Source: Botryllus schlosseri (Eukaryota). From it: a DNA stretch of 64,000 nt. The notes under the pieces were generated by a model that was given only the letters and a program-made list of their open reading frames with translations, did not search any database and was not told the DNA's origin. The stretch covers positions 4,094,001 to 4,158,000 of the forward strand of contig CM119371.1 in NCBI GenBank assembly GCA_051294905.1, written 5' to 3'. The position numbers and the translations under genes are program-made. Positions 1 to 64,000 of this stretch are shown here, one piece after another. The first letter of the stretch is position 1. The number at the start of each line of letters is the position of its first letter.

Positions 1-401
1 AGTACCTCGTCAGGCCACCAAAAACGTGGGTCTTGGGCTCCCATAGGGTGTAAAACGACCCCCCCCCCCCATCACGTTGTTCGCGTTTGTCACGAAATCA
101 TCTGTGCTTTATTGTGAGGCAGCGCGAAGCGCGAAAATTTTCGATAATTTATGATAAAATCGGTCAATCAGATCGGCGATTGCATATATATTATGCTATC
201 AATTTATTGTCCTCGCTACTCACGTAATTAGATTCACCGGTAGAGCCGAGTGAAGTGTCTTGAAAACGGGAGGGCCCGTAAATAATAATTAAACATCTTC
301 GGCGGGCGGACCCGTTGATATGACTTCGTTACATGCTATTTCGTGACTTCCAGTCTGATATAACAAAAAATATAGAATCGCCCAAACGTGAGCTTCTAAA
401 C

Positions 402-3400
402 CAGTGGTTCCCAAACTTTTTCGATGTGAGGGCCAAATTTAGAATTTCAGAGTACGGTCGGGGCCGCACGAATACTACGGCTATGAAACGGACCCAAACA
501 GTCATGATGGCTATTTCGGAGTAGTTTTATTGCCCTGGCGATATCTCAAAACTGTACACTATTTACCACTACTTATCTGCTGTATTGGGTGTCCGTTGAG
601 TGAATCAGCTTTTCTCGCTTAAACGCGCGAAGCGCGAGAAATTTCTTTAGTTTCATGACTGAATCGGTCAATATGATCGGGAATTGCATGTATTGCTATC
701 AATTTTCATCCTGTCTCTGTTCACGTAATCTGATTTACCGGTAGAGCTGAGTGCGGTGTGTTTGAAAAGGTATTGGCCACCTCAATAGTAATTAAACATC
801 TCTGGGGTATAGGCCGTTGGCAGGAACGTAACAGCACTTCGTCAGGACCCCGGGCTCCCATAGGGTGATAAACTGACCCCGCATCACGTTGTTCGCTTTT
901 GCCACGAAATTAAGTTGTACTGTTTAGTGAGACAGCGCGACGCGCGAATATTTCGATAATTCATGATAAAATCGGTGAATAAGATCAGGAATTGCATGGT
1001 CGTCTTCTTTGCCCACGTAATCAGATTTACCGGTAGAGCTGAGTGAGAGATGTATTTGAAACTGCAGGCAGACCCCGTAAAATTCTATCTTCGGGCGGGC
1101 TGACCCCTAGGTATGACTTCTTTACATGATGTTATTTCGTGACCTCCTGTTTGCTATATCAAAAATGTAGAATTGCCCAAACCTACTAAACTGAAAGATC
1201 ACACGATTTCAGATTGGTATTTCTTCGCTGGCATATAATTTTCTTTCCTGCGAGATGGTATTTGTCTTGTGAGGTTCGGATTGCCAAGACAAGAACATTC
1301 GGCGCCAGTCATTTAGGCGCCTATATGGACAATTAGACCTATATGTATTTTGTATACATAACGAAGTTTTTGGTCAGCATAAAAGCACTCCTCTACGGCC
1401 ATGGCTTTCTCGCTGCCGATCGTTCTGACACACTTCTTGGAGTCACATGTTACATGGCCTAAAACTTTATATGTCTTGGAACGTTGTGGTGCGGTCATGG
1501 CCAACGCTGATATGCCCATTTCTATAAATTTTGCGTTTTTTTCTTGGGGAAGAGTAGCCTACCCAATAATCAAGTTATGCGGCGAATTGAAATCGCGCAT
1601 AGCGCGAAAAATGTTCAAAAAATTCGCATAAATTTTCAAAAATTACTCTATAATTTATGCTAATTCACGAAATAATTTTAAGCCCGCTTCGAGCTCGGCC
1701 CCCCTCAATTGGGGGGTTTGGGGTGCGGCAGTTACGGCCGTGACTATAGGACTACCAATTATGCTGCTTTTATCCGGCTAAGCAGTATGCATCTCGGCGT
1801 ATTCAACCGTGAGTCACGTGTTCCACATCTAGTTATCATAGGATTACCATACGTCCTCTTTTAAGATGATTTGTCCTCTTTTTTGATTTTTTTTAAAGTG
1901 TCCTCGGAGGACACCCAAATGTCTTCTTTTTTGAGATTATGTCTTTTTTATTGAGGATTTTGGTTACATACAGGGCCGTAACTGCCGCACCCCAAACCCT
2001 CCAATTGGGGGGGGCCCGAGCTCGAAGGGGGCCCAAAATTATTTCATGAATTAGCATAAATTATAGAGTATTTTTGAAAATTTAAGCAACTTTATCAAAA
2101 ATTTTTCGCGCTGCGCGCGATTTCAAGTTGCCAAGTATCTTGAATATTGGGTACTCTTCCCACAAGAAAAAATACACAAGATTTAGAGAAATGGGCATAT
2201 CAGCGTCGGCCATTACCTTGCCATGATGCAGCAATACGTATAAAGTTTTAGGCCATGTAACATGCGACTGCAAGAAGTGTGCCAAAACGATTGGCAGCGA
2301 GAAAACCTTGGCCGAAAAGGACTGCCCTTATGCTTTGCACCGAAAACTTCGTTATATATACAAAATACATGTGGGTTTAATAGTCCATAGGCGACTTAAT
2401 GACTGGCACCTAAATGTTCCTGTCTGGACAATCTGAACCTCACAAGACAAATACCACCCGGAGGAAAAATTTAAATGCCAGTGAAGAAATACCAATTTGA
2501 AATCGTGAGATCTTTTAGTTTAGTACGTTTCGGCGATTGTATATTTTTGATATAGCAGACAGGAGGTCATAAAATAACATCATGTAACGAAGTCATACCA
2601 ACGGGTCCACCTGTCCGAAGGTGTTTAATTATTATTTACGGGCTCTACATTTTCCATGACAACACCTGACTCAGCTCTACCGGTAAATCTGATTACGTGA
2701 GCAACTGAGTGTAGAGGACAAGAAATGATAGCAATATATATGCAATTCCCGATCTTATTGACCGATTTTATCTTGAATTATCGAAAATTTTCGCGCTTGG
2801 CGCTGGCTTACTACGCAATACATCTATACTTTCGTGACAAAGTGAACTACGTGGTGGCGGCCTGGAGGGTCGGTTTGTCACCCTATGGGAGCCCAAGACT
2901 CCAGTTTTTTTGGGGCCCGACGAAGTGCTGTTTCGTTCCTGCCAACGGGTATACAATACATCCGGAGATGTTTATTTATTATTGAGTGGTCCTACCCTTT
3001 CAAACACACCTCACTCTGCTCTACCGGTAAATCTGATTACGTGAGCAGAGAAAGGATAAAAATTGATAGCAATATATATGCAATTCCTGATCATATTGCC
3101 CGATTCAGTCATGAATTATAGAAATGTTTCGCGTTTCGCGCGTTTAGGTGATAAAAAGTGACTCACTAAACGGACACCCAATATAGATGACAAGCAGCGG
3201 TAAACAACGCACAGCCTGAGGGGGGTCTGGGGGGCGAAGCCCCCCAGAAGTTAGGTTTATCCCCCTATGGGGGGCCCAGGACCAACGTTTTGGGGGGGGC
3301 CTGACGAAGTGCTGTTACGGCCCTGGTTACATATAGGGCCAAATTCGACTGATATTAAGTCAGCACTTTAGGAACGCTTCGGCGACTATTTCGGGATCTG

Positions 3401-3831
3401 GACCGGAAAGTTGACAATTTTTTTCAGTCAACCACCTGTTAATGTGAAAAAAACTGTATTTTCCGGGAGTTGAGCCTCTTTTTCTTTTTTAGTCAAGCGA
3501 CCACGAAGTGGAAAAAATTTATTATTTTTTCAGGATTTTCCTCCGGTTTTGAAAGTTATCAATACCTATTTATATCTATAGCTACTGCTCGTTCAACTGG
3601 AAAGTTAGTGCACTGCATTGAAACAGCAGTGACGTAACGTTAGCAGTCTATACTCACAACTTTCCTGCAATTCTATAATTAAAAACTACAGAGGCCAAGC
3701 CAAGCAAAAGCATATTATAAATATAAATTTTATTTTTTGTCATAAATCGATTTCTTAATATATTTTGGGGGCCGCACGAAGGCTATCTGGGGGCCGCATG
3801 CGGCCCTCGGGGCCGCCCTTGGGAATCACTG
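402..3831. mobile_element. Non-autonomous hAT (Charlie/Buster-like) element, enlarged by nested insertions
   Basis: TIRs CAGTGGTTCCCAA ... TTGGGAATCACTG; perfect 8-bp TSD TTCTAAAC at 394-401 and 3832-3839. It interrupts a copy of the family seen intact at 1971-3325. Confidence 0.8.
1971..3325. mobile_element. Non-autonomous hAT element (~1.35 kb)
   Basis: TIRs CAGGGCCGTAAC ... GTTACGGCCCTG; perfect 8-bp TSD GTTACATA. Opposite-orientation relatives at ~1-400, ~570-1740, ~3840-4340 and ~33150-33560. Confidence 0.85.
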
Positions 3832-4443
3832 TTCTAAACTAAAGAGACGCACACGATTTCAAATTGGTATTTCTTCACTGGCATAAAATGTTTACCAGCG
3901 GGATGGTATTTGTCTTGTGAGGTTCAGATTGCAAAGACAGCAACATTCGGCGCCAGTCATTTAGGCGCCTATGGACAATTAAGCCTATATGTATTTTGTA
4001 TATATAACGAAGTCTTCGGTCAGCATAAAGGCATAGACCTTTTCGGCCAAGCTTTTCTCGCTGCCGATCGTTCTGGCACACTTCTTGGAGTAGCGTGTTA
4101 TATGGCCAAAACTTTGATTGTATGTCTTGGTAGGTCGTGGCGCGGTAATGGCCCAATACCCAATAATAAAGACAAATGACCACTTGAATTCGCGCACGGC
4201 GCGAAAAAATTTTGAAAAAATTGCCTAAATTTTCAAAAAATACTCTATGATTTATGCTAATTCACGAAATAATTTTGGGCCCCCTTCGAGCTCGGGCCCC
4301 CCCAATTGGGGGGTTTGGGGTGCGGCAGTTACGGTGCTGCCTAGGAGAAGTAAAGAGGAGGCATGCGCACTGAATGAAAGTAAAGAAGATAGTATAGAAA
4401 AAGGAAGCGACAAGAAATAGGGCGGCATGTCATGGGAAGAGAG

Positions 4444-5366
4444 CAGTGTTGGGATGACTCGAGTCATGACTTGACTCGAGTCAGACTCGAGTCACCTTTT
4501 TCGCATGACTTGACTTGACTCGAGTCACTTTGCTAAAATGACTTGACTTGACTTGACTCGGCGTATCAAAAATGTGGATTGACTCGTGACTCGGAGCAAA
4601 ATCCACGAGTCAATTTCAAGTCATCAACTAATCGTTGTCGATAAAAATCACTGTATCTTGCTAATCTTGCATATGTTCGGATTGCTCGCGAAATGCTGGT
4701 TTAACCCGTGAGAGCGACCAATCACTCAATGATCGCGCCTTTTCATGAGCCTGCATTGTTCTCTCACAAGTAAACGACCACAAACTAAGTGATCTAAGCT
4801 TACAGCTTACGTTGTCGTAAAGTAGTAGTAACCAAACCTCTTGTCTGATTGATATTGAATTCGAATACTGTTCAACCATTGGCGCAGGCTTGAATTGTAT
4901 CATATCAATATGTAAATGGGTAATGTATTGCATCTTATCAATTAGTTTATCTATTCTCTATTTTGGCTGGTAATTATAAACTGAGGCTAAGCAATTACTT
5001 ACGTAGTTTAACAGTTCTATACGTATATATGAGCGATACATCGCCTTATTTGGTGTATATTTAACTCTATATTCGTTCATCGGTTCGGAATCAATGACCA
5101 CTCGAACTGTATTTCAGACAGCTAGCAAAATGCAATGACGTAATCATGCCTCATACTTCGAAAATGCAACTTGACTTGAATTGTGACTTGACTTGTGACT
5201 TGACTTGACTTGACTCGACTTGACTCGAGTCACCTCCAAAATTCGAGTGACTTGACTTGACTCGAGTCACCTTCGAAAATCGATTGACTTGACTTGACTC
5301 GAGTCAAAATGTGTAATGACTCGAAATGACTCGTGACTCGAAGGTAGTGACTTGATCCCAACACTG
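4444..5366. mobile_element. hAT MITE with (GACTT/GACTC)n subterminal arrays, copy 1
   Basis: TIR CAGTGTTGGGAT ... ATCCCAACACTG; perfect TSD GAAGAGAG. Confidence 0.9.
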
Positions 5367-5643
5367 GAAGAGAGATCGATAGGTCAGTCGTGGTCCGGTA
5401 ATCTTGAGGATGGACTGTATAGATTAGAAGTATAGATTACTAACCTCCGAAAGTTAGTAATCTATTGCAAAAGTATAATTCAGATTACTGTTATTAAAAA
5501 GAAGAAGCTATATACTTTATTACATAACCTTTTACCAGTGTCAAAGACTAATACCAATTATCCCACGCGACTTGTATTTCTCAATTTGCGAATTATCATC
5601 AAATTATCTCTCTGGACTAGACACCGAGAAATTAGGATGTTAC

Positions 5644-7753
5644 CATAGTGTCCTATATGGTGTCGAGACAAGCAAATCGCACGGTTCAATGAAATTGTAT
5701 TACGTCACAGTTTCCATTTGGCTACAGGCAATTTGACGGTGATTTTTGACCGGCTTGCCGAGCATTAAATTTGATGAATCGGATATCAATCGAAAGCTGA
5801 CTCTGCATTGATTACGAAAATATAAATTTTATTCCGCTCGCGGCCCTGGAACCCCCACAATCAGCCCCCAATTATTCATTGTCGAGTAGATTGGCAGTGT
5901 GACGCAACAATGCTGTCTGGCGAAACGAGAGACTAGTTCAAGAGCAAGGATGCGGCCGAGCGGCGAGAGTGGGATCAGCTGACGTCGCGGAAATAGCGAT
6001 GTGCAAACGCGCCACAGAGAAACGCTGCGCTGTTGATACTTTTTCTATACGTTTCGGTACAAGCGAGCACACACGAGCCTTTCCTTGACTTGTAAGGGTA
6101 GAACTGGGTCCACAGAATGTATTAGGGCCCTACCAATTTTCGCGCAATATCCTTCAGCTGATAGAGATATGTAGGCTACTTCTAAGTAGTCTACATTGGA
6201 TATGTCAGATTATTATGATATCGATTGCCTTAGCCCGCTTGTTGCGTAGGGCTCCAGAGATGCGTGGCGCTGTTGATACTTTTTCTATGCGCTTCGCTAA
6301 AAGCGAGCATACACCAGCATTTCATTGACTTGTAATGGTAGAACTGGGTCCACAGAATGTATTTGGTCCCTACCAATTTTCGCGCAATCCATCAGCTGTT
6401 AGAGATATTTCTAGTAAGAAAAATATACTTTCAAGTAATATTAAGATTCACTCAAGACAGCAAATTTAGATAATGTAAATATATCATATTGTAGTAATAC
6501 AACTACAGTGTTGAGTTTTCACTCTAGTCCCCATAAGCACCACGTCGGTGACCTTGCCAAATTCCGAGAAGGCGAAAAAGTGCAAACTCTGTTGGGCCGA
6601 ATGGACAATGGACATTAAGTTATTCACAGATGCGAAAAAAATACTGCAAATCCGTTTTACGTAAGTTACATTAGGAATATATATACAGGCTACAGAATGA
6701 ATATAATTCAAATATCTGTGATACCACTGTATTACTTTTGACGCAAAAGGTCCCCGGCATTCAAAAAAACTATTTGGTGATTGAAAAATGCTAAACCAAA
6801 TTCCAACGTCGACGTTTATAGTGATATCAGATATATTCCAGTGAAAAACAAAGGTATGAATTTGGTGGTAACATTTGGAATCATTTGGCAGGTATGGTCC
6901 GCAAGCTTTCTAGTAACGGATTGAATCCGGACAGCGATACCAGTTTAATTCGACACTCCTGCTGTTAAACTTTATTCAACAATCAACATTTTACCTGCTG
7001 CATTCGCGGACCAAGTCCTACCCATACGGATCAAATAAAAGCTTGTAATGTATGCTCATGCTCAATGCTCCTTGCTCACACTTAACCATAAAAGCGACTA
7101 TAGAAAGTATCGACACCCGCCATCAACAGCGCGACGTGTCTCTGGAGCCCTACGCAACAAGCGGGCTAAGGCAATCGATATCATAATAATCTGACATATC
7201 CAATGTAGACTACTTAGACGCAGCCCTATCTTTATCAGCTGAAGGATATTGCGCGAAATTTGGTAGGGCCCTAATACATTCTGTGGACCCAGTTCTACCC
7301 TTACAAGTCAAGGAAAGGCTGGTATGTGCTCGCTTTTACCGAAACGCATAGAAAAAGTATCAACAGCGCAGCGTTTCTCTGTGGCGCGTTTGCACATCGC
7401 TATTGCCGCGACGTCAGCTGATCCCACTCTCGCCGCTCGGCCGCATCCTTGCTCTTGAACTAGTCTCTCGTTTCGCCAGACAGCATTGTTGCGTCACACT
7501 GCCAATCTACTCGACAATGAATAATTGGGGGCTGATTGTGGGGGTTCCAGGGCCGCGAGCGGAATAAAATTTATATTTTCGTAATCAGTGCAGAGTCAGC
7601 TTTCGATTGATATCCGATTCATCAAATTTAATGCTCGGCAAGCCGGTCAAAAATCACCGTCAAATTGCCTGTAGCCAAATGGAAACTGTGACGTGATACA
7701 ATTTCATTGAACCGTGCGATTTGCTTGTGTCGACACCATAATAGGACACTATG
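5644..7753. mobile_element. Foldback element with ~630-bp TIRs (P/Galileo-like, non-autonomous)
   Basis: 5644-~6277 is a near-perfect reverse complement of ~7121-7753; termini CATAG...CTATG; 7-bp TSD ATGTTAC. Truncated relative starts at ~31713. Confidence 0.8.
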
Positions 7754-8768
7754 ATGTTACCGTCACCGCTCATGATCAGTTCCGCTATTATAATTCCATC
7801 TGTTTTTCCTGGGGACCTCAACGCTTGCGTAGCCGAGATGTTAGGGCTTGGAACCACTCTTTATTTCAAACTCAAATCACCGTTGTTTGAAATTCAGATT
7901 TTATCTCTAACATTTCGTAGCTGATGTACAATTGAGCAATTAGAAACGAACATGTATACGTGTGTTGGCCTCATCGCTTGACGAAATGAATCTCTCCTTC
8001 TCACAACGCCAAAAGTATAAATATGCCACCGGTTGTTCTCAATTAGCATTTTGAAACGGTGGCATAGTCAGTTTTGGTGAATGATAGAGACTTTTACTCA
8101 AAATATTAAACTTCCTTAATATTTATCCTACGGCAAGAGGTTGCCAGTATCAAAATACCTATCCTTTTAAGCAGTTACGCTGCTTACTCAAGCGACCCTG
8201 TAATAGACTACTACTAAACAGTTTTCCAGCAACACCACTTATTTGACGCACTTGGTATCTTGACAAGTAGCCTACAACGTATTTTTAAGATAAAATTATC
8301 TTGACAACTGGACGAAACACTCCTTTTACCACGGTAACTGAATATATCTCGCAACTATTTGACATTTTTGGTCATCCACGAAGATCCATCTTGTGAGTTG
8401 CGATTTCAAAAATAGACACTGCAGATAGAACTGCTTATAATTGACACCTCAGCCATATCAACTTTTTGAAACTTCAGTACTTTTAAGATCTTCGATTGTG
8501 CTTGCCTAATGAGATGTCTTCAAGATTACTAGTTCTACTCGTAATTCTGTGGAAATGTACCTCGTGATCTCAAAACGGGTAGCCAGGTCATGACCAGCCC
8601 TGCACGCCAAAAAACTGTAAGGTCGAAAACAAAGCCACGGCACAAATTCAATCCGACCCACGATCTCTTTGGATAAATACAATCAACTCATTTTACAAGA
8701 GAAAGGCGTCCCTTCAAAAGCTGCTATGGATATACAAGACACAACAATTCGAAGTCATTTAACACTAA

Positions 8769-9085
8769 GTCAATCAATCAATCAGGTTTATTAATATTTT
8801 CATCGTTTCAAAACATCACAAGACTGCGATGAAATGATAGGAAGGTGTCGAAACAACTTGGAGTAGCCATTAAGATCAGACACCCACCTTAGCCTAGGCG
8901 AAGTAAATAAGAGGCATGCACTACACACTGAATGAAAAGTAATGCAGAGAATATAAGACGCAAGCAACAAAATGGGGTGGCATGTGGCGGAGGGCGAGGT
9001 CGATGTTAGGTCGTGGTCCGGTAATCCTGAAGACTGGCTAGTATTGATTTAGAAAAAATTGCTTGTATTTCGACTTGAATGAATT
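8769..9085 (-). mobile_element. 3' end remnant of a LINE (L2/CR1-clade-like)
   Basis: Minus strand reads NSFKSKYKQFFLNQY* (resembles a LINE ORF2 end), then a 3' UTR with AATAAA and a (TGAT)n tail; related copies at ~32945-33080 and ~4340-4443/5375-5430. Confidence 0.5.
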
Positions 9086-9153
9086 ACATCACATCCACGC
9101 GCTACAGAATTGTAATATGGCAACGAACAATACATTTATGTTATGCATTAATT

Positions 9154-10018
9154 CAGGGGCGGGCAACTTCGCCAGTCGGCGGGCCGGATATAGGAAAATT
9201 AGGTACTTGGCGAGCCGGATTGCTGAATCGATGCATTATTCGCCCATTTATCAACATATACAATGAATAAATCGTATTTAATGAATGTATTTTAACGTCA
9301 GCAATGTCACTTCAAAGCCATTTCTCGCCGATAATGGCGAAGACAATGTGGACTTGAGAATAACATTGTTATAGGCGCTGCCATGTCTGCTTCTCTCTGA
9401 TCATTATCAATCAACACACGGTGCAATCCCTAATTAAGATTTCAAGGCGTTCGATAAGCCCGGTAACCCTGATTTACCAAGTTGACGAGTTCATTAGGGT
9501 TGAGTAGCCTACGTGACGAGATAGCGTCGTTGTTCAACTGTGTGGCCTAGTTAATCTCGATATTGAATTCATGCGGCCCGCGTCCTCTATATACGAAATT
9601 TGAAAAGTGGCCTGCGACCCGTCTATAGTTGGCGACCCCTGGCATAAGCGGTGCCTTACAAAAGCCTAGAAGTGTGCCGTGCTACAAGTCGGCGGTTACA
9701 GAATCTAAAATAAGAAATATCAGCCTTGTGTAAATGACCAATGACCATTGTAGTTAACAAAAATCATGATTACCACAGACGACATTAGGGTTGAGTGCAT
9801 CGTAAATGTCGATAATGCAAGTCTTCTCGCTTCGACGAACTTAGGCATAAGCTCCAGTCTCGCAACGCTGCGCGTGCGCACACACGTATAAAATGACATA
9901 CAGTCACTACAATTTGACGTAGTAAGCAAGTAGTTGGGAATCCCGGCAGACTGGGGCCGCGGGCCCATTATCATGTAAGACGGAAAACTGTCCGCGGGCC
10001 GTATGTTGCCCGCCCCTG
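9154..10018. mobile_element. hAT MITE
   Basis: TIR CAGGGGCGGGCAAC ... GTTGCCCGCCCCTG; perfect TSD CATTAATT; partial relative at ~25560-25790. Confidence 0.85.
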
Positions 10019-11319
10019 CATTAATTGATTCACTCTCAGCTCAAAAGAGAATCAGTTGAACAGCTTGGAGCGATTCCTTTTGCGAACAGAAATGTATTGC
10101 TCCGTGTATCAAGCGTGTCAGGAAAATTCTTCTAAAGTAGAGTCTTGACATGAGTCTTTCCAAGATACAATCTACGTATCGTGGGCGCGCGCCCCGATTA
10201 CGGTTGTATCGGTGTTTTTGTAGCAGTAACGGCAACAATCAGAGGACACAGGATCAGTGGTGTGGTCCTGCATGATAGAAATACATGGTCATTCGCTGTG
10301 GTGCTCAATACAGTCAGAGTTATCACTCAAGTAGAAGTAACTTCACACATTTGTACTCAATTACAAGTTGAAGAAGCGATTTCAAGGGCAGGTGAAAACT
10401 ACTCCCATTTCCACTTCGTAGTTTTCTGTTTCCGAAAACTTCATTTTTATTAATTCAGGCATCGCTACTTATATTCGAGTAGACATTTATGTCATTCTTT
10501 ATACTTCTACTTGAGTAGCAGTGATGATTGCTTTATCATTTCTGTTATTTGATTGATCGAAAAGTTGGAATGCAATGGGGTTCAACATCCCCGCTTTACA
10601 GTGATTTGCAATCGGAAATATTTGCAAATTTTCATTCTTGAAACATTTCCTTTACAAAATATAATCGTAACTCACAAAAGGCGCAGTCAATGTTAATGGT
10701 TGTTTACATGTAGCACGATGTCACTTGACCGAAATACTAACTCCGTTATATTTGGAAATCAAGATTTGAGGAATTATAATTATAACACGAATCTAGATTT
10801 GGATTTGATGTCATAAACATCTTCTGTGATTGGATAGGAAGAGATTCAAGGATCAGGAGAGGCAGATTTGCAGACTAGGACCACTTGAAAATTTTCAGCT
10901 TTATGAAATTATACTACGATTTCAATCACAGTACATCTACAAAGTCTTTTTTCCATATTGAAGTACAATTATAATGATAGCTGCTCAGTAGGGATGTTCA
11001 AAAAAAACTTTTTTCCAAATCTCACTCGCCTAATGACTAAATCGTCAAGTTGTGCAAGAAAACGATGCACACCAAATTTGACTCATTTCCAACCAGTATC
11101 GGCCGTGCAATCTTGAATTGAAATTTTTAAATTATTAAAAAAAATTGAAAAAATAAAAATTCTCAAATTTTTCTGTCAACCATATGAAATTGTTGAGCTG
11201 TCTTCAAAGACGATGCGAAACAAATTTGAGTCAATTCCGACTAGTAGAAGCAGAGTTATTCGAGTTTTCCGTTGATAATTCTCGGATTATCCGTGTTTGT
11301 GATGCTAACTGGGATATTG

Positions 11320-11364
11320 ATGATTGACATATTCTGTCCTTCTGGTGATCATCCGCGAGCAATG
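11320..11364 (-). pseudogene. PLK1: PLK1-like kinase exon fragment (copy D)
   Basis: After a TTCCAG acceptor it reads ALLADDHQKDRICQ, paralogous to the exon at 17653-17802. Confidence 0.55.
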
Positions 11365-11933
11365 CCTGGAATTTAGATACCGGGTAGTGGTTTCAGTTGC
11401 GGATTTTGAAAATTGACTATCTCTAGTTCTAGTTCTATTTGTGATTTTAAAATAATTTATGTTGCCGATCAAACTAAAAAACATGAGTCTTCATTTGTAG
11501 TGAAGCATAACATGATAGATGAACTTTCTTTCGAATTTGACCAGAATTACAATGATAGCTACTCAAGTCTTTCCAGATTAGATTCGAATTCTATTTACCA
11601 GATTCATCAAAGAAATAGTAGAAAAAGTTTACTTGATATCAATTTCCATTTTATTCTCATAAGAACGACAATTGCAAATTCATGTACACCAAGCTTGGCT
11701 CGTTTAGTACGATACAGTTCTCCTGTAGCAATTTGGGTAATACTAGAAATCAGATTGACATTGAAATGAGGACGTAAAAGCATTGTCAAATCGGATTAAC
11801 TAACTAGATTGATTATCGGTATTTGGCTCTAATTAGGCTAATTAGACAAGAATTATCTAGTTCTCCAAGTATGCTAGTAATGAGCATTACAGAGCTGATG
11901 CAATTGTGACCACATCATTATTAGAGACAGTAC

Positions 11934-12456
11934 TGGGGTTGCAACCAAGTCACAAGGTTCCAAGTCACAAGTCAATCTCACTTTTATAGCTTTGACTCGA
12001 GTCATTTTCAATTCCCCACCGAGTCAAGCCTGAGTCCAAGTCAGTGAGTGGAAGGTTGAGTCTGAGTCATGGTGTTATGATCCAAGACCCAGTCCAAGTC
12101 ATTGTGTTCACTCTTCAGTTTTGAGTTCAATCCGGTTCGACCCACTTTGTTCAACTCTGGTCTAGCGATATAGAATTGCTCGCATTCACAATATCGTGAT
12201 TTTCCTCAGCCCTTACAGTTTCTTGGCCTAATTTCCAAGTATCAGGACTTATAGACGAAATACCAATCATGTGGTGGCTGTACTAGCCTTCGAAGTTACA
12301 TTGAAATTTCGGTCTTGGCCGTCCTAGTCTCGAGTCATATGACTTGGTTCGAGTCATGCACAATTAATCGAGTACAAGTCGCGTCAGTACATGAATTGAC
12401 TCGAGTCAAGTCGGGTCACTAAAAATACCGACTATGATCGAGTCATTACAACCCTG
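11934..12456. mobile_element. hAT MITE (CAGGGTTGTAA family), older inverted copy
   Basis: Ends TTACAACCCTG; GACTC-rich; reverse-complement similarity to 35112-35705. Confidence 0.7.
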
Positions 12457-12488
12457 GATATTACAGTTTTAACAAGTTAATGTTTTAC

Positions 12489-12624
12489 CTTCTTTTGCAC
12501 TACTCGAGAACGATGTCAACAAAATCCTTGTCCAGGAAGAATATGTAAAATCCAACGACGTGTTTATGAACGAAACTGCAATGGAGGTGATCTCTTGACC
12601 TTTTGTCCTTCTGATGATCATTGC
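12489..12624 (-). pseudogene. PLK1: PLK1-like kinase exon (copy C), degenerate
   Basis: With indels reads ...HQKDK...HKHVVGFYIFFLDKDFVDIVLE*CKR followed by a GT donor; compare PLK1 [27 protein letters not shown]. Confidence 0.7.
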
Positions 12625-13379
12625 CTGAAATTGAGACTCGTGCAAATAAAAAATCCAGTTACGTTACGAGCAACTAACTACGCCATTCTCTGACTGTAGC
12701 TCTATTTGTAATTGTAGACTTGGAAACGCAAGTAATTCTAGATTCTTGTTGTGGCTACATATTTTGGAGAGAGTGATTCTATTGCCGCACAATTTGATAA
12801 TCCAGTATGTCGCCTTGCCGGCCAACCATGTACACCTAGGGTACAGAAAAAATGCATCAAGTTATCAAATGGGAAGTTTGTGGCTAGGACTAGACACAGC
12901 GATTCGGATATTCGAATCTCAGTTGAGTATTCTAATGATTGGAGTCGAGAAGTAAGACATGATTTTGTAGGTCTGAAATGATACGTTCGTTGCCATCAAG
13001 ATGAAATTTATCGAATTATAGTTTTGATATTATTTTCCGCTGTGGAACCCATGAAATATAGATTGGCCATATCGCACCATACGAAACATGTAGTACCAAG
13101 ATACGCACTTTAGTGGAAATGACATATATGTGAAGTCGTGATCAATACACAGCATTGTGACAAAATGCAATGAACTAGTTATGCATAAAAGTACCAAATT
13201 ATCCTTAAACTGATGTAGAACCGTCATAATATGCTTTGTGCTCGAGTAAAAGGTACGTAGTTGAACTTTCTACATATTTCATATTGAGTGAGCTCGGAAC
13301 GAATCAAAATACTCGATTTTGTCCAGACTTACTCATTCATTAAAGTCCCGCATAAATGTTATTATATATACTCAAAAAA

Positions 13380-15937
13380 GACAACTAAACGATTAGGTCT
13401 CCACTCTGAAACTGTGTGCCTTCTTGCCTAGAACTTCCGAGTAAATATAGTTGGATGTGCCGCAAAAATAATTCTTTCTTTTGGTCGGCAAAGTCGGCTT
13501 TGGTGGCTAGGTCGAAATTTCCGAATTTCACGACCATGCTATTGTTTAGGAATAGATATCCAGCTGTCAAGAAAAAAATCACATACAGTTACACAAGTAG
13601 GCATACATGAACTTGTGTAAACTAACAAACTGCTTAGATGACGGTCAACTAACTATTGCTAATTTGAGTAAGGTCTAGTTCCAGTTAAAGATGCGATTTG
13701 TGAAGTTGCGAGTTTTAAGAACTAAGCCTGTACCCATGCATAGTACGCACCCTGCATTCACAGTACATGAATAGCTGTGGTTCAGTATACCATGTCGTTC
13801 TGTTTTGCGATGTCTCTGTTCAACAATCATGACATAACGATCGCTAATCATTATGCAATTAACAACATTGTCTCTAAACCGTGTTAGATAGCAGCCAAAG
13901 CCTGCAAGGCTGGCGACGACATACTTCAGGCCAACGAGACGACATCTTGAGCACGAGGCCTATTACAGATGCGATTGCTAATCATTATACCATTAACGGC
14001 ATTGCCTCTAAACGAAAGTAGATAGCAGCAAATCCTGCGAGGCAGACGACGTGATAGTTTAGGCCAGCGACACGACATCTTGCGCACGAGGCCTATTACA
14101 GATTCGATTGCCCAGGCCAACGATTACGTCGTGCGCTCCAGATCTTTTCGAGATACGACTGCTTACGCAAGCGATTATACCTTGCGCGCATGGCCTGTTA
14201 TATATGCGATTGTTCAGGCCTGTCGTTGACGCGATGAGTAAGCGAGGGTTGCCGCGCGCGCGTGTAGCAATGCTCGTGCTCAATGACCCAATTAATTTCG
14301 CTCGCGTAAAAACGGCAAACTGACTCAGCAGGAGACCGCGTGCTGTGCTCAGGGATAACCCTGGCTGAGCTGCTCGTTTTGCAACACGTTTCTCGCTAAT
14401 TCTCACAGTAGTTTGTACAATTCTGGCACCACTGCAAGCAATTTTACCTCCATATCTTTGTGAGTGATCTTACAAACATGAAGATAAACAACTCCAAGCA
14501 GAATCTGTTGCTTGTAATAACGAGTCTCTGGTTCTGTGATGACGTGTCTTCTTTTGCAAACTTCATCAGCGACTGATCAACAAAAATCAATTGTAATTGG
14601 ATTGATAGATTGACAATATTATTTGCCGGAAAATCTAAATCAGTGGTTCGAAACCTTCTGGGGCTAGCCGGCTGGTAAAATTCAAGAACAAATTTTGCAG
14701 ACCCAGTGAACCGTCCAAATTAGAAAATTCATTTCAGGCTGCCGTTTTGATATCAGTGTTGTCAATACGTAGGGAAAAATTGAATACCTGAGTGATTCCA
14801 TTCAGAATACAGTGTTTGGCTTCGAGTCGAGTATTCGAGTATCACTCATTATGACATCGAAGCAGTATGAATGAGTTAGAAATTTCACATATGTACCTTC
14901 TATGGGACCACAAACAATATATTGATCCAGATTTGATTATGGTACGGTACTGAGATCATTGTTCCCAGTCCTAGTGATAATAGCTTTATTTTCGATATTT
15001 CCAAACTAGATTACAATTAGAATGATAGCTACAATTTTTATTCCAAATTACATTACGATCTGGACAAAATCTTTGTCTTAAAAAAATCCATGAAATTCAG
15101 TGACGTGCTTGTGATTCACACTGCTATGGAGACTGATCTCTCGACTTATTTTGTCTTCAAGATGCTCATTCACAAGTACTACCTGAAGCTGAAATTCACA
15201 CGAAATTGATGCTTGTAATCAAAGCGCGGCCCATCATGAGTTCACCAATAATATCGTACTGATATCAGACTTTGGGAGAAATATCGGTTTCAGCCGTGAG
15301 GGAAAAGATATCGGCATTATCCATGACATCACAGAATGGTAGTAGGGACTCAGAGAACTATCATCTGTGACTGCTACACTGGGAACATTAACATATTTTC
15401 TACAGCTTACAAGTGTCCGGGTGCATCTTTTCTAGTTTGTTTCATGTAATGTCCACGCATAGAAATGACTGTAAAGTTGCTCCATTTTCGGAAATTTGCC
15501 CACGCTAGAACAATATCGAGGTTATGGACGAAGGTGCTATGGGTATCGGTTTTATCGGCATTGGCTTAAAATCCGAAATTAGTCGGACTATAGTTACAAT
15601 AGGCATGACTAAAATGGCAATTTGCAAGTCCTTAATCATATTTGTTGAATATTCACAAAAATTCCATTAATGAATGCGACAGATATAGTCGCTCCCGTGG
15701 ATGATTCGAATCTGTCAATAAACTTGGCTCACCATTGCTACAATTTTACAAGCAAAAGCTTGTTTTGTTCCGACTTCTGTGATTTCAAAAGCAGTTTGCA
15801 AATCCTCTTTTGCCAAGATATCGACCTCCCGTGTATCGTTTCTCAGTAGAGTCACTCATCATACAAGACTTGATGGATCTCTTTAGTAGTGAAATCTACT
15901 TTTTAATATATTACCTTGAAATCAAATCCAAATTAAT
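13380..15937 (-). pseudogene. PLK1: PLK1-like kinase pseudogene (copy A), four exons
   Basis: Exons 15937-15733 (KRYTGGRYLGKRGFANCF..EITEVGTKQAFACKIVA), 15182-~15050 (EDKISREISLHSSVNHKHVTEFHGFF*DKDFV), 14572-14448 (RRHVITEPETRYYKQQILLGVVYLH..ITHKDME) and 13563-~13380 (LFLNNSMVVKFGNFDLATK..CGTSNYIYSEVLGKKAHSF); AG/GT boundaries, stops and frameshifts. Confidence 0.85.
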
Positions 15938-16237
15938 CTGCAAAATAAAATATCGCACATTAGCGCACTGGCATCAGACACGCACAAACTACTCGAGTAG
16001 CAAAATCAACAATTAGATCTCGAACTAATGACTTTTAAAAATTTACAATTAACTGAAACACAACTACATAAATACATTTTATCAGAATCAGATTGGCTTC
16101 CCACACGAACAACAAAATTACTGAAGAATAAGACCGACAGACCTACCAGAATACAGGATAAACTAGGCAATTACCGACTAGCAATAACAAATTTCCCGTA
16201 AACAACGTCAAAATTATCATAGTCAGGTATTTGTTAC

Positions 16238-18530
16238 CTCGATATCTCTGTGAATGGTCTTACAGTCGTGACGATAAATGACATCCAACACAATCTGTTG
16301 CATGTCATAACGAGACTCTGGTTACATGATGGCGCGCCTTCTTTTGTAAAATGCCATCGGCGACTAAAAACAAATATCAAAGATAATTGGATTTCTAGAA
16401 TGAGAACAACAATATTATTTGTTGGACAATTCTATATTGGTGATTTTCAGGCTGTATTAACAACAAATTTTGCAGAGTTGTGAACCTTTCAAATTAGATC
16501 GTTTAATTAATACTGGTTTTCTGATAGACGTGTAATAGGCCTATGTAAGGCTGGGCGCGGTTCTGAATCAAGTATTACTTTTAACGCAGAGCGACTGTTT
16601 GTTGTTGTTGTTTTGTGTGTAATCTGACTCTATGAAGGTTAGGCTACTTTTGAGTCGTTGAGTCGTATATCTTTCCTTTGACGGAACGGTGTCCCGAGCC
16701 GCAGGGTTCGTTGGATGACATACCACGAAGCCTGTCTAGTGCACACGTATTCGAAGATCACACGGACAAATATTTTGCTTCTGTCTACACGACTTGCAAA
16801 TTTATTGAATCAAAGTACGACTGGGTAACAGTATCCCAGAATCATGAAATTGAATTTAATGTTTCTACGTGGTATTACACGCGTATATATCATAGCCATG
16901 AGAGATTACGAACAAAATATCGTAGCATGTATTTGCATGTATCTATATTTCACACGATATATAACCGAATCACGGAGGTCTTATCGGATTTTCACTTCAT
17001 GGAATTAGGTAAGGTTTTATAAAATCCTCATTGATCAAATATTAAAATGGCGTTAACGATATATCTGGTTATATACTCATTTTGTCGTCACGCCAGCATG
17101 ATCATTGATCATGTGTTAGTAAATTAACTCTGTTCAGTTCGGTTTAGTTTATTGTTAATCCTTTATCCTCTTGTAGCAAGGATCGTGTCATTTCAGTACT
17201 CAAAAAATGTTTGTCTCGCTACTCGACTCGAATGACTGTGCCCAGTCCCAGTGATCAAAGCTGTGTAATTGATAGTTTTTCCAAATTAGTTAAGAATTAG
17301 AATTACTTGATTCACTAAGAAGATGCAGCAAAATCTAGTACAGTGCATATCATATCTGAGTTTATTCTTATAAGCACGAGAATAGCAGATGTCTGTGCAG
17401 TGAACATACACCAAGTTTTGCTCGTTTTTCCCGGTACAATTCTCCTGTAATATTTTCACAGACAGCAGATTAGAATTAAACATAGGGCAAATAAACATTT
17501 GACAAATTGGGTGGAATTTAATTATCGCCATTCCTCTATAATTAGTCTAAGACCTCAAAAAATATCTAGTTGGCAAAGCCTGTTAGTAATGAGCGTGGCA
17601 GAGCTGATGAAATTGCCAAGGTATCACAGTTGTATCAAAGAAATACTTTTACCCTTCTTTTGCACAATTCCAGAACGATATAGGAAAAATTCCTGTCTTT
17701 GAAAAATCCATAAAATCGAACGACTTGTTTGTGACTCAAACCGCGATGGAGACTGGTCTCTTGACACATTTTGTCTTTATGATGCTTATTCACAAGAAGT
17801 GCCTGATATTAACGCCAAATTATTGATCACATTTACTGCCTGGCCCGTGATACGTTCGCCAATAACATCGTGTCGATGTCACGCTTTGAAAGATATACCG
17901 GCATCGGCAATGAGAGGCAAAAAATATCGATAATTTCTGCGTGGCCACAACGTGCTCATAAAAACAATGCGACTGCAACACTGGAAATATTGATAGATTC
18001 CTTATATTTTCCAAGTGTCCATATACAGCGTTTGTAGTTTTTTTTTTAATGTCCAGGTATAACAATGACTGTGAAGCTGTTATTTTTTGAAAATGTGGCC
18101 AAATCTTGGAGAATATCAAGGCTATCAGTGAAGGTGCTTGGTATCAGTTTCATTGGTATCGGCTCAAAAACCCGAAATCCAGTTAGCTCTAGTTATACAA
18201 AGCATGTAGAAATGGCAACCTCCAAGTTCTTGACCGTATTTGTTCTCACAAGAGTATTTACAAATGGTGTTAGAGCATGAGACAAATATAATCATTCACG
18301 CAGATTTTAAAGTGTCGATAAAGACGTCTCACCTTTGCCACATTTTATCAAGCGAAAGCTTGTTTTGTTTCGACTCCAGTGATTTGAAAGCATTTGGCAA
18401 ATCAGCTTTTGTCAAGAAATGGACCTTGCGTGTATAGTTCCCAGAAAGTCATCACACATCAATTCGGAGATCTCTTTCGTCGCAAGGTATACTTTTTTAG
18501 ACATAATCGTGAAATCAAATCAAAATCAAT
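16238..18530 (-). pseudogene. PLK1: PLK1-like kinase pseudogene (copy B), three exons
   Basis: Exon 18530-18333 (ATG at 18504, MSKKVYLATKEISE..YTQGPFLDKS*FAKCFQIT), exon 17802-17653 (ALLVNKHHKDKMCQETSLHRGLSHKQVVRFYGFFKDRNFSYIVLELCKRR), exon 16363-16238 (SPMAFYKRRRAIM*PESRYDMQQIVLDVIYRHDCKTIHRDIE); all flanked by AG/GT. Confidence 0.85.
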
Positions 18531-19336
18531 CTGCAGAATGAAATATCGTACATTAACATGCTGGCACCAGACTTACACAAACTACTGGTTGCTCAAACAG
18601 CACAACTAAATCAGATCGAACGACATTTGAAAATCAGTGACTAACGAAAACACAACTCAATGGATTTGATTCCAAAGCAACTCATTCATTATATTTTATC
18701 GGAATCAGATTGACTTTCCACATTTACATCAGTAAAATCTTACTGAAGAATCAGATTGACAGAACTACCACTATACAGGATAAACTAAGCAATTACTAGC
18801 TAGCAATGGCTGCAAGAACATCACACAAACAAAACCGATCTTAACGATATTCAAGAAATGTACAACGCTTGTTAACAAATGTACATCAATACACAAAAAT
18901 GTATACCGATATGGGTCCCTTTCATATTGACCAGTGGTAATGCAATAGGCTGCATGAGTATCATAAAATGTACATGGAAAATATGTGAGCTCATACAGTA
19001 TGATAGCCAAGAGAGATGTAGTAGTACGTTCACTCTTCAGGGCAATCACTTGGCACTGGCACTGCTAGCAGTTACTCGATCATAACCAGCTCCAGACGTG
19101 AAATATACGTAATTCGGCATCTGTATGAATATGCAACGCGAATTTCGATAAGTTACCAAGTATGCCTTCTTACATGAGCAAATTGGTGATTGATCAGGTT
19201 CTAGGCAAAATTGAGTTTTTCATTGAAAGAACACTGGTACTGGAGGTCATTTCGAATACTTCCGACCTTTTTTCACTTGATTGAGACCTTGCGTGACTTT
19301 TGAACAAAACATGTTAATCCATATGATACTTGATGT

Positions 19337-21361
19337 CAGGGCTGTTGAGTCGGTAAATTTTACCACCGACTCCGGCTCCGACTCCACACATTTTCAATAT
19401 ACCGACTCCGACTCCTGAGTCTTTAAACGTACCGACTCCGACTCCTGGGTCTTTAAACGTACCTACTCCGACTCCCGACTCCGACTCCGACTCCAGCATT
19501 ATAACCAATTTACCTCGAAAATTATATGCCACATTGTCGGTTGAATGACTATCATACAACCATTAAACATATGCAAACATATGATTAACTGTGGCATGCT
19601 GAATTGTTTCATTGTGGCACAGCTCGAATTATCCACTATGCAATTAACATGAAATAAAGATTTGCTAAATATCCTTCCTCATTCAAGTTTTTATAACATG
19701 GACTCTCTAATATCCTGAAATGTATGAATCATTCAAATATGGCAGATATCCAATCCTGTATGATAAAAATGTAGATAAAAAATCCAAGTGTAGCTCTTGT
19801 GTACGACTCAGCAACTAATAAAGAGATTGAACTTACTAATTTTGTCATTACACACTATCCTGATTACAAGCACAAACACTCTTACTACTAGCAATAGAAA
19901 TTGGTCATAAATGGAATTTAGTTAAGTAATCAAAGACCATAGCCTATGTCTAGTCTACATGTACTTAATCAAGTATTCAAGGATTGGGACTTGCAGTCTT
20001 TCTTAATCATTTGTTCGACCCAAACAGCTAATCTACACTACAAATATTTTTAATTTTGTCAAATGGGAAGCATCGTTTGGTCATATTTACATATTTTTAC
20101 AATTTTACAAAACCAGCCGATGCATTTTCTCTGTCACAGTATCATGGTATAATTCCAAAAATTGCATCAATTTTGACTGCATCGGGAAAACGCATCTTGC
20201 GATTTTCTTCCCCTCTGCAACTGAGTTGTAATTTGCAAGTAATGTCTTTTATCTATATCAGGGGTGGGCAACTTTTTCGGCGAAAGGGACACCTGAGATT
20301 TACGAACCATCGCGCGGGCAACGGGAATGTTGATAACCTTTTTTTAGTCGTCGATAGGAGCGAACCGAATTATGAAACATTGCAAACAAGATTTATATTA
20401 CTACGCTCTAAAATTGATAACATTATGTCATCCAACTGTGCAGTGCGCAATCAGGCCCTGGTCACGCGAAGCGCGAATTTTTTTTGCAAGATAACGACTG
20501 AATTAGGCTATAGCTATATCAATAAATATGTCGCTAACATACATTGGGGGTCGCATCTGTATACCACTGGGCTCATTTGGCAAGGACAGGATTATTCGAG
20601 GTTTAGACATAGCAAAATCGACGGTATCAGTGAACATGCCTCTATCATTTTGTGCAAATGTTTTGTCGACGATCTCGCTGCGAGTGCACAAGCGAAGCCG
20701 TATCTCCTAATTGCGAATATAGTTAGACTCAATTCTGTGAAGAATATGTATTTATAATTTTCAAAAGGGGGATCAAATACTGAATGCAAGACATCTAGTG
20801 ACAATGAATCATGCGAAGTACCGAGAAAAATTTCAAGTCAAATAAATCTGCTATGAAATATTCTACTTCATGGTCATATACGAAGATCTGGGATAAATGT
20901 GACTGACCCCTGGATACGTCAATGCCTCAGAACTGTTGTTTTAGTCATCATCAAATTTCTCGGTCATGCTAATCAAATTTTGGTTGGCCTTGCAATTGTA
21001 CCTGATGTTATAAATAATTTCGAGAATTACCTCGCAGGCCACACCTAACCTTCTCGTGTGCCAAATTTGGCCTGCGTGCCACGGGCTGGCTGCAGCTGAT
21101 CTGTATGGTTAATAATAACAGTGATTGGTGGTACATAAAAATTATATTGAAAATTCTTTGAAAGCAAATGTTTTCATGATAGAGAAGTTGGAGTCGGAGT
21201 CGGAGTCGAAATCATAGTCATTCTCACAAACTCCGACTCCGACTCCAGTCAGTATTTTCCCACCGACTCCGACTCCAGCTATTACAGTTTTCACGACTCC
21301 GACTCCATCAAGCGAAAATTACCCCGACTCCGACTCCACCGACTCCGACTCCACAGCCCTG
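19337..21361. mobile_element. ~2-kb composite non-autonomous hAT element, copy 1
   Basis: TIR CAGGGCTGT(G/T)GAGTCGG ... CCGACTCCACAGCCCTG; (GACTCC)n subterminal arrays; near-identical to 40456-42537 and 43293-45362; nested MITE at 20259-21098 (TSD ATCTATAT/ATCTGTAT). The outer TSD is imperfect in this copy. Confidence 0.85.
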
Positions 21362-21464
21362 CTTGGCCGTTTCAGAAAGTTTCACGTTCATGATTTTTGA
21401 TTATCAGCATGCAGAACTGTATGACGCTTGCAGGTAATCTTCTTAGTAAATGCTTTTCCACATA

Positions 21465-21904
21465 CCGTAATCTTCCATGTATAATGCACATTACGCATTG
21501 GTATCAGTTTTGAAAAAATCTTTCTCGAAATAAAACTTGAAATCACACCTTTCTACATGTTTGCTGTCAATCCCGCATCACATTCAGCCACCGTGCCCAG
21601 TAACTCGTATTAGAAGTGTTGTGCGCTGCCAATTAACGAGGAGCGCGGTGCTGCACACGAGCGCTGGAGATCGTCGTACTTTATAGCATCAACGACAGGC
21701 CCGAACAATCGCATCTCCAACAGGCCAGAGAGCAAGATATAATTGCTGGCCGAAATAGACGCACCTCCAACAGGTCTAATATAGGCCTGATCGTTGGCCT
21801 GATCAATCGCATCTATGATAGGGATTGTGTGCATGATATCGTTGCAGGTATGAACTATCGCGTCGCAAGCCTCGCAGGGGCGTATTATACATGGGAAATT
21901 ACGG
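21465..21904. mobile_element. TA-targeting MITE (Tc1/mariner-pogo type) inserted in a zinc finger
   Basis: TIRs CCGTAATCTTCCATGTATAA ... TTATACATGGGAAATTACGG flanked by TA (21463-64, 21905-06); internal sequence related to ~13920-14300. Confidence 0.85.
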
Positions 21905-23536
21905 TATATCACAGTAACGAATTTTGGTGCCAGCATGTGTAGCCATATGATGCCTGAGGGTACCCTTCTGAGTGAATGCTTTACCACACATAGCACATAT
22001 ATGATTTTTGATGCCAGCATGCATATCCATATGAAGCTTGAGGTGACCCTTTTCAGTGAATGCTTTACCACATACATCACAAACATGATTTTTGATGCCA
22101 GCATGCATATCCATATGATGCTTGAGGTTACCCTTCTGAGTGAATGCTTTACCACATATAGCACATATATGATTTTTGATGCCAGCATGCATATCCATAT
22201 GAAGCTTGATAGTACCATTCTGAGTGAATGCTTTACCACATATAGCACATGAATGATTTTTGATTCCGGTGTGCTTATCCATATGCAAATTGAGGTGACC
22301 CTTTTCAGTGAATGCTTTACCACATATAGCACATGCATGAGTTTTGATTCCAGCATGCTTATCCATATGAACCTTGAGGGTGCCATTCTCAGTGAATGCT
22401 TTACCACATATAGCACATGCATGATTTTTGATTCCAGCGTGCTTATCCATATGCAACTTGAGGGCACCTTTATGAGTGAATGCTTTACCACATATAGCAC
22501 ATTCATGATTTTTGATGCCAGCATGCATATCGATATGCAACTTGAGGCGAACCTTCTCAGTGAATGCTTTACCACATATAGCACATACATGATTTTTTAT
22601 TCCAGCATGCACATTCATATGACGCTTGAGGTGACCCTTCTGAGTGAATGCTTTACTACAAATAGCACATGTATGATTTTTGTTTCCAGCATGCTTATCC
22701 ATATGCAACTTGAGCGTACCCTTCTCAGTGAATGCTTTCCCACATATATCACATACATGATTTTTGATGCCAGCATGCACATTCATATGAAGCTTGAGGT
22801 GACCCTTCTGAGTGAATGCTTTACCACATATAGCACATGTATGATTTATGATGCCAGCATGATTGTCCATATGCAACTTGAGGGTACACTTCTGAGTGAA
22901 TGCTTTACCACATATAGCACATTTATGATTTTTGATGCCAGCATGCATATCCATATGAAGCTTGAGGTGTCCCTTCTCAGTGAATGCTTTACCACATACA
23001 GCACATACATGATTTTTGATTCCAGCATGCACATCCATATGACGCTTGAGGTGACCCTTCTCAGTGAATGCTTTACTACATATAGCACATGTATGATTTT
23101 TGTTTCCAGCATGCTTATCCATATGCAACTTGAGCGTACCCTTCTCTGTGAATGCTTTCCCACATATATCACATACATGATTTTTGATGCCAGCATGCAT
23201 ATTCAGATGAAGCTTGAGGTGACCCTTCTGAGTGAATGCTTTACCACATATAGCACATGCATGATTTATGATGCCAGCATGATTGTCCATATGCAACTTG
23301 AGGGTACACTTCTGAGTGAATGCTTTACCACATAAAGCACATTTATGATTTTTGATGCCAGCATGCATATCCATATGAAGCTTGAGGTGTCCCTTCTCAG
23401 TGAATGCTTTACCACATACAGCACATATATGATTTTTGATGCCAGCATGCATATCCATATGACGCTTGAGGGTATTTGTCCGAGTGAATGCTTTACCACA
23501 TACATCACATTCAACATTGTTGATGCCAGCATGCAT
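21899..23536 (-). CDS. C2H2 zinc-finger protein exon, 19 tandem fingers
   Basis: 28-aa repeats CxxCGKAFTxKGxLKxHMDxH with AGIKNH linkers; upstream exons not identified; present stop codon is supplied by the MITE. Confidence 0.9.
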   Translation of the reverse strand: MHAGINNVECDVCGKAFTRTNTLKRHMDMHAGIKNHICAVCGKAFTEKGHLKLHMDMHAGIKNHKCALCGKAFTQKCTLKLHMDNHAGIINHACAICGKAFTQKGHLKLHLNMHAGIKNHVCDICGKAFTEKGTLKLHMDKHAGNKNHTCAICSKAFTEKGHLKRHMDVHAGIKNHVCAVCGKAFTEKGHLKLHMDMHAGIKNHKCAICGKAFTQKCTLKLHMDNHAGIINHTCAICGKAFTQKGHLKLHMNVHAGIKNHVCDICGKAFTEKGTLKLHMDKHAGNKNHTCAICSKAFTQKGHLKRHMNVHAGIKNHVCAICGKAFTEKVRLKLHIDMHAGIKNHECAICGKAFTHKGALKLHMDKHAGIKNHACAICGKAFTENGTLKVHMDKHAGIKTHACAICGKAFTEKGHLNLHMDKHTGIKNHSCAICGKAFTQNGTIKLHMDMHAGIKNHICAICGKAFTQKGNLKHHMDMHAGIKNHVCDVCGKAFTEKGHLKLHMDMHAGIKNHICAMCGKAFTQKGTLRHHMATHAGTKIRYCDIP

Positions 23537-24272
23537 ATCTATAAGATGCTTGAGGTAAATATTCCCGGTAAATGCTTTCCAGTTTCCAATATATATCGAA
23601 TTGGCGTTCTTTCAAGTCATGAACAATAGTTAATACTGGATCCACAGAATGCTTTTCTTTATGACACTAAGGAAAAGACCCACAGATTTTCAGCAGTTCA
23701 GCATATAAACTTAGTACAATTATAGTATGACCACATCTGCAATGCATGAAAGTGTAAAACTAATTTAAACAAGGACCATTATAAGATTGTAGACAGAGCA
23801 ATCACGATACCGGGATAGAGTACAACATACAAAACTATCAATTACATGGAAATGACTGCAGCAACGAGAGTGTAAAAATCATTATAATACATTGTAAGGT
23901 ACCGGTAGTCTTATTGTTTCATTTAGTCGAACATCATCAATATTGGACTGGTATATCAAGTTTCGATCATTTTAGTTACAAATCATAATTAACACGAGAA
24001 AAAACACAACGACAGTAGCGCACGTCGGTGTATATCTGCAAATGAATTAGAGAAATTTTCATATAACCACAAAAAAGATATATCTGTTACCATGAAAATT
24101 GAGCAGCTTCAATGAATATGCCTTGAAGTAGTTTGCTCAGTATTAAAGTTCACATTAACAGTGTTACATTTACTTTTATATAGGCTGAAAAGAAAAATAT
24201 TCCTGCTAGTTTGTAGCTTGTCTTTCCTGTCAGAAGCACTGCGTCACCACAACGCCTATGGTAAGTGATAAG

Positions 24273-25144
24273 TAGGGCGATTTTTATTTGACATGTCAAA
24301 AAAAGTCAAAATTAGGTCAAAATTGTAGCGTTAGGTCAAAATTGTTTACAAAGTCAAACATTTTTAGACCTCTGCATTTCGTTTGTATCGTAGATTTTGC
24401 GCTGTCGGTGAACTTATCATTTGATATTTTACAGCTTGTAGCCTTCTTTATAGGCCTACTGTTTAAACGGCCCATCGTCTGCTCATTGTGAATCATAAAC
24501 GGTCAAATGAAACAAACAGTGACATGGTTTTATGGTCGACGTACCGCAATATCCTAACTGAAGCAAGACTGCTTGGACATTGCATGATTGCTATATCAAG
24601 AAGCGCAAGCTGAAAAATTGTGATATAGACAACATTGTCAGAATGAAGCAACACGGTGTGTTACCAGCAGTGTGCACACAACTTCAGTGTTGTCAGCCAA
24701 CAACTGCTGCTGTTGAACGTTCTTCCTCCATTCTTGGCAAGCTACTAAGTAAGGACAGATATTTTCAACCCGAGAACGTAGGAAAGTATCTTTCGTTCGT
24801 TGTACTACAACAAATATTAATTATTTCCACCAAAATACGGGATGTAACTACTGGAATTCTTCATAGAGCCAGATTTTGTTAAAACACTAGTTTTTCATGT
24901 AAAAACTTGTCCGTGTTTGAGCAAAAAACGTTTTTTCAGGCCAATCTACTTTGTAAGGCCAAACAGTTCCAACCAGAAATGAAGATAAGTAGTACAATTT
25001 TAACATTACGTGCGAAAACACCTAATTTGCATACGTGAGGTCAAAATTTGGTCAAATTTCAGTTTTTTTAGGTAAAAAAAAGTCAAAATTTAAATTTTTT
25101 AGGTCAAAATCTTCCGTTTTTTAGGTAAAAAAAAAATTGCCCTA
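24273..25144 (+). mobile_element. hAT-like deletion derivative with transposase C-terminal remnant
   Basis: TAGGGC...GCCCTA ends; TSD GTGATAAG/GTTATAAG; ORF 24580-24882 contains QPTTAAVERSSSILGKLL (dimerisation-domain-like ERxFS motif). Confidence 0.7.
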
Positions 25145-26725
25145 GTTATAAGCTAGTCTTGTTGCACATTACTGGACGATCAACAATCATGATAGTCAGT
25201 GGACTCGGTGCATAATTAATTTACCACTGAATATACGATTGAATATTTAACGGTGAATTGCACCCAATTCATAGCCAACCATAGACATAAAATAAAAATT
25301 CAGGTTTATGACAATTCATCTCTGAAGATTGCGTATCACTTTTCACTGAACACAGTTTGAAACACGCCAATAACAACTGCATGACAACATGACCATCATT
25401 GATCACGGTTCCAAGTGACTACGTCAACATTTATGGCATTCATGAGTGGTTTAGGTTTAGTGTTTTGTGGAAGCGTCCATGACCTTTAACCCGACCTCAA
25501 TTTTACGCCACCACAGCTACAAAACTAAACCCAATCCTACGATACCCTATCCCTTAACCCAGGGGAAGGCAACTTCTTCATTCGGCGGGCCGGATATAGG
25601 AAAATTAAGTACTTGGCGGGCCGGATTGCTGAATTGATACATTATTCGCCCATTTATCCACATATACAAGGAATAAATCGTATTTAATGAATGTATTTTA
25701 ACGACAGCAATGTAATGTTAAAGCCATTTCTCGCCAATAATGACGATACCACAATGACATTTTGAAAGCAACGGGCCAGATACTGCACGTAACTTGGGTA
25801 ATTGTTGGCAATACCATGTCATGTCTGACGTTGTTCCCACTTCACCATGTACAGAAGCCATCCACCATCAATTATGCGGGTGCAACATGGTTGGTTAGTC
25901 AAATCAAGTGGGTCAGTTTATGCTTACAGGGTTGTATTCAAACATTCTGCCTTGGTAGCCTTGTTCATCTTCTGATCTTTGTTGCTGAACAGGGACAGCG
26001 GGAAAGGAGTGAACTCCTACTGTGAGCTTGTCGCAACATCCATATCTTGCTGGGTGTTCTACTTTTACCTTTAGACATTTTCTTTGCGATGACAGGGCTT
26101 TCACCTTTGACATGAAAACCATGGTTGATGTCACTGACTTTCCATCCAGGTTGATTTGCATGGCCATCATAACTTCAGCTGCTCCCTCAGTATTTCGACT
26201 ACGTTATCACCTGTACTTGTGAATCCAGTTGAGAAATACATGAGCAACCCCTTTTATCCATCGTTGACGAATGACTTCATTCCATCAAACCATTTTAGGT
26301 CAGGTTCAATGTCCCTGCATCTCGCTTCATCTATGTCTTGGTAAGGTCTCTGGTGAGCGAGTAGGCCTACACGACTCGAATCATTACAGTTGCTAATGGA
26401 GTTGAATTGAAGTTGTGCAATGATTTTGCCCAACCCTACTAATTGATGCTATCCTTTAAGCTTGTAGTGCTGTCTTGTGGCACCCAATGCTACTTTGTAA
26501 ATCATTGGAATTTGCAGACATTTACATAGCTTGAGACCATCTCAAAGTCACCCTCCTTTGGTTGATGCATCAGCCAGACCTCGACAACTAGGTAATTCTA
26601 TTGCTAATTACAGATCGTGCAATCTGTGAAATGTGTCTATGCTTCCATTTAAATTGTGATTTTGAATTTTCCTGAAAATGCTAAAGGAGAACTATATGGT
26701 GCGAAAATCCTGTTGTACATTGTAC

Positions 26726-29017
26726 CAGTGATGAGCGGAGTCTGCTTTTCGAGACTCCGAGTCCCTCCGACAACTTTGGTCTCTGAGGCAAAGTCCCTCC
26801 GACTCCGAGATAACCCGAAGAATCTTGTCCAGTCCCCGAAATATATTCAGACCATTGTCGAAGAATCCCAATCGATGTTTTCGATAGCCTGTCTGATATT
26901 CATACCAGTTTTTTCAGTATCCGTGAATTGCCGAACAGTCGCAACATTACTTCTGAGAGTCAAGTTCTCTCCAACAAAATGGACAGTCAAGCTAATAGAA
27001 CTGCGACCCTTTAGATCGGTCCACATATCTGTGGTGATGCCAGCCAGCCCATAACACTTAATAGCAACTCTTAGTTCCTCTGACAGCTTCTGCTTCAAAG
27101 ATGAAGCCTCCTCATCGAACTTACGTTTCACCGTAAATCTGGATAGCAAAACGTCTTCTGCACAACACCAGTCACCACGGCAAACCGGCACTTCTTCGGT
27201 ATTCTCCACCCGGCGATCAGTGTTCCCCATGATCACCTTCTCCTTTGATTACTCGCTTACTTGCATTTCAACTGCGATCAATTCTTCTTACAAGCTTCGA
27301 TATGTCTTCGAAGATGCGACGTACCACTTGTCAACTTGTGATGCTTTAGCTGAACATTGCAATTTTGACATCTCGCAAACCCAGTATACTGGCCGTTATT
27401 ATCATGCAGCATCAGAGTGAAATCCTTCCACACGTCATTTTTTTTCTGCGTCTTAGTGAGTAACCCACTTGACGTCGACGGTGCTTCAGCCATTATATTA
27501 AAACGACGAAGGAAGACCAGTCAGTTCGAACTAACTACCACTAACACCACCGAAATCGATGATCACATCACGGGTTTCAGTAAATTAAGTTCCGTATCGC
27601 CATGAAACAGTTGATGGAACTGCACTGTACTAAACATACATGATGCATCACTCACGCACCGATCGACGCTCCTTGAAGTTGACTAAATGACTAGTGACTT
27701 CCAATTTTGAAGCTGATACATGATATCTGGAATTTGGAGTCTGTGACAGACCAGCAGCAGAAACTTGATTGCGGTGCTGATTTTTCATATCACATCAAAG
27801 TCATTTCTCAATCAAACCAAACATTACATGACGAAAATTCAGAAGAGTTCTGGATGACTGACTACGTCAATCAATATTGAAGGAAGCGTAGTTGAGTTGA
27901 TGCGAGCAGAGCAAAGCAGACGGTTGTAATTATTTAGTGTGGCTGTTCAGAAATTCGGAATATTCTGTTTTTACTGGGTAAGATCAGCTTACCTTAGTGA
28001 TTTATGTATTGTTGAAATCTTTAGAGCGGGCTTAGATGCTGGTATGCCTCTGTGAGCGGATCTTACTAGCGAAAATTCGTCGCAATGTCATTAAATCATG
28101 TAACACATTGCATAAGTTATTATTGTTTCCATCCAGATACTTGCTTGTTGTATGTATATTTCTCACAGATATAAAGGTAATATTGATGTAACACTTATTA
28201 TCGATATCTCTCACTGCAAATTGCAAGTACGATGAAAGTTGCGAAAAGTTATCACAAAAGTGGTATCGGATATTATCTTGTTTCAACTGATACCAACGTT
28301 GGGAATACATTTTCACAAAATGGACCTATTACTATATTGAATGTCATCAGGATAATGGGATATATTCCGTTATGATCATCAACTTGCTGGAAGAATCAGG
28401 GTAGCCAAAGGCTGTACCATAGGGAAGCCCCGCTGTATGTTGCTGATTGTAAATGTTTCGCACAATTACTGGGGTAGCATGAAAATTAGTCACGAAACAA
28501 ATACGCAAGGAGGAATATGATGTGACTATAGAAGACTGCAATGACAGCAACGTGGAAGATTCTGGAGATCTTATCTCACAATATGGTGACATTCAGCAGT
28601 GGATTCAAAGACTGCATCTCATTGCAGGGAGAAAATGATGCGCTGCGAACGATATTGGGTGTCTTCAAGTTTGTGAACTACAGACACTGCTCCGCGGAAA
28701 TGCCTTGCTAGATCACTAGGTTACTCTCCAGTCCCCAATTGCAGTGCAGATGGCTGATTTTTATGCACTTGTCAATCATTTTTGCATGTTACCGGTCATA
28801 TTACAACTTTACAAGGTGTCAACTGTCTGTGTTTTGGTTTGTAATCAATAGTGTCTTCTGGTCAAAGCTATCGAAAGATATCGGGGGCAAAACTAACAAT
28901 ACTCCGTAAAACTCCAGAAAAATATCTGTTGTAAACTCCGACTCCACTCCGGGTATCAAAAAATTGGCAAAACTCCGCTCCGACTCCACTCCGACTCCGC
29001 TCCGGTGCTCATCACTG
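26726..29017 (-). mobile_element. hAT element with internally deleted transposase
   Basis: TIR CAGTGATGAGC ... GCTCATCACTG; perfect TSD CATTGTAC; GACTCC subterminal repeats. Confidence 0.9.
26847..27493 (-). pseudogene. hAT transposase N-terminal remnant
   Basis: BED finger (VWKDF..ARCQNC..GTSHLRRHIEAC) and first catalytic Asp motif (GITTDMWTD..ISLTVHFV); broken frames, truncated. Confidence 0.85.
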
Positions 29018-29745
29018 CATTGTACAGACATTTGCTAACCTCATGCTGACCTGATTTTATACGACATCAAGTGAACTTGATTAAATTTCCAAGTTTGGAT
29101 GAATTTAATAATTCTAATATAATTTGTAAGAAAACTGTAGTCATAATTCTACTTTTAGTTCAACTTGAAAAAGATTCCTAATTTGTACAAGCTGGAAATG
29201 TTCCAGTTTTCTAACGCCAGTGATATTTCCACACCCCTTATCAAAAACATAGTGTTTTTATCGAGGCGAGATGATGTATCAATTTCTTGTTTTATGATGC
29301 AGGTGCTGATAATACAGAGACACTGAATACCAGTAGGTGACAAGCTAAAGGCAACCATCATCAGCAGTAATCAGTCGGCAGAATTGAATATACTACTCAT
29401 GAAATTGAGCAATACCAAAAGTCTGCTATAAATATGAGTGAGTCCCGATATAATCACTGATTGTTTTGATTTTGAGTAGCTTTCTACAAATCATAGATTT
29501 GTTATTTTAAAATAGACATTGACTAATGGCTCAAATCCATTCTAGAGTGTTGCGACAACTCTGAAGCAGACTTGGACAATGATAAAATTTTCAGATTATT
29601 CGAATTAGAATAGAATTACAATTAAATCTACACAGTTTTTGTCATGTTTGACTAGAATTAGAATTATAGCTGCACAGTTTTTCCAAATTGGATTATGAGT
29701 AGAATCAAAGCTTCACATGGTTTCTCCAAGTTGGACGCTACAATT

Positions 29746-30677
29746 CAGTGTTGGGATGACTCGAGTCACCTTCTTCGCATGACTTGACTTGACTCGACTC
29801 ACTTTGCTGAAATGACTTGACTTGACTTGACTCGGCGTATCAGAAATGGGGAATGACTCGTGACTCGGACCAAAATTCACGAGTCAATTTCAAGTCATCA
29901 AGTAATCGGTGTGGATAAAAATCACTGTATCTTGCATATATTCGGATTGTTCGCGAAACGCTGTTGTAACCCGTGAGAACGAATAATCATTCAAATATTA
30001 TGCGTTTCACTGAGTCTCGATTGTTCTCTCGCAAATAAATTGACCGCAAACGAAGTGATCGATGCTTACAGCTTACGTTGTCGTAACTCGACGAGTAGTA
30101 AAGTAATATAATAGCGAAATGTCTATTTCTGTTCTCTGTTCTTACCTTAACCCAACCTCTTGTCTTATTGAAATCGAATATAGTGAATATAGTCCTCAAC
30201 CATTGGCACAGGCTCGAATTGTATCATCAATTGGTAAATGGGTAACGTGTTGGATCTTATCAATTCGTTTGTCTATTCTCTATTTTGGCTGGTAACTTTA
30301 AACTGAGGCTAGGCAAATACGAGGTTCAACAGTTCTACGTATATGTGAGCGATACAGTGTCTTCTTGCGAGTATATTCAACTCTATATTCGTTCATCTGT
30401 TAGGAATTCATGACCGCTCAATCTGTATTTCAGACATCTAGCAAATTGCAATAACGTAATCATGCCTCATACTTCGAAAAGGCAACTTGACTTGAAATGT
30501 GACTTGACTCGGGACTTGACTTGACTCGACTTGACTCGAGTCACCTCTAAAAATCGAGTGACTTGACTTGACTCGAGTAACCTTTGAAAATCGAATGACT
30601 TGACTTGACTCGAGTCAAAATGTGCAATGACTCGAAATGACTCGTGACTCGAAGGTAGTGACTTGATCCCAACACTG
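29746..30677. mobile_element. hAT MITE (CAGTGTTGGGAT family), copy 2
   Basis: Same TIRs as 4444-5366; perfect TSD CTACAATT. Confidence 0.9.
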
Positions 30678-31302
30678 CTACAATTGGGATAGCTACAAAG
30701 TTTATTCCAAATTAGTTACAATTGGAATTATAGCTGCATATTTCAAAAAAATTGGGATTATCGCTAGTATTACAGCAGCACAATTTTTTCCAAAGATAGA
30801 ATAACATTAAAATTACTGAGTTTGCAAAAACTAGGACATATCACGAAGTTTAATCCATATCAAATCAGGGCTCATACTCGTAGGCAAGAGAACGACAATT
30901 GTCTGAACACCGAGATCGGCTCGTTTCATGTGATACAGTTCTCATGCAGCATTTTCAGGAACAACAGAAATTAGATAAGATTTGGAATGTTGCCATAAAA
31001 CATTCCACAAATTAGATTAAAATTATCTAGCTGTCCAAGTCTGCTCTAAAGAACGTCAGAAATTTCCTGTTGAAATCCGATTTGTAAAATGACATCGACT
31101 CAAATCTGACCGATATCGCGAAATACAAATCTGTGCTAATCTTAACATCCAAAGAAATTATGAATTCCATATGAACATCGAGTTGAGCAGATATCATAGA
31201 TACAGATTAGGACTCTTGCCGGTATATGACGTTAGTAAAAATATTGTTGCCAGTTGGTCTATGTAACATTTCTGTATTTGAAAACTCTATTTAATTTGAC
31301 AG

Positions 31303-32570
31303 ATGAGGCAGAAGATCCAGCCACGGTGCCGATGCATTGGATTAGCAAATAGGTGGATTTAACGGATAAAGCGGGGTTGGGTATGGGAATCTTTGTGTCT
31401 TGTACAAACTACCGGATTCTCAAAATTTGCAACGACAACTGAAATTACTCAATTTTCAAATTCCACAACTAGAACTAGCACTGCTCACTTTTCACTATGC
31501 GTAACTTAACTGAAACTACCGTAATTTGTCATGTATAATACGCCCACATGTATGATACGCATTATAAAAATGACAGGTAGATTATGGGGGGAAAAGCCAA
31601 CACCCTGCATTTGCATCACATGGAGAGTACATGCGTAAATGCTGATTATAAAAGATTCTCGTATTGATAAATCAACGCGTATGAAAACTAAGCAGCGATG
31701 GGTATGTTTTATCATAGTGTCCTATATGGTGTAGAAACAAGCAAATCTCACGGCCCAGTGAAATTGATCTACGTCACTCTTTCCATTCGGCCATAATTGA
31801 TGTGTGGCCGGCTGGCCGAGCATTAAACTTGATAAAACGGGTATCAATCGAAAGCTACGACGGTACCGATTGCGAAAATATAAATTTTAATCTGCTCGTG
31901 GTCCTGGAACCCCCAAAATCAGCATCGAATGTTGCATTGTAATGGCATTAGGTATTGTGACGCAACCATGGCGTCTGAGCAGCTCGGAAGCAAGTCCGCA
32001 CAAGAGTAAGTGTGAATGCTCAATCGGTTGCGCAACAATCACCAATATGCTTGCGGTCGCGCTGCTCCTCACCTGCTCCCAGACGGCTCGGTTGCGTCAC
32101 TCCTATTTGCAACGGACACTTCTACCTGTATTTGAGTAGAAATGGACGAGTTGATTATACTTGAATAATGCCAAGTAATTTTGACCTGACTTTGAAATCT
32201 CTACTTTTGCTTGTAATTGAGAAGAAAGTGAATATAAATGAACGAAGTTACTTCTGCTGGCAATTGAGTAGAAATGAACTACGTCACTTTTACTTGAGTA
32301 ACACCGGTAACTACTTTGACCACCTACTACTTCTGCTCGCAATTTATATAAATTATGAGGTACCTTCTATTTGACCAGCAACTCTGATTACTTTGATCAC
32401 TTGTGCGAAAGATTTAATATATTTTTTAAACATGCAGGACAGCAGGAACTCACCAAAGTGATTCTGTGTCCTCTGATGGAAGCCGTGACTTACATCGACC
32501 AGCAGCGTAAATTCCTAATCCCAACCTATAACAATATGAATGCAATCAAAGTGTGGCTGTTGGATTGCGA
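31303..32570 (+). pseudogene. PLK1: PLK1-like polo-box exons, degenerate
   Basis: 31303-~31382 after a TTGACAG acceptor: EAEDPATVPMHWISK*VDLTDKAGLG (cf. PLK1 [26 protein letters not shown]); ~32445-32515: TKVILCPLMEAVTYIDQQRKF (cf. [21 protein letters not shown]). Confidence 0.85.
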
Positions 32571-34413
32571 TACAAAGATTGTATGTTGTAAACACTCGTG
32601 TTTGAAGATGAAGACTATACGTGTGATACAACGAGCAATGCATTTGTATCTATTTTCTACAAATTTAATCAGCCGTATCGCAACTCCGTCGTCAAAGCAT
32701 CTCGATGGTGCAGGCGAAAAAGAATATCATATCTCTCTCTCTTGCGGTCAATGGCCCTCAAATTATAACGATTACTTCACCTCGGAGTCAAAAACACACA
32801 AGTACAACTCACGCACGTCAACGAAGAACAACAGCTACCATATGGTCAGGACGGAATACAGGAAAACGCATTGGTCTATCTAGTATGCCGGACGCCGATT
32901 GTTGAACAGCATCTAGCCGGCTATCCGACAGTCGTCGAGCATGTCCACATTCAAGTCGAAATACAAGCAATTTCCTCCAAATGAATACTAGCCAGCCTTC
33001 AGCATTACCGGACCACGACTTACCATCGACCTCGCCCTCCGCCACACGCCACCTCATTTTGTCGCTTGCGTCTTATATTCGTGACCTCCTATATTTGCTA
33101 TGTCAAAATATATTAAAATCAGCAATGTATTGAACTGAAGGACGCACACTATTTCACATTGGTATTTCTTTACTGGCAATAAATAATTTTCGCCTGCGGG
33201 ATGGCATTCGCCGGGTAGGCCATTTAAACTTCTCTGGACATTGGACAATCAAACATCGAAGTTTTCGGTCTGCACGAGGACATTCCTTCTCGTCTAAAGT
33301 CTTCTCGCTGCTGATCAGTCTGGTACACTTCTCGGACGCCTAAGTGCCCATTTCTAAAAATCATGCATATTTTTGTTGGGGGAAGAGTAGGCCTACCCAA
33401 GTTACGATATTGGGCAACATGAATGAAAATTTTGAAAAAGTTGCAGAACTTAATACAAAAAAACTTTATAATTTATGTCAATTCACGAAATAATTTTGGG
33501 TGCCCTTCGAGCTCGGGCCCCCCAATTGGGTGTTTGGGGTGCGGCAGTTACGGTCCTTGTCTTATCGCATCGTACATTGTGTGTGTCTTGTTCAGATGAA
33601 AATATAATCTGATGATTTATTGATTAGAGGTCGACCGATTACCGACTTGGCCGATAATCGAGACCGATATTTGGATCTTTCACGATTATCGATATTTTAT
33701 ATATAAAAAAAATCGACGACGCGAAGGATGATACGTGACAGATTTACCCTTGCAGAACGAATTCAACTTGATGACCATTGACCATGCAAAGAAACTATAT
33801 AATTCCTACATTACAATCTACCTCCACTAGACTGATCTTTAATTCTGTATCACGTTTTGCTTTTTGGGTTATCCCATATTTCAATGAATGTGAACAATTA
33901 GGCAATAATTATTTTTAATTTCAGTTTTCTCGTTTGTTATTCAGTGGCATGTACAGGTGTCATTTTGCCTAATATATAATATTTTTATCGAAATGGTTCT
34001 CTGCTCCTTCCATATTATTGTCGACCTATGATATCAGTTATCGGCCTTGTGAGTGTAACGATAATCGGTATCACTATAGGCCTGCAAAATTCAATATCGA
34101 TCGATCTCTATTATACTGATATCGTGCTCACTGCTCAATCCCGGTGCTGGTTTACGCGGTCAATGGGTGTCATGGAGGTGTGCCTGTAGCCTGTGCCGGA
34201 TTGTAAAATCGATATGCGGCACTTCCGAAGGTCATACAAAAGCGCGCGTGTAGTAATAACAGTAGCACAGACATTATTTCCTCGTATTTTGGGAAATAGT
34301 CGGTCAGTACTAGTCAGGCTCAGCCAGATAGCTTAGCATGTGGTATGTTTTGTATTGGCGTAATAATAATACTTTGTATGATTCAAGCTGCCAGAATACT
34401 AGAATCCCGTCTA

Positions 34414-34774
34414 TGACATTTACATGTTGTAACGAATCATGCTTTACTCTGATTGCTAGTTTGCTGAGTTCACCAATACCTAAGATTGTATTTCAGGCAT
34501 GCCTTAATATAGAGCTGAATTGTACAAACAACCAATCTAGTTACTTGATGGTCAACCAGATACCGTTATTTTCAAGTAGTTCTTGTTAATTTTCTGACAT
34601 TTACATGGTGTAACGAATCATGCTTTACTCTGATTGCTAGTTTGCTGAGTTCGCCAATACCTAAGATTGTATTTCAGGCATGCCTTAATATAGAGCTGAA
34701 TTGTACAAACAACCAATCTAGTTACTTGATGGTCAACCAGATACCGTTATTTTCAAGTAGTCCTTGTTAATTTT
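34414..34774. repeat. Direct tandem duplication, 2 x ~181 bp
   Basis: 34414-34594 is repeated almost identically at 34595-34774. Confidence 0.9.
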
Positions 34775-35111
34775 GAATAGTGAGCAGTTCTAGTTCTGGT
34801 TTTGCATTTTAAAAAATAAAGCTGCTAACATACGACTTGAACCAAAACTAGAAACATGCGTTGTCATTTTTAAACGGAAATCGTGATACCAGTGTTCTAT
34901 TGTGTGATGTTCTTGCAGCTGATGTCACTACGGCGGCGGCTGGTCACAATGACTCGAGTACTGGAATCTGAATCGAGCACCAATTGCAAATATTTGAATC
35001 GAGTTAGGAGAGATCAGATTTTCAAATCCTGTTATCATACACCCTCTGATATTAGCGCTACAACAGACTTGGACAACTAGATCATTCTAGTTGCCTGAAT
35101 AGACTAATTAG

Positions 35112-35705
35112 CAGGGTTGTAATGACTCGAGTCATGACTCGACTCGAGTCCAACTCAAGTCCCGATTTTATGATGACTCGACTATACTCGAGTCATTTTC
35201 TGAAAATACGGAAATGAATCGACTCGAGTCAATCCATGTATTGACTCGACTTGGACTCGAGTCATTGCGCATGATTCGAACCAAGTCATAGGACTCGAGC
35301 CTAAGACGGCCAAGACCGACATTTCCCTATAATTTCAAAGAATTGGAAAGTAAGCACACTATTTGGTTTTCGTCTATTGGTACTGTTACTTGAAAATGCG
35401 ACCAGAAACTACTAAAAGTGAGAAAAATTAGTATATTGTATTAGTATTAGTGTATTGTATTCGTTATCACCAAACACAGTTATAAAAAGAGGGGTTAACA
35501 AGACTTTAACTGGAAACTGAACAGTCCACACAATGACTCGGACTCGAGTCATAATACTATGAATCGGACTCGACCCTCTGCTCACTGACTTGGACTCGGA
35601 CTTGACTCGGTGGTAAATTGAAAATGACTCGACTTGACTCGATTCAAAACAATAAAATTGAGATCGACTCGTGACTCGGAGCCTGGTGACTTGGTTACAA
35701 CCCTG
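35112..35705. mobile_element. hAT MITE (CAGGGTTGTAA family)
   Basis: TIR CAGGGTTGTAA ... TTACAACCCTG; perfect TSD CTAATTAG. Confidence 0.9.
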
Positions 35706-35829
35706 CTAATTAGACAGTAATGCCATCAATCGAACATTTTATTCTAATTTGTGAAATATTTCGATGCTGTCATTTTGATTCTAATCTTATTTCTTATTTC
35801 CTGAAAATGCTACGGGAGAACCCGTTGAG

Positions 35830-36704
35830 CAGTGGTTCTTAAACTTTTTTAGTCACGCACCCCTTAATGATAGCGAAAAATGTAGCGCTCCTCGTACCGT
35901 CATATCACAAAATGCAACCAGAATGCTAGCAATCCCAACAGGTAGTTTGATGCGATGGAAAGTTATGACTATGGTAAGTTTTCGCAACTTTTAACAGCTT
36001 CCGTCAGCTTCCTAAATACTTGTAAGTTATGTAGCATGGTGTTTTAAGCTATTTGGAGGAGTCTTATATTGCAACTTCGTGGAACTTTTCTCCATTTTTT
36101 TCATGCAGATTTTTGGCACTTTTTCGATTTTTCATGCAACTTTTTTCGATTTTTCATGAAACTAACTTTTCACTGAAAATATTTGGTACTATATACAAAT
36201 AGATCGATTGATTTATTTCGCTCTCGTTTAAATTTGACGTCCTTTCTGATTTGACGTAATTCAGGCTAGACCGCCCAAATTTTTAATTTCACTGGGTCAA
36301 TTTTTTCAGGCTATTGAATTTGAGAAGTCGCCAACACTAAGTTTTGCTACAGTGTCACGCATACTAATCGAGTCGAGTATCTCATACTCCAATAATTTCA
36401 AGGACCTTGTCCATAAATGTAACTTTCCGGTGCAACTTTTGTGGAAAATAAATGCAAGTATTTACTTCAACTTATGCGAAAAATAAATGCAACTTTCCAA
36501 GGATTTGACTGCAACGAAAACTATTTATGACTGTTGATGAGAGAATTAAATAATGAAATTTGGACTATACACAGAGTAATAACTCTGCATAGGAAGTAAA
36601 TCGCGCCGACCTCAAAAAATAATTTCAGTTGACCGCAGCGCCGCGCCCCCTTCAGATGCTTTCACGCCCCCAGAGGGGCGTGCCTCCCAGTTTGATAACC
36701 GCTG
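35830..36704. mobile_element. Older hAT MITE
   Basis: CAGTGGTTCTTAAAC ... GTTTGATAACCGCTG; degenerate TSD CCGTTGAG/CCGTAGTG. Confidence 0.6.
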
Positions 36705-36937
36705 CCGTAGTGTGAGAAACGAGCCAAGTTCGGTGTAGGCTAATAGACATTTGCCATAATCATGCTTATGAGCACGAACTTTGATTGGAACTTGATTTAA
36801 TTTTCAAGTTTTCGTCAATTCAGTAATTCTAATTATAACCTAATTCAATAACAATCAAAATCACAGACCATGAAAGTCGCATTGTACCAGTGGCAACAAT
36901 AACAAACTATGAAATATACGGACTTACGGTACAACAG

Positions 36938-37489
36938 CAGGGTTGTACTGACTCGAGTCACGATTTTCTAATGACTCGACTTGACTCGAGTCATATTTTC
37001 AAAATACGGAATTGACTCGACTCGACTCGAGTCAATCTGTGTATTGACTCGACTAGGACTCGAGACATTGCGCATGACTCGAACCAAGTCATTGACTCGA
37101 GACTCAGACGGCCAAGACCGACATTTCATTGTAATTCCAACACACTATTGGGATTTCTTCTGTTGGTACTGGTACTTGAAAATGCGACCAGAAACTGTTA
37201 AAAGTAGGGAAAAATTGGTATATTTTAAAAGCGAACCGTTCGCTATCACCAAACAGAGTTACAATAAGTGGGTTTACCAAGACTTTATCTGGAAGCTGAG
37301 CAGTGAACGCGATGACTTGGACCCGGACTCGAGTCATAATTCCATGACTCGGACTCGACCCTCTGCTCACTAACTTGGACTCGGACTTGACTCGGTGGTG
37401 AGTTGAAATGACTCGACTTGACTCGAGTCAAAACCATAAAAGTGGGATTGACTTGTGACTCGGAGCCTTGTGACTTGGTTACAACCCTG
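36938..37489. mobile_element. hAT MITE (CAGGGTTGTA family)
   Basis: Similar to 35112-35705; TSD TACAACAG/TACTATAG. Confidence 0.8.
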
Positions 37490-37540
37490 TACTATAGTAG
37501 CAGCGCAATTCGTAAATAAACAGTTACACGCACGAAACAC

Positions 37541-38208
37541 CAGTGTTGGGATCAAGTCACTACCTTCGAGTCACGAGTCATCTCGAGTCATTGCACATTT
37601 TGACTCGAGTCAAGTCAAGTCAATCGAATTTCGAAGGTGACTCGAGTCAAGTCAAGTCACTCGTTTTTTGGAGGTGACTCGAGTCAAGTCGAGTCAAGTC
37701 AACTCAAGTCACGAGTCAAGTCACAGTTCAAGTCAAATTGAATTTTCGAAGCATGAGTGATGATTCAAAGTGGGCGCTGCGCAATGTAAGCACGAAGCCG
37801 TCTAAGAAACAGAGATGCGTTGCTATTAGAACCAGATTAATCTACTACTACTACGACGTAAGCTGTGCTCATTTCGTTTGCGGTCAATTTATTTATGATG
37901 TAACAAGAAAGGTTCAGTGAAACGTACAATCAGTGAATGAATGATTATTCTCACAAGTGGCATCGGCGTATAGCGAACAATCCGAACATACACAAGACAC
38001 AGATATTTAGTCGAGCCAGTTTACTTGATGACTTGAAATTGACTCGTGAATTTTGCTCCGAGTCACGAGTCAATCCACATTTCTGAAGCACCGAGTCAAG
38101 TCAAGTCAAGTCATTTTCGCAAAGTGACTCGAGTCAAGTCAAGTCATACGAAAAAGTTGACTCGAGTCTGACTCGAGTCAAGTCATGACTCGAGTCATCC
38201 CAACACTG
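37541..38208. mobile_element. hAT MITE (CAGTGTTGGGAT family), copy 3, inverted
   Basis: Same TIRs as 4444-5366; perfect TSD CGAAACAC. Confidence 0.9.
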
Positions 38209-38224
38209 CGAAACACATGCACTA

Positions 38225-38940
38225 ATGAGAAATTTGTAGGTTATAGAGGAAATCTTTTTGTCTCATAAAATAGTTTTGTTCAACTGAATAATAGTAGACT
38301 CCAGCACTTTTAGATGAAACAAAGACCTACCACGCGCAATGACAGTGAACATATTGTCATCATATAGTGCTGTGCACAGGCGAGGTTTTCACTCAAGTGC
38401 TGACCAATTGACGAAGCATATGCTTGGTAATCGTCATAGCAGTCTGTTTTGGCAGCCAATTTGCACTGACGTGCAAGCTCCGTGCGAGTATTTGCACATG
38501 TTTTTGACCGAATCAATTTTGGGATATACTGCTTAATACGCTCAAACAATCTTTGAGATGTACGTCCTACATACCTACTATCACAGTGGCACTTGTGTTG
38601 GTAAACAACATTACTTGCATTAAAGGCTGGAAGTACATCTTTTCGAGAGTTAGGCAACAAGGGCTTCGTTGTGTACACCACATGCGTATTTACGCTATAA
38701 TAACATCGGCGAACAGCCGATTTAATGAGTTTTTTAAAACGGTTAGACACGTTACCTAGCCAAGGTAGGTGTACAAAATGCCGGGCATTTTTCTGGCCCG
38801 TATTTGGGAGCTATATCCGATTTTGTCAAAACCCTAGAGATGGCGCATTTTAAAATATGGTCTGGATAGCCATTTTTTATTTTACAATGGATATTGCATT
38901 TAAAGCTGGTTTCAGATATTACTGTCAAATATTTATCCAT
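38225..38940 (-). pseudogene. Penelope-like retroelement remnant (post-RT linker + GIY-YIG endonuclease)
   Basis: KNGYP..PKYGPEKCP; KDVLP..SNVVYQHKCHCDSRYVGRTSQRLFERIKQ; SSIGQHL; FHLKVLES; frameshifted. Confidence 0.8.
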
Positions 38941-39760
38941 TCTCAGCCCACGTGATCAGATTAACATTGGGTTGCCAGTTGCCATACGCCCGGAATTTGC
39001 CGTACATGTCCGGAATTTTACCGTTCAAACTGCGTCCGGGAGGAATTTCTTGAATATGCCTAAATTTCTGGAATTTTGACGGCTTCACGAAGGCTAATAA
39101 TGTTTTCGTAAATCATCATAATGACATTAACATTAGATTTATGCTACATGAAATTTTTATTCGCGCAGCGCGCAATTTACTACAACATATATTGATTTTA
39201 TTATGGGGATTACCACCCTATCAAAAACTGCAATAAAATAAATTATAATAACCTTCATTTAGTAAAATAAGCCTAATTGTATCGTAACTATAGGATAACG
39301 GTATCTAGATACGGTTACGGCCGTTTAACGGCATATTCCAAGAGACGGTTACGGCCGTTTAAATGCTTTATACAAATATAGTGATGCTTGTAAACGTGAG
39401 GGTCGTTTGACTGTATTATGGGGTTCGCGAAGATGTTGAACGTATAATCAGCTTCCAAAATAGGCTGTGAGTAAGTCTGGGTAAAGGTGCTGACTGCTGA
39501 GTTCTTCAAGTAACCAGCTCGTCAGATTTTGATTTGGGCCAAGGAACATTTTCAAATTGGAGATGGTGTCGCGACCATAAAAGGCTGGAAAGCACAGGAT
39601 TGGTGTGTTTATAAAGCTCCGTGGTGCGCACCGGCATTAGACTGAAAACTAATCTGATCGGTGTGACATGAACATGACTTAAAGACATTTCATGCTGGTG
39701 ACGTCATATTTTGTGTTACGATTGTTGATATACGCTGTTCTTTCGAATTCTCTACTAGTT

Positions 39761-39804
39761 GCTGACGATTACCCCTGACGAGTGTCAGCCGAAAATATTC
39801 GGGT
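39761..39804 (+). ncRNA. Minimal type I hammerhead ribozyme motif
   Basis: ACCC-CTGACGA-GTGTCAGCC-GAAA-ATATTC-GGGT: both conserved core boxes, stem I ACCC/GGGT, palindromic mini stem III, NUH triplet ending at C39800. Confidence 0.6.
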
Positions 39805-40227
39805 TCATTTTAATATGAATATACTATTCAATTGTATATTGAAGTTCTGTACCTCAAAGAAGCTGACTTAAAGATGTACAATTACGCTCCCTGTATTTTT
39901 GAATTCATCATTCTCCACCAGCTCTGCCGCTAACTCTGATCATGTGGGCGGAGATCTGATCAAACTATAGGCCTATTGCAATATAAGGAAGGAAAAATAT
40001 AATTCATGTACAGTCATGCATGTCCATGTGGGAATAAGATGAAGTGACCATTAAATTCTGCCTTCAACTTAATACAGATACTGCAAGCTGCCGTTACGAG
40101 AAACGGCAAAGAACGGCTGGGTAATGATATATATCAGCGGCTTTTGATTTTTAATGCTTCGTTGTGGAAACCGTAATGTGTACAAAATTTCAAATCTTTA
40201 TCCGGTGAACGTACGTACGTACGTACT

Positions 40228-42776
40228 TTGGGTTGCATTTAAAACAAACGGTGTTTTAAAACACTTTGTTTAAAACATGTCTTAGACAGTATTTTTCATA
40301 AAGGCCATTTTAAAACACAAACAAAATTGTATTACTTTTCAAGTTGTAAAATTATGCCACAATTGTGCAATTACTTTCCAAAAACATGCTGTATGATCCT
40401 GCGGACAATTACCTCCTGATATAGCTGACGTATATCGATGTGCGATGGTTGAAACCAGGGCTGTGGACTCGGTAAATTTTACCACCGACTCCGGCTCCGA
40501 CTCCGACTCCACACATTTTCAATATACCGACTCCGGCTCCGACTCCGACTCCTGAGTCTCTAAATGTACCGACTCCGACTCCGACTCCGACTCCTGGGTC
40601 TTTAAACGTACCGACTCCGACTCCGACTCCCGACTCCGACTCCAGCATTATTACCAATTTCCTTCGAAAATTATATGCCACATTGTCGGTTGAATGACTA
40701 TCATACAACCATTAAACATATGATTAACTGTGGCATGCTAAATTGTTTCATTGTGGCACAGCTCGAATTAACCACTATGCAATTAACATGAAATATAAAT
40801 TTGCTAAATATCCTTCCTTATTCAAGTTTTTATAACATGGACTCTCTAATATCCTGAAATGTATGAATCATTCAAATATGGCAGATATCCAATCCTGTAT
40901 AATAAAAATGTAGATAAAAAATCCAAGTGTAGCTCTTGTGTATGACTCAGCAACTAATAAAGAAATTGAACTTACTAATTTTGTCATTGCACACTATCCT
41001 GATTACAAGCACAAACACTCTTACTACTAATAATAGACATTGGTCATAAATGGAATTTAGTTAAGTAGTCTAAGACCATAGCCTATGTCTAGTCTATGTA
41101 CTTAATCAATTATTCAAGGATTGGGACTTGCAGTCTTTCTTAATCATTTGTTCGACCCAAACAGCTAAGCTACACTACAAATATTTTTAATTTTGTCAAT
41201 TGGGAACCATCGTTTGGTCATATTTACATATTTTTTACAATTTTACAAAACCAGCCGATGCATTTTCTCTGTCACAATATCATGGTATAATTCCAAAAAT
41301 TGCATCAATTTTGACTGCATCGCGAAAACGCATCTTGCGATTTTCTTCCCCTCTGCAACTGAGTTGTAATTTGCAAGTATTGTCTAATTTTATCTATATC
41401 AGGGGTAGGCAACTTATTCGGCGAAAGGGACACCTGAGATTTACGAACCATTGCGCGGGCAACTGGAATGTTGATAACCTTTTTTAGTCGTCGATAGGAG
41501 CGAACCGAATTAGGTAACATTGCAAACAAGACTTATATTATTACGCTCTAAAATTGATAACAATATGTCATGCAACTGTGCAGTGCGCAATCAGGTCCTG
41601 GTCGCGCGAAGCGCGAAATTTTTTTGCCTGATAACGACTGAATTAGGCTATAGCTATATTAATAAATATGTCGCGAACATACATTGGGGGTCGCATCTGT
41701 ATACCACTGGGCTCATTTGGCAAGGACAGGATTATTCGACGTTTAGACATAGCAAAATCGACTGTATCAGTGAGCTTGAACATGCCTCTATCATTTTGTG
41801 CAAATGTTTTGTCGACGATCTCGCTGCGAGTGCACAAGCGAAGCCGTATCTCCTAATTGCGAATATAGTTAGACTCAATTCTGTGAATAATATGTAGGCT
41901 ATTTATAATTTTCAGAAGGGGGCTCAAATACTGAATGCAAGAAATCTAGTGACAATGAATCATGCGAAGCACCGAGAAAAATTTCAAGTCAAATATATCT
42001 GCTATGAAATATTCTACTTCATGGTCATATATACGAAGATCTGGGATAAATGTGGCTGACCCTGGATACGTCAATGCGTCAGAACTGTTGTTTTGGTCAT
42101 CATCAAATTTCGTGGTCATGCTAATCAAATTTTGGTTGGCCTTGCAATTGTACCTGATGTCATAAATAATTTCGAGGATTACCTCTCAGGCCACAACTAA
42201 CCTTCTCGTGTGTCAAATTTGGCCTGCGTGCCACGGGCTGGCCGCACCTGATCTGTATGGTTAATATTAACAGTGATTGGTGGTACATAAAAATTCTATT
42301 GAAAATTCTTTGAAAGCAAATGTTTTCATGATAGAGAAGTCGGAGTCGGAGTCGAAGTCATAGTCATTCTCACAAACTCCGACTCCGACTCCAGTCAGTA
42401 TTTTCCCACCGACTCCGACTCCGACTCCGACTCCAGCTATTATGGTTTTCACGACTCCGACTCCGACTCCGACTCCATCAAGCGAAAATGACCCCGACTC
42501 CGACTCCACCGACTCCGACTCTGACTCCACAGCCCTGGTTGAAACCCTAAAATAGTCGGTTCAACATTAATAGTACAGATATTTCGTCAAAGGAGCTATA
42601 TTTACCCTATATTTTTCAATTGTTAATGTCATTCCACTATGACGTCAAAATTGAATGTTCGTGACGTCATGACTTTAAAACAACAACAGTAAAAAAACAT
42701 TAAAAACATGTTTTAATTAGGGTCTTATTTTAAACATGTTTGTTTTAAATTGATTTTTGTTTTGAATGCAACCCTA
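40228..42776. mobile_element. hAT MITE hosting composite element copy 2
   Basis: T(T/A)GGGTTGCATT ... AATGCAACCCTA; TSD TACGTACT, whose right copy is split by the element at 42783-45815. Confidence 0.75.
40456..42537. mobile_element. ~2-kb composite non-autonomous hAT element, copy 2
   Basis: Same TIRs as copy 1; perfect TSD GTTGAAAC. Confidence 0.92.
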
Positions 42777-42782
42777 TACGTA

Positions 42783-45700
42783 GGGGAGATGTGGTACCGA
42801 TGGATCACTGGGACCGAAAATACTTTGTAAAATCTCTATGATAATTCCATGGTTGCACTCCGTGAACTTGTCTACAATTGCATGCTGGCAACATCTTTCC
42901 TCACATACAAAAAAATTTGACGTGCGCGAGCAATGGGGTCTCTCACAGATGATTTTTGTTTTAGGGGGTGTAAACTAAATTTTGATCGACATATACATTT
43001 TTCTTTGTAACCTTCAACACGAAGAAACCAGCAATCATTTTTATTGTGAAGTGTAGGGCTTGTATCAGGCTATATAATGGCACCTATTATTTTTTTCAGT
43101 ACTTTCCTTGAGTGGACTTTTTTTCGATTTATGTATAAAATTCGTAGGGTGGGGACCGATGATACAATAGCCAAATCAAGCAAAATAATCAAGCATACTA
43201 ATCACGAAACAAATGAAACATGCCTACGTATAGAAAATCTTTATGTAATAATTGCATATGATGTTTTATCGCTATAACGAGGTATTTGAAAGCAGGGCTG
43301 TGGAGTCGGTAAATTTTACCACCGACTCAGGCTCCGACTCCGACTCCACACATTTTCAATATACCGACTCCGACTCCGACTCCAACTCCCGAGTCTTCGA
43401 ACGTACCGACTCCGACTCCGACTCCGACTCCTGGGTCTTTAAACGTACCGATTCCGACTCCCGACTCCGACTCCGACTCCAGCAATATTACCAATTTACT
43501 TCGAAAATGATATGCCACATTGTCGGTTGAATGACTATCATACAACCATTAAACATATTCAAACATATGAATAACGGTGGCATGCTAAATTGTTTCATTG
43601 TGGAACAGCTCGAATTATCCACTATGCAATTAACATGAAAGAAAGATTTGCTAAATATCCTTCCCTTTTCAAGTTTTTATAACGTGGACTCTCTAATATC
43701 CTGAAATGTATGAATCATTCAAATATGGCAGATATCCAATAATGTATGATAAAATGTAGATAAAAAATCCAAGTGTAGCTCTTGTGTATGAGGTAGCAAC
43801 TAATAAAAGATATTGAACTTACTAATTTTGTCATTGCACACTATCCTGATTACAAGCACACACACTCTAACTACTAATAGACATTGGTCATAAATGGAAT
43901 TTAGTTAAGTAGTCAAAGACCATAGCCTATGTCTAGTCTACACGTACTTAATCAAGTATTCAAGGATTGGGACTTGCAGTCTTTCTTAATCATTTGTTCG
44001 ACCCAAACAGCTAAGCTACACTACAAATATTTTTCATTTTGTCAAGCGGGAAGTATCGTTTGGTCATATTTACATCATTTTTACAATTTTACAAAACCAG
44101 CCGATGCGTTTGCTCTGTCACAGTATCATGGTATAATTCCAAGAATTGCATCAATTTCGACTGCATCGCGAAAACGCATTTTGCGATTTTCTTCCCCTGT
44201 GCAACTGAGTTGTAATTAATGTAGTAAGTAATGTCTAATTTTATCTATATCAGGGGTGGGCAACTTTGTCGGCCAAAGGGAAACATGAGATTTACGAACC
44301 ATTGCGCGGGCAACTGGAATGTTGATAACCTTGTTTTAGTCGTCCGATAGGAGCAAACCGAATTAGGTAACATTGCAAACAATAGTTACGCTCTAAAATT
44401 GATAATATGCCATGCAACTGTGCAGTGCGCAATCAGGCCCTTGTCGCGCGAAGCGCGAAATTTTTTTGCAATATAATGCCTGAATTATATCAATAAATAT
44501 GTTGCTAACATACATTGGGGGTCGCATTTGTATACCACTGGGCTCATTTGGCAAGGACAGGATTATTCGATGTTTAGAAATAGCAAAATCGACGGTATCA
44601 GTGAACATGCCTCTATCATTTTGTGCAAATGTTTTGTCGACGATCTCGCTGCGAGTGCACAAGCAAAGCCGTATCTCCTTTTTGCGAATATAGTTAGACT
44701 CAATTCTGTGAATAATATGTATTTATAATTTTCAGAAGGGGGCTCAAATAGGCCTACTGAATGCAAGAAATCTAGTGACAGTGAATCACGCGAAGTACAG
44801 AGAAAAATTTCAAGTCAAATAAATCAGCTATGAAACATTCTACTTTATTGTCATATACGAAGATCTGGGATAAATGTGGCTGGCCCCTGGATACGTCAAT
44901 GCGTCAGAACTGTTGTTTTAGTCATCATCAAATTTCGCGGTCATGCTAATCAAATTTTGGTTGGCCTTGCAATTGTACCTGATGTCATAAATAATTTCGA
45001 GAATTACGTCACAGGCCACACCTAACCTTCTCGTGTGCCAAATTTGGCCTGCGTGCCATGGGCTTGCCGCACGTGATCTGTATGGTTATTAATAACAGTG
45101 ATTGGTGGTACATAAAAATTATATTGAAAATTCTTTGAAAGCAAATGTTTTCATGATAGAGAAGTTGGAGTCGGAGTCGGAGTCGAAGTCAGGGTCATTC
45201 TCACAAACTCCGACTCCGACTCCAGTCAGTATTTTCCCACCGACTCCGACTCCGACTCCAGCTATTATAGTTTTCACGACTCCGACTCCGACTCCATCAA
45301 GCGAAAATTACCCAGACTCCGACTCCGACTCCACCGACTCCAACTCCGACTCCACAGCCCTGTTTGAAAGTCACACTGTCGATTTTCAGGCAATATGTAT
45401 GTACCCGCAAATTTATAAGTCCGTGGCTAAATCGAAACGTGATTTTATGACAAACATTTGAGTTAATATTTATTCTATTTTTTGACAGTTGCGACCAAAC
45501 ATTCTTCTTTGGCTTGCTGTAGCTTAGATTATAATACTGAGCACGAAAAGTAGTCACATTTGAGTTTTTTAGGGTATGTGTGTCATAGGTCCCCGGGTCG
45601 TGTGTCATTGGGGTGGGGACCGATGACACGTTCGAGCAAAAAAATTTGAACGTCCATAAATATTTTTTGAGAAGACGGATATTCATGTATATGTGCGCGA

Positions 45701-45815
45701 TAGGTAGAGCTTGTATCAAAGTGCTGAGCCAGCAAAAGATCTGCTGTTTTCGTCTGAACATTTCAGGGTCAGCGATCATTTTCCGATTTTTGATCCATCG
45801 GTACCACATCTCCCC
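42783..45815. mobile_element. TA-targeting MITE hosting composite element copy 3
   Basis: Perfect TIR GGGGAGATGTGGTACCGATGGATCA, flanked by TA on both sides. Confidence 0.85.
43293..45362. mobile_element. ~2-kb composite non-autonomous hAT element, copy 3
   Basis: Same TIRs as copy 1; perfect TSD TTTGAAAG. Confidence 0.92.
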
Positions 45816-45897
45816 TACTACATAGGCCTAATGTTCGCCAAGCAGCAACGGTCAAACTGCGTTTACCAAAGCATAGCCAAACATCAATGCATAAGTT

Positions 45898-46177
45898 GTG
45901 GCGAGATAACGTAGTGGTATAATCCACGGCTGCAACACCAATGGATTGCGGGTTCGAGTCCGACCGAGATCGACTCCTGAATTCCTACCTAAAGTGCAGG
46001 AGGTTTATCTAGGCTCCTCCTCGCCACCTCATCCATGTAAGCGGTGTCTTATAAAAAGCCTAGAGGTGGGCCGTGCTGCAGGTCGGCGGCTACGTAATAA
46101 AAATGATAAATATCGGCCTGGTGTAAATGACCATAGTAGTCGACAAATACCATGAACAACACAAACAACAACAACAA
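45898..46177 (+). mobile_element. tRNA-derived SINE
   Basis: A-box-like TAACGTAGTGG (45907), B box GGTTCGAGTCC (45951), (CAA)n tail, TSD-like TGCATAAGTT/TGCATGAGTT; partial relative at ~9640-9750. Confidence 0.75.
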
Positions 46178-46248
46178 TGCATGAGTTACTATTTGAAACT
46201 AGGCGGAGTGGTGATTGTTATCCTGCTGCGAGTTAGTGGCGTCTAGAG

Positions 46249-47102
46249 CAGTGGTTCCCAACCTTTTTATCCTAATTCCCCACTTCCGATTTATTCCGAG
46301 CCTTCATTCCGCACCTAAAATCTCTGTATCCATATCTACCCTTTGAAGTGCTACCTTCAATAAAATTTTGCAAGACTTTTGTTTGTGGTGCTAGTGGTGC
46401 TTATTGGCGATTGTAAAGATCACCGGAATCGATCAGCACACAATAAAATTAACGCAGCGATTAACTGGTAAACGTCAACGCACCTCCGTAAATATATGTA
46501 TCTACCCCGGCGCGCAGCCAGCAGAAAAATAGGAGGGGTTTAAAAATTTTCCAAATGTTGCGGGGTAGCATCAATTTACATACGTAAATGCCGAATAATA
46601 CATGGGTCAGATAAACTTCCTGATGTTGACGAACTCATGTGTGCGATATATATATAAGCCACCGTAAACTACACCTTCGCACAATACTAAAAGAACTTGA
46701 AGTAAATAAATATGTAATTTAATTTGTAAGGAATCCATGTGTGCTATCAATTAGCGACTCCACGATCTCCCTTGAAGACACGTAATGCAATATGAGCTCT
46801 TATTACAACGAATCAGAATTTTTCTATCATTACGTTTCATGACCAGTGATGGTGTACAAATGAATAAAAACATTTCTGGAGATCGCGTGTCGCTATCCAG
46901 GTGATTCTCGCTAATTGGAGGCACTGATAATATGATTCGCTGAATTGCAAATGAGCTATGAAATATTCGGTGGGCATTTCAAAACGACATTTAATAAAGG
47001 AGAATATTACTGTAAAGATTTTTTCAAAAGTCAGTCTATTCCCCACCAGAAATCCCGAAATTCCCCACCAGTGGGGAATTCCCCACCGTTTGGGAACCAC
47101 TG
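46249..47102. mobile_element. hAT MITE (possibly chimeric)
   Basis: CAGTGGTTCCCAA ... TTGGGAACCACTG, preceded by GTCTAGAG and followed by CA+GTCTAGAG. Confidence 0.65.
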
Positions 47103-47112
47103 CAGTCTAGAG

Positions 47113-48610
47113 CAGTGGTTCTCAACCTTTTTGGCTTCGCGGACCCCTTTTGACCGTCACGGCCCCTCGCGGACCCCCTCAAGTTTTAGTTCAATTTTAG
47201 CTCTGTTATGGAGCAACCTTCATCTGTCTTGTGCAAATATGAACAGTAGGCTTGTGATAAACAGCAAAATAATGATTTTTATTGAAAATAACATCATACT
47301 GTTTATGTAGAAATTGGTAGAATTTTATTATTTCAAAGCTAATTTTGCTGCTGTATTTCTTGAAGTACGTGGTCGTGTCTTGAAAATCCGCGTCTTCGTT
47401 TTGATATGAACGAGGAGTGCCGAAAACCATTTCCGCAAAGATAGATGGAGGCTAATGCAATATTAATGCATAACGCTTCCGACGATACTTTTGGCGTGAT
47501 CGCAACATTTATGGCAACAGTATGAAGAAATATATATTTTATGAACATATCACGTCCTGCATCTAGCGCAGGGACGGGCAACATACGGACCGCGGGCCGG
47601 ATCCGGACCACGACAGCATTTTGATTGGCCCACAGAGAGTTTCTACCGTCAAAGTGAAATCCTAATCTAAAAGTATAGACAAATTTTATGCGCCAAAGAA
47701 TGGATACAAGTTTTCCTACCTGAGAAAGACTGTCATGAACGACTTGTTCTGTTCGAGTTTACATATATATTTACGAGGAAACATTTTCGACCATGAACAA
47801 TTGAACATTAACAAGACAAGGCTGCATACCAATACAACTGGTGATGTGAATTTCAGGGTTTGGGGCGTAATGCTTTGATAGCAACGAAACACTCCTTGTT
47901 CATCAAAAAAGTCAGCCTTGTCGATAGGGCACCCGCAATAAGAATGCGCCAAATCTGATAGCCGAGCTTTGAGGGCAGGTATATCATTGTCCGATTTATG
48001 ACGAGTGTCAGCCGAAAATATTCGGGTTCATTTCAATATGAATATACTATGATTCAATTGTATATTGAAGTTCTGTACCTCCAAGAAGCTGCTCAAATAG
48101 TGGGTATGTATATCACAGAATGAAGTGGATTTCGTGGCGAGGTTTCAATCCCTGCATAGGGACAAATTAGGGAAATACTTCGGAAACTTTTATTTCAAAC
48201 GACTGTTCACTAATTCGATGAGCCTGACAATTTTAAATCGAGAAGGTTTCGCAGACATTACGAAGTCACCCTGATTGACGTTGCTATCTCCATATTTTTA
48301 TTTTTTCCACAAACATCAACAAAACGTCTCTAAACAGCAATATCTTTGTATCAGTCGGTTATTGGAAAATTGGCAATGAAAATGAATTTCCACACTACGA
48401 TAGTTCATGTCAGACGATTATTATGATGATATGAGTCATGAGGTTTTAGCAGTTGTGCTGCGAAACTGCCTCATGCTTTCTCAAATTAAAAATAAAAATA
48501 AGACAAAAATTACGTTATCAACCATTTAAAAATTTTAGAGGTCTCGCGGACCCCCTGAAATTGCTTCGCGGACCCCTAGGGGTCCGCGGACCCCCGGTTG
48601 AGAACCGCTG
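47113..48610. mobile_element. hAT MITE with nested fragments
   Basis: CAGTGGTTCTCAACC ... GGTTGAGAACCGCTG; perfect TSD GTCTAGAG. Confidence 0.85.
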
Positions 48611-48844
48611 GTCTAGAGCGTATTGATAACCTGATATACAGCAGGGCGGCTGTTCTTACAATCGCACTGCAATGTAGGCTGCATCGAATATCTATTTACT
48701 ATGTGTGGATACTTCTTAAGCAATGACGGGCAAAGCTAATACTTTTGACGTAATAATGAGCCGTGACGCTTGAAAATCATACGTTTGTGCTATCACTAAC
48801 CTGGTATAATACCTATTCCTTGTTCACGAATGTTCAGTTTATGT

Positions 48845-49706
48845 CAGTGGTCCCCAACCTTTTTCCACCCTCGTACCATTTCGACGTTTTATGCAGTGCT
48901 CGCGTACCACTTACATAAGTTACGTGCGCCGCGAAAACGTTCAAAAATATCCCCACCGTGTTGAGCTGCCGAGGGCAGCCAAACAGAGAATAAACTGCAC
49001 ATTTTCGGGCGCATTATATGAATTCTGTAGTGGATACATTCGAATTTTTTGTGGTCAAATTATACATACGGTAACTAACTTGCGGATAGATGCGCATCTT
49101 GTGATTCACGATTGAGTGATGCGATGCGCTGCTGATTCGTGGTTGATTCATACCATGCAAGCGGCTGGTTTGTCGGCCAGATTGACTGTTGAAAATGCAG
49201 TTGTGGTACGGCTTTCAGAGGATATCAGTAGGATAATTGATGAGCGAAAGAATTCATGATATTCATTCAATTATTGTTATCAATTAGTTTCAATATTGAC
49301 TTCAGCTAAGGATCCAGTCAATGGCCCGCGCCAATAGCTAGACGTACTGTACCACTAAATAACCTGTTCTCAATGCCCTGCGTGATGTCCGAACAAAACA
49401 TAACTGCATTTTTAACAGTCAATCTGGCCGACAACCAGCCGCCTGCATGCTATTAAATTAATCACGTGTTGCGCAGCTATTCGTAGATTAGTTACCTATA
49501 GTCAAATATACTAAAACGGTTAGGTTAGGTAAGAAACCCAATGCTGCATGACTAGATCTCTTCCCCGTAAGCCGTTATTGGTGTGATTTCCCCTACCCAC
49601 AACGACAATCTTGCCACCAGGACGACGGCTTCAAAAAACTCAAAATCAAACCTACTTGAACTAATAACTCCCTTCGGTCGAAAAAACCACAGGTTGGGAA
49701 CCACTG
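48845..49706. mobile_element. hAT MITE
   Basis: CAGTGGTCCCCAACC ... GGTTGGGAACCACTG; perfect TSD GTTTATGT. Confidence 0.85.
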
Positions 49707-50692
49707 GTTTATGTCGTATAGTCCTTGTACCAATAAAAAGTAATATTCTTTCATGAATAAATCGATTAGATATGGGAAGTAGTCGATTACGATTACGTCG
49801 CATTTTTTTCGAATGTAATCGATCGCGATTACGATTACTTGAAAATGCTGTAATCGTTGTAATCGATTACGATTACTAATCGCGATTACCCCATGTCTGA
49901 AAACTTCAACTAACAAACTTCAAAAATCCGCAATTAACTAACCACCAACTAGATTCAGTGCTGGAGCAACTAACTAATTTTTACTATATCACAATCAAAA
50001 TGACTTTCAAAAGAATAGGAGTGGGAGGAGTTTTGAACCCTCAACCAACCCCTGGATACGCCACTGTTAAAAGTGGTGTCTCGTAACTGGCTGCAAAACA
50101 TCGTACAACAGAACACCAGTATCACGATTCATGCAAATTGACTACAGTTTTTCCATAGTTGTTCTGACACCCATAGGCGCCGACCTAAATTTTTACATGG
50201 GGTGGCCAGATGAAAAAGGGGAGGGGTTTGAAATTGTTCGAAACCTAACAAATTAGCATCAATTTATTACGGTTAAGTACATGCGTAAATGCCCATAATA
50301 GATGGATAGGACAAGATTCATCGTGTTAATGAATTCAGCGTATAAGTACGCGTAAGCTTGCCAGCGAGTCCGGCGGTTCAGTAGCGATTCCTCGATCTCG
50401 CTTCAATATCAGGTATTCACTTACCACCAAGACGCGCGCGAACAATTGAATACGCAACCTCGGTGACGGTGAAGACGAGCTATTTCGCAAATAAATATGA
50501 TTGAAGTCGGCTATGTAATCTGTTCTGTAATGATGCCAATTTCAGGTGAATCAGACATGTCGCAACTTTTGATAACACGGCCTTAACACACAGCTTCTGA
50601 TGTTTTGGTATCTATAGCACGGCCCACTTCTAGGCTTCTTGTAAGACACCTCTTACGCGGTGCAAGGCCGGGTGAAGCGTGTTTAATTAGGC

Positions 50693-51441
50693 TAGGGTTA
50701 CCATATTTCAGCAATCCAAATTCCGGACACTCTTTAGCGCCCACTAGTGGATTTCAAAATGAGTTATGACGTCACACCAGCAAAGCTTTGCTCATAGACC
50801 AGAGGTGATCACGGTCCGGTTCAGGAGTTTGTGGCTGTGTGTTGTGTAACTGGGACCGAAAGCACATGTTTTCAGCCCCCTCCCGCCCAAATAAACAATG
50901 ATTTTGAGCCCACACTATAGGGTAATCGATGCAACTTCTGAAGGAGGGGTGCTTGCTATATGCATCTGGCCGTTAAATTATTTGGAAGCTGACTACGTTT
51001 AACATATTCGCAAACCCCAGAATAAAGGCAAATGACCCCCCCCCCCACGTTTGGAACCACTATCTTTGAATAAAGCATTTAAATGGCCTTAACGACCACT
51101 AGGAATATACCGTTCTCCTATAATTGCGATTTCAATTTGGCTTATTCCAGTAAATGAAGGTCGTTTTTATTTATATTTTATGGCAGTTTTTGCGAGGGTG
51201 GTAGTCTCCATATTAAAATTAATAAATGTGATAGTAAATCGCGCGCAGCGCGAAGAAAAATATCATACATCGGCATAAATATTCCAAAACAATATTGTTT
51301 TTATGCTGATTTACGAAAAAAATTATGAGCCTACGTCGAAATTCCGGACATTTAGCATATTTTAGAAATTCCTCCCGGACGCTAGTTTGAACAGTGAAAT
51401 TCCGGACATGTCCGGGAAATTCCGGACGTATGGCAACCCTA
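50693..51441. mobile_element. hAT MITE with TCCGGAC subterminal repeats
   Basis: TAGGGTTACCATA ... TATGGCAACCCTA; perfect TSD AATTAGGC; inverted partial copy at ~38968-39500. Confidence 0.85.
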
Positions 51442-52618
51442 AATTAGGCTTACCATACGTCCTCTTTTAAGAAGATTTGTCCTCTTTTTTGACTTTTTTG
51501 AAAGTGTCCTCGGAGGACGCCCTTTTGTCCTCTTTTTTGAGATTTTTTCCTCTTTTTGGAAAATTTAGGCAGATTTAGAGCAAATTGCGAGTGATATGCC
51601 GTATATTAGCACAGAAGTGAAGCTTCGGCGGGTATTTCGGAGTGAAAAACGGTGATTTTAGGTCTGAGCGAAAAGATTACCTTTTTTTTTTTTTAAGTCA
51701 TCCACCTGGCAATGTGGAGTAAAAAACGTTATTTGTGCACCGAACGCTCTCTCATTCAAAGTTTCATGCTGGTGACGTCATATTTTGTTACACGATTGTT
51801 GATATATAATGTTCTTTCTTATTCTCTACTAGTTGCTGACGATTACTCGTGACGATTGTCAGCCGAAAATATTCGGGTTTCATTTTAATATGAATATACT
51901 ATTCAATTGTATACTGAAGTTGTGTACCTCCAAGAAGCTCTTCAAACTGTAAGTTTAAAACATGGAGATCAAAAGCAGTATTGAATGAATATAATATTAT
52001 GAATATAATATATTAAGCTAATGCTCTTGAATAGCTGTTGAAATCAATCAGACATCTGTGGTCGACCAAAGTTCTTTGGCCTCTGGCTGCATGTCGGCTG
52101 TAAAAAGTTGTAACCCTTGGTAAAGACTAGGCTTACACGTGAACATCAGTTACACTAAAACGCAGCCTTGTCTTGTTAATCTGCGTGGTCGCAAATGTCT
52201 ACTCGCAAATGTATGTAGCCCCGAACAGAATATAGTTTCATGATCATCTTTCTCAGGTTGTCAAAATTGGTCAACACTTTCAGATCAGACCGGGCCACAC
52301 AAGAGAAATATACAAAAAATTAAAATCGCAGAAGGCGGGTGTTTAAGCATTTTGTATGGGGTGGCCACCACCCCATAAATGTGTCATGGGGGGACTGCGC
52401 CGCGCCGTAACTTGGCGCCCATGCTGCAACCTATCAATTTGTTAATGTGCATCTAGAACCAAAACTAAAGACTCAATGTGGATATACCAGTATTGCAAAT
52501 GCACTGTTTACGTTCTAATGATGCAAATTGTTTAGATTTGTTACACACTATAATACATAGCAGGTGGTGGAATAAATTGAAGATTCTGTAAACCTGTAGT
52601 GATCACTTCCACATAAAG

Positions 52619-53977
52619 ATGAAAGATCGTCTGTGCGATATAGCCAAGAAACCACTTTCTCAAAAAGTTAACCGCAAGCCTAATATTTGTGCGCATGCTG
52701 GCATCATTAATCGTGACTGTGATATATGTGGTAAATCATTCACTTGGAAGAGTCAGCTCAAGTCTCATATGGATATACATATTGGCGCTAAAAAGCACCA
52801 ATGTGATATATGTGGAAAAGCATTCTCTGCCAAGGGAATCCTTGGATGTCATATGAATACGCATGCTGGCGTCAGAAATCATAAATGTGATATATGTGGG
52901 AAATCATTCATTCGGAAGGGCCACCTCTCAGTTCACATGGATATGCATGCCGGTACCAAAAATCACAAATGTGATGTTTGTGGGAAAGCATTCACTTGGA
53001 AGAGTCAGCTCAAGTCTCATATGGATGTACATATTGGCGCTAAAAAGCACCAATGTGATATATGTGGAAAAGCATTCTCTTCAAAAGGAATCCTTGAACG
53101 TCATATGGATGTGCATGCTGGCGTCAAAAATCATAAATGTGATATATGTGGTAAATCATTCATTCGGAAGGGCCACCTCTCGGTTCACATGGATATGCAT
53201 GCCGGTAACAAAAATCACAAATGTGATGTTTGTGGGAGATCATTCACTAGGAAGGAAGAACTCACGCACCATATAAAATTACATGTCGGTAACAAAAATC
53301 ATAAATGTGATATATGTGAAAATTCATTTGTGCACAAGAGTAGCCTCAACAAACATATGGATATCCATGCGGGGGTGAAAAATCACAAATGCGATATATG
53401 TGGAAAAGCATTCACTCAGAATCGCCAGCTCTCACTCCATATGGATATGCATGTTGGTATGAAAAATCATAAATGTGATGTTTGTGGGAGAGCATTCACT
53501 CAGAAGGGAGATCTCACGCACCATATGAAAGTGCATGCTGGTATAAAAAATCATAAGTGTGATATATGTGGGAATTCATTTGTGCGCAAGTATAGCCTAA
53601 ACAAACATATGGATATCCATGCTGGCGTAAAAAATCACAAATGTGATATATGTGGAGAAGCATTCACTCAGAAAGACAACCTCAAGCGTCATACGAAAAT
53701 ACATGCCGGTAACAAAAATCATAAATGTGATATATGTGGGAATTCATTTGTGCGCAAGGGTACCCTCAACAATCATATGGATATCCATGCGGGTGTGAAA
53801 AATCACGAATGTGATATATGTGGGAAAGCATTCACTCAGAAGGAAACCCTCAAGTGTCATATGGATATGCATGCTGGAATCAAGAGGCATAAATGTGATA
53901 TATGTGGGAAAACATTTAGTCAGAAGGGCCACCTCATGCGTCATATGGATATGCATGCTTGTAACAAAAAGCAATAA
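52619..53977 (+). CDS. C2H2 zinc-finger protein exon, 15 tandem fingers
   Basis: 28-aa repeats CDICGKxF..L..HM..H with AGxKNH linkers; upstream exons not identified. Confidence 0.9.
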   Translation: MKDRLCDIAKKPLSQKVNRKPNICAHAGIINRDCDICGKSFTWKSQLKSHMDIHIGAKKHQCDICGKAFSAKGILGCHMNTHAGVRNHKCDICGKSFIRKGHLSVHMDMHAGTKNHKCDVCGKAFTWKSQLKSHMDVHIGAKKHQCDICGKAFSSKGILERHMDVHAGVKNHKCDICGKSFIRKGHLSVHMDMHAGNKNHKCDVCGRSFTRKEELTHHIKLHVGNKNHKCDICENSFVHKSSLNKHMDIHAGVKNHKCDICGKAFTQNRQLSLHMDMHVGMKNHKCDVCGRAFTQKGDLTHHMKVHAGIKNHKCDICGNSFVRKYSLNKHMDIHAGVKNHKCDICGEAFTQKDNLKRHTKIHAGNKNHKCDICGNSFVRKGTLNNHMDIHAGVKNHECDICGKAFTQKETLKCHMDMHAGIKRHKCDICGKTFSQKGHLMRHMDMHACNKKQ

Positions 53978-54040
53978 TGTTATGTATGTGGGAAAGCATT
54001 TACCGGGACGGCTAACCTCAAGCGTCATATGAATATCCAA

Positions 54041-55030
54041 TAGGGCTGTTCAAAAAAACAAGTTTTTCGTCAGATTTCACTAGCTACTTGATAAAATTGT
54101 TGGGTTGGTTAAAAAAAACGCTGCACACCAACTTTGGCTCAATTCCAATGGAAAGTTTTGAATTGCGATGATGAACAAAATTCACTTATGGTACTTATGT
54201 CATAGCAGTTCCAGTCAATTGAACTGCGGTCCTATTCGTTTATTGTGTGTCCCAAAGTTGAACTTGGAAACAAAGGCATACCACGAGTTGGTTGATATTG
54301 AACCTTATGAACAACGTCCTTCAGCGATTGAGCACTTAACTGATAAAAAGTTGGAAGAATGCCTCGAGAAGCCTCTGATTATGTTTCATCCATGCCTCAA
54401 TCAAACAGTGGAACGACCTGTAAAGCTCGTAACAGAAGCATCAGCACAAGTTTCGGGATTTGAAAGACGAGATGGCCTCATTCGCCAAAAATTAAGTCTC
54501 GTAAACTGATGAAAAAATTTGACACAAAAATGCATTTTCAATAAGTCGTTAAATGTGAGTGTTTCATTTTGATGTTTTGAACCGATTGTAAACGGACTGT
54601 GTTGTGAATATACTTGTATTATGGGCCCAATATTCGGTATTGTCAGTGTGTTACTTTTCTTTTCAAAAAACTGATGACGGATCACAATTCGTCAGAATAA
54701 ATGCTGAATTTCAACAAAATGCGTGTATATATTGTTTTTTGGCTATAACTCATTTTGTGTTCACGATAGAGAAAACTTTCTTCTTGAGACAGATAGAAAC
54801 ATGATGCTTCCGCAGATTTTGAGCTATATATCATGACTCTACGACCAGCGGTTGCCGAGATGGGCCATTTTACCCCCCCCCCCCCCATACGCGCAGAAAT
54901 TGGGGGGTTGCCGGCTGGAAAATGGGGGTAATAACCTGAAGTCACTTTTTATTGAAGTTTTAGGTCATTTGTCAGGATTGAGGAAGCCCGTTTTTCGATT
55001 TGAAAAAAAAGTCATTTTCATTCCACCCTA
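54041..55030 (+). mobile_element. DNA transposon derivative with transposase C-terminal remnant (family unassigned)
   Basis: TAGGG...CCCTA ends; ORF 54168-54509 has PCLNQTVERPVKLVTEAS..GFERRDGLIR; left end resembles ~10990-11200. Confidence 0.55.
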
Positions 55031-56966
55031 GTGGACATATGAGTATGCGACAGACACTTGAGCATGTGCGTTGAATTATAGGTTTGGGGTATATATCGGG
55101 GTTAATTTCAGGGTTGTTTCGTGATAGGGTTGATTTTAGGGTTATAAAGTCACATTCTGAGCTGTCGTTTTCGATTGTGTCGCATGCTCATATATCAGGC
55201 AACTAGTTTTGACATCTTGAAAATCGCTAGCCTTACCGCTAAATTCAGTAGAAATGTACGACGTAACCTCCACTCAAATAGCACCGCCGACTAATTTATA
55301 CCAATCATGTAAGCCTCAAAACACTTTCATTATTGACCATCATTAGATAAGAGTGAGACAATTGAGTATATAATGATGCCGAGAGATTTGTTTCACCCGA
55401 GCAGGGTTGTAACAAAATGACCCGAACTCGAGACTGAGCAGTAATCCAGACTAGTCACCAAACATACCATAGTGAGACACAGTATGACTTGGAATCGGAT
55501 TTGACTCGGTGGTGAGTGGACAATGAGTGGACTTAGTTTTCGAGTTAAAACTATAAAAGTGAGACGGACTTCTGACCGGTAACCTTGTGGCTTGGTTACA
55601 GCCCTGATGATAAGACAATCCGTTGTAAAGCTTGGTGATCTCATTCGTAAATGTATGAACGTATTGCAAAATCCAATTACACAATCACACAAAGTTGCAT
55701 CGAGCGTATCGCGAATGATCTGCTCAAGTAGAGTCTTCGAACAGGAGTCTTTCCAAGATACAATCTGCGTATCACAGGCAAGCTCCTAAACTGTGATTGT
55801 ATTCGTCCTTATGTAACAGTTCCAATTTGTAGTTAGTGAAGTTACGTTGCTGGTCCATGTAAGTCACGGCGCCATCAGAGGTCACAGAATCACTTTGGTG
55901 TAGTCCTGCACGATAGAAAAATATATTGAATTACTCAACATACTCATGCACAAGTAGAAGTAACGACACTAATTTATACTCGGTTACACGCAGAAGTACT
56001 CCTCCCACTTTTATCCAACAGTGTTTTAACCAATAGGCTACTTAATTTTTATTACGTTGGATTTCGTAAAATATAAAGTGATTCTGGGATATTTTCCGAT
56101 CACTATTATGATTGATATTGTCACAACAATTAAGACAAAGTGTCCCATGTAGCATGGTAAGTGAACATATCTCCGTAAATTGCATCGACCGGTAATGGCG
56201 GTAATGTCATCAGTTATTTGTGTTAGTCGAGAAGATGAATCTCGCAATTTCGAGTCATTAAGTCATTATCCCTGTTGATTTGAGTTCAAGTCACTATATT
56301 TTTTTAAATCCAGTCACTTTACTTGATTTTTAAAAGGTACTCGATTCAAGGCAAATCACTCCATTTTAATTGACTCGAGTCGCATTATAAAAAATTTGTA
56401 GTTTACTCGAGTCAAGACAGTCTGCTTCCAAGAGTGACTTGATAGTCTAGTCACTAACTTCAAGTCACAAGTAACATCAACTCATTACATATTTTGAGTG
56501 GATTCAAGCCCAGTTACTCCATTTTTGGAGGCGATTCAAATCAATGTCAAGTTGAGTCACTCGATATTCTAAGGTAGAGTCAAGTCATGACACTACCTTA
56601 GAGGAAACATTAGGTTATTACACATTTCGACCCGAGTGAAGTCAAGTCATTAGGTCAGCGGTTCTCAAGTCGTTGCATGACAGTCTTTCTCCGGTTGGAA
56701 AACTTGGATCCATTATTTGGCGCATAAAATTTGTCTATACTTTTAGATTAGGAGTCCACTTTGACGGCAGAAACTCTCTGCTGGCCGATCAAAATGACGT
56801 CGCGGGCCCAATCCGGCCTGCGGTCCGTATGTTGCCCCTCGCTGCGCTAGATGCTGGATGTGATATGTTCAAAAAATATATGTTTCTTCATTTTGGCGCC
56901 ATAAATGTTACGATCACACCAAAACTATCAGTAGTTAAGTAGATCTCTCGCATGACGCCATTGTGG

Positions 56967-57230
56967 CTTATGGCGGGGTGGTGAGCGGCTGGAAAACCGG
57001 GGGTGGTGAGCGGCTCCTTATACCTTATGGCGGGGTGGTGAGCGGCTATTGCGTCTTATGGCGGGGGTGGTGAGCGGCTCTTATTTCTTATGGTGGGGGT
57101 CGTGAGCGGCTGGAAAACCGGGGGTGGTGAGCGGCTTTTATGTCTTATGGCGGGGGTCGTGAGCGGCTATTGTGTCTTATGGCGGGGCGACATGCGGCTA
57201 TTGCGTCTTATGGATGTGGTCGTGATTCGT
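56967..57230. repeat. G-rich tandem repeats in the presumed Polinton TIR
   Basis: About 8 units containing GGGGTGGTGAGCGGCT or variants, mostly preceded by TTATGGC. Confidence 0.85.
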
Positions 57231-57511
57231 ACTTTCGGGTATATACATCTCTCGACTGGTGTTGAATATGTATCGAGTAAATAGTCATGTGAATGAATCT
57301 TTGTTAATGTGTATATCGTAAATTATTATATATGATGTAGTTTAGTCGTGACAAATGACCGATCGTGTTCTCTTTCGTCGCTATTGATTGCTAGCTGAAT
57401 AATACTTCAGATCGGATTATTCGCACCTTGTATACCGCTGTTTCGCACCTATAGAATAGTCTGCTGTTCACAGTCGCAACAAGAATCACAAGTATACACA
57501 TTACACATTCA

Positions 57512-57517
57512 TTTATT
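57512..57517 (-). terminator. Polyadenylation signal of the Polinton structural cluster
   Basis: AATAAA overlaps the protease TAA stop and is followed by a GT-rich tract. Confidence 0.55.
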
Positions 57518-57959
57518 ACTCTGAAATCAAACTCTTCACAAAAGCACGCACAATCGTATCATTCACTTTTTTATCATCCCCAAAATTATTCAAGTATTCC
57601 TTGGCTGAAAATCCTTGTGCTCTTTTAATCAAAAATGCAATAGCATGATCTCCACACACATCTGAAGTTTTACTCTGTAGCTGTTTCCCAGTCACGGAAA
57701 ATTGATCCGGCTCCAGGAATTCGATTATCTGAGGTTTTAGCGGTCCGAAACCTAGCGAATCATCAAAATGAGTATCGTCATCTCTGTATATACACACCCA
57801 GTGAGATCCAGGCAAACTCGATTCATCGTAATTAATGGTGATAGCGAATTTTCCACTAGTTGGTTTCTTCGGTAGCTGATCTACTGGATAAGTTCCTAGA
57901 TATAGACTTTGTGTGTCAGGATGGTTATAGAGAATATCATTGATCTCAGACGTATTCAT
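57516..57959 (-). CDS. Adenain-like cysteine protease (maturation protease)
   Basis: GSHWV (His), HFDDSLG (Asp), QLQS..DVCG (oxyanion Gln, Cys); likely start MNTSEI at 57959 overlapping the MCP stop (ATGA). Confidence 0.92.
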   Translation of the reverse strand: MNTSEINDILYNHPDTQSLYLGTYPVDQLPKKPTSGKFAITINYDESSLPGSHWVCIYRDDDTHFDDSLGFGPLKPQIIEFLEPDQFSVTGKQLQSKTSDVCGDHAIAFLIKRAQGFSAKEYLNNFGDDKKVNDTIVRAFVKSLISE

Positions 57960-59227
57960 ATTTCGACGACTTGTCTTTTTTGATTCAACTGTAGAAGATG
58001 TTGAAACTCCTTCAAACATAACAAGGTTACGGAGGTTGGTAAAGGCTTCGACGTAGTCAAAACCAGATGCACAGTTCCTGTCTTATGAAGTTGATAACAT
58101 CCCAAACTATTATCGGGTGTCAAATCAAACACAAAAAGAGTGTATCCATTGACATAATCTTTGCGTGGAATATTTAAAGGTGCCTCGGATTCCCAGCGAC
58201 CTGTCTGAGAGAATAGTGTCATATAACCTTCGAGTCCGCCATGTTTATCAAAATCGAAATGAAATTCGCGTCCGTTAATTTGACGCCCATCCACACTTAA
58301 CGAAAGATTTTGAACATCAAAGTGTTTAAAGTTGAATGGGTTTTTGGTCCGAACACCGTTAAATGTCGTGGTCTCGACTAAACCAATTACGATCTTCTTT
58401 GGCATGGTGCCGCTAACTAACTCTCTATCAATTTTCGACAAACCCGCCGCGAATGTATGAGTCGACATTTGTAAGCGTATCCAGGGATACTTTGCAGTAT
58501 TCTTCTGTAATACAGACTTGTGTGCTAAGCTTACACTTTCGGCGATCTTCATCTGTTTGACATACACTTCCATTTCGAGTAAAACAATTTGCACATCCTC
58601 CACATCACCGAGCAGACAGAAATTATCTTCGTTACGTGTAAACTTTAATTTCATGTCGACATTATCCAACATACATCTAGACTGTTCAAAAAGACCCATT
58701 CGAATTTTTCCGATCAACTCTAGCGGAGTGCTGTTTTTTGTAAGGTCTTTTCGTTTAACATAGCCAGTATTCGCTGCACCAAGAACATCCATAGATCCAG
58801 CGACGTCTTTATAAAAACCTTGGCCTTGCACAAAACTCTCCGAGGCCCCGTGAGTATCATTCAACAACCGAGAGATATAAGCTTTGTACGCATGACAATT
58901 ATCCGAATTTGTGATAACCTCATTTGAAATAGTTACATCGATTTGTTTGAAAAGAGAATCCAACATGTTATTGACCAGGCCCACTTGTGTATCGTTTGCT
59001 AAATCAGTTCCATCGCGTTTAGTGAGCTTCAAACGTAATCTCAAGAATGTGTTTTGTAGATCCATATATCGATCCGTCCTTGGTAATTGTACTTCCATGA
59101 CATTACCTAAACTATGGGGTTTGACGACGACATATTGCGATTCCTCAATACTGGTTTGTGTGTGGGGTATACTAAATATGTTTAATCCAGAGTTATGACA
59201 TTCTCGGGAATCCGCATGCATCAACAT
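57956..59227 (-). CDS. Major capsid protein (double jelly-roll, hexon/PY-like)
   Basis: 423 aa; N-terminal C..S.L.IF..P.TQTSIE, NNMLDSLFKQIDV, AYKAYI, KNPFNFKHFD and GYTLFVFDLTPD motifs typical of Polinton MCPs. Confidence 0.92.
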   Translation of the reverse strand: MLMHADSRECHNSGLNIFSIPHTQTSIEESQYVVVKPHSLGNVMEVQLPRTDRYMDLQNTFLRLRLKLTKRDGTDLANDTQVGLVNNMLDSLFKQIDVTISNEVITNSDNCHAYKAYISRLLNDTHGASESFVQGQGFYKDVAGSMDVLGAANTGYVKRKDLTKNSTPLELIGKIRMGLFEQSRCMLDNVDMKLKFTRNEDNFCLLGDVEDVQIVLLEMEVYVKQMKIAESVSLAHKSVLQKNTAKYPWIRLQMSTHTFAAGLSKIDRELVSGTMPKKIVIGLVETTTFNGVRTKNPFNFKHFDVQNLSLSVDGRQINGREFHFDFDKHGGLEGYMTLFSQTGRWESEAPLNIPRKDYVNGYTLFVFDLTPDNSLGCYQLHKTGTVHLVLTTSKPLPTSVTLLCLKEFQHLLQLNQKRQVVEI

Positions 59228-59232
59228 AGTTC

Positions 59233-59604
59233 TTAGTCGAATATATCCTGTTGTTTACGACGACGTTTGGATGAAGTGTTCTTTGACTTTGTTTTTTTCC
59301 TTTTTATAGCTTTTGGGGTTAAAATTTTATCAATCACTCGACCACCAGCTTGTTTACTTCTCTTGACAACACTAGACTTGATCGAGTTACCCCGTAATAG
59401 ATCTCTCGCTATTTCACCTCCAGTCCGTAACAATTGACCACCAGCGTATTTCGCAATAGGTGTCACTAAACGACCGAGTGATTTAAACAAACTCCCGATA
59501 CCGGAACCGGCTTGAACTCCACCACTGAAATATCCATAACCATCACCTGTCTGGTTATAATGACGATGGACAGAATGATGATCACACGTGAAAACAACTT
59601 TCAT
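59233..59604 (-). CDS. Putative protease-processed virion core/membrane-lytic protein
   Basis: QxGxG motifs followed by the amphipathic stretch GIGSLFKSLGRLVTPIAK; K/R-rich C-terminus. Confidence 0.75.
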   Translation of the reverse strand: MKVVFTCDHHSVHRHYNQTGDGYGYFSGGVQAGSGIGSLFKSLGRLVTPIAKYAGGQLLRTGGEIARDLLRGNSIKSSVVKRSKQAGGRVIDKILTPKAIKRKKTKSKNTSSKRRRKQQDIFD

Positions 59605-59996
59605 AATCGCTTCCTAATGTTAAATGTAGCTTGCAATGAACGACTTATTATATTTATAGGTTCCCCAAACTCATCCCTGAGGTAAAGACATACAGAATCT
59701 ACAACATCTTTTGAAACAGGGAAATAATACGGGTTTGTCGCTGTCCAATTATGTGCGACATCACCATGTGTCAGCGGTATAACTCGTAATAAACGCGCTA
59801 ACGTATCTCCAAGTAAGTGAGGGTGAATAATATCGCAATACACAAACAAATATTGACCAATCGCCGGTTCGGTTAAAGTGAAATCGATCTCCATGAGGGC
59901 TAATTCACAATATCTCGTCGGGATGTTGTTGATGGTGAGTAGTCTGTGTTCAAAATCAGCACCAAGCATAGAGGTGGTTAACGTCACTATTTTCAT
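59601..59996 (-). CDS. Minor capsid (penton) paralog 3, minimal (131 aa)
   Basis: ELALME..YLFVYCDII.P..LGD..ARLLRVI..NPYYFPV..YLRDEFGEPI. Confidence 0.8.
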   Translation of the reverse strand: MKIVTLTTSMLGADFEHRLLTINNIPTRYCELALMEIDFTLTEPAIGQYLFVYCDIIHPHLLGDTLARLLRVIPLTHGDVAHNWTATNPYYFPVSKDVVDSVCLYLRDEFGEPINIISRSLQATFNIRKRL

Positions 59997-60664
59997 CGTG
60001 CGTGGAGTGTCAATGTGGTCTCTATATCATGTACTAACTGACCGTATTGGTCCCGGATGGTGATTTTTATATCGCGGATGTGGTTAATCGACACTGGGAA
60101 ATAAAACGGTTTTTCATATACAACTTCTTGTCTCATACACGTCTCGTTATTTACTTGGATCACACGAAGCAATTGACTCATGTAATCACCCACCGGATGA
60201 TGTCGTAGTACATTGATATACACAAAAAGATATCTGAGGTGGGGTTGAGTTGGTTTAGGTTTGATCGACGTCGCATTACATACTGGTGTCGACACTTGAT
60301 CAACTACACTGAAATAATTCGTGAATATATCCGTGGGGTGGAGTGTGATACGTTTCGGGTAACGAATTCGGAAAAGTTCATCGTTGATTCTTTCGGTGAA
60401 ACAGTGTTTGAAACTGTCAGATAATATTCTTCGCGTCAACTCGAGGTTGTTTGCATAATTCCCAAGTGGTGTTAGGTACGCTTCTACTATTCGATCTTTC
60501 TCATTATGTAGCTCCCAGAGTGCTTGATCACGATTGATTATAATTCGATCAAGAGATTCACTGACAAAACTCATATCCATCAACGCAAGCTCATTACAAA
60601 TAATTTCATTCGGTAACACCACCGTGAATTCACCTTTGGTGCCAGACAACGTGATGTAACTCAT
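59993..60664 (-). CDS. Minor capsid (penton) paralog 2 (223 aa)
   Basis: ELALMD..YLFVYINV..VGD..QLLRVI..KPFYFPV..ITIRDQYGQ..LTLH. Confidence 0.8.
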   Translation of the reverse strand: MSYITLSGTKGEFTVVLPNEIICNELALMDMSFVSESLDRIIINRDQALWELHNEKDRIVEAYLTPLGNYANNLELTRRILSDSFKHCFTERINDELFRIRYPKRITLHPTDIFTNYFSVVDQVSTPVCNATSIKPKPTQPHLRYLFVYINVLRHHPVGDYMSQLLRVIQVNNETCMRQEVVYEKPFYFPVSINHIRDIKITIRDQYGQLVHDIETTLTLHAR

Positions 60665-61491
60665 ATTGAATCAACAGCTCTACGACGGAAGCGTAGGGTT
60701 ACTGTCACTGGTGCTTTTCGAAATTTAATAGGGTTGCCAGCTGCATCACGTAGATAAATTCGTATCGTTCTAAAATTGTTTCTCGCTAAAGCAAAGAAGT
60801 ATGGTTTTGGGAATATGTTGATTTGGTTTTCATTCGGTTTAGCGGTTACAGTAACCACCCGTAAAAGTTGTTGCAGCTTGTTACCATGTGGTCTTGGTTG
60901 TATCAGATCGCAATACACATAAACCTTATCAATCCGTTCCAACTTTATCGCAGGTGTAAATATAAATTCCACCACTCCGCGGCGACGAGATACAACGCGT
61001 CTAAATGTTATTGTGTCCAACACAGAACCAAGCGGTATCAGTCCGTAAGGCTCGGGTGAATCATGCGTGGTATGGGGTATGTGTTTGGCGCTAGAGTCTG
61101 CGGTATCGGTATTTATGGGTACACCTCGCTTGTGTCTTTTTTTACTCGTGACTAATCTTCTGAATGTGATTCTAAAGTCACCGAATCCTTGTAAAATGAA
61201 AATGTCCCCCATGTAATATTTCTCGTACGATTCTAGCATTTCACCGATGCTGTAATACGAGCCTTCGGGAATATAATACCGTTCGGTGTATCCATTTGCA
61301 TCGACAAATCCAAAACCTATACTTTTCGCTGTCACTTCAATTCGCGGTTGAAAATCATGTGGGAAGGTCAGCTCACATAATCCCAGCTCATGGCGATTCA
61401 TTTCTAATTCTTTGTAAAGTTCCGTTTGAAAATCTGTGCTAGTATTCGGGAATTTATCCAAACTCGCATTCGAAGGTAGAGTCAACAACAT
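60661..61491 (-). CDS. Minor capsid (penton) paralog 1 (276 aa from the first ATG)
   Basis: LTLPSNAS..FPNT..F.T.L..ELGLCE; IPEGSYYS; VYVYCDLIQP..GN..QLLRVV..KPYFF..IYLRDAAG..VTLRFRR. Confidence 0.88.
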   Translation of the reverse strand: MLLTLPSNASLDKFPNTSTDFQTELYKELEMNRHELGLCELTFPHDFQPRIEVTAKSIGFGFVDANGYTERYYIPEGSYYSIGEMLESYEKYYMGDIFILQGFGDFRITFRRLVTSKKRHKRGVPINTDTADSSAKHIPHTTHDSPEPYGLIPLGSVLDTITFRRVVSRRRGVVEFIFTPAIKLERIDKVYVYCDLIQPRPHGNKLQQLLRVVTVTAKPNENQINIFPKPYFFALARNNFRTIRIYLRDAAGNPIKFRKAPVTVTLRFRRRAVDSI

Positions 61492-61504
61492 TTTATTGTT
61501 TCTT

Positions 61505-61738
61505 TCAACATATACGGTGAGGTGATGGATTCGGTAATAAATACCCAAGTGAAGAAGACAGTAGCGTTAAATATATCTCACGATCCACCCCGACAGAAAT
61601 TTGATATAATGAAAACACGATTACACACACTAACATACAAATCTGTACAATAAACACAATCTGGTTTTTCAGACTGTTCGAGACTTGACCCACGCGAGAT
61701 GAGACGGAATCAGAATCCATAGTTTGGTTGAACAACAT
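61505..61738 (-). CDS. Small two-helix membrane protein
   Basis: Hydrophobic IVFIVQICMLVCVIVFSL and IYLTLLSSSLGYLLPNP; fits the gene packing; true start may be the ATG at 61720. Confidence 0.65.
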   Translation of the reverse strand: MLFNQTMDSDSVSSRVGQVSNSLKNQIVFIVQICMLVCVIVFSLYQISVGVDREIYLTLLSSSLGYLLPNPSPHRIC

Positions 61739-61747
61739 TTTCAGCGT

Positions 61748-62818
61748 CTATTTATACAAATCCGAGACCCAGGAGTTAAATGTAGATGGGTAACCCAACC
61801 ATTTTACAAGATATTGCGTTTTCTTTCCTTTCCTGCGAGTAGACAGGATTTTTTCGATATTGTAAATATTATTATTTTTCGTTATTGGTTGTAACTCTTC
61901 ACGCTGAAAGCGACCGTCTATAACTTCACCATGGTAGTCTTTCAATTGATAAGTAGGAGGGTCACCTTTACGACATTGAGATACGAAAAAGATTTCTTCG
62001 GTCCAACTCGCCAAGGCACTTTTTACAAAATTACCACGCGATTTCGAAATCCTGACCGGTGTGCCGATAGTTAGTTTGGGTTTTTTAGGGGTCATGTCAC
62101 CGTATAACCTGTGGAAAATTTGTTCTTGATTTGAATAATCAACATCTGCTGGAGGACACCCTATAGCAACGTGAAAAGTAGTGTTATACCCCCGGCATAT
62201 CTCAGACAGGACACTGACATAATTCAAAGTCTTATTATGCGTGAAATAACGGTATAACACTTGCTTCACAGTACGAATAACACGCTCGCATATCGACGCT
62301 TTCAGTTCACTATTTGTATGAAAATGTCGCACATTGTTCTCTTTTAAGAAAGTCTGAAACGCACGATTAGTAAACTCAGAACCTTGATCACTTTGAATAA
62401 CATGAGGTATACGATCCTTAAATATTTCCTTGAATCCGCGAATAATACCTTGCGAGGTTTTGTTTTTGAGTGGATACAGATATAAAAATCGGCTGAAACA
62501 ATCGATCGTCACCAACACATATTTAAAATTATCGTTTTCTTTTGAAAGATTTTGCATATGCATGAGATCGGTTTGATACTGAACACCGAGACCGGACGTA
62601 ATCACTCTAGGTCTCTTAAATTTCTTTCGATAGGGAAAATGTTTTGTGTACGCGTCCTTGCTCGAAAGAAACTCCTTGACTTTGGCTCTATTCCGCCCTC
62701 TAGAGAATACGTATGCACCGCGATAACTACCGGGTAGCCCTGGCGTGAAATACTTAGTATGGCTCCCATCCGTATCGTCTCGGGGTTTTGGGTGTACGAC
62801 CGCTTTTCGTCGGGGCAT
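61748..62818 (-). CDS. Retroviral-like (RVE) integrase with C-terminal chromodomain
   Basis: QTDLM (D), QSDQGSEF (D), SICERVIRT (E); chromodomain YNIEKILSTR..YLVKWLGYPSTFNSWV. Confidence 0.95.
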   Translation of the reverse strand: MPRRKAVVHPKPRDDTDGSHTKYFTPGLPGSYRGAYVFSRGRNRAKVKEFLSSKDAYTKHFPYRKKFKRPRVITSGLGVQYQTDLMHMQNLSKENDNFKYVLVTIDCFSRFLYLYPLKNKTSQGIIRGFKEIFKDRIPHVIQSDQGSEFTNRAFQTFLKENNVRHFHTNSELKASICERVIRTVKQVLYRYFTHNKTLNYVSVLSEICRGYNTTFHVAIGCPPADVDYSNQEQIFHRLYGDMTPKKPKLTIGTPVRISKSRGNFVKSALASWTEEIFFVSQCRKGDPPTYQLKDYHGEVIDGRFQREELQPITKNNNIYNIEKILSTRRKGKKTQYLVKWLGYPSTFNSWVSDLYK

Positions 62819-63149
62819 GCTGAGTCTTTACTTTGCTTCGTTGGCTACTCGGTGATGGTATAGGAATCCTTGATGGTTCACCCTTGATCAGGCGTCGCAG
62901 TGCGTCCAACTCACTAGCCGAAAATAGATTTCTTTGTTCTGATATATCGATTTTCATCGGTTGATTCAGTGTGTCGTGTTTTGTTTGATAACGATTTAGT
63001 GCGTCGTTATATAAGGCTAATTTTCGTTCTTGGGGTATGTTCATCTGTAATATGTCGCTCATACATTTGTCGATATCCAAATTCAATTTCTGAACGTCAG
63101 CTCCGTTGATCGGGCTCGGATTTATGAAGATTTTTTTAAAAGAAGTCAT
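62754..63149 (-). CDS. Polinton uncharacterised protein
   Basis: 131 aa; ID..M..IL....K...Y...L..Y pattern; ATGA-coupled to the upstream ORF. Confidence 0.65.
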   Translation of the reverse strand: MTSFKKIFINPSPINGADVQKLNLDIDKCMSDILQMNIPQERKLALYNDALNRYQTKHDTLNQPMKIDISEQRNLFSASELDALRRLIKGEPSRIPIPSPSSQRSKVKTQHAPTKSGRTPKTPRRYGWEPY

Positions 63150-63493
63150 TTTTTGAAAAGATTACCGAGTAAACCAGTGACGACGGGTAGGATGCTTGAT
63201 AATAGAGTCATAAACATACCCCCATGCTGGTTAACCATACGTTTCTTATGTCGAATGGGGATGTCTTTCCTGACAAGTCGACGTAAACTACATTTATGAG
63301 CTGATAGTCGCTTTCTTTTATACTTCGAAAGAGGGATGTTACCGTTTAAAATGTTCTTTGTACAATCGCATATACACTCGATCAATTCTTTGCTGGCTCC
63401 CGATATAATTTGCTTGCGTATCTCGGGTTTACTTTTATGTAGGAACTCTAGTGTGGGTATATGTCGCCGTGTCCGAGCTGGCACCTTCGTCAT
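63146..63493 (-). CDS. Basic Polinton virion protein with C-terminal amphipathic peptide
   Basis: 115 aa; ICDC..NIL.GNIPL; QHGG then MFMTLLSSILPVVTGLLGNLF. Confidence 0.75.
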   Translation of the reverse strand: MTKVPARTRRHIPTLEFLHKSKPEIRKQIISGASKELIECICDCTKNILNGNIPLSKYKRKRLSAHKCSLRRLVRKDIPIRHKKRMVNQHGGMFMTLLSSILPVVTGLLGNLFKK

Positions 63494-63526
63494 TTTGAGT
63501 TAAAAGTCGTCTCTGTGCTTGGCTAT

Positions 63527-64000
63527 TTATACCATCGGGCTATAAACCACCATGGTTTCACCAGGAAATATATTGGTCATAATTTTCAGGCGCTTCTTGC
63601 GTGACATCAAGAAATAAATAACCATGAGGTCGTCTAGCAGCGTCACGATAAGCCTCTGTTAAAAATCTAGAATTTGGGTACATTTGTCGACCAAGAAAAC
63701 TGATCTGCTGTTGGTCGCGTGGATTCTTGAAAATCACCATATACGAGCTTGAGAGACTCAAGTCACGTGCTCCTTTACCCTTGTGGTACAGGTTCTGTGT
63801 GATATAGCAAATTGACTTTGCCGAATGATGAGAAAATCTTGTAAAGTAGTCTGCAATTTTCGCTGTCTCGGTCATGAAATCATCCACTATAATCAAGGTG
63901 TCTTCAGAGCAAACCTTCAACTCTTCTAAAATATCTAGACCGGCGTGGAATTCTACGTTATGCATCGTCTTGAAAACCTCCTGATAATTATTGTAACAAT
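63527..64000 (-). CDS. FtsK/A32-like DNA packaging ATPase (5' part outside window; C-terminal frameshift)
   Basis: Walker B LIIVDD, SHH..ITQNLY, Y.VIFKNPRD..QI..L.RQ; frame open to 64000; the expected tail TNIFPGE lies in a shifted frame ending at 63527. Confidence 0.9.

What the first reader, a model, noticed from the sequence alone, without database searches (positions are those of the whole stretch)
11320..18530. Hidden tandem array of at least four decayed, intron-containing PLK1-like genes
Seen: manual minus-strand translation recovers Polo kinase subdomains in exons with AG/GT boundaries (copy B three exons, copy A four exons, copies C and D single fragments). Copies A and B share intron positions and intron similarity (~15240-16190 vs ~17840-18800), and carry different stops and frameshifts. 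Established: PLK1 is normally a low-copy essential mitotic kinase. Inference: DNA-level tandem birth-and-death of a PLK1 subfamily, possibly a lineage-specific expansion with functional relatives elsewhere.
Basis: partly seen in the sequence, partly recalled or inferred. Interest (0 to 1): 0.7.

Follow-up and report, generated by a model that had tools for sequence, protein, structure and literature searches.

The report
Decayed PLK1 gene fragments in tandem
This stretch of a sea-squirt-type genome holds broken, intron-containing pieces of the cell-division kinase gene PLK1 that were copied at the DNA level long ago and have since decayed, which is ordinary pseudogene debris apart from splice signals that look better kept than expected.

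Summary
Observation essentially confirmed: nine PLK1-like exon copies lie on the minus strand at 18530-11293, with AG/GT edges, and copies A and B share intron positions and intron sequence (69% over 1187 nt). They are not four genes. They are two 5' partial copies (3 and 4 exons) and two orphan copies of the second coding exon. About 270 of 570 reference residues are found nowhere in the window. The nearest proteins are styelid-type ascidian PLK1s. A versus B evolved neutrally (pN/pS 0.89, neutral simulation 0.89) and share substitutions at invariant catalytic positions, so that duplication copied a dead or crippled gene. Other pairs show a mild purifying signal. The one open exon is expected by chance. 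One oddity: 17 of 17 comparable splice dinucleotides survive (post hoc P about 0.004). Earlier scan notes report the same debris 0.1-2.3 Mb further along this genome, beside zinc-finger genes (unchecked). No genome or RNA data were available. Verdict: unprocessed pseudogene fragments, a known kind (Daphnia POLO-F to K); low interest.

The parts
18531..18807 (-). Upstream non-coding block of unit B, homologous to 16185-15938 of unit A; start of the ~2.6 kb duplicated unit
   Evidence: p-distance 0.22 over 239 aligned nt
18333..18530 (-). Copy B, first coding exon (start codon 18504; G-loop, subdomains I-II); net -2 frameshift, stop in the G-loop, stops or an indel pair at the subdomain II lysine
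   Evidence: (66 bits)
17653..17802 (-). Copy B, second coding exon (50 codons, subdomains III-V); the only open exon
   Evidence: PLK1 E 1.8e-13; 100 bits
16238..16363 (-). Copy B, third coding exon (to the catalytic loop); one stop; catalytic-loop Lys changed to Glu
   Evidence: 73 bits
15938..16185 (-). Upstream block of unit A, starting about 50 nt after the last exon of B (head-to-tail junction)
15733..15937 (-). Copy A, first coding exon; start codon lost, one stop, +4 and +1 insertions
   Evidence: 65 bits
15051..15182 (-). Copy A, second coding exon; stop; 3' end, donor and ~350 nt of intron deleted
   Evidence: (77 bits)
14448..14572 (-). Copy A, third coding exon; -1 frameshift; same catalytic-loop Lys to Glu change as B
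   Evidence: 75 bits
13740..14400 (.). Repeat-derived insertion in the intron of copy A (approximate ends; part similar to 21649-21878)
13375..13563 (-). Copy A, fourth coding exon (subdomains VII-IX start); DFG and APE motifs altered, two frameshifts, one stop; donor not found
   Evidence: (91 bits)
12489..12624 (-). Copy C: lone second coding exon, four small deletions and a stop; downstream intron homologous to B's, upstream intron not detectably so
   Evidence: 71 bits
11936..12418 (.). Dispersed repeat inserted in the intron after copy C (other copies at 35221-35703 and 37013-37487)
11566..11906 (-). Intron after copy C, homologous to 17615-17274 of copy B
   Evidence: 234/326 identical
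11293..11365 (-). Copy D: 5' half of the second coding exon, frameshift, stop, truncated
   Evidence: protein score below control
10120..10267 (-).
   Evidence: 25.5 bits
31303..31380 (+). Exon for the start of Polo-box 1, one stop, AG/GT intact
   Evidence: (54 bits)
32438..32600 (+). Terminal Polo-box-2 exon, insertion, frameshifts and stops
   Evidence: POLO_box E 3.8e-4, below cut-off; 51 bits
55724..55905 (-). Terminal Polo-box-2 exon, two stops and a -1 frameshift
   Evidence: 56 bits

Best explanation
These are unprocessed pseudogene fragments of a PLK1 gene in a repeat-rich zinc-finger gene region of an ascidian-type genome. A PLK1 copy with its introns came to lie there (inferred). 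A ~2.6 kb unit holding the upstream block and the first three coding exons was duplicated head to tail (shown: unit A begins about 50 nt after B's third exon). The template was already crippled or truncated (inferred from shared changes at invariant residues and neutral divergence since). Further duplications, deletions, inversions and transposon insertions left lone exons in both orientations (pattern shown; mechanism, probably unequal crossing-over between repeats during growth of the zinc-finger cluster, inferred). The pieces make no kinase and no Polo-box domain and are decaying at about the intron rate.
For: 13 of 14 exon copies counted (13 firm ones plus one unconfirmed linker candidate) carry stops or frameshifts (tallied by eye). 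Residues 214-365 and 393-~504 of the 570-aa reference are absent above noise in both strands. A vs B: pN/pS 0.89 over 133 codons, neutral median 0.89, P 0.50; differences are spread evenly over codon positions, 0.26/0.24/0.21, and exon distance 0.28 lies inside the intron range 0.26-0.37. A and B share Glu at the catalytic-loop Lys and a first-base change in the second G-loop Gly, both 100% conserved in 173 reference proteins; all four second exons lack a Lys that is 98% conserved. One open 50-codon exon is expected: P(0 lesions) 0.08, P(at least one open exon of 14) 0.80. No Rfam match.
Against: Eight other pairs have pN/pS 0.36-0.87, all at or below their neutral medians; A-C P 0.014, p55-p10 P 0.044, pools P 0.046 and 0.001 (pools chosen after seeing the data). 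Splice dinucleotides are kept at 17 of 17 comparable sites, joint P about 0.004. Expression and the rest of the genome are untested.
Confidence: 0.8

Rival explanations
1. Birth and death of a once-functional PLK1 subfamily: several whole, working, divergent PLK1 paralogs stood in this region, died later and were cut up by deletions; some may survive elsewhere.
For: pN/pS below neutral in pairs involving C, D and the Polo-box exons. Residues shared by all copies but unseen in 173 PLK1s, e.g. position 64 and position 552, point to a divergent source (stem branch 0.11). Functional polo duplicates exist in Daphnia and Drosophila (PMC2680839, PMC3053365; passages read).
Against: A/B is neutral and shares catalytic lesions. 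No copy holds the C-lobe or most of the Polo-box domain. Low pN/pS between dead copies also arises if one working gene was copied at different times. Finding exons by protein similarity biases pN downwards.
Confidence: 0.2
2. The exons lost coding constraint but stayed in use as spliced exons of a non-coding or read-through transcript, for example from the co-oriented zinc-finger gene 2.6 kb upstream.
For: 17 of 17 comparable splice dinucleotides kept, against gap-free pairwise background retention of 0.44-0.59. The zinc-finger ORF 23611-21899 lies on the same strand directly upstream.
Against: Post hoc test; the A/B part alone gives P 0.06; a star tree is assumed and some branches may have been constrained. 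Two donors are deleted and a third was not found. Flanking intron is not better kept than exon. No Rfam family.
Confidence: 0.08
3. The exons were spread piecemeal by transposons that captured gene fragments (Helitron or Pack-MULE style), not by local duplication and deletion.
For: Lone exons with only ~75-130 nt of detectable homologous upstream flank in both orientations; many repeats nearby.
Against: A/B is a multi-exon head-to-tail unit with full introns. In the self-comparisons I saw no repeat family that brackets the lone exons on both sides; target-site duplications were not searched for.
Confidence: 0.07

Closest known systems
Partial PLK1-like copies POLO-F to POLO-K of Daphnia pulex (PMC2680839; passages read)
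   Same: Truncated, rearranged, stop-containing copies in the PLK1 clade, read by the authors as pseudogenes or remnants of partial duplications.
   Different: Six copies there beside three intact PLK1 genes, some with expression evidence; here exon-level fragments in tandem, with status of the intact gene and expression unknown.
Styelid-type ascidian PLK1 (P0293 named Styela clava PLK1-like; unnamed P0283, P0294)
   Same: Top 3 of 182 proteins scored against the fragments (1547, 1499, 1471; next 1377); the copies fall inside this clade, UFBoot 100.
   Different: Those are intact 570-572 aa proteins with all catalytic motifs; the window's copies are partial and broken.
Drosophila obscura-group polo-dup1 and polo-dup2 (PMC3053365; passages read)
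   Same: Lineage-specific polo duplicates; one keeps introns, one lacks the Polo boxes.
   Different: They are expressed in males and judged likely functional; the copies here have no usable ORF.
Unprocessed pseudogenes co-amplified inside C2H2 zinc-finger clusters (recalled example: BNIP3 pseudogenes in the human 19p12 cluster)
   Same: Dead passenger sequence multiplied among zinc-finger genes.
   Different: Recalled only; searches returned no paper to confirm it.

Membership tests
PLK1/Polo subfamily (origin of the sequence) | Kinase sequence closer to PLK1 than to PLK2/3/4 or other kinases | tested here: met
   PDB best hits for 3 of 3 kinase exons tested; tree with one named PLK2 outgroup, UFBoot 100
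PLK1/Polo subfamily (origin of the sequence) | C-terminal Polo-box domain | tested here: inconclusive
   Only the PB1 start and three terminal PB2 exons exist, unlinked to the kinase exons
Functional PLK1 gene | Uninterrupted ORF with complete kinase domain and two Polo boxes | tested here: not met
   304 of 570 residues covered at best, across several copies and both strands; stops and frameshifts
Functional PLK1 gene | G-loop, catalytic-loop Lys, DFG and APE motifs | tested here: not met
   G-loop Gly and catalytic-loop Lys changed in A and B; DFG and APE changed in A, the only copy that holds them
Unprocessed (duplicated) pseudogene | Introns retained, with homologous intron sequence between copies | tested here: met
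Unprocessed (duplicated) pseudogene | Disabling mutations | tested here: met
   13 of 14 exon copies counted
Unprocessed (duplicated) pseudogene | Neutral evolution | tested here: inconclusive
   Met for A vs B (P 0.50); mild deficit of replacement changes in other pairs
Unprocessed (duplicated) pseudogene | An intact parent gene in the same genome | not testable with these tools
   No genome held
Unprocessed (duplicated) pseudogene | No functional transcript | not testable with these tools
Processed pseudogene | Loss of introns | tested here: not met
   Exons are separated by introns with AG/GT edges

The most novel reading that the evidence does not exclude
The window is the edge of a megabase-scale field of PLK1 exon copies amplified together with C2H2 zinc-finger genes, in which coding constraint was lost but splicing was kept: the exons serve, or served, as spliced modules of non-coding or read-through transcripts (for example regulating PLK1 or the zinc-finger genes), or the field is the fossil of a selected amplification of a divergent meiotic PLK1.
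Probability: 0.08. Interest if true: 0.6.

Novelty: new member of a known kind. Interest (0 to 1): 0.17.

Why it matters
As it stands it matters little: it is a pseudogene graveyard, useful for annotation (it can yield false PLK1 models and inflate copy counts) and as a neutral clock for the region. If the earlier notes are right that over a hundred such exons span about 2.3 Mb among zinc-finger genes, the scale is unusual for a normally low-copy, dosage-sensitive mitotic kinase. It would then offer a marker for how an ascidian zinc-finger cluster grew. It would matter more only if RNA data show that the kept splice sites are used.

Tried and rejected
A first homolog search with the open exon alone found nothing. 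A short peptide-like stretch at 17445 and 11720 looked like an exon but is intronic repeat: it recurs in opposite orientation at 30889-31020. A candidate linker exon at 29303-~29438 (+) has AG/GT edges and weak likeness but stays below noise; unconfirmed. A candidate subdomain IX-X exon at 29516-29599 (+) scores 21.1 bits, below the control maximum, and overlaps a repeat; rejected. Intron-hosted RNA: no Rfam match at gathering score in the window or at E<=1 in 9900-19400. Assembly artefact: rejected, copies differ by 24-44% with private insertions. Sequencing error: rejected, lesions include many nonsense and invariant-site changes. Shared flank between the 3' sides of the two zinc-finger genes: none. 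Searches held coordinate slips (a few codons of A, B and C; the frame of the 10 kb exon); they were fixed, whose values are used. Alignments A6 and A7 misplaced fragments and were not used for searches. The branching order among the four copies rests on few columns and is not interpreted. Literature searches for a reported tunicate PLK1 pseudogene expansion found none; the library lacks most subscription papers and no supplements were read.

Full report
Setting. The window is animal DNA (GC about 40%) with two tandem C2H2 zinc-finger ORFs (23611-21899 on -, 52592-53977 on +), many dispersed repeats and a Polinton-like block at its end. No whole genome is held and no RNA data were obtained, so everything below rests on the window and on public proteins.

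In transcription order on the minus strand they are B1, B2, B3, A1, A2, A3, A4, C2, D2 (numbers are coding exons). D2 is below the protein control (21.0 bits) but is significant as DNA (47-53 against at most 35 in 300 shuffles). A and B align over exons and introns at 68.7% across 1187 columns, with the same intron positions and AG/GT edges. All three kinase exons and the one Polo-box exon sent to the PDB search hit PLK1 or Polo-like kinase first.

What it is. The unit B runs from about 18807 to just past its third exon, and unit A's upstream block begins at 16185, about 50 nt later: a head-to-tail repeat of about 2.6 kb that holds only the front of the gene. A continues to a fourth exon and stops near residue 213. 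C and D are lone second exons. C keeps its downstream intron (234/326 identical to B's) but shows no detectable upstream intron homology. All copies together cover 304 of 570 reference residues (about a dozen of them spurious run-on into intron); residues 214-365 and 393-~504 are missing on both strands. So this is an array of gene pieces, not four genes.

Lineage. Of 182 proteins of 500 aa or more fetched, the three best matches to the fragments are P0283, P0294 (unnamed) and P0293 (named Styela clava PLK1-like), at 1547, 1499 and 1471 against 1377 for the next and a median of 1284.5. A tree of 32 references and the four copies over about 195 kinase columns places the copies as one clade (UFBoot 98) inside that group (100), within PLK1 and apart from the one named PLK2. 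Only the top 120 hits of each search were seen, so a closer protein may exist.

Dead or alive. Thirteen of 14 exon copies tallied by eye (13 firm, one unconfirmed) have stops or frameshifts, about 0.05 per codon. The open exon 17653-17802 is then unremarkable: P 0.08 for itself, 0.80 that at least one is open. A against B gives pN/pS 0.89 over 133 codons, equal to the neutral simulation median (ts/tv); the open exon against A2 gives 1.24. Differences fall evenly on the three codon positions, and exon distance (0.28) lies within the intron range (0.26-0.37). A and B share no stop or frameshift, but both have Glu for the catalytic-loop Lys and a changed first base in the second G-loop Gly; both positions are 100% conserved in 173 reference proteins. 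The A/B duplication therefore copied a crippled template (inference). A4 has also lost DFG and APE.

Results against the simple reading. The other eight pairs give pN/pS 0.36-0.87; two reach P below 0.05 alone (A-C 0.014, p55-p10 0.044), and two pools of non-overlapping pairs give P 0.046 and 0.001 (pools picked after seeing the data, small codon numbers, ascertainment by protein similarity). Part of the history between those copies was probably under selection. This fits either once-working paralogs or repeated copying from one living gene; the window cannot tell which. Gap-free pairwise background retention is 0.44-0.59, giving P 0.06 for the five A/B pairs, 0.07 for the other seven sites and about 0.004 jointly. 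Left out of that count are two second-exon donors lost in deletions, the fourth-exon donor (not found) and the single-copy exons. The test is post hoc and assumes a star tree. Rfam finds nothing in the window.

Mechanism. Shown: intron-bearing DNA duplication, a head-to-tail partial unit, later deletions and repeat insertions, pieces in both orientations, neutral decay of A and B. Inferred: seeding by a PLK1 duplicate near zinc-finger genes, and repeat-mediated unequal recombination as the engine. The zinc-finger ORF at 23611-21899 is co-oriented, and its 3' end lies about 0.5 kb from the unit-B upstream block once the 2 kb element at 19337-21365 is removed. The second zinc-finger gene faces a Polo-box exon tail to tail, so no fixed cassette is evident here.

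Comparison with what is known. Daphnia pulex has three intact PLK1 genes and six partial, rearranged or stop-containing PLK1-clade copies read as pseudogenes (PMC2680839, passages read). Drosophila obscura-group polo duplicates are expressed and likely functional (PMC3053365, passages read). Searches for a published tunicate PLK1 pseudogene expansion (listings only) found none, within a library that lacks most subscription papers; no supplements were read. Six earlier notes of this scan describe the same kind of debris 0.12-2.3 Mb beyond this window, up to 34 exon copies per window, often beside zinc-finger genes. They are unchecked AI notes and I could not see that DNA.

Verdict. A real but ordinary cluster of unprocessed PLK1 pseudogene fragments; new member of a known kind; interest 0.17. 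The most novel reading not excluded is continued splicing of the dead exons within a large co-amplified field (probability about 0.08).

Noticed in passing
window 57516-64000 (-): Compact block of intronless ORFs that looks like a Polinton/Maverick or adintovirus-type element: integrase with rve and chromo domains at 62827-61748 (Pfam). Protease-, capsid- and packaging-ATPase-like labels for 58082-57516, 59254-57956 and 63998-63558 are recalled from motifs, with no Pfam hit. Tandem 32-nt repeats at ~57000-57220 may mark its end.
   Followed up: partly
window 21899-23611 (-) and 52592-53977 (+): Two tandem C2H2 zinc-finger ORFs (570 and 461 aa stop to stop), about 73% alike, sharing a short upstream stretch (62/86 nt). 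The first seems interrupted near its 3' end by a ~400 nt insertion, with a last finger remnant at ~21500-21390.
   Followed up: partly
window 19337-21365, 40456-42541, 43293-45366: Three copies of a ~2 kb element, 90-92% identical, with hexamer-rich ends; much younger than the PLK1 copies. One sits between the zinc-finger gene and the PLK1 array.
   Followed up: no
window 29303-29438 (+): Possible decayed PLK1 linker exon upstream of the Polo-box-1 exon, with AG/GT edges; below noise in the scan.
   Followed up: partly
window 26850-27480 (-), 24562-24882 (+), 54162-54509 (+): ORF remnants that look like hAT-type or other DNA-transposase pieces (recalled motifs; no Pfam hit); 38310-38810 (-) resembles a GIY-YIG retroelement tail (recalled).
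   Followed up: no
window 5644-6277 and 7122-7753: Inverted repeat of ~630 nt at 97% identity around ~850 nt, probably a recent foldback or MITE-type element.
   Followed up: no
window 18530 and 15937: The first coding exon has an acceptor only 26 nt before the start codon; it could be a 5' UTR intron or a trans-splice acceptor, as is common in tunicates (recalled). No upstream donor exon was identified.
   Followed up: no

Follow-up and report, generated by a model that had tools for sequence, protein, structure and literature searches.

The 64,000-nucleotide stretch of Botryllus schlosseri DNA analysed here (the window) contains a dispersed repeat on its plus strand. The repeat consists of the final 182 bp of a Penelope-like element (PLE) that was truncated at its 5' end on insertion, and other pieces of the same family and of a different one lie elsewhere in the window. 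The features are as follows.

39676..39685, plus strand: left copy of the target-site duplication GACTTAAAGA, of which ACTTAAA (39677-83) is unambiguous, the last two bases overlapping the first bases of the element
39684..39865, plus strand: 5'-truncated PLE insertion, last 182 bp, made up of the 3' UTR and a tail with the ORF start used in tandem copies
39699..39706, plus strand: palindrome TGACGTCA inside the PLE 3' UTR, kept in four of five diverged lineage sequences
39761..39767, plus strand: upstream box GCTGACG ("box 1"), complementary to loop II
39771..39774, plus strand: 5' strand of stem I, ACCC
39775..39781, plus strand: hammerhead core box CUGACGA (C3-A9), whose TGA is an in-frame stop just ahead of the ORF start region
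39782..39790, plus strand: remnant of helix II, the pair G10.1-C11.1 closing the loop UGUCAGC
39791..39799, plus strand: GAAA box (G12-A15.1), overlapping the palindromic stem III hexamer AAUAUU (39794-99)
39800, plus strand: C17, with cleavage predicted between 39800 and 39801 from the letters and the hammerhead numbering
39801..39804, plus strand: 3' strand of stem I, GGGU
39815..39865, plus strand: first ATG and first 17 codons of the PLE ORF (MNILFNCILKFCTSKKL), read through into the RT only where the next copy follows in tandem
39865..39874, plus strand: right copy of the target-site duplication GACTTAAAGA
38254..38777, minus strand: remnant of a different PLE family, GIY-YIG end, 41-50% amino acid identity
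47839..47997, minus strand: inverted ORF fragment of the same PLE family, aa 228-281, 89% nucleotide identity, abutting copy 2
47999..48099, plus strand: copy 2, its tail truncated inside the CUGA box, head-to-head with the inverted ORF fragment of the same family
51742..51946, plus strand: copy 3, older, with a decayed core (C3>G, G10.1>T), 89% identity

The insertion at 39684 is flanked on both sides by a target-site duplication of 7-10 bp, and another genomic copy (L002) has one of 13 bp; the window copy most likely arose by target-primed reverse transcription. Its 3' end lies 5-6 nt short of the commonest end. An earlier note on this DNA had placed the repeat at 39690..39865, and of these limits the end holds while the homology begins 6 bp further upstream. 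The palindrome in the 3' UTR, presumably CRE-like, is a possible promoter element of the pseudo-LTR (pLTR).

The identity of the repeat emerged from longer copies in the same 495-Mb genome, in which the upstream sequence encodes a reading frame with an RT domain and a probable GIY-YIG domain, open for 857 aa in one locus (L041). The RT matches the Pfam profile RVT_1 (E=1.1e-7, 32.2 bits against a cut-off of 29.6) and includes a YVDD motif, and the neighbours of the ORF in a protein atlas are RVT_1/HTH_animal clusters, one of which has GIY-YIG in 27% of its members. The GIY-YIG match itself covers profile positions 4-31 and stays just below its cut-off (E=3.7e-4, 21.2 bits against 22.6), and a GIY-YIG motif, VYEFKC...GYVGRT, can be read by eye at the ORF end. 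When genome copies were compared, the 3' end was common to them and the 5' ends were staggered along the full ORF with no fixed boundary; among the first 30 loci, 26 of the 34 full-length matches continue upstream into the same ORF end. An artefact in the upstream ORF homology or in the common 3' end is unlikely, given these sequence comparisons. The link to PLE ORFs that the note had proposed to look for is thus present, and its derivation of the repeat from a PLE is borne out, since the repeat corresponds to the 3' end, which turns into the pseudo-LTR when copies are in tandem. The same note had hedged between a PLE pseudo-LTR and a retrozyme-like family; the former fits, and the latter does not, as the window copy is a truncated autonomous element. 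It is to be annotated as an inert transposon fragment.

The two further copies in the window had both been described as having damaged cores. This is true of copy 3, in which a stem I C>T change and one extra T accompany the two core mutations. Copy 2 is cut off rather than mutated: C3 and the 5' strand of stem I are missing, and the retained part is unmutated. The Penelope remnant reported about 800 bp away on the minus strand is likewise there, at a distance of about 0.9-1.4 kb, but it belongs to another family and is unrelated to the window copy. No hammerhead was seen in the 3' region of this remnant (37850-38400, minus strand), which is disrupted by GACTCGAGTCA-type repeats.

In the genome at large this is a young family with very many copies. 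Its full units are arranged in head-to-tail tandems with a spacing of 2692 bp (three times in C16, and in C2) or 2722-2723 bp (C7, C2 and C10), a partial copy lies upstream of the full frame in L041, and head-to-head inverted pairs of truncated copies are common (L004, L005, L009, L010, L022, L023 and L026). The genome search gave 1947 first-look candidates for 3' ends against 78 for 5' regions. Tandem and partial-tandem pseudo-LTRs, inverted 5'-truncated neighbours, heavy 5' truncation and a hammerhead motif in the pLTR or 3' end, all of which mark PLEs, are found together in this family.

The hammerhead motif sits about 100 nt past the stop codon of the PLE and about 80 nt ahead of its 3' end. 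Direct reading finds every catalytic core position intact in the window copy: the C3-U4-G5-A6-N7-G8-A9 box is CTGACGA at 39775-81, G12-A13-A14 and the A15.1-U16.1 pair are supplied by GAAA (39791-94) and U39799, and position 17 is the non-G residue C39800. Stem I is open-ended, as in type I, with 4 bp between ACCC (39771-74) and GGGT (39801-04), and the only nested pair of stem II is G39782-C39790. The letters had all been given correctly beforehand, as had the reading of them as a type I hammerhead motif of the minimal kind, in which stem III is a palindrome (AATATT). So had the complementarity of loop II (TGTCAGC, 39783-89) to GCTGACG (39761-67), which comes to six Watson-Crick pairs and G39767-U39783; the GUCAG of the loop has a second possible partner in the CUGAC of the core. 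The first CTGACGA box (39762-68) was also considered as the core and was rejected, for it has no stem I and no G10.1-C11.1 pair, and a 6/2 internal loop precedes the hairpin.

A motif this small needs to be weighed against chance. A relaxed descriptor (stem I of at least 4 bp, helix II of at least 1 bp) finds one site in the 64-kb window, namely the motif at 39771-39804, but it also finds at least one match in 23 of 100 Markov-simulated 64-kb windows (mean 0.26), so the motif taken alone is not significant. What lifts it above chance is its location in a PLE tail, the count of 2539 exact genomic occurrences of the 44-nt motif where the control has 0, and the fact that diverged lineages conserve it. 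A search for other canonical minimal hammerheads, with helix II of at least 4 bp, in the 354,486 bases of DNA examined gave one chance-looking match.

Conservation was followed first among subfamilies whose UTRs are otherwise about 90% identical, where the 44-mer is the same in 8 of 13 loci, and then in four 300-360-bp pieces from diverged lineages. The core is kept even in lineages whose UTRs barely align, and the three undecayed sequences among the diverged ones (L092, L093 and L095) retain every catalytic core position, from the core box through G12-A13-A14 and A15.1-U16.1 to a non-G at 17; position 7 is the variable one, with A and G variants. Stem I changes with compensation, from ACCC/GGGU to the 7 bp of UAUUCCC/GGGAAUA in L095, in which the fourth pair goes from A-U to U-A, and it takes the form of 3 bp, a bulge and 3-4 bp in L092 and L093. 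The stem III hexamer changes from AAUAUU to AAGCUU, and both are self-complementary, as the short palindromic stem III of a dimeric double hammerhead should be. By hand count, AAGCUU makes up 62 of the first 100 listed of 379 non-U variants and the non-palindromic AACAUU 24 of the same 100. Helix II is 2 bp (GG/CC) in the older lineages, the loop GUCAGC is invariant, and the ORF ATG is conserved. Compensated change in stem I, with stem III kept palindromic, fits a hammerhead that acts as a dimer. Covariation among genomic copies had been put forward as a check. Compensated change is seen for stems I and III in the lineages compared; it is not seen for the pairing of loop II with the upstream box.

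The least orthodox part of the motif is helix II. Where described PLE minimal hammerheads have a stable helix of 6-8 bp, there is here the single pair G82-C90 (39782-39790), and the nested hammerhead fold is poor, at +5.2 to +0.1 kcal/mol against -12.2 for the minimum free energy (MFE) structure of the 61-mer. In the MFE fold both the CUGA box and the GAAA/cut site are buried in two hairpins. When two strands were folded together, the MFE structure contained an AAGCUU dimer helix for L092 and L095 but not for the young family. The Rfam hammerhead models gave no match in the window at the gathering score nor in 39600-39950 at E<=10, a weak test whose outcome is the expected one for minimal variants. 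The matches that the Rfam scan did return were chance snoRNA and miRNA hits with E>1. In two single-cell RNA runs read ends did not accumulate at the predicted cut (350/351 in L041), 3'-tag libraries being poorly suited to such a test. These reads cover only the PLE tail, on both strands, some span the predicted cut, and about 65% of those aligned continue into unlike sequence.

Hammerhead numbering puts cleavage 3' of position 17. Productive copies would stand head-to-tail, the tail of one serving as pseudo-LTR for the next, and in the RNA two hammerheads would pair through the palindromic stem III and then cut after C17. Such a cut would trim a multimeric or read-through transcript and leave a new RNA 5' end 14 nt ahead of the ORF AUG; in tandem copies the first ATG is in frame, 14-15 nt downstream of the predicted cut. 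Activity is probably weak, as helix II has only 1-2 bp, and cofactors may be needed. Taken together, the favoured reading, with a probability of roughly 0.8, is that the 182-bp repeat represents the 3' end of an autonomous RT/GIY-YIG PLE, in a copy that was 5'-truncated and dead on arrival, and that the tail carries the conserved minimal type I hammerhead motif of the clade. Cleavage, the dimer mode and a part in processing the RNA 5' end are predictions from sequence.

It is possible, though it can be entertained only tentatively, that the motif is a fossil or repurposed PLE hammerhead that no longer cuts, in which case the conserved block might instead be a two-hairpin RNA signal (CUGAC/GUCAG and CCGAA/UUCGG), for example one that binds the RT/EN of the element or places the start of reverse transcription or translation. 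The two-hairpin fold is indeed the MFE structure of the 34-mer (-10.5, frequency 0.62), and both the stunted helix II and the invariant loop suit such a signal. GGAAA replaces GAAAA in at least one recurrent haplotype (L065, L076 and L087), so lineages with a damaged motif still left copies, and the Anolis element PAc inserts in vitro with no need of hammerhead cleavage, in the available part of PMC11167929. The two hairpins alone, however, do not require G12, A13, A14 and C17, which L092, L093 and L095 keep with the rest of the core, and the compensated change in stem I and the palindromic change in stem III serve a hammerhead or a dimer rather than two hairpins. The closing pair of the first hairpin, C79-G84, is lost in 91 copies with G84>A and in the variants with A or G at position 7, and the second hairpin arises almost automatically in any hammerhead with C17, G1.1 and an AAUAUU loop.

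A more doubtful proposal, and one raised for loop II from the start, is that of a pseudoknotted or switching helix II. The loop GUCAGC would pair with the upstream GCUGAC in a surrogate helix of 6-7 bp, with U83 bridging the groove, and would thereby free CUGA from an autoinhibitory hairpin. At -7.8 kcal/mol the upstream pairing exceeds the inhibitory hairpin (-5.4 kcal/mol) in stability, and it is as long as the extended helix II that known PLE hammerheads have in the available text of PMC4209133. The upstream box is intact in L092, L093 and L094 despite their otherwise diverged UTRs, and position 83 changes from U to G with the rest of the loop unchanged, as might be expected of an unpaired bridging nucleotide. 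Variation among the copies gives the pairing no support. Of the 70 copies with A87>U, 66 retain U63, so that the helix is mismatched at its centre, and the compensating A is present in only 2. Among the 91 copies with G84>A, the compensating T occurs in the upstream box (T66) in 5 and in the core box in 8, a level given by CpG decay. The tandem-array lineage L095 lacks the first two bases of the upstream box, and the box has a simpler origin as a local duplication of the core box, with which it forms a direct repeat at 13-nt spacing (CTGACGATT / CTGACGAGT; 8/9 identical). The box and the core are both fixed as CUGAC, so covariation would be hardly visible either way. Somewhat more doubtful still is the stronger form of the idea, in which the hammerhead of this clade would have no hairpin helix II at all and the GUCAGC loop would toggle between the catalytic CUGAC box and its upstream duplicate, a split-strand topology with a built-in switch. 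Such a topology is not among types I-III or the SGC/CSG/GCS permutations described in the available part of PMC10085705.

It is very improbable that the repeat is an independent non-autonomous family of about 180 nt, a non-LTR retrozyme or something SINE-like that has borrowed a PLE tail. There are thousands of short copies, and one locus (L078) is an array of six 123-nt units, each with the motif and each running from just upstream of it to the PLE 3' end. There is also an array with a 534-bp period (L020/L021), and a 2026 preprint, in its available part, derives animal retrozymes from PLE pLTRs (10.64898/2026.07.22.740005). Short-period arrays, however, make up just 2 of 40 scored 3'-end loci, L020 and L021, and these are overlapping pieces of one array; L078 is the sole retrozyme-like mini-array seen. 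The staggered 5' ends and the frequent continuation into the ORF noted above also speak against a separate family, as do the window copy's own target duplication and its random point of truncation. The idea that AT-rich repeat DNA resembles a hammerhead by chance, for which the simulated matches and the lack of an Rfam match might be cited, is scarcely credible, with an expected rate of about 4e-4 for one strand of a 200-nt tail (scaled from the simulation), a position where PLEs carry hammerheads, and a core and compensated stems I and III conserved across lineages.

The PLE tail with its hammerhead motif thus belongs to a known pairing; the unusual element in this case is the stunted second stem, and cleavage is a prediction. 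The main value of the locus is as a clean and well-documented example, for tandem units, inverted truncated pairs, target duplications and a tail hammerhead occur together in one genome and in one young high-copy PLE family. The role of hammerhead processing in PLE RNA is called unclear in the available parts of PMC8557442 and PMC11167929. If cleavage does take place, the position of the ORF AUG so close to the new 5' end would tie ribozyme processing to the translation of PLE RNA in a way that can be tested, and the search descriptor for hammerheads would have to be widened to include a stunted helix II. If it does not, a crippled ribozyme is evidently no bar to the success of a PLE clade.

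PLE hammerheads lie in pLTRs, mostly as single truncated copies or as opposite-strand pairs 100-700 bp apart, and show weak dimeric cleavage (PMC4209133, in part). The closest counterparts of the Botryllus motif are the metazoan PLE minimal hammerheads of that same work (Cervera & de la Pena 2014, PMC4209133), which share with it the type I topology, the full catalytic core, a short stem I (4-5 bp in print, 4-7 bp here), the lack of loop-loop tertiary contacts, a small palindromic stem III that implies a dimer, the location in PLE terminal repeats, and the thousands of mostly solitary truncated copies with some opposite-strand pairs. Their helix II is described as 7-8 bp in Schistosoma and 6 bp in D. 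virilis, with one unpaired 5' base; that of Botryllus has 1 bp, or 2 bp in older lineages, and an invariant loop complementary to the core box and its upstream copy, unlike those in the available text of PMC4209133, although similar variants may already be in print.

The element as a whole resembles the canonical PLEs with a C-terminal EN (Craig et al. 2021, PMC8557442; Frangieh et al. 2024, PMC11167929). In the available parts of these papers, in which tandem, inverted and tail structures are all described, such elements have a GIY-YIG domain downstream of the RT (in Botryllus a probable one), are strongly truncated at the 5' end, form pLTRs through partial or full tandems, and show neighbouring inverted copies that are 5'-truncated, a variable 3' end (the "tail") and a hammerhead near the junction of pLTR and ORF. 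In Anolis PAc the ORF starts inside the hammerhead and the cut falls 26 bp past the start codon (PMC11167929, in part), whereas in Botryllus the predicted cut precedes the first AUG by 14 nt, and the ORF would stay whole.

Animal non-LTR retrozymes, in the available text of Cervera & de la Pena 2020 (PMC7229834), likewise have type I hammerheads in short AT-rich tandem repeats, and a PLE origin of such repeats has been proposed (Li, Clavereau & Pollet 2026, 10.64898/2026.07.22.740005, in part). The L078 array looks like a nascent retrozyme, with a 123-nt unit shorter than the retrozyme RNAs of about 170-400 nt in the available part of PMC7229834. Retrozymes are non-coding tandem repeats of about 150-450 bp with a type I hammerhead in each, and the window copy differs from them in being a solitary truncated PLE tail, a piece of a coding element. 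As for other ribozymes at the 5' ends of retroelements, Ruminski et al. are said to have found in 2011 that HDV-like ribozymes process the 5' end of non-LTR retrotransposon transcripts. These belong to another ribozyme class and another element class, and the likeness is one of analogy only: in both, a self-cleaving RNA just upstream of a retroelement ORF would release it from the upstream co-transcript.

Direct reading of the window sequence located every part of the hammerhead motif claimed in the earlier note, within copy 1, the last 182 bp of a 5'-truncated Penelope-like element (PLE).

Parts of the motif in copy 1, read from the sequence
39771-74, + strand: ACCC, 5' strand of stem I
39775-81, + strand: CTGACGA, core box
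39782 and 39790, + strand: G-C pair of helix II, closing loop TGTCAGC
39791-94, + strand: GAAA box
39794-99, + strand: AATATT, stem III hexamer
39800, + strand: C, the base before the predicted cut
39801-04, + strand: GGGT, 3' strand of stem I

A relaxed hammerhead descriptor had this motif as its single site in the window, and because among 100 windows simulated with a Markov model it also matched in 23 (a mean of 0.26 per 64 kb over both strands), the motif by itself is statistically unremarkable. The covariance-model search proposed in the earlier note did not recover it, as the Rfam hammerhead models gave no match in the window at the gathering score, nor in 39600-39950 at E≤10.

The suggested linkage to PLE coding sequence was borne out by longer copies. 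In the 495-Mb assembly (219 contigs), searching with the 178-bp unit yielded 1947 first-look candidates, and the 40 that were scored were mostly 99-100% identical. On its 5' side copy 1 stops at 39684, and 26 of 34 full-length matches (30 fetched loci) run upstream into one common sequence, the end of a long ORF with YVDD (reverse transcriptase, RT) and VYEFKC...GYVGRT (endonuclease) motifs. At locus L041 the frame is open for 857 codons; Pfam RVT_1 matches the ORF over cut-off (E=1.1e-7) and GIY-YIG just under its 22.6-bit cut-off (21.2 bits, E=3.7e-4), and the protein-atlas neighbours are animal RVT_1/HTH_animal clusters. The copies have a common 3' end and staggered 5' ends, with the 5' part of the ORF giving just 78 first-look candidates. 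Full units are arranged in head-to-tail order at 2692 bp spacing (three consecutive on contig C16, two on C2), those of an older lineage 2722-2723 bp apart (C7, C2, C10), and truncated copies are often in head-to-head inverted pairs. Sections of PMC8557442 and PMC11167929 give the same structural hallmarks for canonical endonuclease-bearing PLEs; the dispersed repeat therefore consists of the 3' UTR and tail from a PLE insertion that was dead on arrival, and copy 1 is inert.

By sequence comparison, the three reported window copies are genuine, with some corrections. Copy 1 starts at 39684 rather than 39690, the homology spanning 39684-39865; of the two copies said to have damaged cores, copy 3 (51742-51946, 89% identity) is indeed decayed, but copy 2 (47999-48099) is not mutated and breaks off within the CUGA box. 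An inverted ORF fragment of copy 1's PLE family (47839-47997) directly adjoins copy 2, and the joint is a further typical PLE junction. The minus-strand Penelope remnant is present at 38254-38777, but it is of a different family (41-50% amino acid identity) with no relation to copy 1. Copy 1 has GACTTAAAGA on either side, with ACTTAAA unambiguous and the duplication ends overlapping element bases; at locus L002 the target duplication is 13 bp. Other repeats lie nearby. Palindromes of the GACTCGAGTCA type (inverted repeats I1, I4, I5, I7) form a dense cluster at 36949-38168, which takes up the 3' region of the minus-strand remnant. A segment of ~400 bp upstream of copy 1 (38978-39383) occurs inverted upstream of copy 3 (51058-51437; 80-91% identity, three blocks) and is a separate repeat family beside both PLE tails, while a 135-bp piece (39511-39645) recurs in several unrelated loci at 68-69% identity. 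There is also a ~2.84 kb tandem duplication (40449-42528 and 43286-45347, 87-98% identity) with abundant runs of the GACTCC hexamer in 42-bp sub-repeats, and a satellite-like array at 52598-54073, in which at least 15 copies repeat at an 84-bp period and share 68-80% identity across a 300-nt reference.

The genome contains 2539 exact matches to the 44-mer 39761-39804 (1311 + 1228; reversed control 0), and the 44-mer is identical in 8 of 13 loci from subfamilies with UTRs ~90% identical to the young family, the abundant near-identical copies that include copy 1. Diverged lineages were compared through four small pieces (L092-L095), with ORF start regions 79-84% identical and UTRs barely alignable. 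CUGACGA, GAAA, U16.1 and C17 are all retained in L092, L093 and L095; in L094 the core has decayed. Stem I, ACCC/GGGU (4 bp) in the young family, is UAUUCCC/GGGAAUA (7 bp) in L095, and the same plus one bulged C in L092 and L093, the fourth pair being reversed, with A-U becoming U-A. In stem III the hexamer goes from AAUAUU to AAGCUU, both central positions altered and self-complementarity kept, a change that keeps pairing solely if two copies pair together. Among the first 100 listed of 379 non-U variants, 62 are AAGCUU (hand count), which is a genuine lineage, and 24 the non-palindromic AACAUU; these AACAUU variants and the decayed core of L094 count against a strict requirement. On these comparative grounds, we conclude that in this clade the motif is the homologue of the PLE hammerhead, and that it has been under constraint. 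Support for a dimer-type stem III is modest, the palindrome by itself having a chance of ~1 in 5. Loci L065, L076 and L087 share a recurrent haplotype, GCCGGAAATATT for the young-family GCCGAAAATATT (either A13>G or a shift of register), plus other common changes, and this lineage with a damaged core apparently still left copies. Some 70 nt before the motif, the 3' UTR also has a CRE-like TGACGTCA palindrome at 39699-39706, a candidate promoter element of the pseudo-LTR (pLTR). L092, L093 and L094 retain the block TGACGTCATA amid barely alignable UTR.

The earlier note also proposed a pseudoknot of loop II with upstream GCTGACG (39761-67), and the complementarity is real, at six Watson-Crick pairs and one G-U. 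The box/loop helix is predicted to be stabler than the inhibitory hairpin (-7.8 vs -5.4 kcal/mol), and stereochemical reasoning makes the pseudoknot feasible if the helix has 6 bp and U83 (39783) spans its deep groove. Variation gives it no support: among 70 A87>U copies, including two recurrent haplotypes, U63 is kept in 66 and a compensating A found in 2, and among 91 G84>A copies T stands at the upstream partner in 5 and at the core-box partner in 8, as expected from decay alone since both sites are CpG. L095, of the tandem-array lineage, lacks the first two bases of the upstream box. These tests are weak both ways, because the majority of copies were dead on arrival and CUGAC is fixed in both partners. 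With 8 of 9 bases identical to the core box, the upstream box is most simply its 13-nt-spaced duplication, and the pseudoknot is quite improbable.

Helix II is a single pair (G82-C90) in copy 1 and two pairs (GG/CC) around an invariant GUCAG in older lineages. The nested hammerhead fold is predicted at +5.2 to +0.1 kcal/mol for the young family, -4.0 for L092 and -8.5 for L095, and the minimum free energy (MFE) folds of all three at -12.2 to -15.0 kcal/mol. In the young-family MFE fold, one hairpin pairs the CUGA box to the loop (CUGAC/GUCAG) and a second contains both GAAA and the cut site; the L092 and L095 MFE cofolds form an intermolecular AAGCUU helix and stem I, with the core still sequestered.

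None of the indexed sequencing runs recorded as RNA contained the element. Four raw-read RNA runs were mapped on L041:1-2650; two carried other organism labels and gave no reads, and two single-cell runs (X23, X24) gave 1716 and 1208, nearly all in the tail (L041 179-445) on both strands, with a depth of 0-10 over the ORF. About 65% continue into unrelated sequence, and the tail reads are truncated tails read through within other transcripts. Read ends do not pile up at the predicted cut (L041 350/351) in these 3'-tag single-cell libraries, a type poor for RNA 5' ends. A few reads have opposite-strand joints (161/2197, 331/374, 139/351 on L041) or a 92-nt go-back from L041 329 to 238 with 22 inserted letters, probably inverted or rearranged genomic copies and not RNA processing.

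The RT-encoding frame is open from the TGA within the CUGA box, and 39779-39865 has 97% identity to residues 1-29 of the frame at L041. The first ATG of the frame (39815-17) is 15 nt past the predicted cut; every lineage seen conserves the ATG and next codons, and where the core is intact (young family, L092, L093, L095) the ATG lies at +10 to +15 from the cut. As the ORF starts within each copy's 3' end, it is complete solely where one copy succeeds another. Cleavage would yield an RNA starting 14 nt ahead of the AUG, and from what was proposed for PLE hammerheads in part of PMC4209133 we infer that the motif may act in RNA processing, a role termed unclear in a section of PMC8557442.

Copy 1 as a retrozyme is ruled out, being part of a dead-on-arrival coding PLE insertion; of the suggested "PLE pseudo-LTR or retrozyme-like family", the PLE tail with its ORF-linked copies stood and the retrozyme did not. 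Elsewhere, L078:812-1551 (contig C1, ~32.02 Mb) holds six tandem 123-nt units with 91% matches, each starting shortly before the motif and ending at the PLE 3' end. The array has the look of a nascent retrozyme-like one derived from the PLE tail, and fits the proposal, in part of preprint 10.64898/2026.07.22.740005, that PLE pLTRs gave rise to the retrozymes of animals. At L020:796-2217 and L021 (contig C6, ~17.955 Mb), the element's final ~349 bp recurs in three to four copies at a 534-bp period, each with 185 bp of other sequence, and could be a tandem duplication or a multimeric insertion.

The original catch is thus correct and of a known kind. In PMC4209133 the PLE minimal hammerheads have a long helix II, of 7-8 bp for Schistosoma and 6 bp for D. 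virilis, and one as short as here was not found described in the PLE and hammerhead literature searched, which took in passages of PMC4209133; it is the one structural oddity of the copy 1 motif, and no novelty is claimed for the shortness itself. In the Anolis PAc element the cut lies 26 bp past the start codon (a section of PMC11167929), whereas the cut predicted here precedes the AUG. The motif belongs to the PLE minimal-hammerhead kind and would work like it: the core, a stem I, the palindrome of stem III and the location in the pLTR are all present, a long helix II is absent, the Rfam models do not match it, and cleavage itself is putative.

Follow-up and report, generated by a model that had tools for sequence, protein, structure and literature searches.

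Three tandem penton paralogs with graded loop inserts in a Maverick/Polinton provirus of the Botryllus schlosseri genome

Our data reveal three adjacent and intact penton (minor capsid) paralogs in a single Maverick/Polinton-type provirus, and purifying selection acts on all three of them across diverged element families. The reading we favour, at somewhat less than even confidence, is that they are three functional Maverick PX proteins, likely made together as subunits of one vertex complex.

The provirus reaches the end of the window, i.e. the whole stretch of 64,000 nucleotides analysed here, and continues beyond it to base 8713 of locus L009, with a full length of 15,784 bp. With its TIRs, 6-bp TSD, pPolB and rve integrase this 15.8-kb element would be classified as a Maverick/Polinton. 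The repeat is recognized as an inverted match of window positions 57000-57480 to L009 8668-8188, with 99.4% identity across 481 nt; AGTAGT begins each element terminus, and ACTATC, the TSD found at 56924-56929, flanks both. AGTAGT termini and a 6-bp TSD are likewise described for vertebrate Mavericks in the portion of Barreat and Katzourakis (2021, PMC8097293) drawn on here. The pPolB is a 1286-aa ORF of L009 that matches Pfam DNA_pol_B_2 above cutoff. Within the window the element comprises the following features:

56930..57480, no strand: left terminal inverted repeat, inverted match to L009
57516..57959, minus strand: putative maturation protease of 147 aa, with its ATG at 57959 in an ATGA overlap with the MCP stop
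57956..59227, minus strand: putative MCP, whose nearest ESM Atlas clusters carry PF21738 DJR-like_dom
59233..59604, minus strand: glycine-rich protein of 123 aa with a basic C-terminus, in the gap between pentons and MCP, at the PW position of vertebrate Mavericks
59601-59996, minus strand: ORF3, 131 aa, predicted bare single jelly roll with the insert absent
59993-60664, minus strand: ORF2, 223 aa, second paralog of the penton, its insert shorter and diverged
60661-61491, minus strand: ORF1, 276 aa from its ATG, penton paralog with a large insert
61505..61738, minus strand: ORF of 77 aa with a hydrophobic segment, in the gap between integrase and ORF1
61748..62818, minus strand: integrase (Pfam rve, E 2.8e-16) with a C-terminal chromodomain (Pfam Chromo, E 1.4e-8)

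Within this complete Maverick the penton triplet is bordered by the integrase on one side and by the PW-like, MCP and protease genes on the other, a slot that in vertebrate Mavericks is occupied by a single mcp(px) gene (PMC8097293, in part). ORF3 is one gene away from the putative MCP, with ORF2 and then ORF1 directly upstream, which agrees with the penton position given in the consulted part of Krupovic, Bamford and Koonin (2014, PMC4028283). The PF21738 DJR-like_dom assignment of the putative MCP (score 0.98 in the nearest ESM Atlas clusters) is a lead and not a fold test, and comparison of this protein with Pfam and PDB sequences gave no match. A Pfam search with the putative protease gave no match either; its identity we take from gene order and H/C motifs, and homologs in other families begin at the same ATG. 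The 123-aa glycine-rich protein, which also found no match in Pfam, is kept in 5/5 families with dN/dS of 0.0-0.19, and by gene order is a putative equivalent of PW (PMC8097293, in part). The small ORF next to the integrase has same-place counterparts of 77 aa in family B and, as a hydrophobic ORF of 65 aa, in family C. Four runs were mapped to the locus. In a single-cell RNA run 291 reads were found, nearly all over 57511-58565 and 59410-59620, with a depth of 0-0.85 over ORF1-ORF3. From a bulk RNA run 20 reads fitted in part. Joints appeared in no run, and contig runs labelled 'RNA?' may be DNA, so that the reads speak neither for nor against expression of the triplet.

The sequence-only reading had described three adjacent ORFs with common terminal motifs and a central insert of graded length, and it holds in each of these points. 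All three ORFs are intact on the minus strand at the positions listed above; a longer frame of ORF1 with a TTG start extends to 61548, where no homolog begins. Pairwise BLASTP connects ORF1 with ORF2 (E 3e-11), ORF1 with ORF3 (E 7e-14) and ORF2 with ORF3 (E 3e-13), far above chance, through matches that span the C-terminal 78-102 residues at 29-32% identity, so that the three are true paralogs. The alignments contain the N-terminal motif E-L-(A/G)-L as well as the C-terminal motifs VY.D, G(D/N), LLRV, P.(Y/F)F and RD..G. The insert is longest in ORF1, at about 140 aa, compared with about 105 aa for ORF2 and about 7 aa for ORF3, as judged from the alignment and from the strand order in the ORF1 and ORF3 models, and is located between the third and the fourth beta-strand, i.e. 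at the DE-loop position. In ORF1 it covers approximately residues 48-186, including a disordered stretch at 115-146 (pLDDT < 50). A fusion of ORF1 and ORF2 by -1 frameshift was also considered and is rejected, because the ORF2 frame is open for just two codons upstream of its ATG (a 225-aa frame for a 223-aa protein).

The sequence-only reading had further identified the three proteins as pentons, and structural models together with profile comparisons bear this out. The AlphaFold2 model of ORF3 is all-beta (pLDDT 92.8, pTM 0.87), and that of ORF1 (pLDDT 84, pTM 0.79) has an insert of mixed alpha/beta structure. In VIA, the top six matches of both models are all pentons, from Sputnik, mavirus, PBCV-1, EhV-201 and adenovirus: the ORF1 model reaches Z 13.4 with PBCV-1 P1, 12.4 with Sputnik, 11.8 with mavirus and 9.9 with the fowl adenovirus penton base, the ORF3 model Z 11.6 with the Sputnik penton, 11.3 with the mavirus penton, 11.2 with PBCV-1 P1 and 9.0 with the adenovirus penton base, and unrelated jelly rolls follow from Z 6.8 (ORF3) and 6.5 (ORF1) downward. 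Foldseek likewise matches the ORF1 model to the mavirus penton (E 4e-7), and in BFVD the ORF3 model finds its best match in Drosophila-associated adintovirus 2, with a protein of 161 aa (E 1.6e-8, TM 0.78). ORF1 and ORF3 are accordingly predicted, from these models, to adopt a penton-type single jelly roll. For ORF2 a jelly roll may be inferred from its full-length alignment to the PX/penton family: the ORF2 group aligns with 29 single-copy family members in hhalign over 230 columns (probability 99.9%, E 3.7e-31), and the ORF2 cluster representative P0026 matches the family profile from end to end (E 8e-58). Its nearest named ESM cluster, Sputnik V18/19, is a lead only. The ORF3 group aligns with the single-copy family over 82 C-terminal columns (hhalign, 99.5%), and its N-terminal strands align in the multiple alignment. 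Of the three, ORF1 most closely resembles the single-copy PX proteins of Mavericks, with 19 homologs at E <= 1.4e-5, among them homologs of 253 aa, and 17/19 covering 97% of the query. We call the family PX after published usage and because of the position of its genes. With a profile built from the paralogs, 12,461 clusters are collected at E <= 0.001, mostly of 240-300 aa among the matches listed. Pfam and PHROGs hold no family for ORF1, ORF2 or ORF3, and a profile search of PDB sequences with the penton paralogs returned chance-level rows only (best E 0.27), with no relation detected to P5 or P31 of phage PR772.

It might be argued that only ORF1, the most canonical copy, is a penton, and that ORF2 and ORF3 have been repurposed, be it as a peripentonal or cement protein, as a chaperone of assembly, or as a decoy that disturbs the assembly of competing elements. 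This would fit the low identity of the paralog cores and the loss of a conserved stretch after the first strand, which ORF1 has in common with the wider family and both ORF2 and ORF3 lack (in ORF2 about 10 residues, which hold the family's conserved P-S-N motif); with at least five diverged Maverick families in this genome, competition is conceivable as well. On the other hand, ORF2 and ORF3 retain the core positions that are most conserved in the family, namely L-L-R, the G of V-G-D, the Y of V-Y-x-D and the terminal R, and the predicted fold of ORF3 finds its best structural matches in whole penton bases, which cover 119-129 of its 131 residues. We know of no example of an exapted penton in a cement, chaperone or decoy role, and regard repurposing as improbable.

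Disrupted or neutrally evolving copies in sibling elements would have spoken against the identification as pentons, but those found there are intact and evolve under purifying selection. The triplet is open in about 85 near-identical copies of the element's own family, family A, and in families B, C and D of the same genome, the MCPs of which are 48-80% identical to that of this element. In a hand count among the matches listed, stop-free full-length family-A matches number 83/84 for ORF1, 78/85 for ORF2 and 86/88 for ORF3. Where dS is unsaturated, dN/dS is 0.17/0.12 for ORF1, 0.30/0.21 for ORF2 and 0.09/0.00 for ORF3, with 0.22/0.05 for the integrase and 0.16/0.02 for the MCP as reference genes. 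In a comparison of eight family-A copies, constraint is weakest on ORF3, for which the pN/pS of 0.45 comes from a small number of sites. For the inserts pN/pS is roughly double that of the cores, with all values below 1 (0.26-0.64); pN/pS thus indicates no positive selection on the inserts and lends no positive evidence to receptor-driven diversification. In the penton tree, from which no order of duplications follows, the ORF3 of families C and D groups with ORF2 (SH-aLRT 94) and that of A and B is unplaced.

These data bear on a further alternative, that the copies are redundant duplicates with no separate function, retained only because the element family is young. Family-A copies are 94-99% identical in protein, and intactness within the family alone accordingly says little. 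The triplet is, however, also open in families with more distant orthologs, whose identity is only 36-62% and whose synonymous sites approach saturation (pN 0.21-0.46); dN/dS stays at 0.0-0.30 in the unsaturated pairs, and the data do not reject that ORF3 arose once (AU p 0.535). Redundancy is therefore a most improbable explanation and close to refuted.

Duplicated pentons are found in other lineages as well. Two complete penton domains per chain are present in four of six long proteins that were inspected from 150 matches listed, and these two-domain homologs, namely P0021, P0022, P0024 and P0038, branch outside the clade formed by the paralogs of this genome; tandem duplication of penton genes has evidently arisen independently elsewhere. 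One of the long proteins, P0121, looks frameshifted, and two-domain database proteins could be artefacts of gene calling. Word-indexed searches carried out without gene context returned only P0169, P0170 and P0171 as ORF3-like short proteins, and no triplet outside this lineage. P0169 is 96% identical to ORF3, and P0170, at 63%, is family B-like. P0171 was discarded as an ORF3-like protein, as this 125-aa piece looks like the C-terminal portion of some longer protein.

How could three such paralogs function in one element? The sequence-only reading had proposed a heteromeric, switchable or specialised vertex, perhaps with diversified receptor use. In a capsid made of a double-jelly-roll major protein, the fivefold corners would be closed by the penton as a single-jelly-roll subunit, and all three paralogs would share the same jelly-roll base and carry an outward-facing DE-loop module that is large in ORF1, medium in ORF2 and lacking in ORF3. 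We infer that all three enter the virion and share the vertex. ORF1, ORF2 and ORF3 are chained by 4-nt ATGA stop/start overlaps, which are present in all families examined, and because of these chained genes and of the two-domain single-chain homologs elsewhere, in which both penton domains are fixed at one place, a shared complex appears the most plausible arrangement. It may be realized in two ways. On the one hand, ORF1, ORF2 and ORF3 could stand side by side in a mixed pentamer, in which the bare ORF3 would serve to space out the subunits that bear an insert. This would resemble the tectivirus PR772, the penton base of which is a heteropentamer of paralogs composed of three P5 N-terminal domains and two bare P31 (PMC6750898, in part). 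The likeness lies in paralogous jelly-roll bases of which one is bare (P31 with 126 aa, ORF3 with 131 aa) and one extended outward: the modelled ORF1 has the same base as ORF3 plus its insert. In PR772, however, the extension of P5 is a C-terminal trimerising stalk with a knob, there are two paralogs instead of three, and these are used together at the vertex, as the paralogs of this element may be. The inserts of ORF1 and ORF2 are globular and in a loop; a PR772-type trimerising stalk with its 3-on-5 mismatch, the symmetry problem to which P31 is the answer in PR772, is absent from the ORF1 model, and ORF2 ends with the jelly roll.

Alternatively, the paralogs may be arranged in stacked rings at the vertex. 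A 1:1 fusion of domains misfits a planar ring of five and would suggest stacking rather than a PR772-like mix. In STIV the turret proteins A223 and C381 have several related jelly-roll domains in each chain, and these form pentameric rings stacked on one another. This turret (PDB 4ind) may serve to model the two-domain homologs as well as a triplet in stacked rings, but STIV is an archaeal virus and its structural match to the ORF1 and ORF3 models is weak (Z 5.0-5.3). It speaks against a shared vertex that a bare jelly roll alone can form a whole penton, as in the short P1 of PBCV-1, and the 161-aa adintovirus protein may do so too. Family E possesses two penton paralogs only, both of them insert-bearing, and ORF3 is thus dispensable in that lineage. 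It is doubtful whether one may go further and postulate for some animal Mavericks an obligate hetero-oligomeric corner of three co-translated paralogs (bare spacer, medium and long), with repeated independent tandem duplications and fusions of the penton gene in other Mavericks as pointers to a general route to turret- or spike-like vertices in small animal double-jelly-roll viruses that have no separate fibre gene. According to the abstract of PMC8097293, a Maverick virion has never been described.

Instead of sharing a vertex, each paralog could form homopentamers at different corners, e.g. at ordinary vertices and at a unique packaging or entry vertex. In related viruses, packaging ATPases act at a single specialised vertex, and an ORF upstream in this element is in the position of the Maverick packaging ATPase; it has no Pfam match, and the ATPase is assigned by position only. 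There is a precedent in PBCV-1, where P1 is found at the eleven common vertices and its paralog P1v1, which has the jelly-roll base of P1 but a DE insertion of far greater size, at the unique vertex (PMC9617893, in part). The paralogs here have a common base and differ at the same loop, and both PBCV-1 proteins are among the top model matches (6ncl_a6, 8h2i_bG). PBCV-1, in contrast, is a giant virus whose unique vertex bears a spike and which has two penton forms; three forms would require two kinds of special vertex, and in Mavericks even one is hypothetical. Moreover, no paralog is marked as rare here, and two-domain single chains supply their domains in equal amounts, a misfit with use at a ratio of 11:1. 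We consider such a division of the corners unlikely, and prefer the shared vertex.

The sequence-only reading had noted that Polintons are usually described with one penton, which agrees with the portions consulted of PMC4028283 and PMC8097293. The present proteins belong to the same family by profile search, have the same place in the integrase-penton-PW-MCP-protease module and the same predicted single-jelly-roll fold as virophage pentons. The elements in those portions, however, have one penton gene each, compared with three in tandem here and two in family E, with graded inserts and all under selection. A literature search for multi-penton Mavericks retrieved only a remark on duplicate pentons in a preprint (PMC11071296, 2024). 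In the part consulted, a few adintovirus genomes (Adinto23690, 18043) have duplicate pentons, and adintovirus pentons mostly bear a DE-loop insert, sometimes doubled or tripled, with some classic jelly rolls that have none. Our triplet resembles these in its duplicate and insert-less pentons, to which the best BFVD match of ORF3 adds an adintovirus protein, and as the preprint had already noted both conditions, it is a variation on known adintovirus pentons and not a wholly new kind. In the adintoviruses, by contrast, the variants are scattered over separate genomes, and that part of the preprint contains no set of long, medium and bare pentons in one element and no account of conservation or selection; its supplementary files may hold more.

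Mavericks/Polintons are abundant in animal genomes, but no particle has been seen, and the capsid is modelled from one major and one minor protein. A conserved and selected penton triplet says that the vertex, with which such capsids meet the cell, is more complex than one minor protein in at least one animal lineage: three diverged copies, intact and under selection, suggest that subunits of more than one kind make up the corners of this element. For annotation this means caution, as a small family of genes may stand behind 'the' Maverick penton. In what way penton paralogs occupy the twelve corners of a capsid, jointly or separately, has so far been answered only for the phage PR772 and the giant virus PBCV-1. 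With about 85 near-identical copies, four triplet families and one doublet family, the elements of this genome provide a compact natural system for this question.

The last 7 kb of the window are part of a Maverick/Polinton provirus on the minus strand, which contains the following genes.

Genes of the element within the window
61748-62818, minus strand: integrase with chromodomain (Pfam rve E 2.8e-16, Chromo E 1.4e-8)
61505-61738, minus strand: 77-aa hydrophobic ORF between integrase and ORF1
60661-61491, minus strand: ORF1, 276 aa
59993-60664, minus strand: ORF2, 223 aa
59601-59996, minus strand: ORF3, 131 aa
minus strand, after ORF3 in transcription order: PW-like protein, 123 aa, glycine-rich, basic
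57956-59227, minus strand: putative major capsid protein (MCP), 423 aa
minus strand, after the MCP in transcription order: putative protease, 147 aa

Upstream, past the window end, a 1286-aa ORF has a Pfam DNA_pol_B_2 match above cutoff. Both ends of the element are fixed by inverted repeats (window 57000-57480 against 8668-8188 of L009, the locus with the rest of the element; 481 nt, 99.4% identity), by termini that both start with AGTAGT and by a 6-bp duplication, ACTATC, flanking each, so that its length is 15,784 bp. End motifs and TSD length are as in vertebrate Mavericks, whose second module, in the accessible text, has a single minor capsid gene, mcp(px), between integrase and pw, followed by Mcp(py) and protease (PMC8097293); here, in contrast, three penton genes occupy the slot of the single mcp. 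The putative assignment of the 423-aa neighbour as a double-jelly-roll MCP draws on gene order and an ESM Atlas lead, the nearest clusters carrying PF21738 DJR-like_dom (score 0.98). The terminal repeats (window 56930-57480, L009 8188-8713) contain tandem sub-repeats, seen as many staggered self-matches 65-200 nt long and 76-91% identical, and reads and contigs of other copies end abruptly at 57337, 57407 and 57436, which suggests that sub-repeat number differs among copies. About 3 kb from the left end of the element, a 452-aa ORF made almost entirely of tandem C2H2 zinc fingers (52619-53977, plus strand) is presumably a host gene.

The sequence-only reading had described ORF1, ORF2 and ORF3 as divergent tandem penton (minor capsid) genes with a long, a medium and essentially no central insert, and its lengths, coordinates and motifs were all borne out by ORF calls and alignments. 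ORF1 is taken as 276 aa, disregarding a longer TTG frame, because homologs start at the equivalent of the ATG at 61491. Pairwise BLASTP (ORF1/ORF2 E 3e-11; ORF1/ORF3 E 7e-14; ORF2/ORF3 E 3e-13) aligns the C-terminal 78-102 residues at 29-32% identity, and a short N-terminal motif aligns as well in all three; the ORFs are paralogs.

None of the three has a match in Pfam, PHROGs or PDB sequences. A family profile built from 29 rows, the paralogs together with related sequences, was searched in a 50%-identity library. It recovered 12,461 clusters at E <= 0.001, and for 1,131 of these E was 1e-30 or lower; nearly all of the 150 matches listed are 240-300 aa long. Models of ORF1 and ORF3 were built with 111-row alignments and compared with 48,161 PDB representatives. 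The ORF3 model is all-beta (pLDDT 92.8, pTM 0.87) and matches the pentons of Sputnik (3j26_N; Z 11.6, 129 residues, rmsd 3.2 A), mavirus (6g41_A; Z 11.3, 125 residues) and PBCV-1 (P1, 6ncl_a6; Z 11.2, 129 residues), followed by an EhV-201 capsid protein (Z 10.6), PBCV-1 8h2i_bG (Z 9.9) and fowl adenovirus chain 8roq_M (Z 9.0); below these six come iridovirus chain 8hif_y3 (Z 7.7) and then the next fold (Z 6.8). Among predicted viral structures, it is matched best by a 161-aa Drosophila-associated adintovirus 2 protein (E 1.6e-8, TM 0.78). The same six proteins head the list for the ORF1 model (pLDDT 84, pTM 0.79; residues 115-146 disordered) at Z 9.9-13.4, with 210-237 residues aligned to insert-bearing targets at high rmsd (7.5-13.3 A), and Foldseek matches it to the mavirus penton at E 4e-7. 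For ORF2, hhalign aligns seven orthologs with 29 single-copy family members at 99.9% (E 3.7e-31, 230 columns, first to last strand), and the nearest named ESM Atlas cluster, as a lead, is Sputnik V18/19. The proposed penton identity thus holds for ORF1 and ORF3 as modelled, both of which fold into the expected single jelly roll, and for ORF2 as predicted from full-length homology.

Strands at 2-11, 16-26, 30-41 and 49-54 onwards in the ORF3 model, and at 2-6, 20-30, 34-44 and 189-194 onwards in that of ORF1, place the extra material between strands three and four. With the first strand taken as B, the insert would lie in the DE loop, which carries the outward domain in adenovirus, adintovirus and PBCV-1 P1v1 pentons (PMC11071296, PMC9617893, available text). 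In the alignment it measures ~140 aa in ORF1, ~105 aa in ORF2 and ~7 aa in ORF3, in agreement with the grading first noticed. ORF2 and ORF3 lack a stretch of ~10 residues after the first strand that ORF1 shares with the wider family.

Copies were sought throughout the 495-Mb host genome. For family A, to which the element belongs, hand counts give as lower bounds at least 84 full-length matches to ORF1 (at >= 94% identity; 83 without stop), at least 85 to ORF2 (78 without stop) and at least 88 to ORF3 (86 without stop). More distant copies were sampled at nine loci.

Penton paralogs in families outside A (one to four loci each; lengths as ORF1 / ORF2 / ORF3)
Family B (L011, L012): 277 / 225 or 219 / 130 aa; 57 / 52 / 62% identical to the window's element
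Family C (L013, L015): 267 / 259 / 121 aa; 43 / 36 / 37% identical to the window's element
Family D (L014): 267 / 260 / 121 aa
Family E (L016-L018; L019 broken): 273-276 / 244-249 aa, third gene absent

The triplet therefore recurs in families B, C and D, but family E has only two of the genes. Among the family B matches listed, 13 of 16 ORF1 copies are without stop. Nei-Gojobori dN/dS was obtained for two pairs with unsaturated synonymous sites.

dN/dS for L011-L012 and L013-L015, respectively
ORF1: 0.17, 0.12
ORF2: 0.30, 0.21
ORF3: 0.09, 0.00
Integrase: 0.22, 0.05
MCP: 0.16, 0.02

Comparison of family A with family B gives pN 0.21-0.30 and pS 0.67-0.74. Within the best-scoring eight of at least 84 family A copies, pN/pS is 0.08 for ORF1, 0.18 for ORF2, 0.45 for ORF3 (few sites) and 0.11 for integrase; in the inserts it is roughly twice that of the cores, yet below 1. 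Copies are mostly open and dN/dS is low in both pairs, so that the proposed refutation, by disruption or neutral evolution in sibling elements, does not apply, and neutral redundancy of the duplicates is close to excluded.

In a penton tree of 59 rows, one 22-row clade (SH-aLRT 98) takes in every ORF1, ORF2 and ORF3 sequence of the genome, together with four database proteins, three of them near-copies of the genome's own genes and one (P0029) at the clade edge. The ORF2 sequences from families A-D cluster with the ORF3 sequences from C and D (94), ORF3 of A and B is unplaced, and the AU test does not reject a single ORF3 origin (p 0.535). Two-stretch matches occur in eight of the 150 listed profile matches, and six long ones were inspected: in P0021, P0022, P0024 and P0038 one chain contains two complete penton domains, P0121 appears frameshifted and P0036 joins an integrase to one penton domain. 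Their domains fall outside the genome's own paralog clade; the halves of P0024 (100) and of P0038 (83) are sisters, and in P0021 and P0022 first halves pair (99) and second halves pair (99) in separate clades. Because these two-domain chains branch separately, tandem duplication of penton genes occurred several times, and some of the chains may be gene-calling artefacts.

From ORF1 through ORF2, ORF3, the PW-like gene and the MCP to the protease (window 57956-61491), stop and start codons overlap in the 4-nt sequence ATGA at four of the five junctions (60661-60664, 59993-59996, 59601-59604, 57956-57959), and a 5-nt gap separates the genes at the fifth. Families B-E are chained likewise, some junctions overlapping by 23-26 nt; in family E the second penton gene directly overlaps the PW-like gene. 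Genes that an animal cell expresses are not usually packed so tightly, and this raises the question of whether ribosomes reach the downstream ORFs by reinitiation or whether splicing yields separate mRNAs for them; the few RNA reads showed no splice joints. The small ORF between integrase and first penton gene (65 aa in family C) is kept in at least three families (also L011 1396-1629, L013 1425-1622); it has no Pfam match, and its hydrophobic segment probably spans the membrane.

Our data show three selected genes that share a penton base and carry a graded outward module; what they do at the vertex we infer. The reading we favour, while holding it as slightly short of probable, is that all three share one vertex complex: the stop-on-start chaining recurs in every family examined, the two-domain chains, if real, tie two penton domains to one place, and co-expressed subunits with the same base should mix unless a sorting mechanism exists. 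They might then lie side by side or stacked in rings, for which the STIV turret is a model; stacking would fit better than a ring of five, as fusions imply equal amounts of the domains. What penton paralogs can do is seen in two solved systems. One is tectivirus PR772, whose penton base, in the accessible text, combines three P5 N-terminal domains with two copies of P31, a bare paralog of 126 aa, in one heteropentamer (PMC6750898). A strong rival, if in itself rather improbable, is that each paralog forms vertex-specific homopentamers; in PBCV-1, the other solved system, P1 occupies the eleven common vertices, and the unique vertex holds P1v1, which shares the base of P1 and has a far larger DE insertion (PMC9617893, available text). 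A role of ORF2 and ORF3 away from the vertex is unlikely, because both retain the most conserved core positions of the family.

That Polintons are usually described with one minor capsid protein agrees with the 2014 and 2021 Maverick papers, which have one penton per element in the text available (PMC4028283, PMC8097293). As to novelty relative to published Mavericks, the literature, within the same limits, yielded no account of one element carrying three penton forms as a conserved, selected array, but a 2024 preprint, whose supplements may show more, mentions 'duplicate Pentons' in a few adintovirus genomes and pentons without DE insert or with double or triple inserts (PMC11071296). We regard the three-form array as a variation on this reported duplication.

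The Maverick families that coexist in this genome number at least five, and their MCPs are 31% to 80% identical (A-B 80%, C-D 79%, 48% between those pairs, and 31-35% for E against the rest). Most differences among the ~85 copies of family A are synonymous (for most genes, pN/pS is 0.06-0.18), which points to divergence while replicating rather than decay in place. Just downstream of the protease gene and a 111-aa ORF, family E has two more genes, one with a caspase domain (Pfam Peptidase_C14, E 1e-10 to 4e-13) and one with three BIR (IAP) repeats (E 1.5e-39, in two loci); the region lies at L019 4827-5552 and 5787-6980, L016 5628-6368 and L018 984-1709. Because the same order recurs in several copies, these genes look like cargo of the element, and a Maverick that encodes both a caspase-like and an IAP-like protein would deserve attention.
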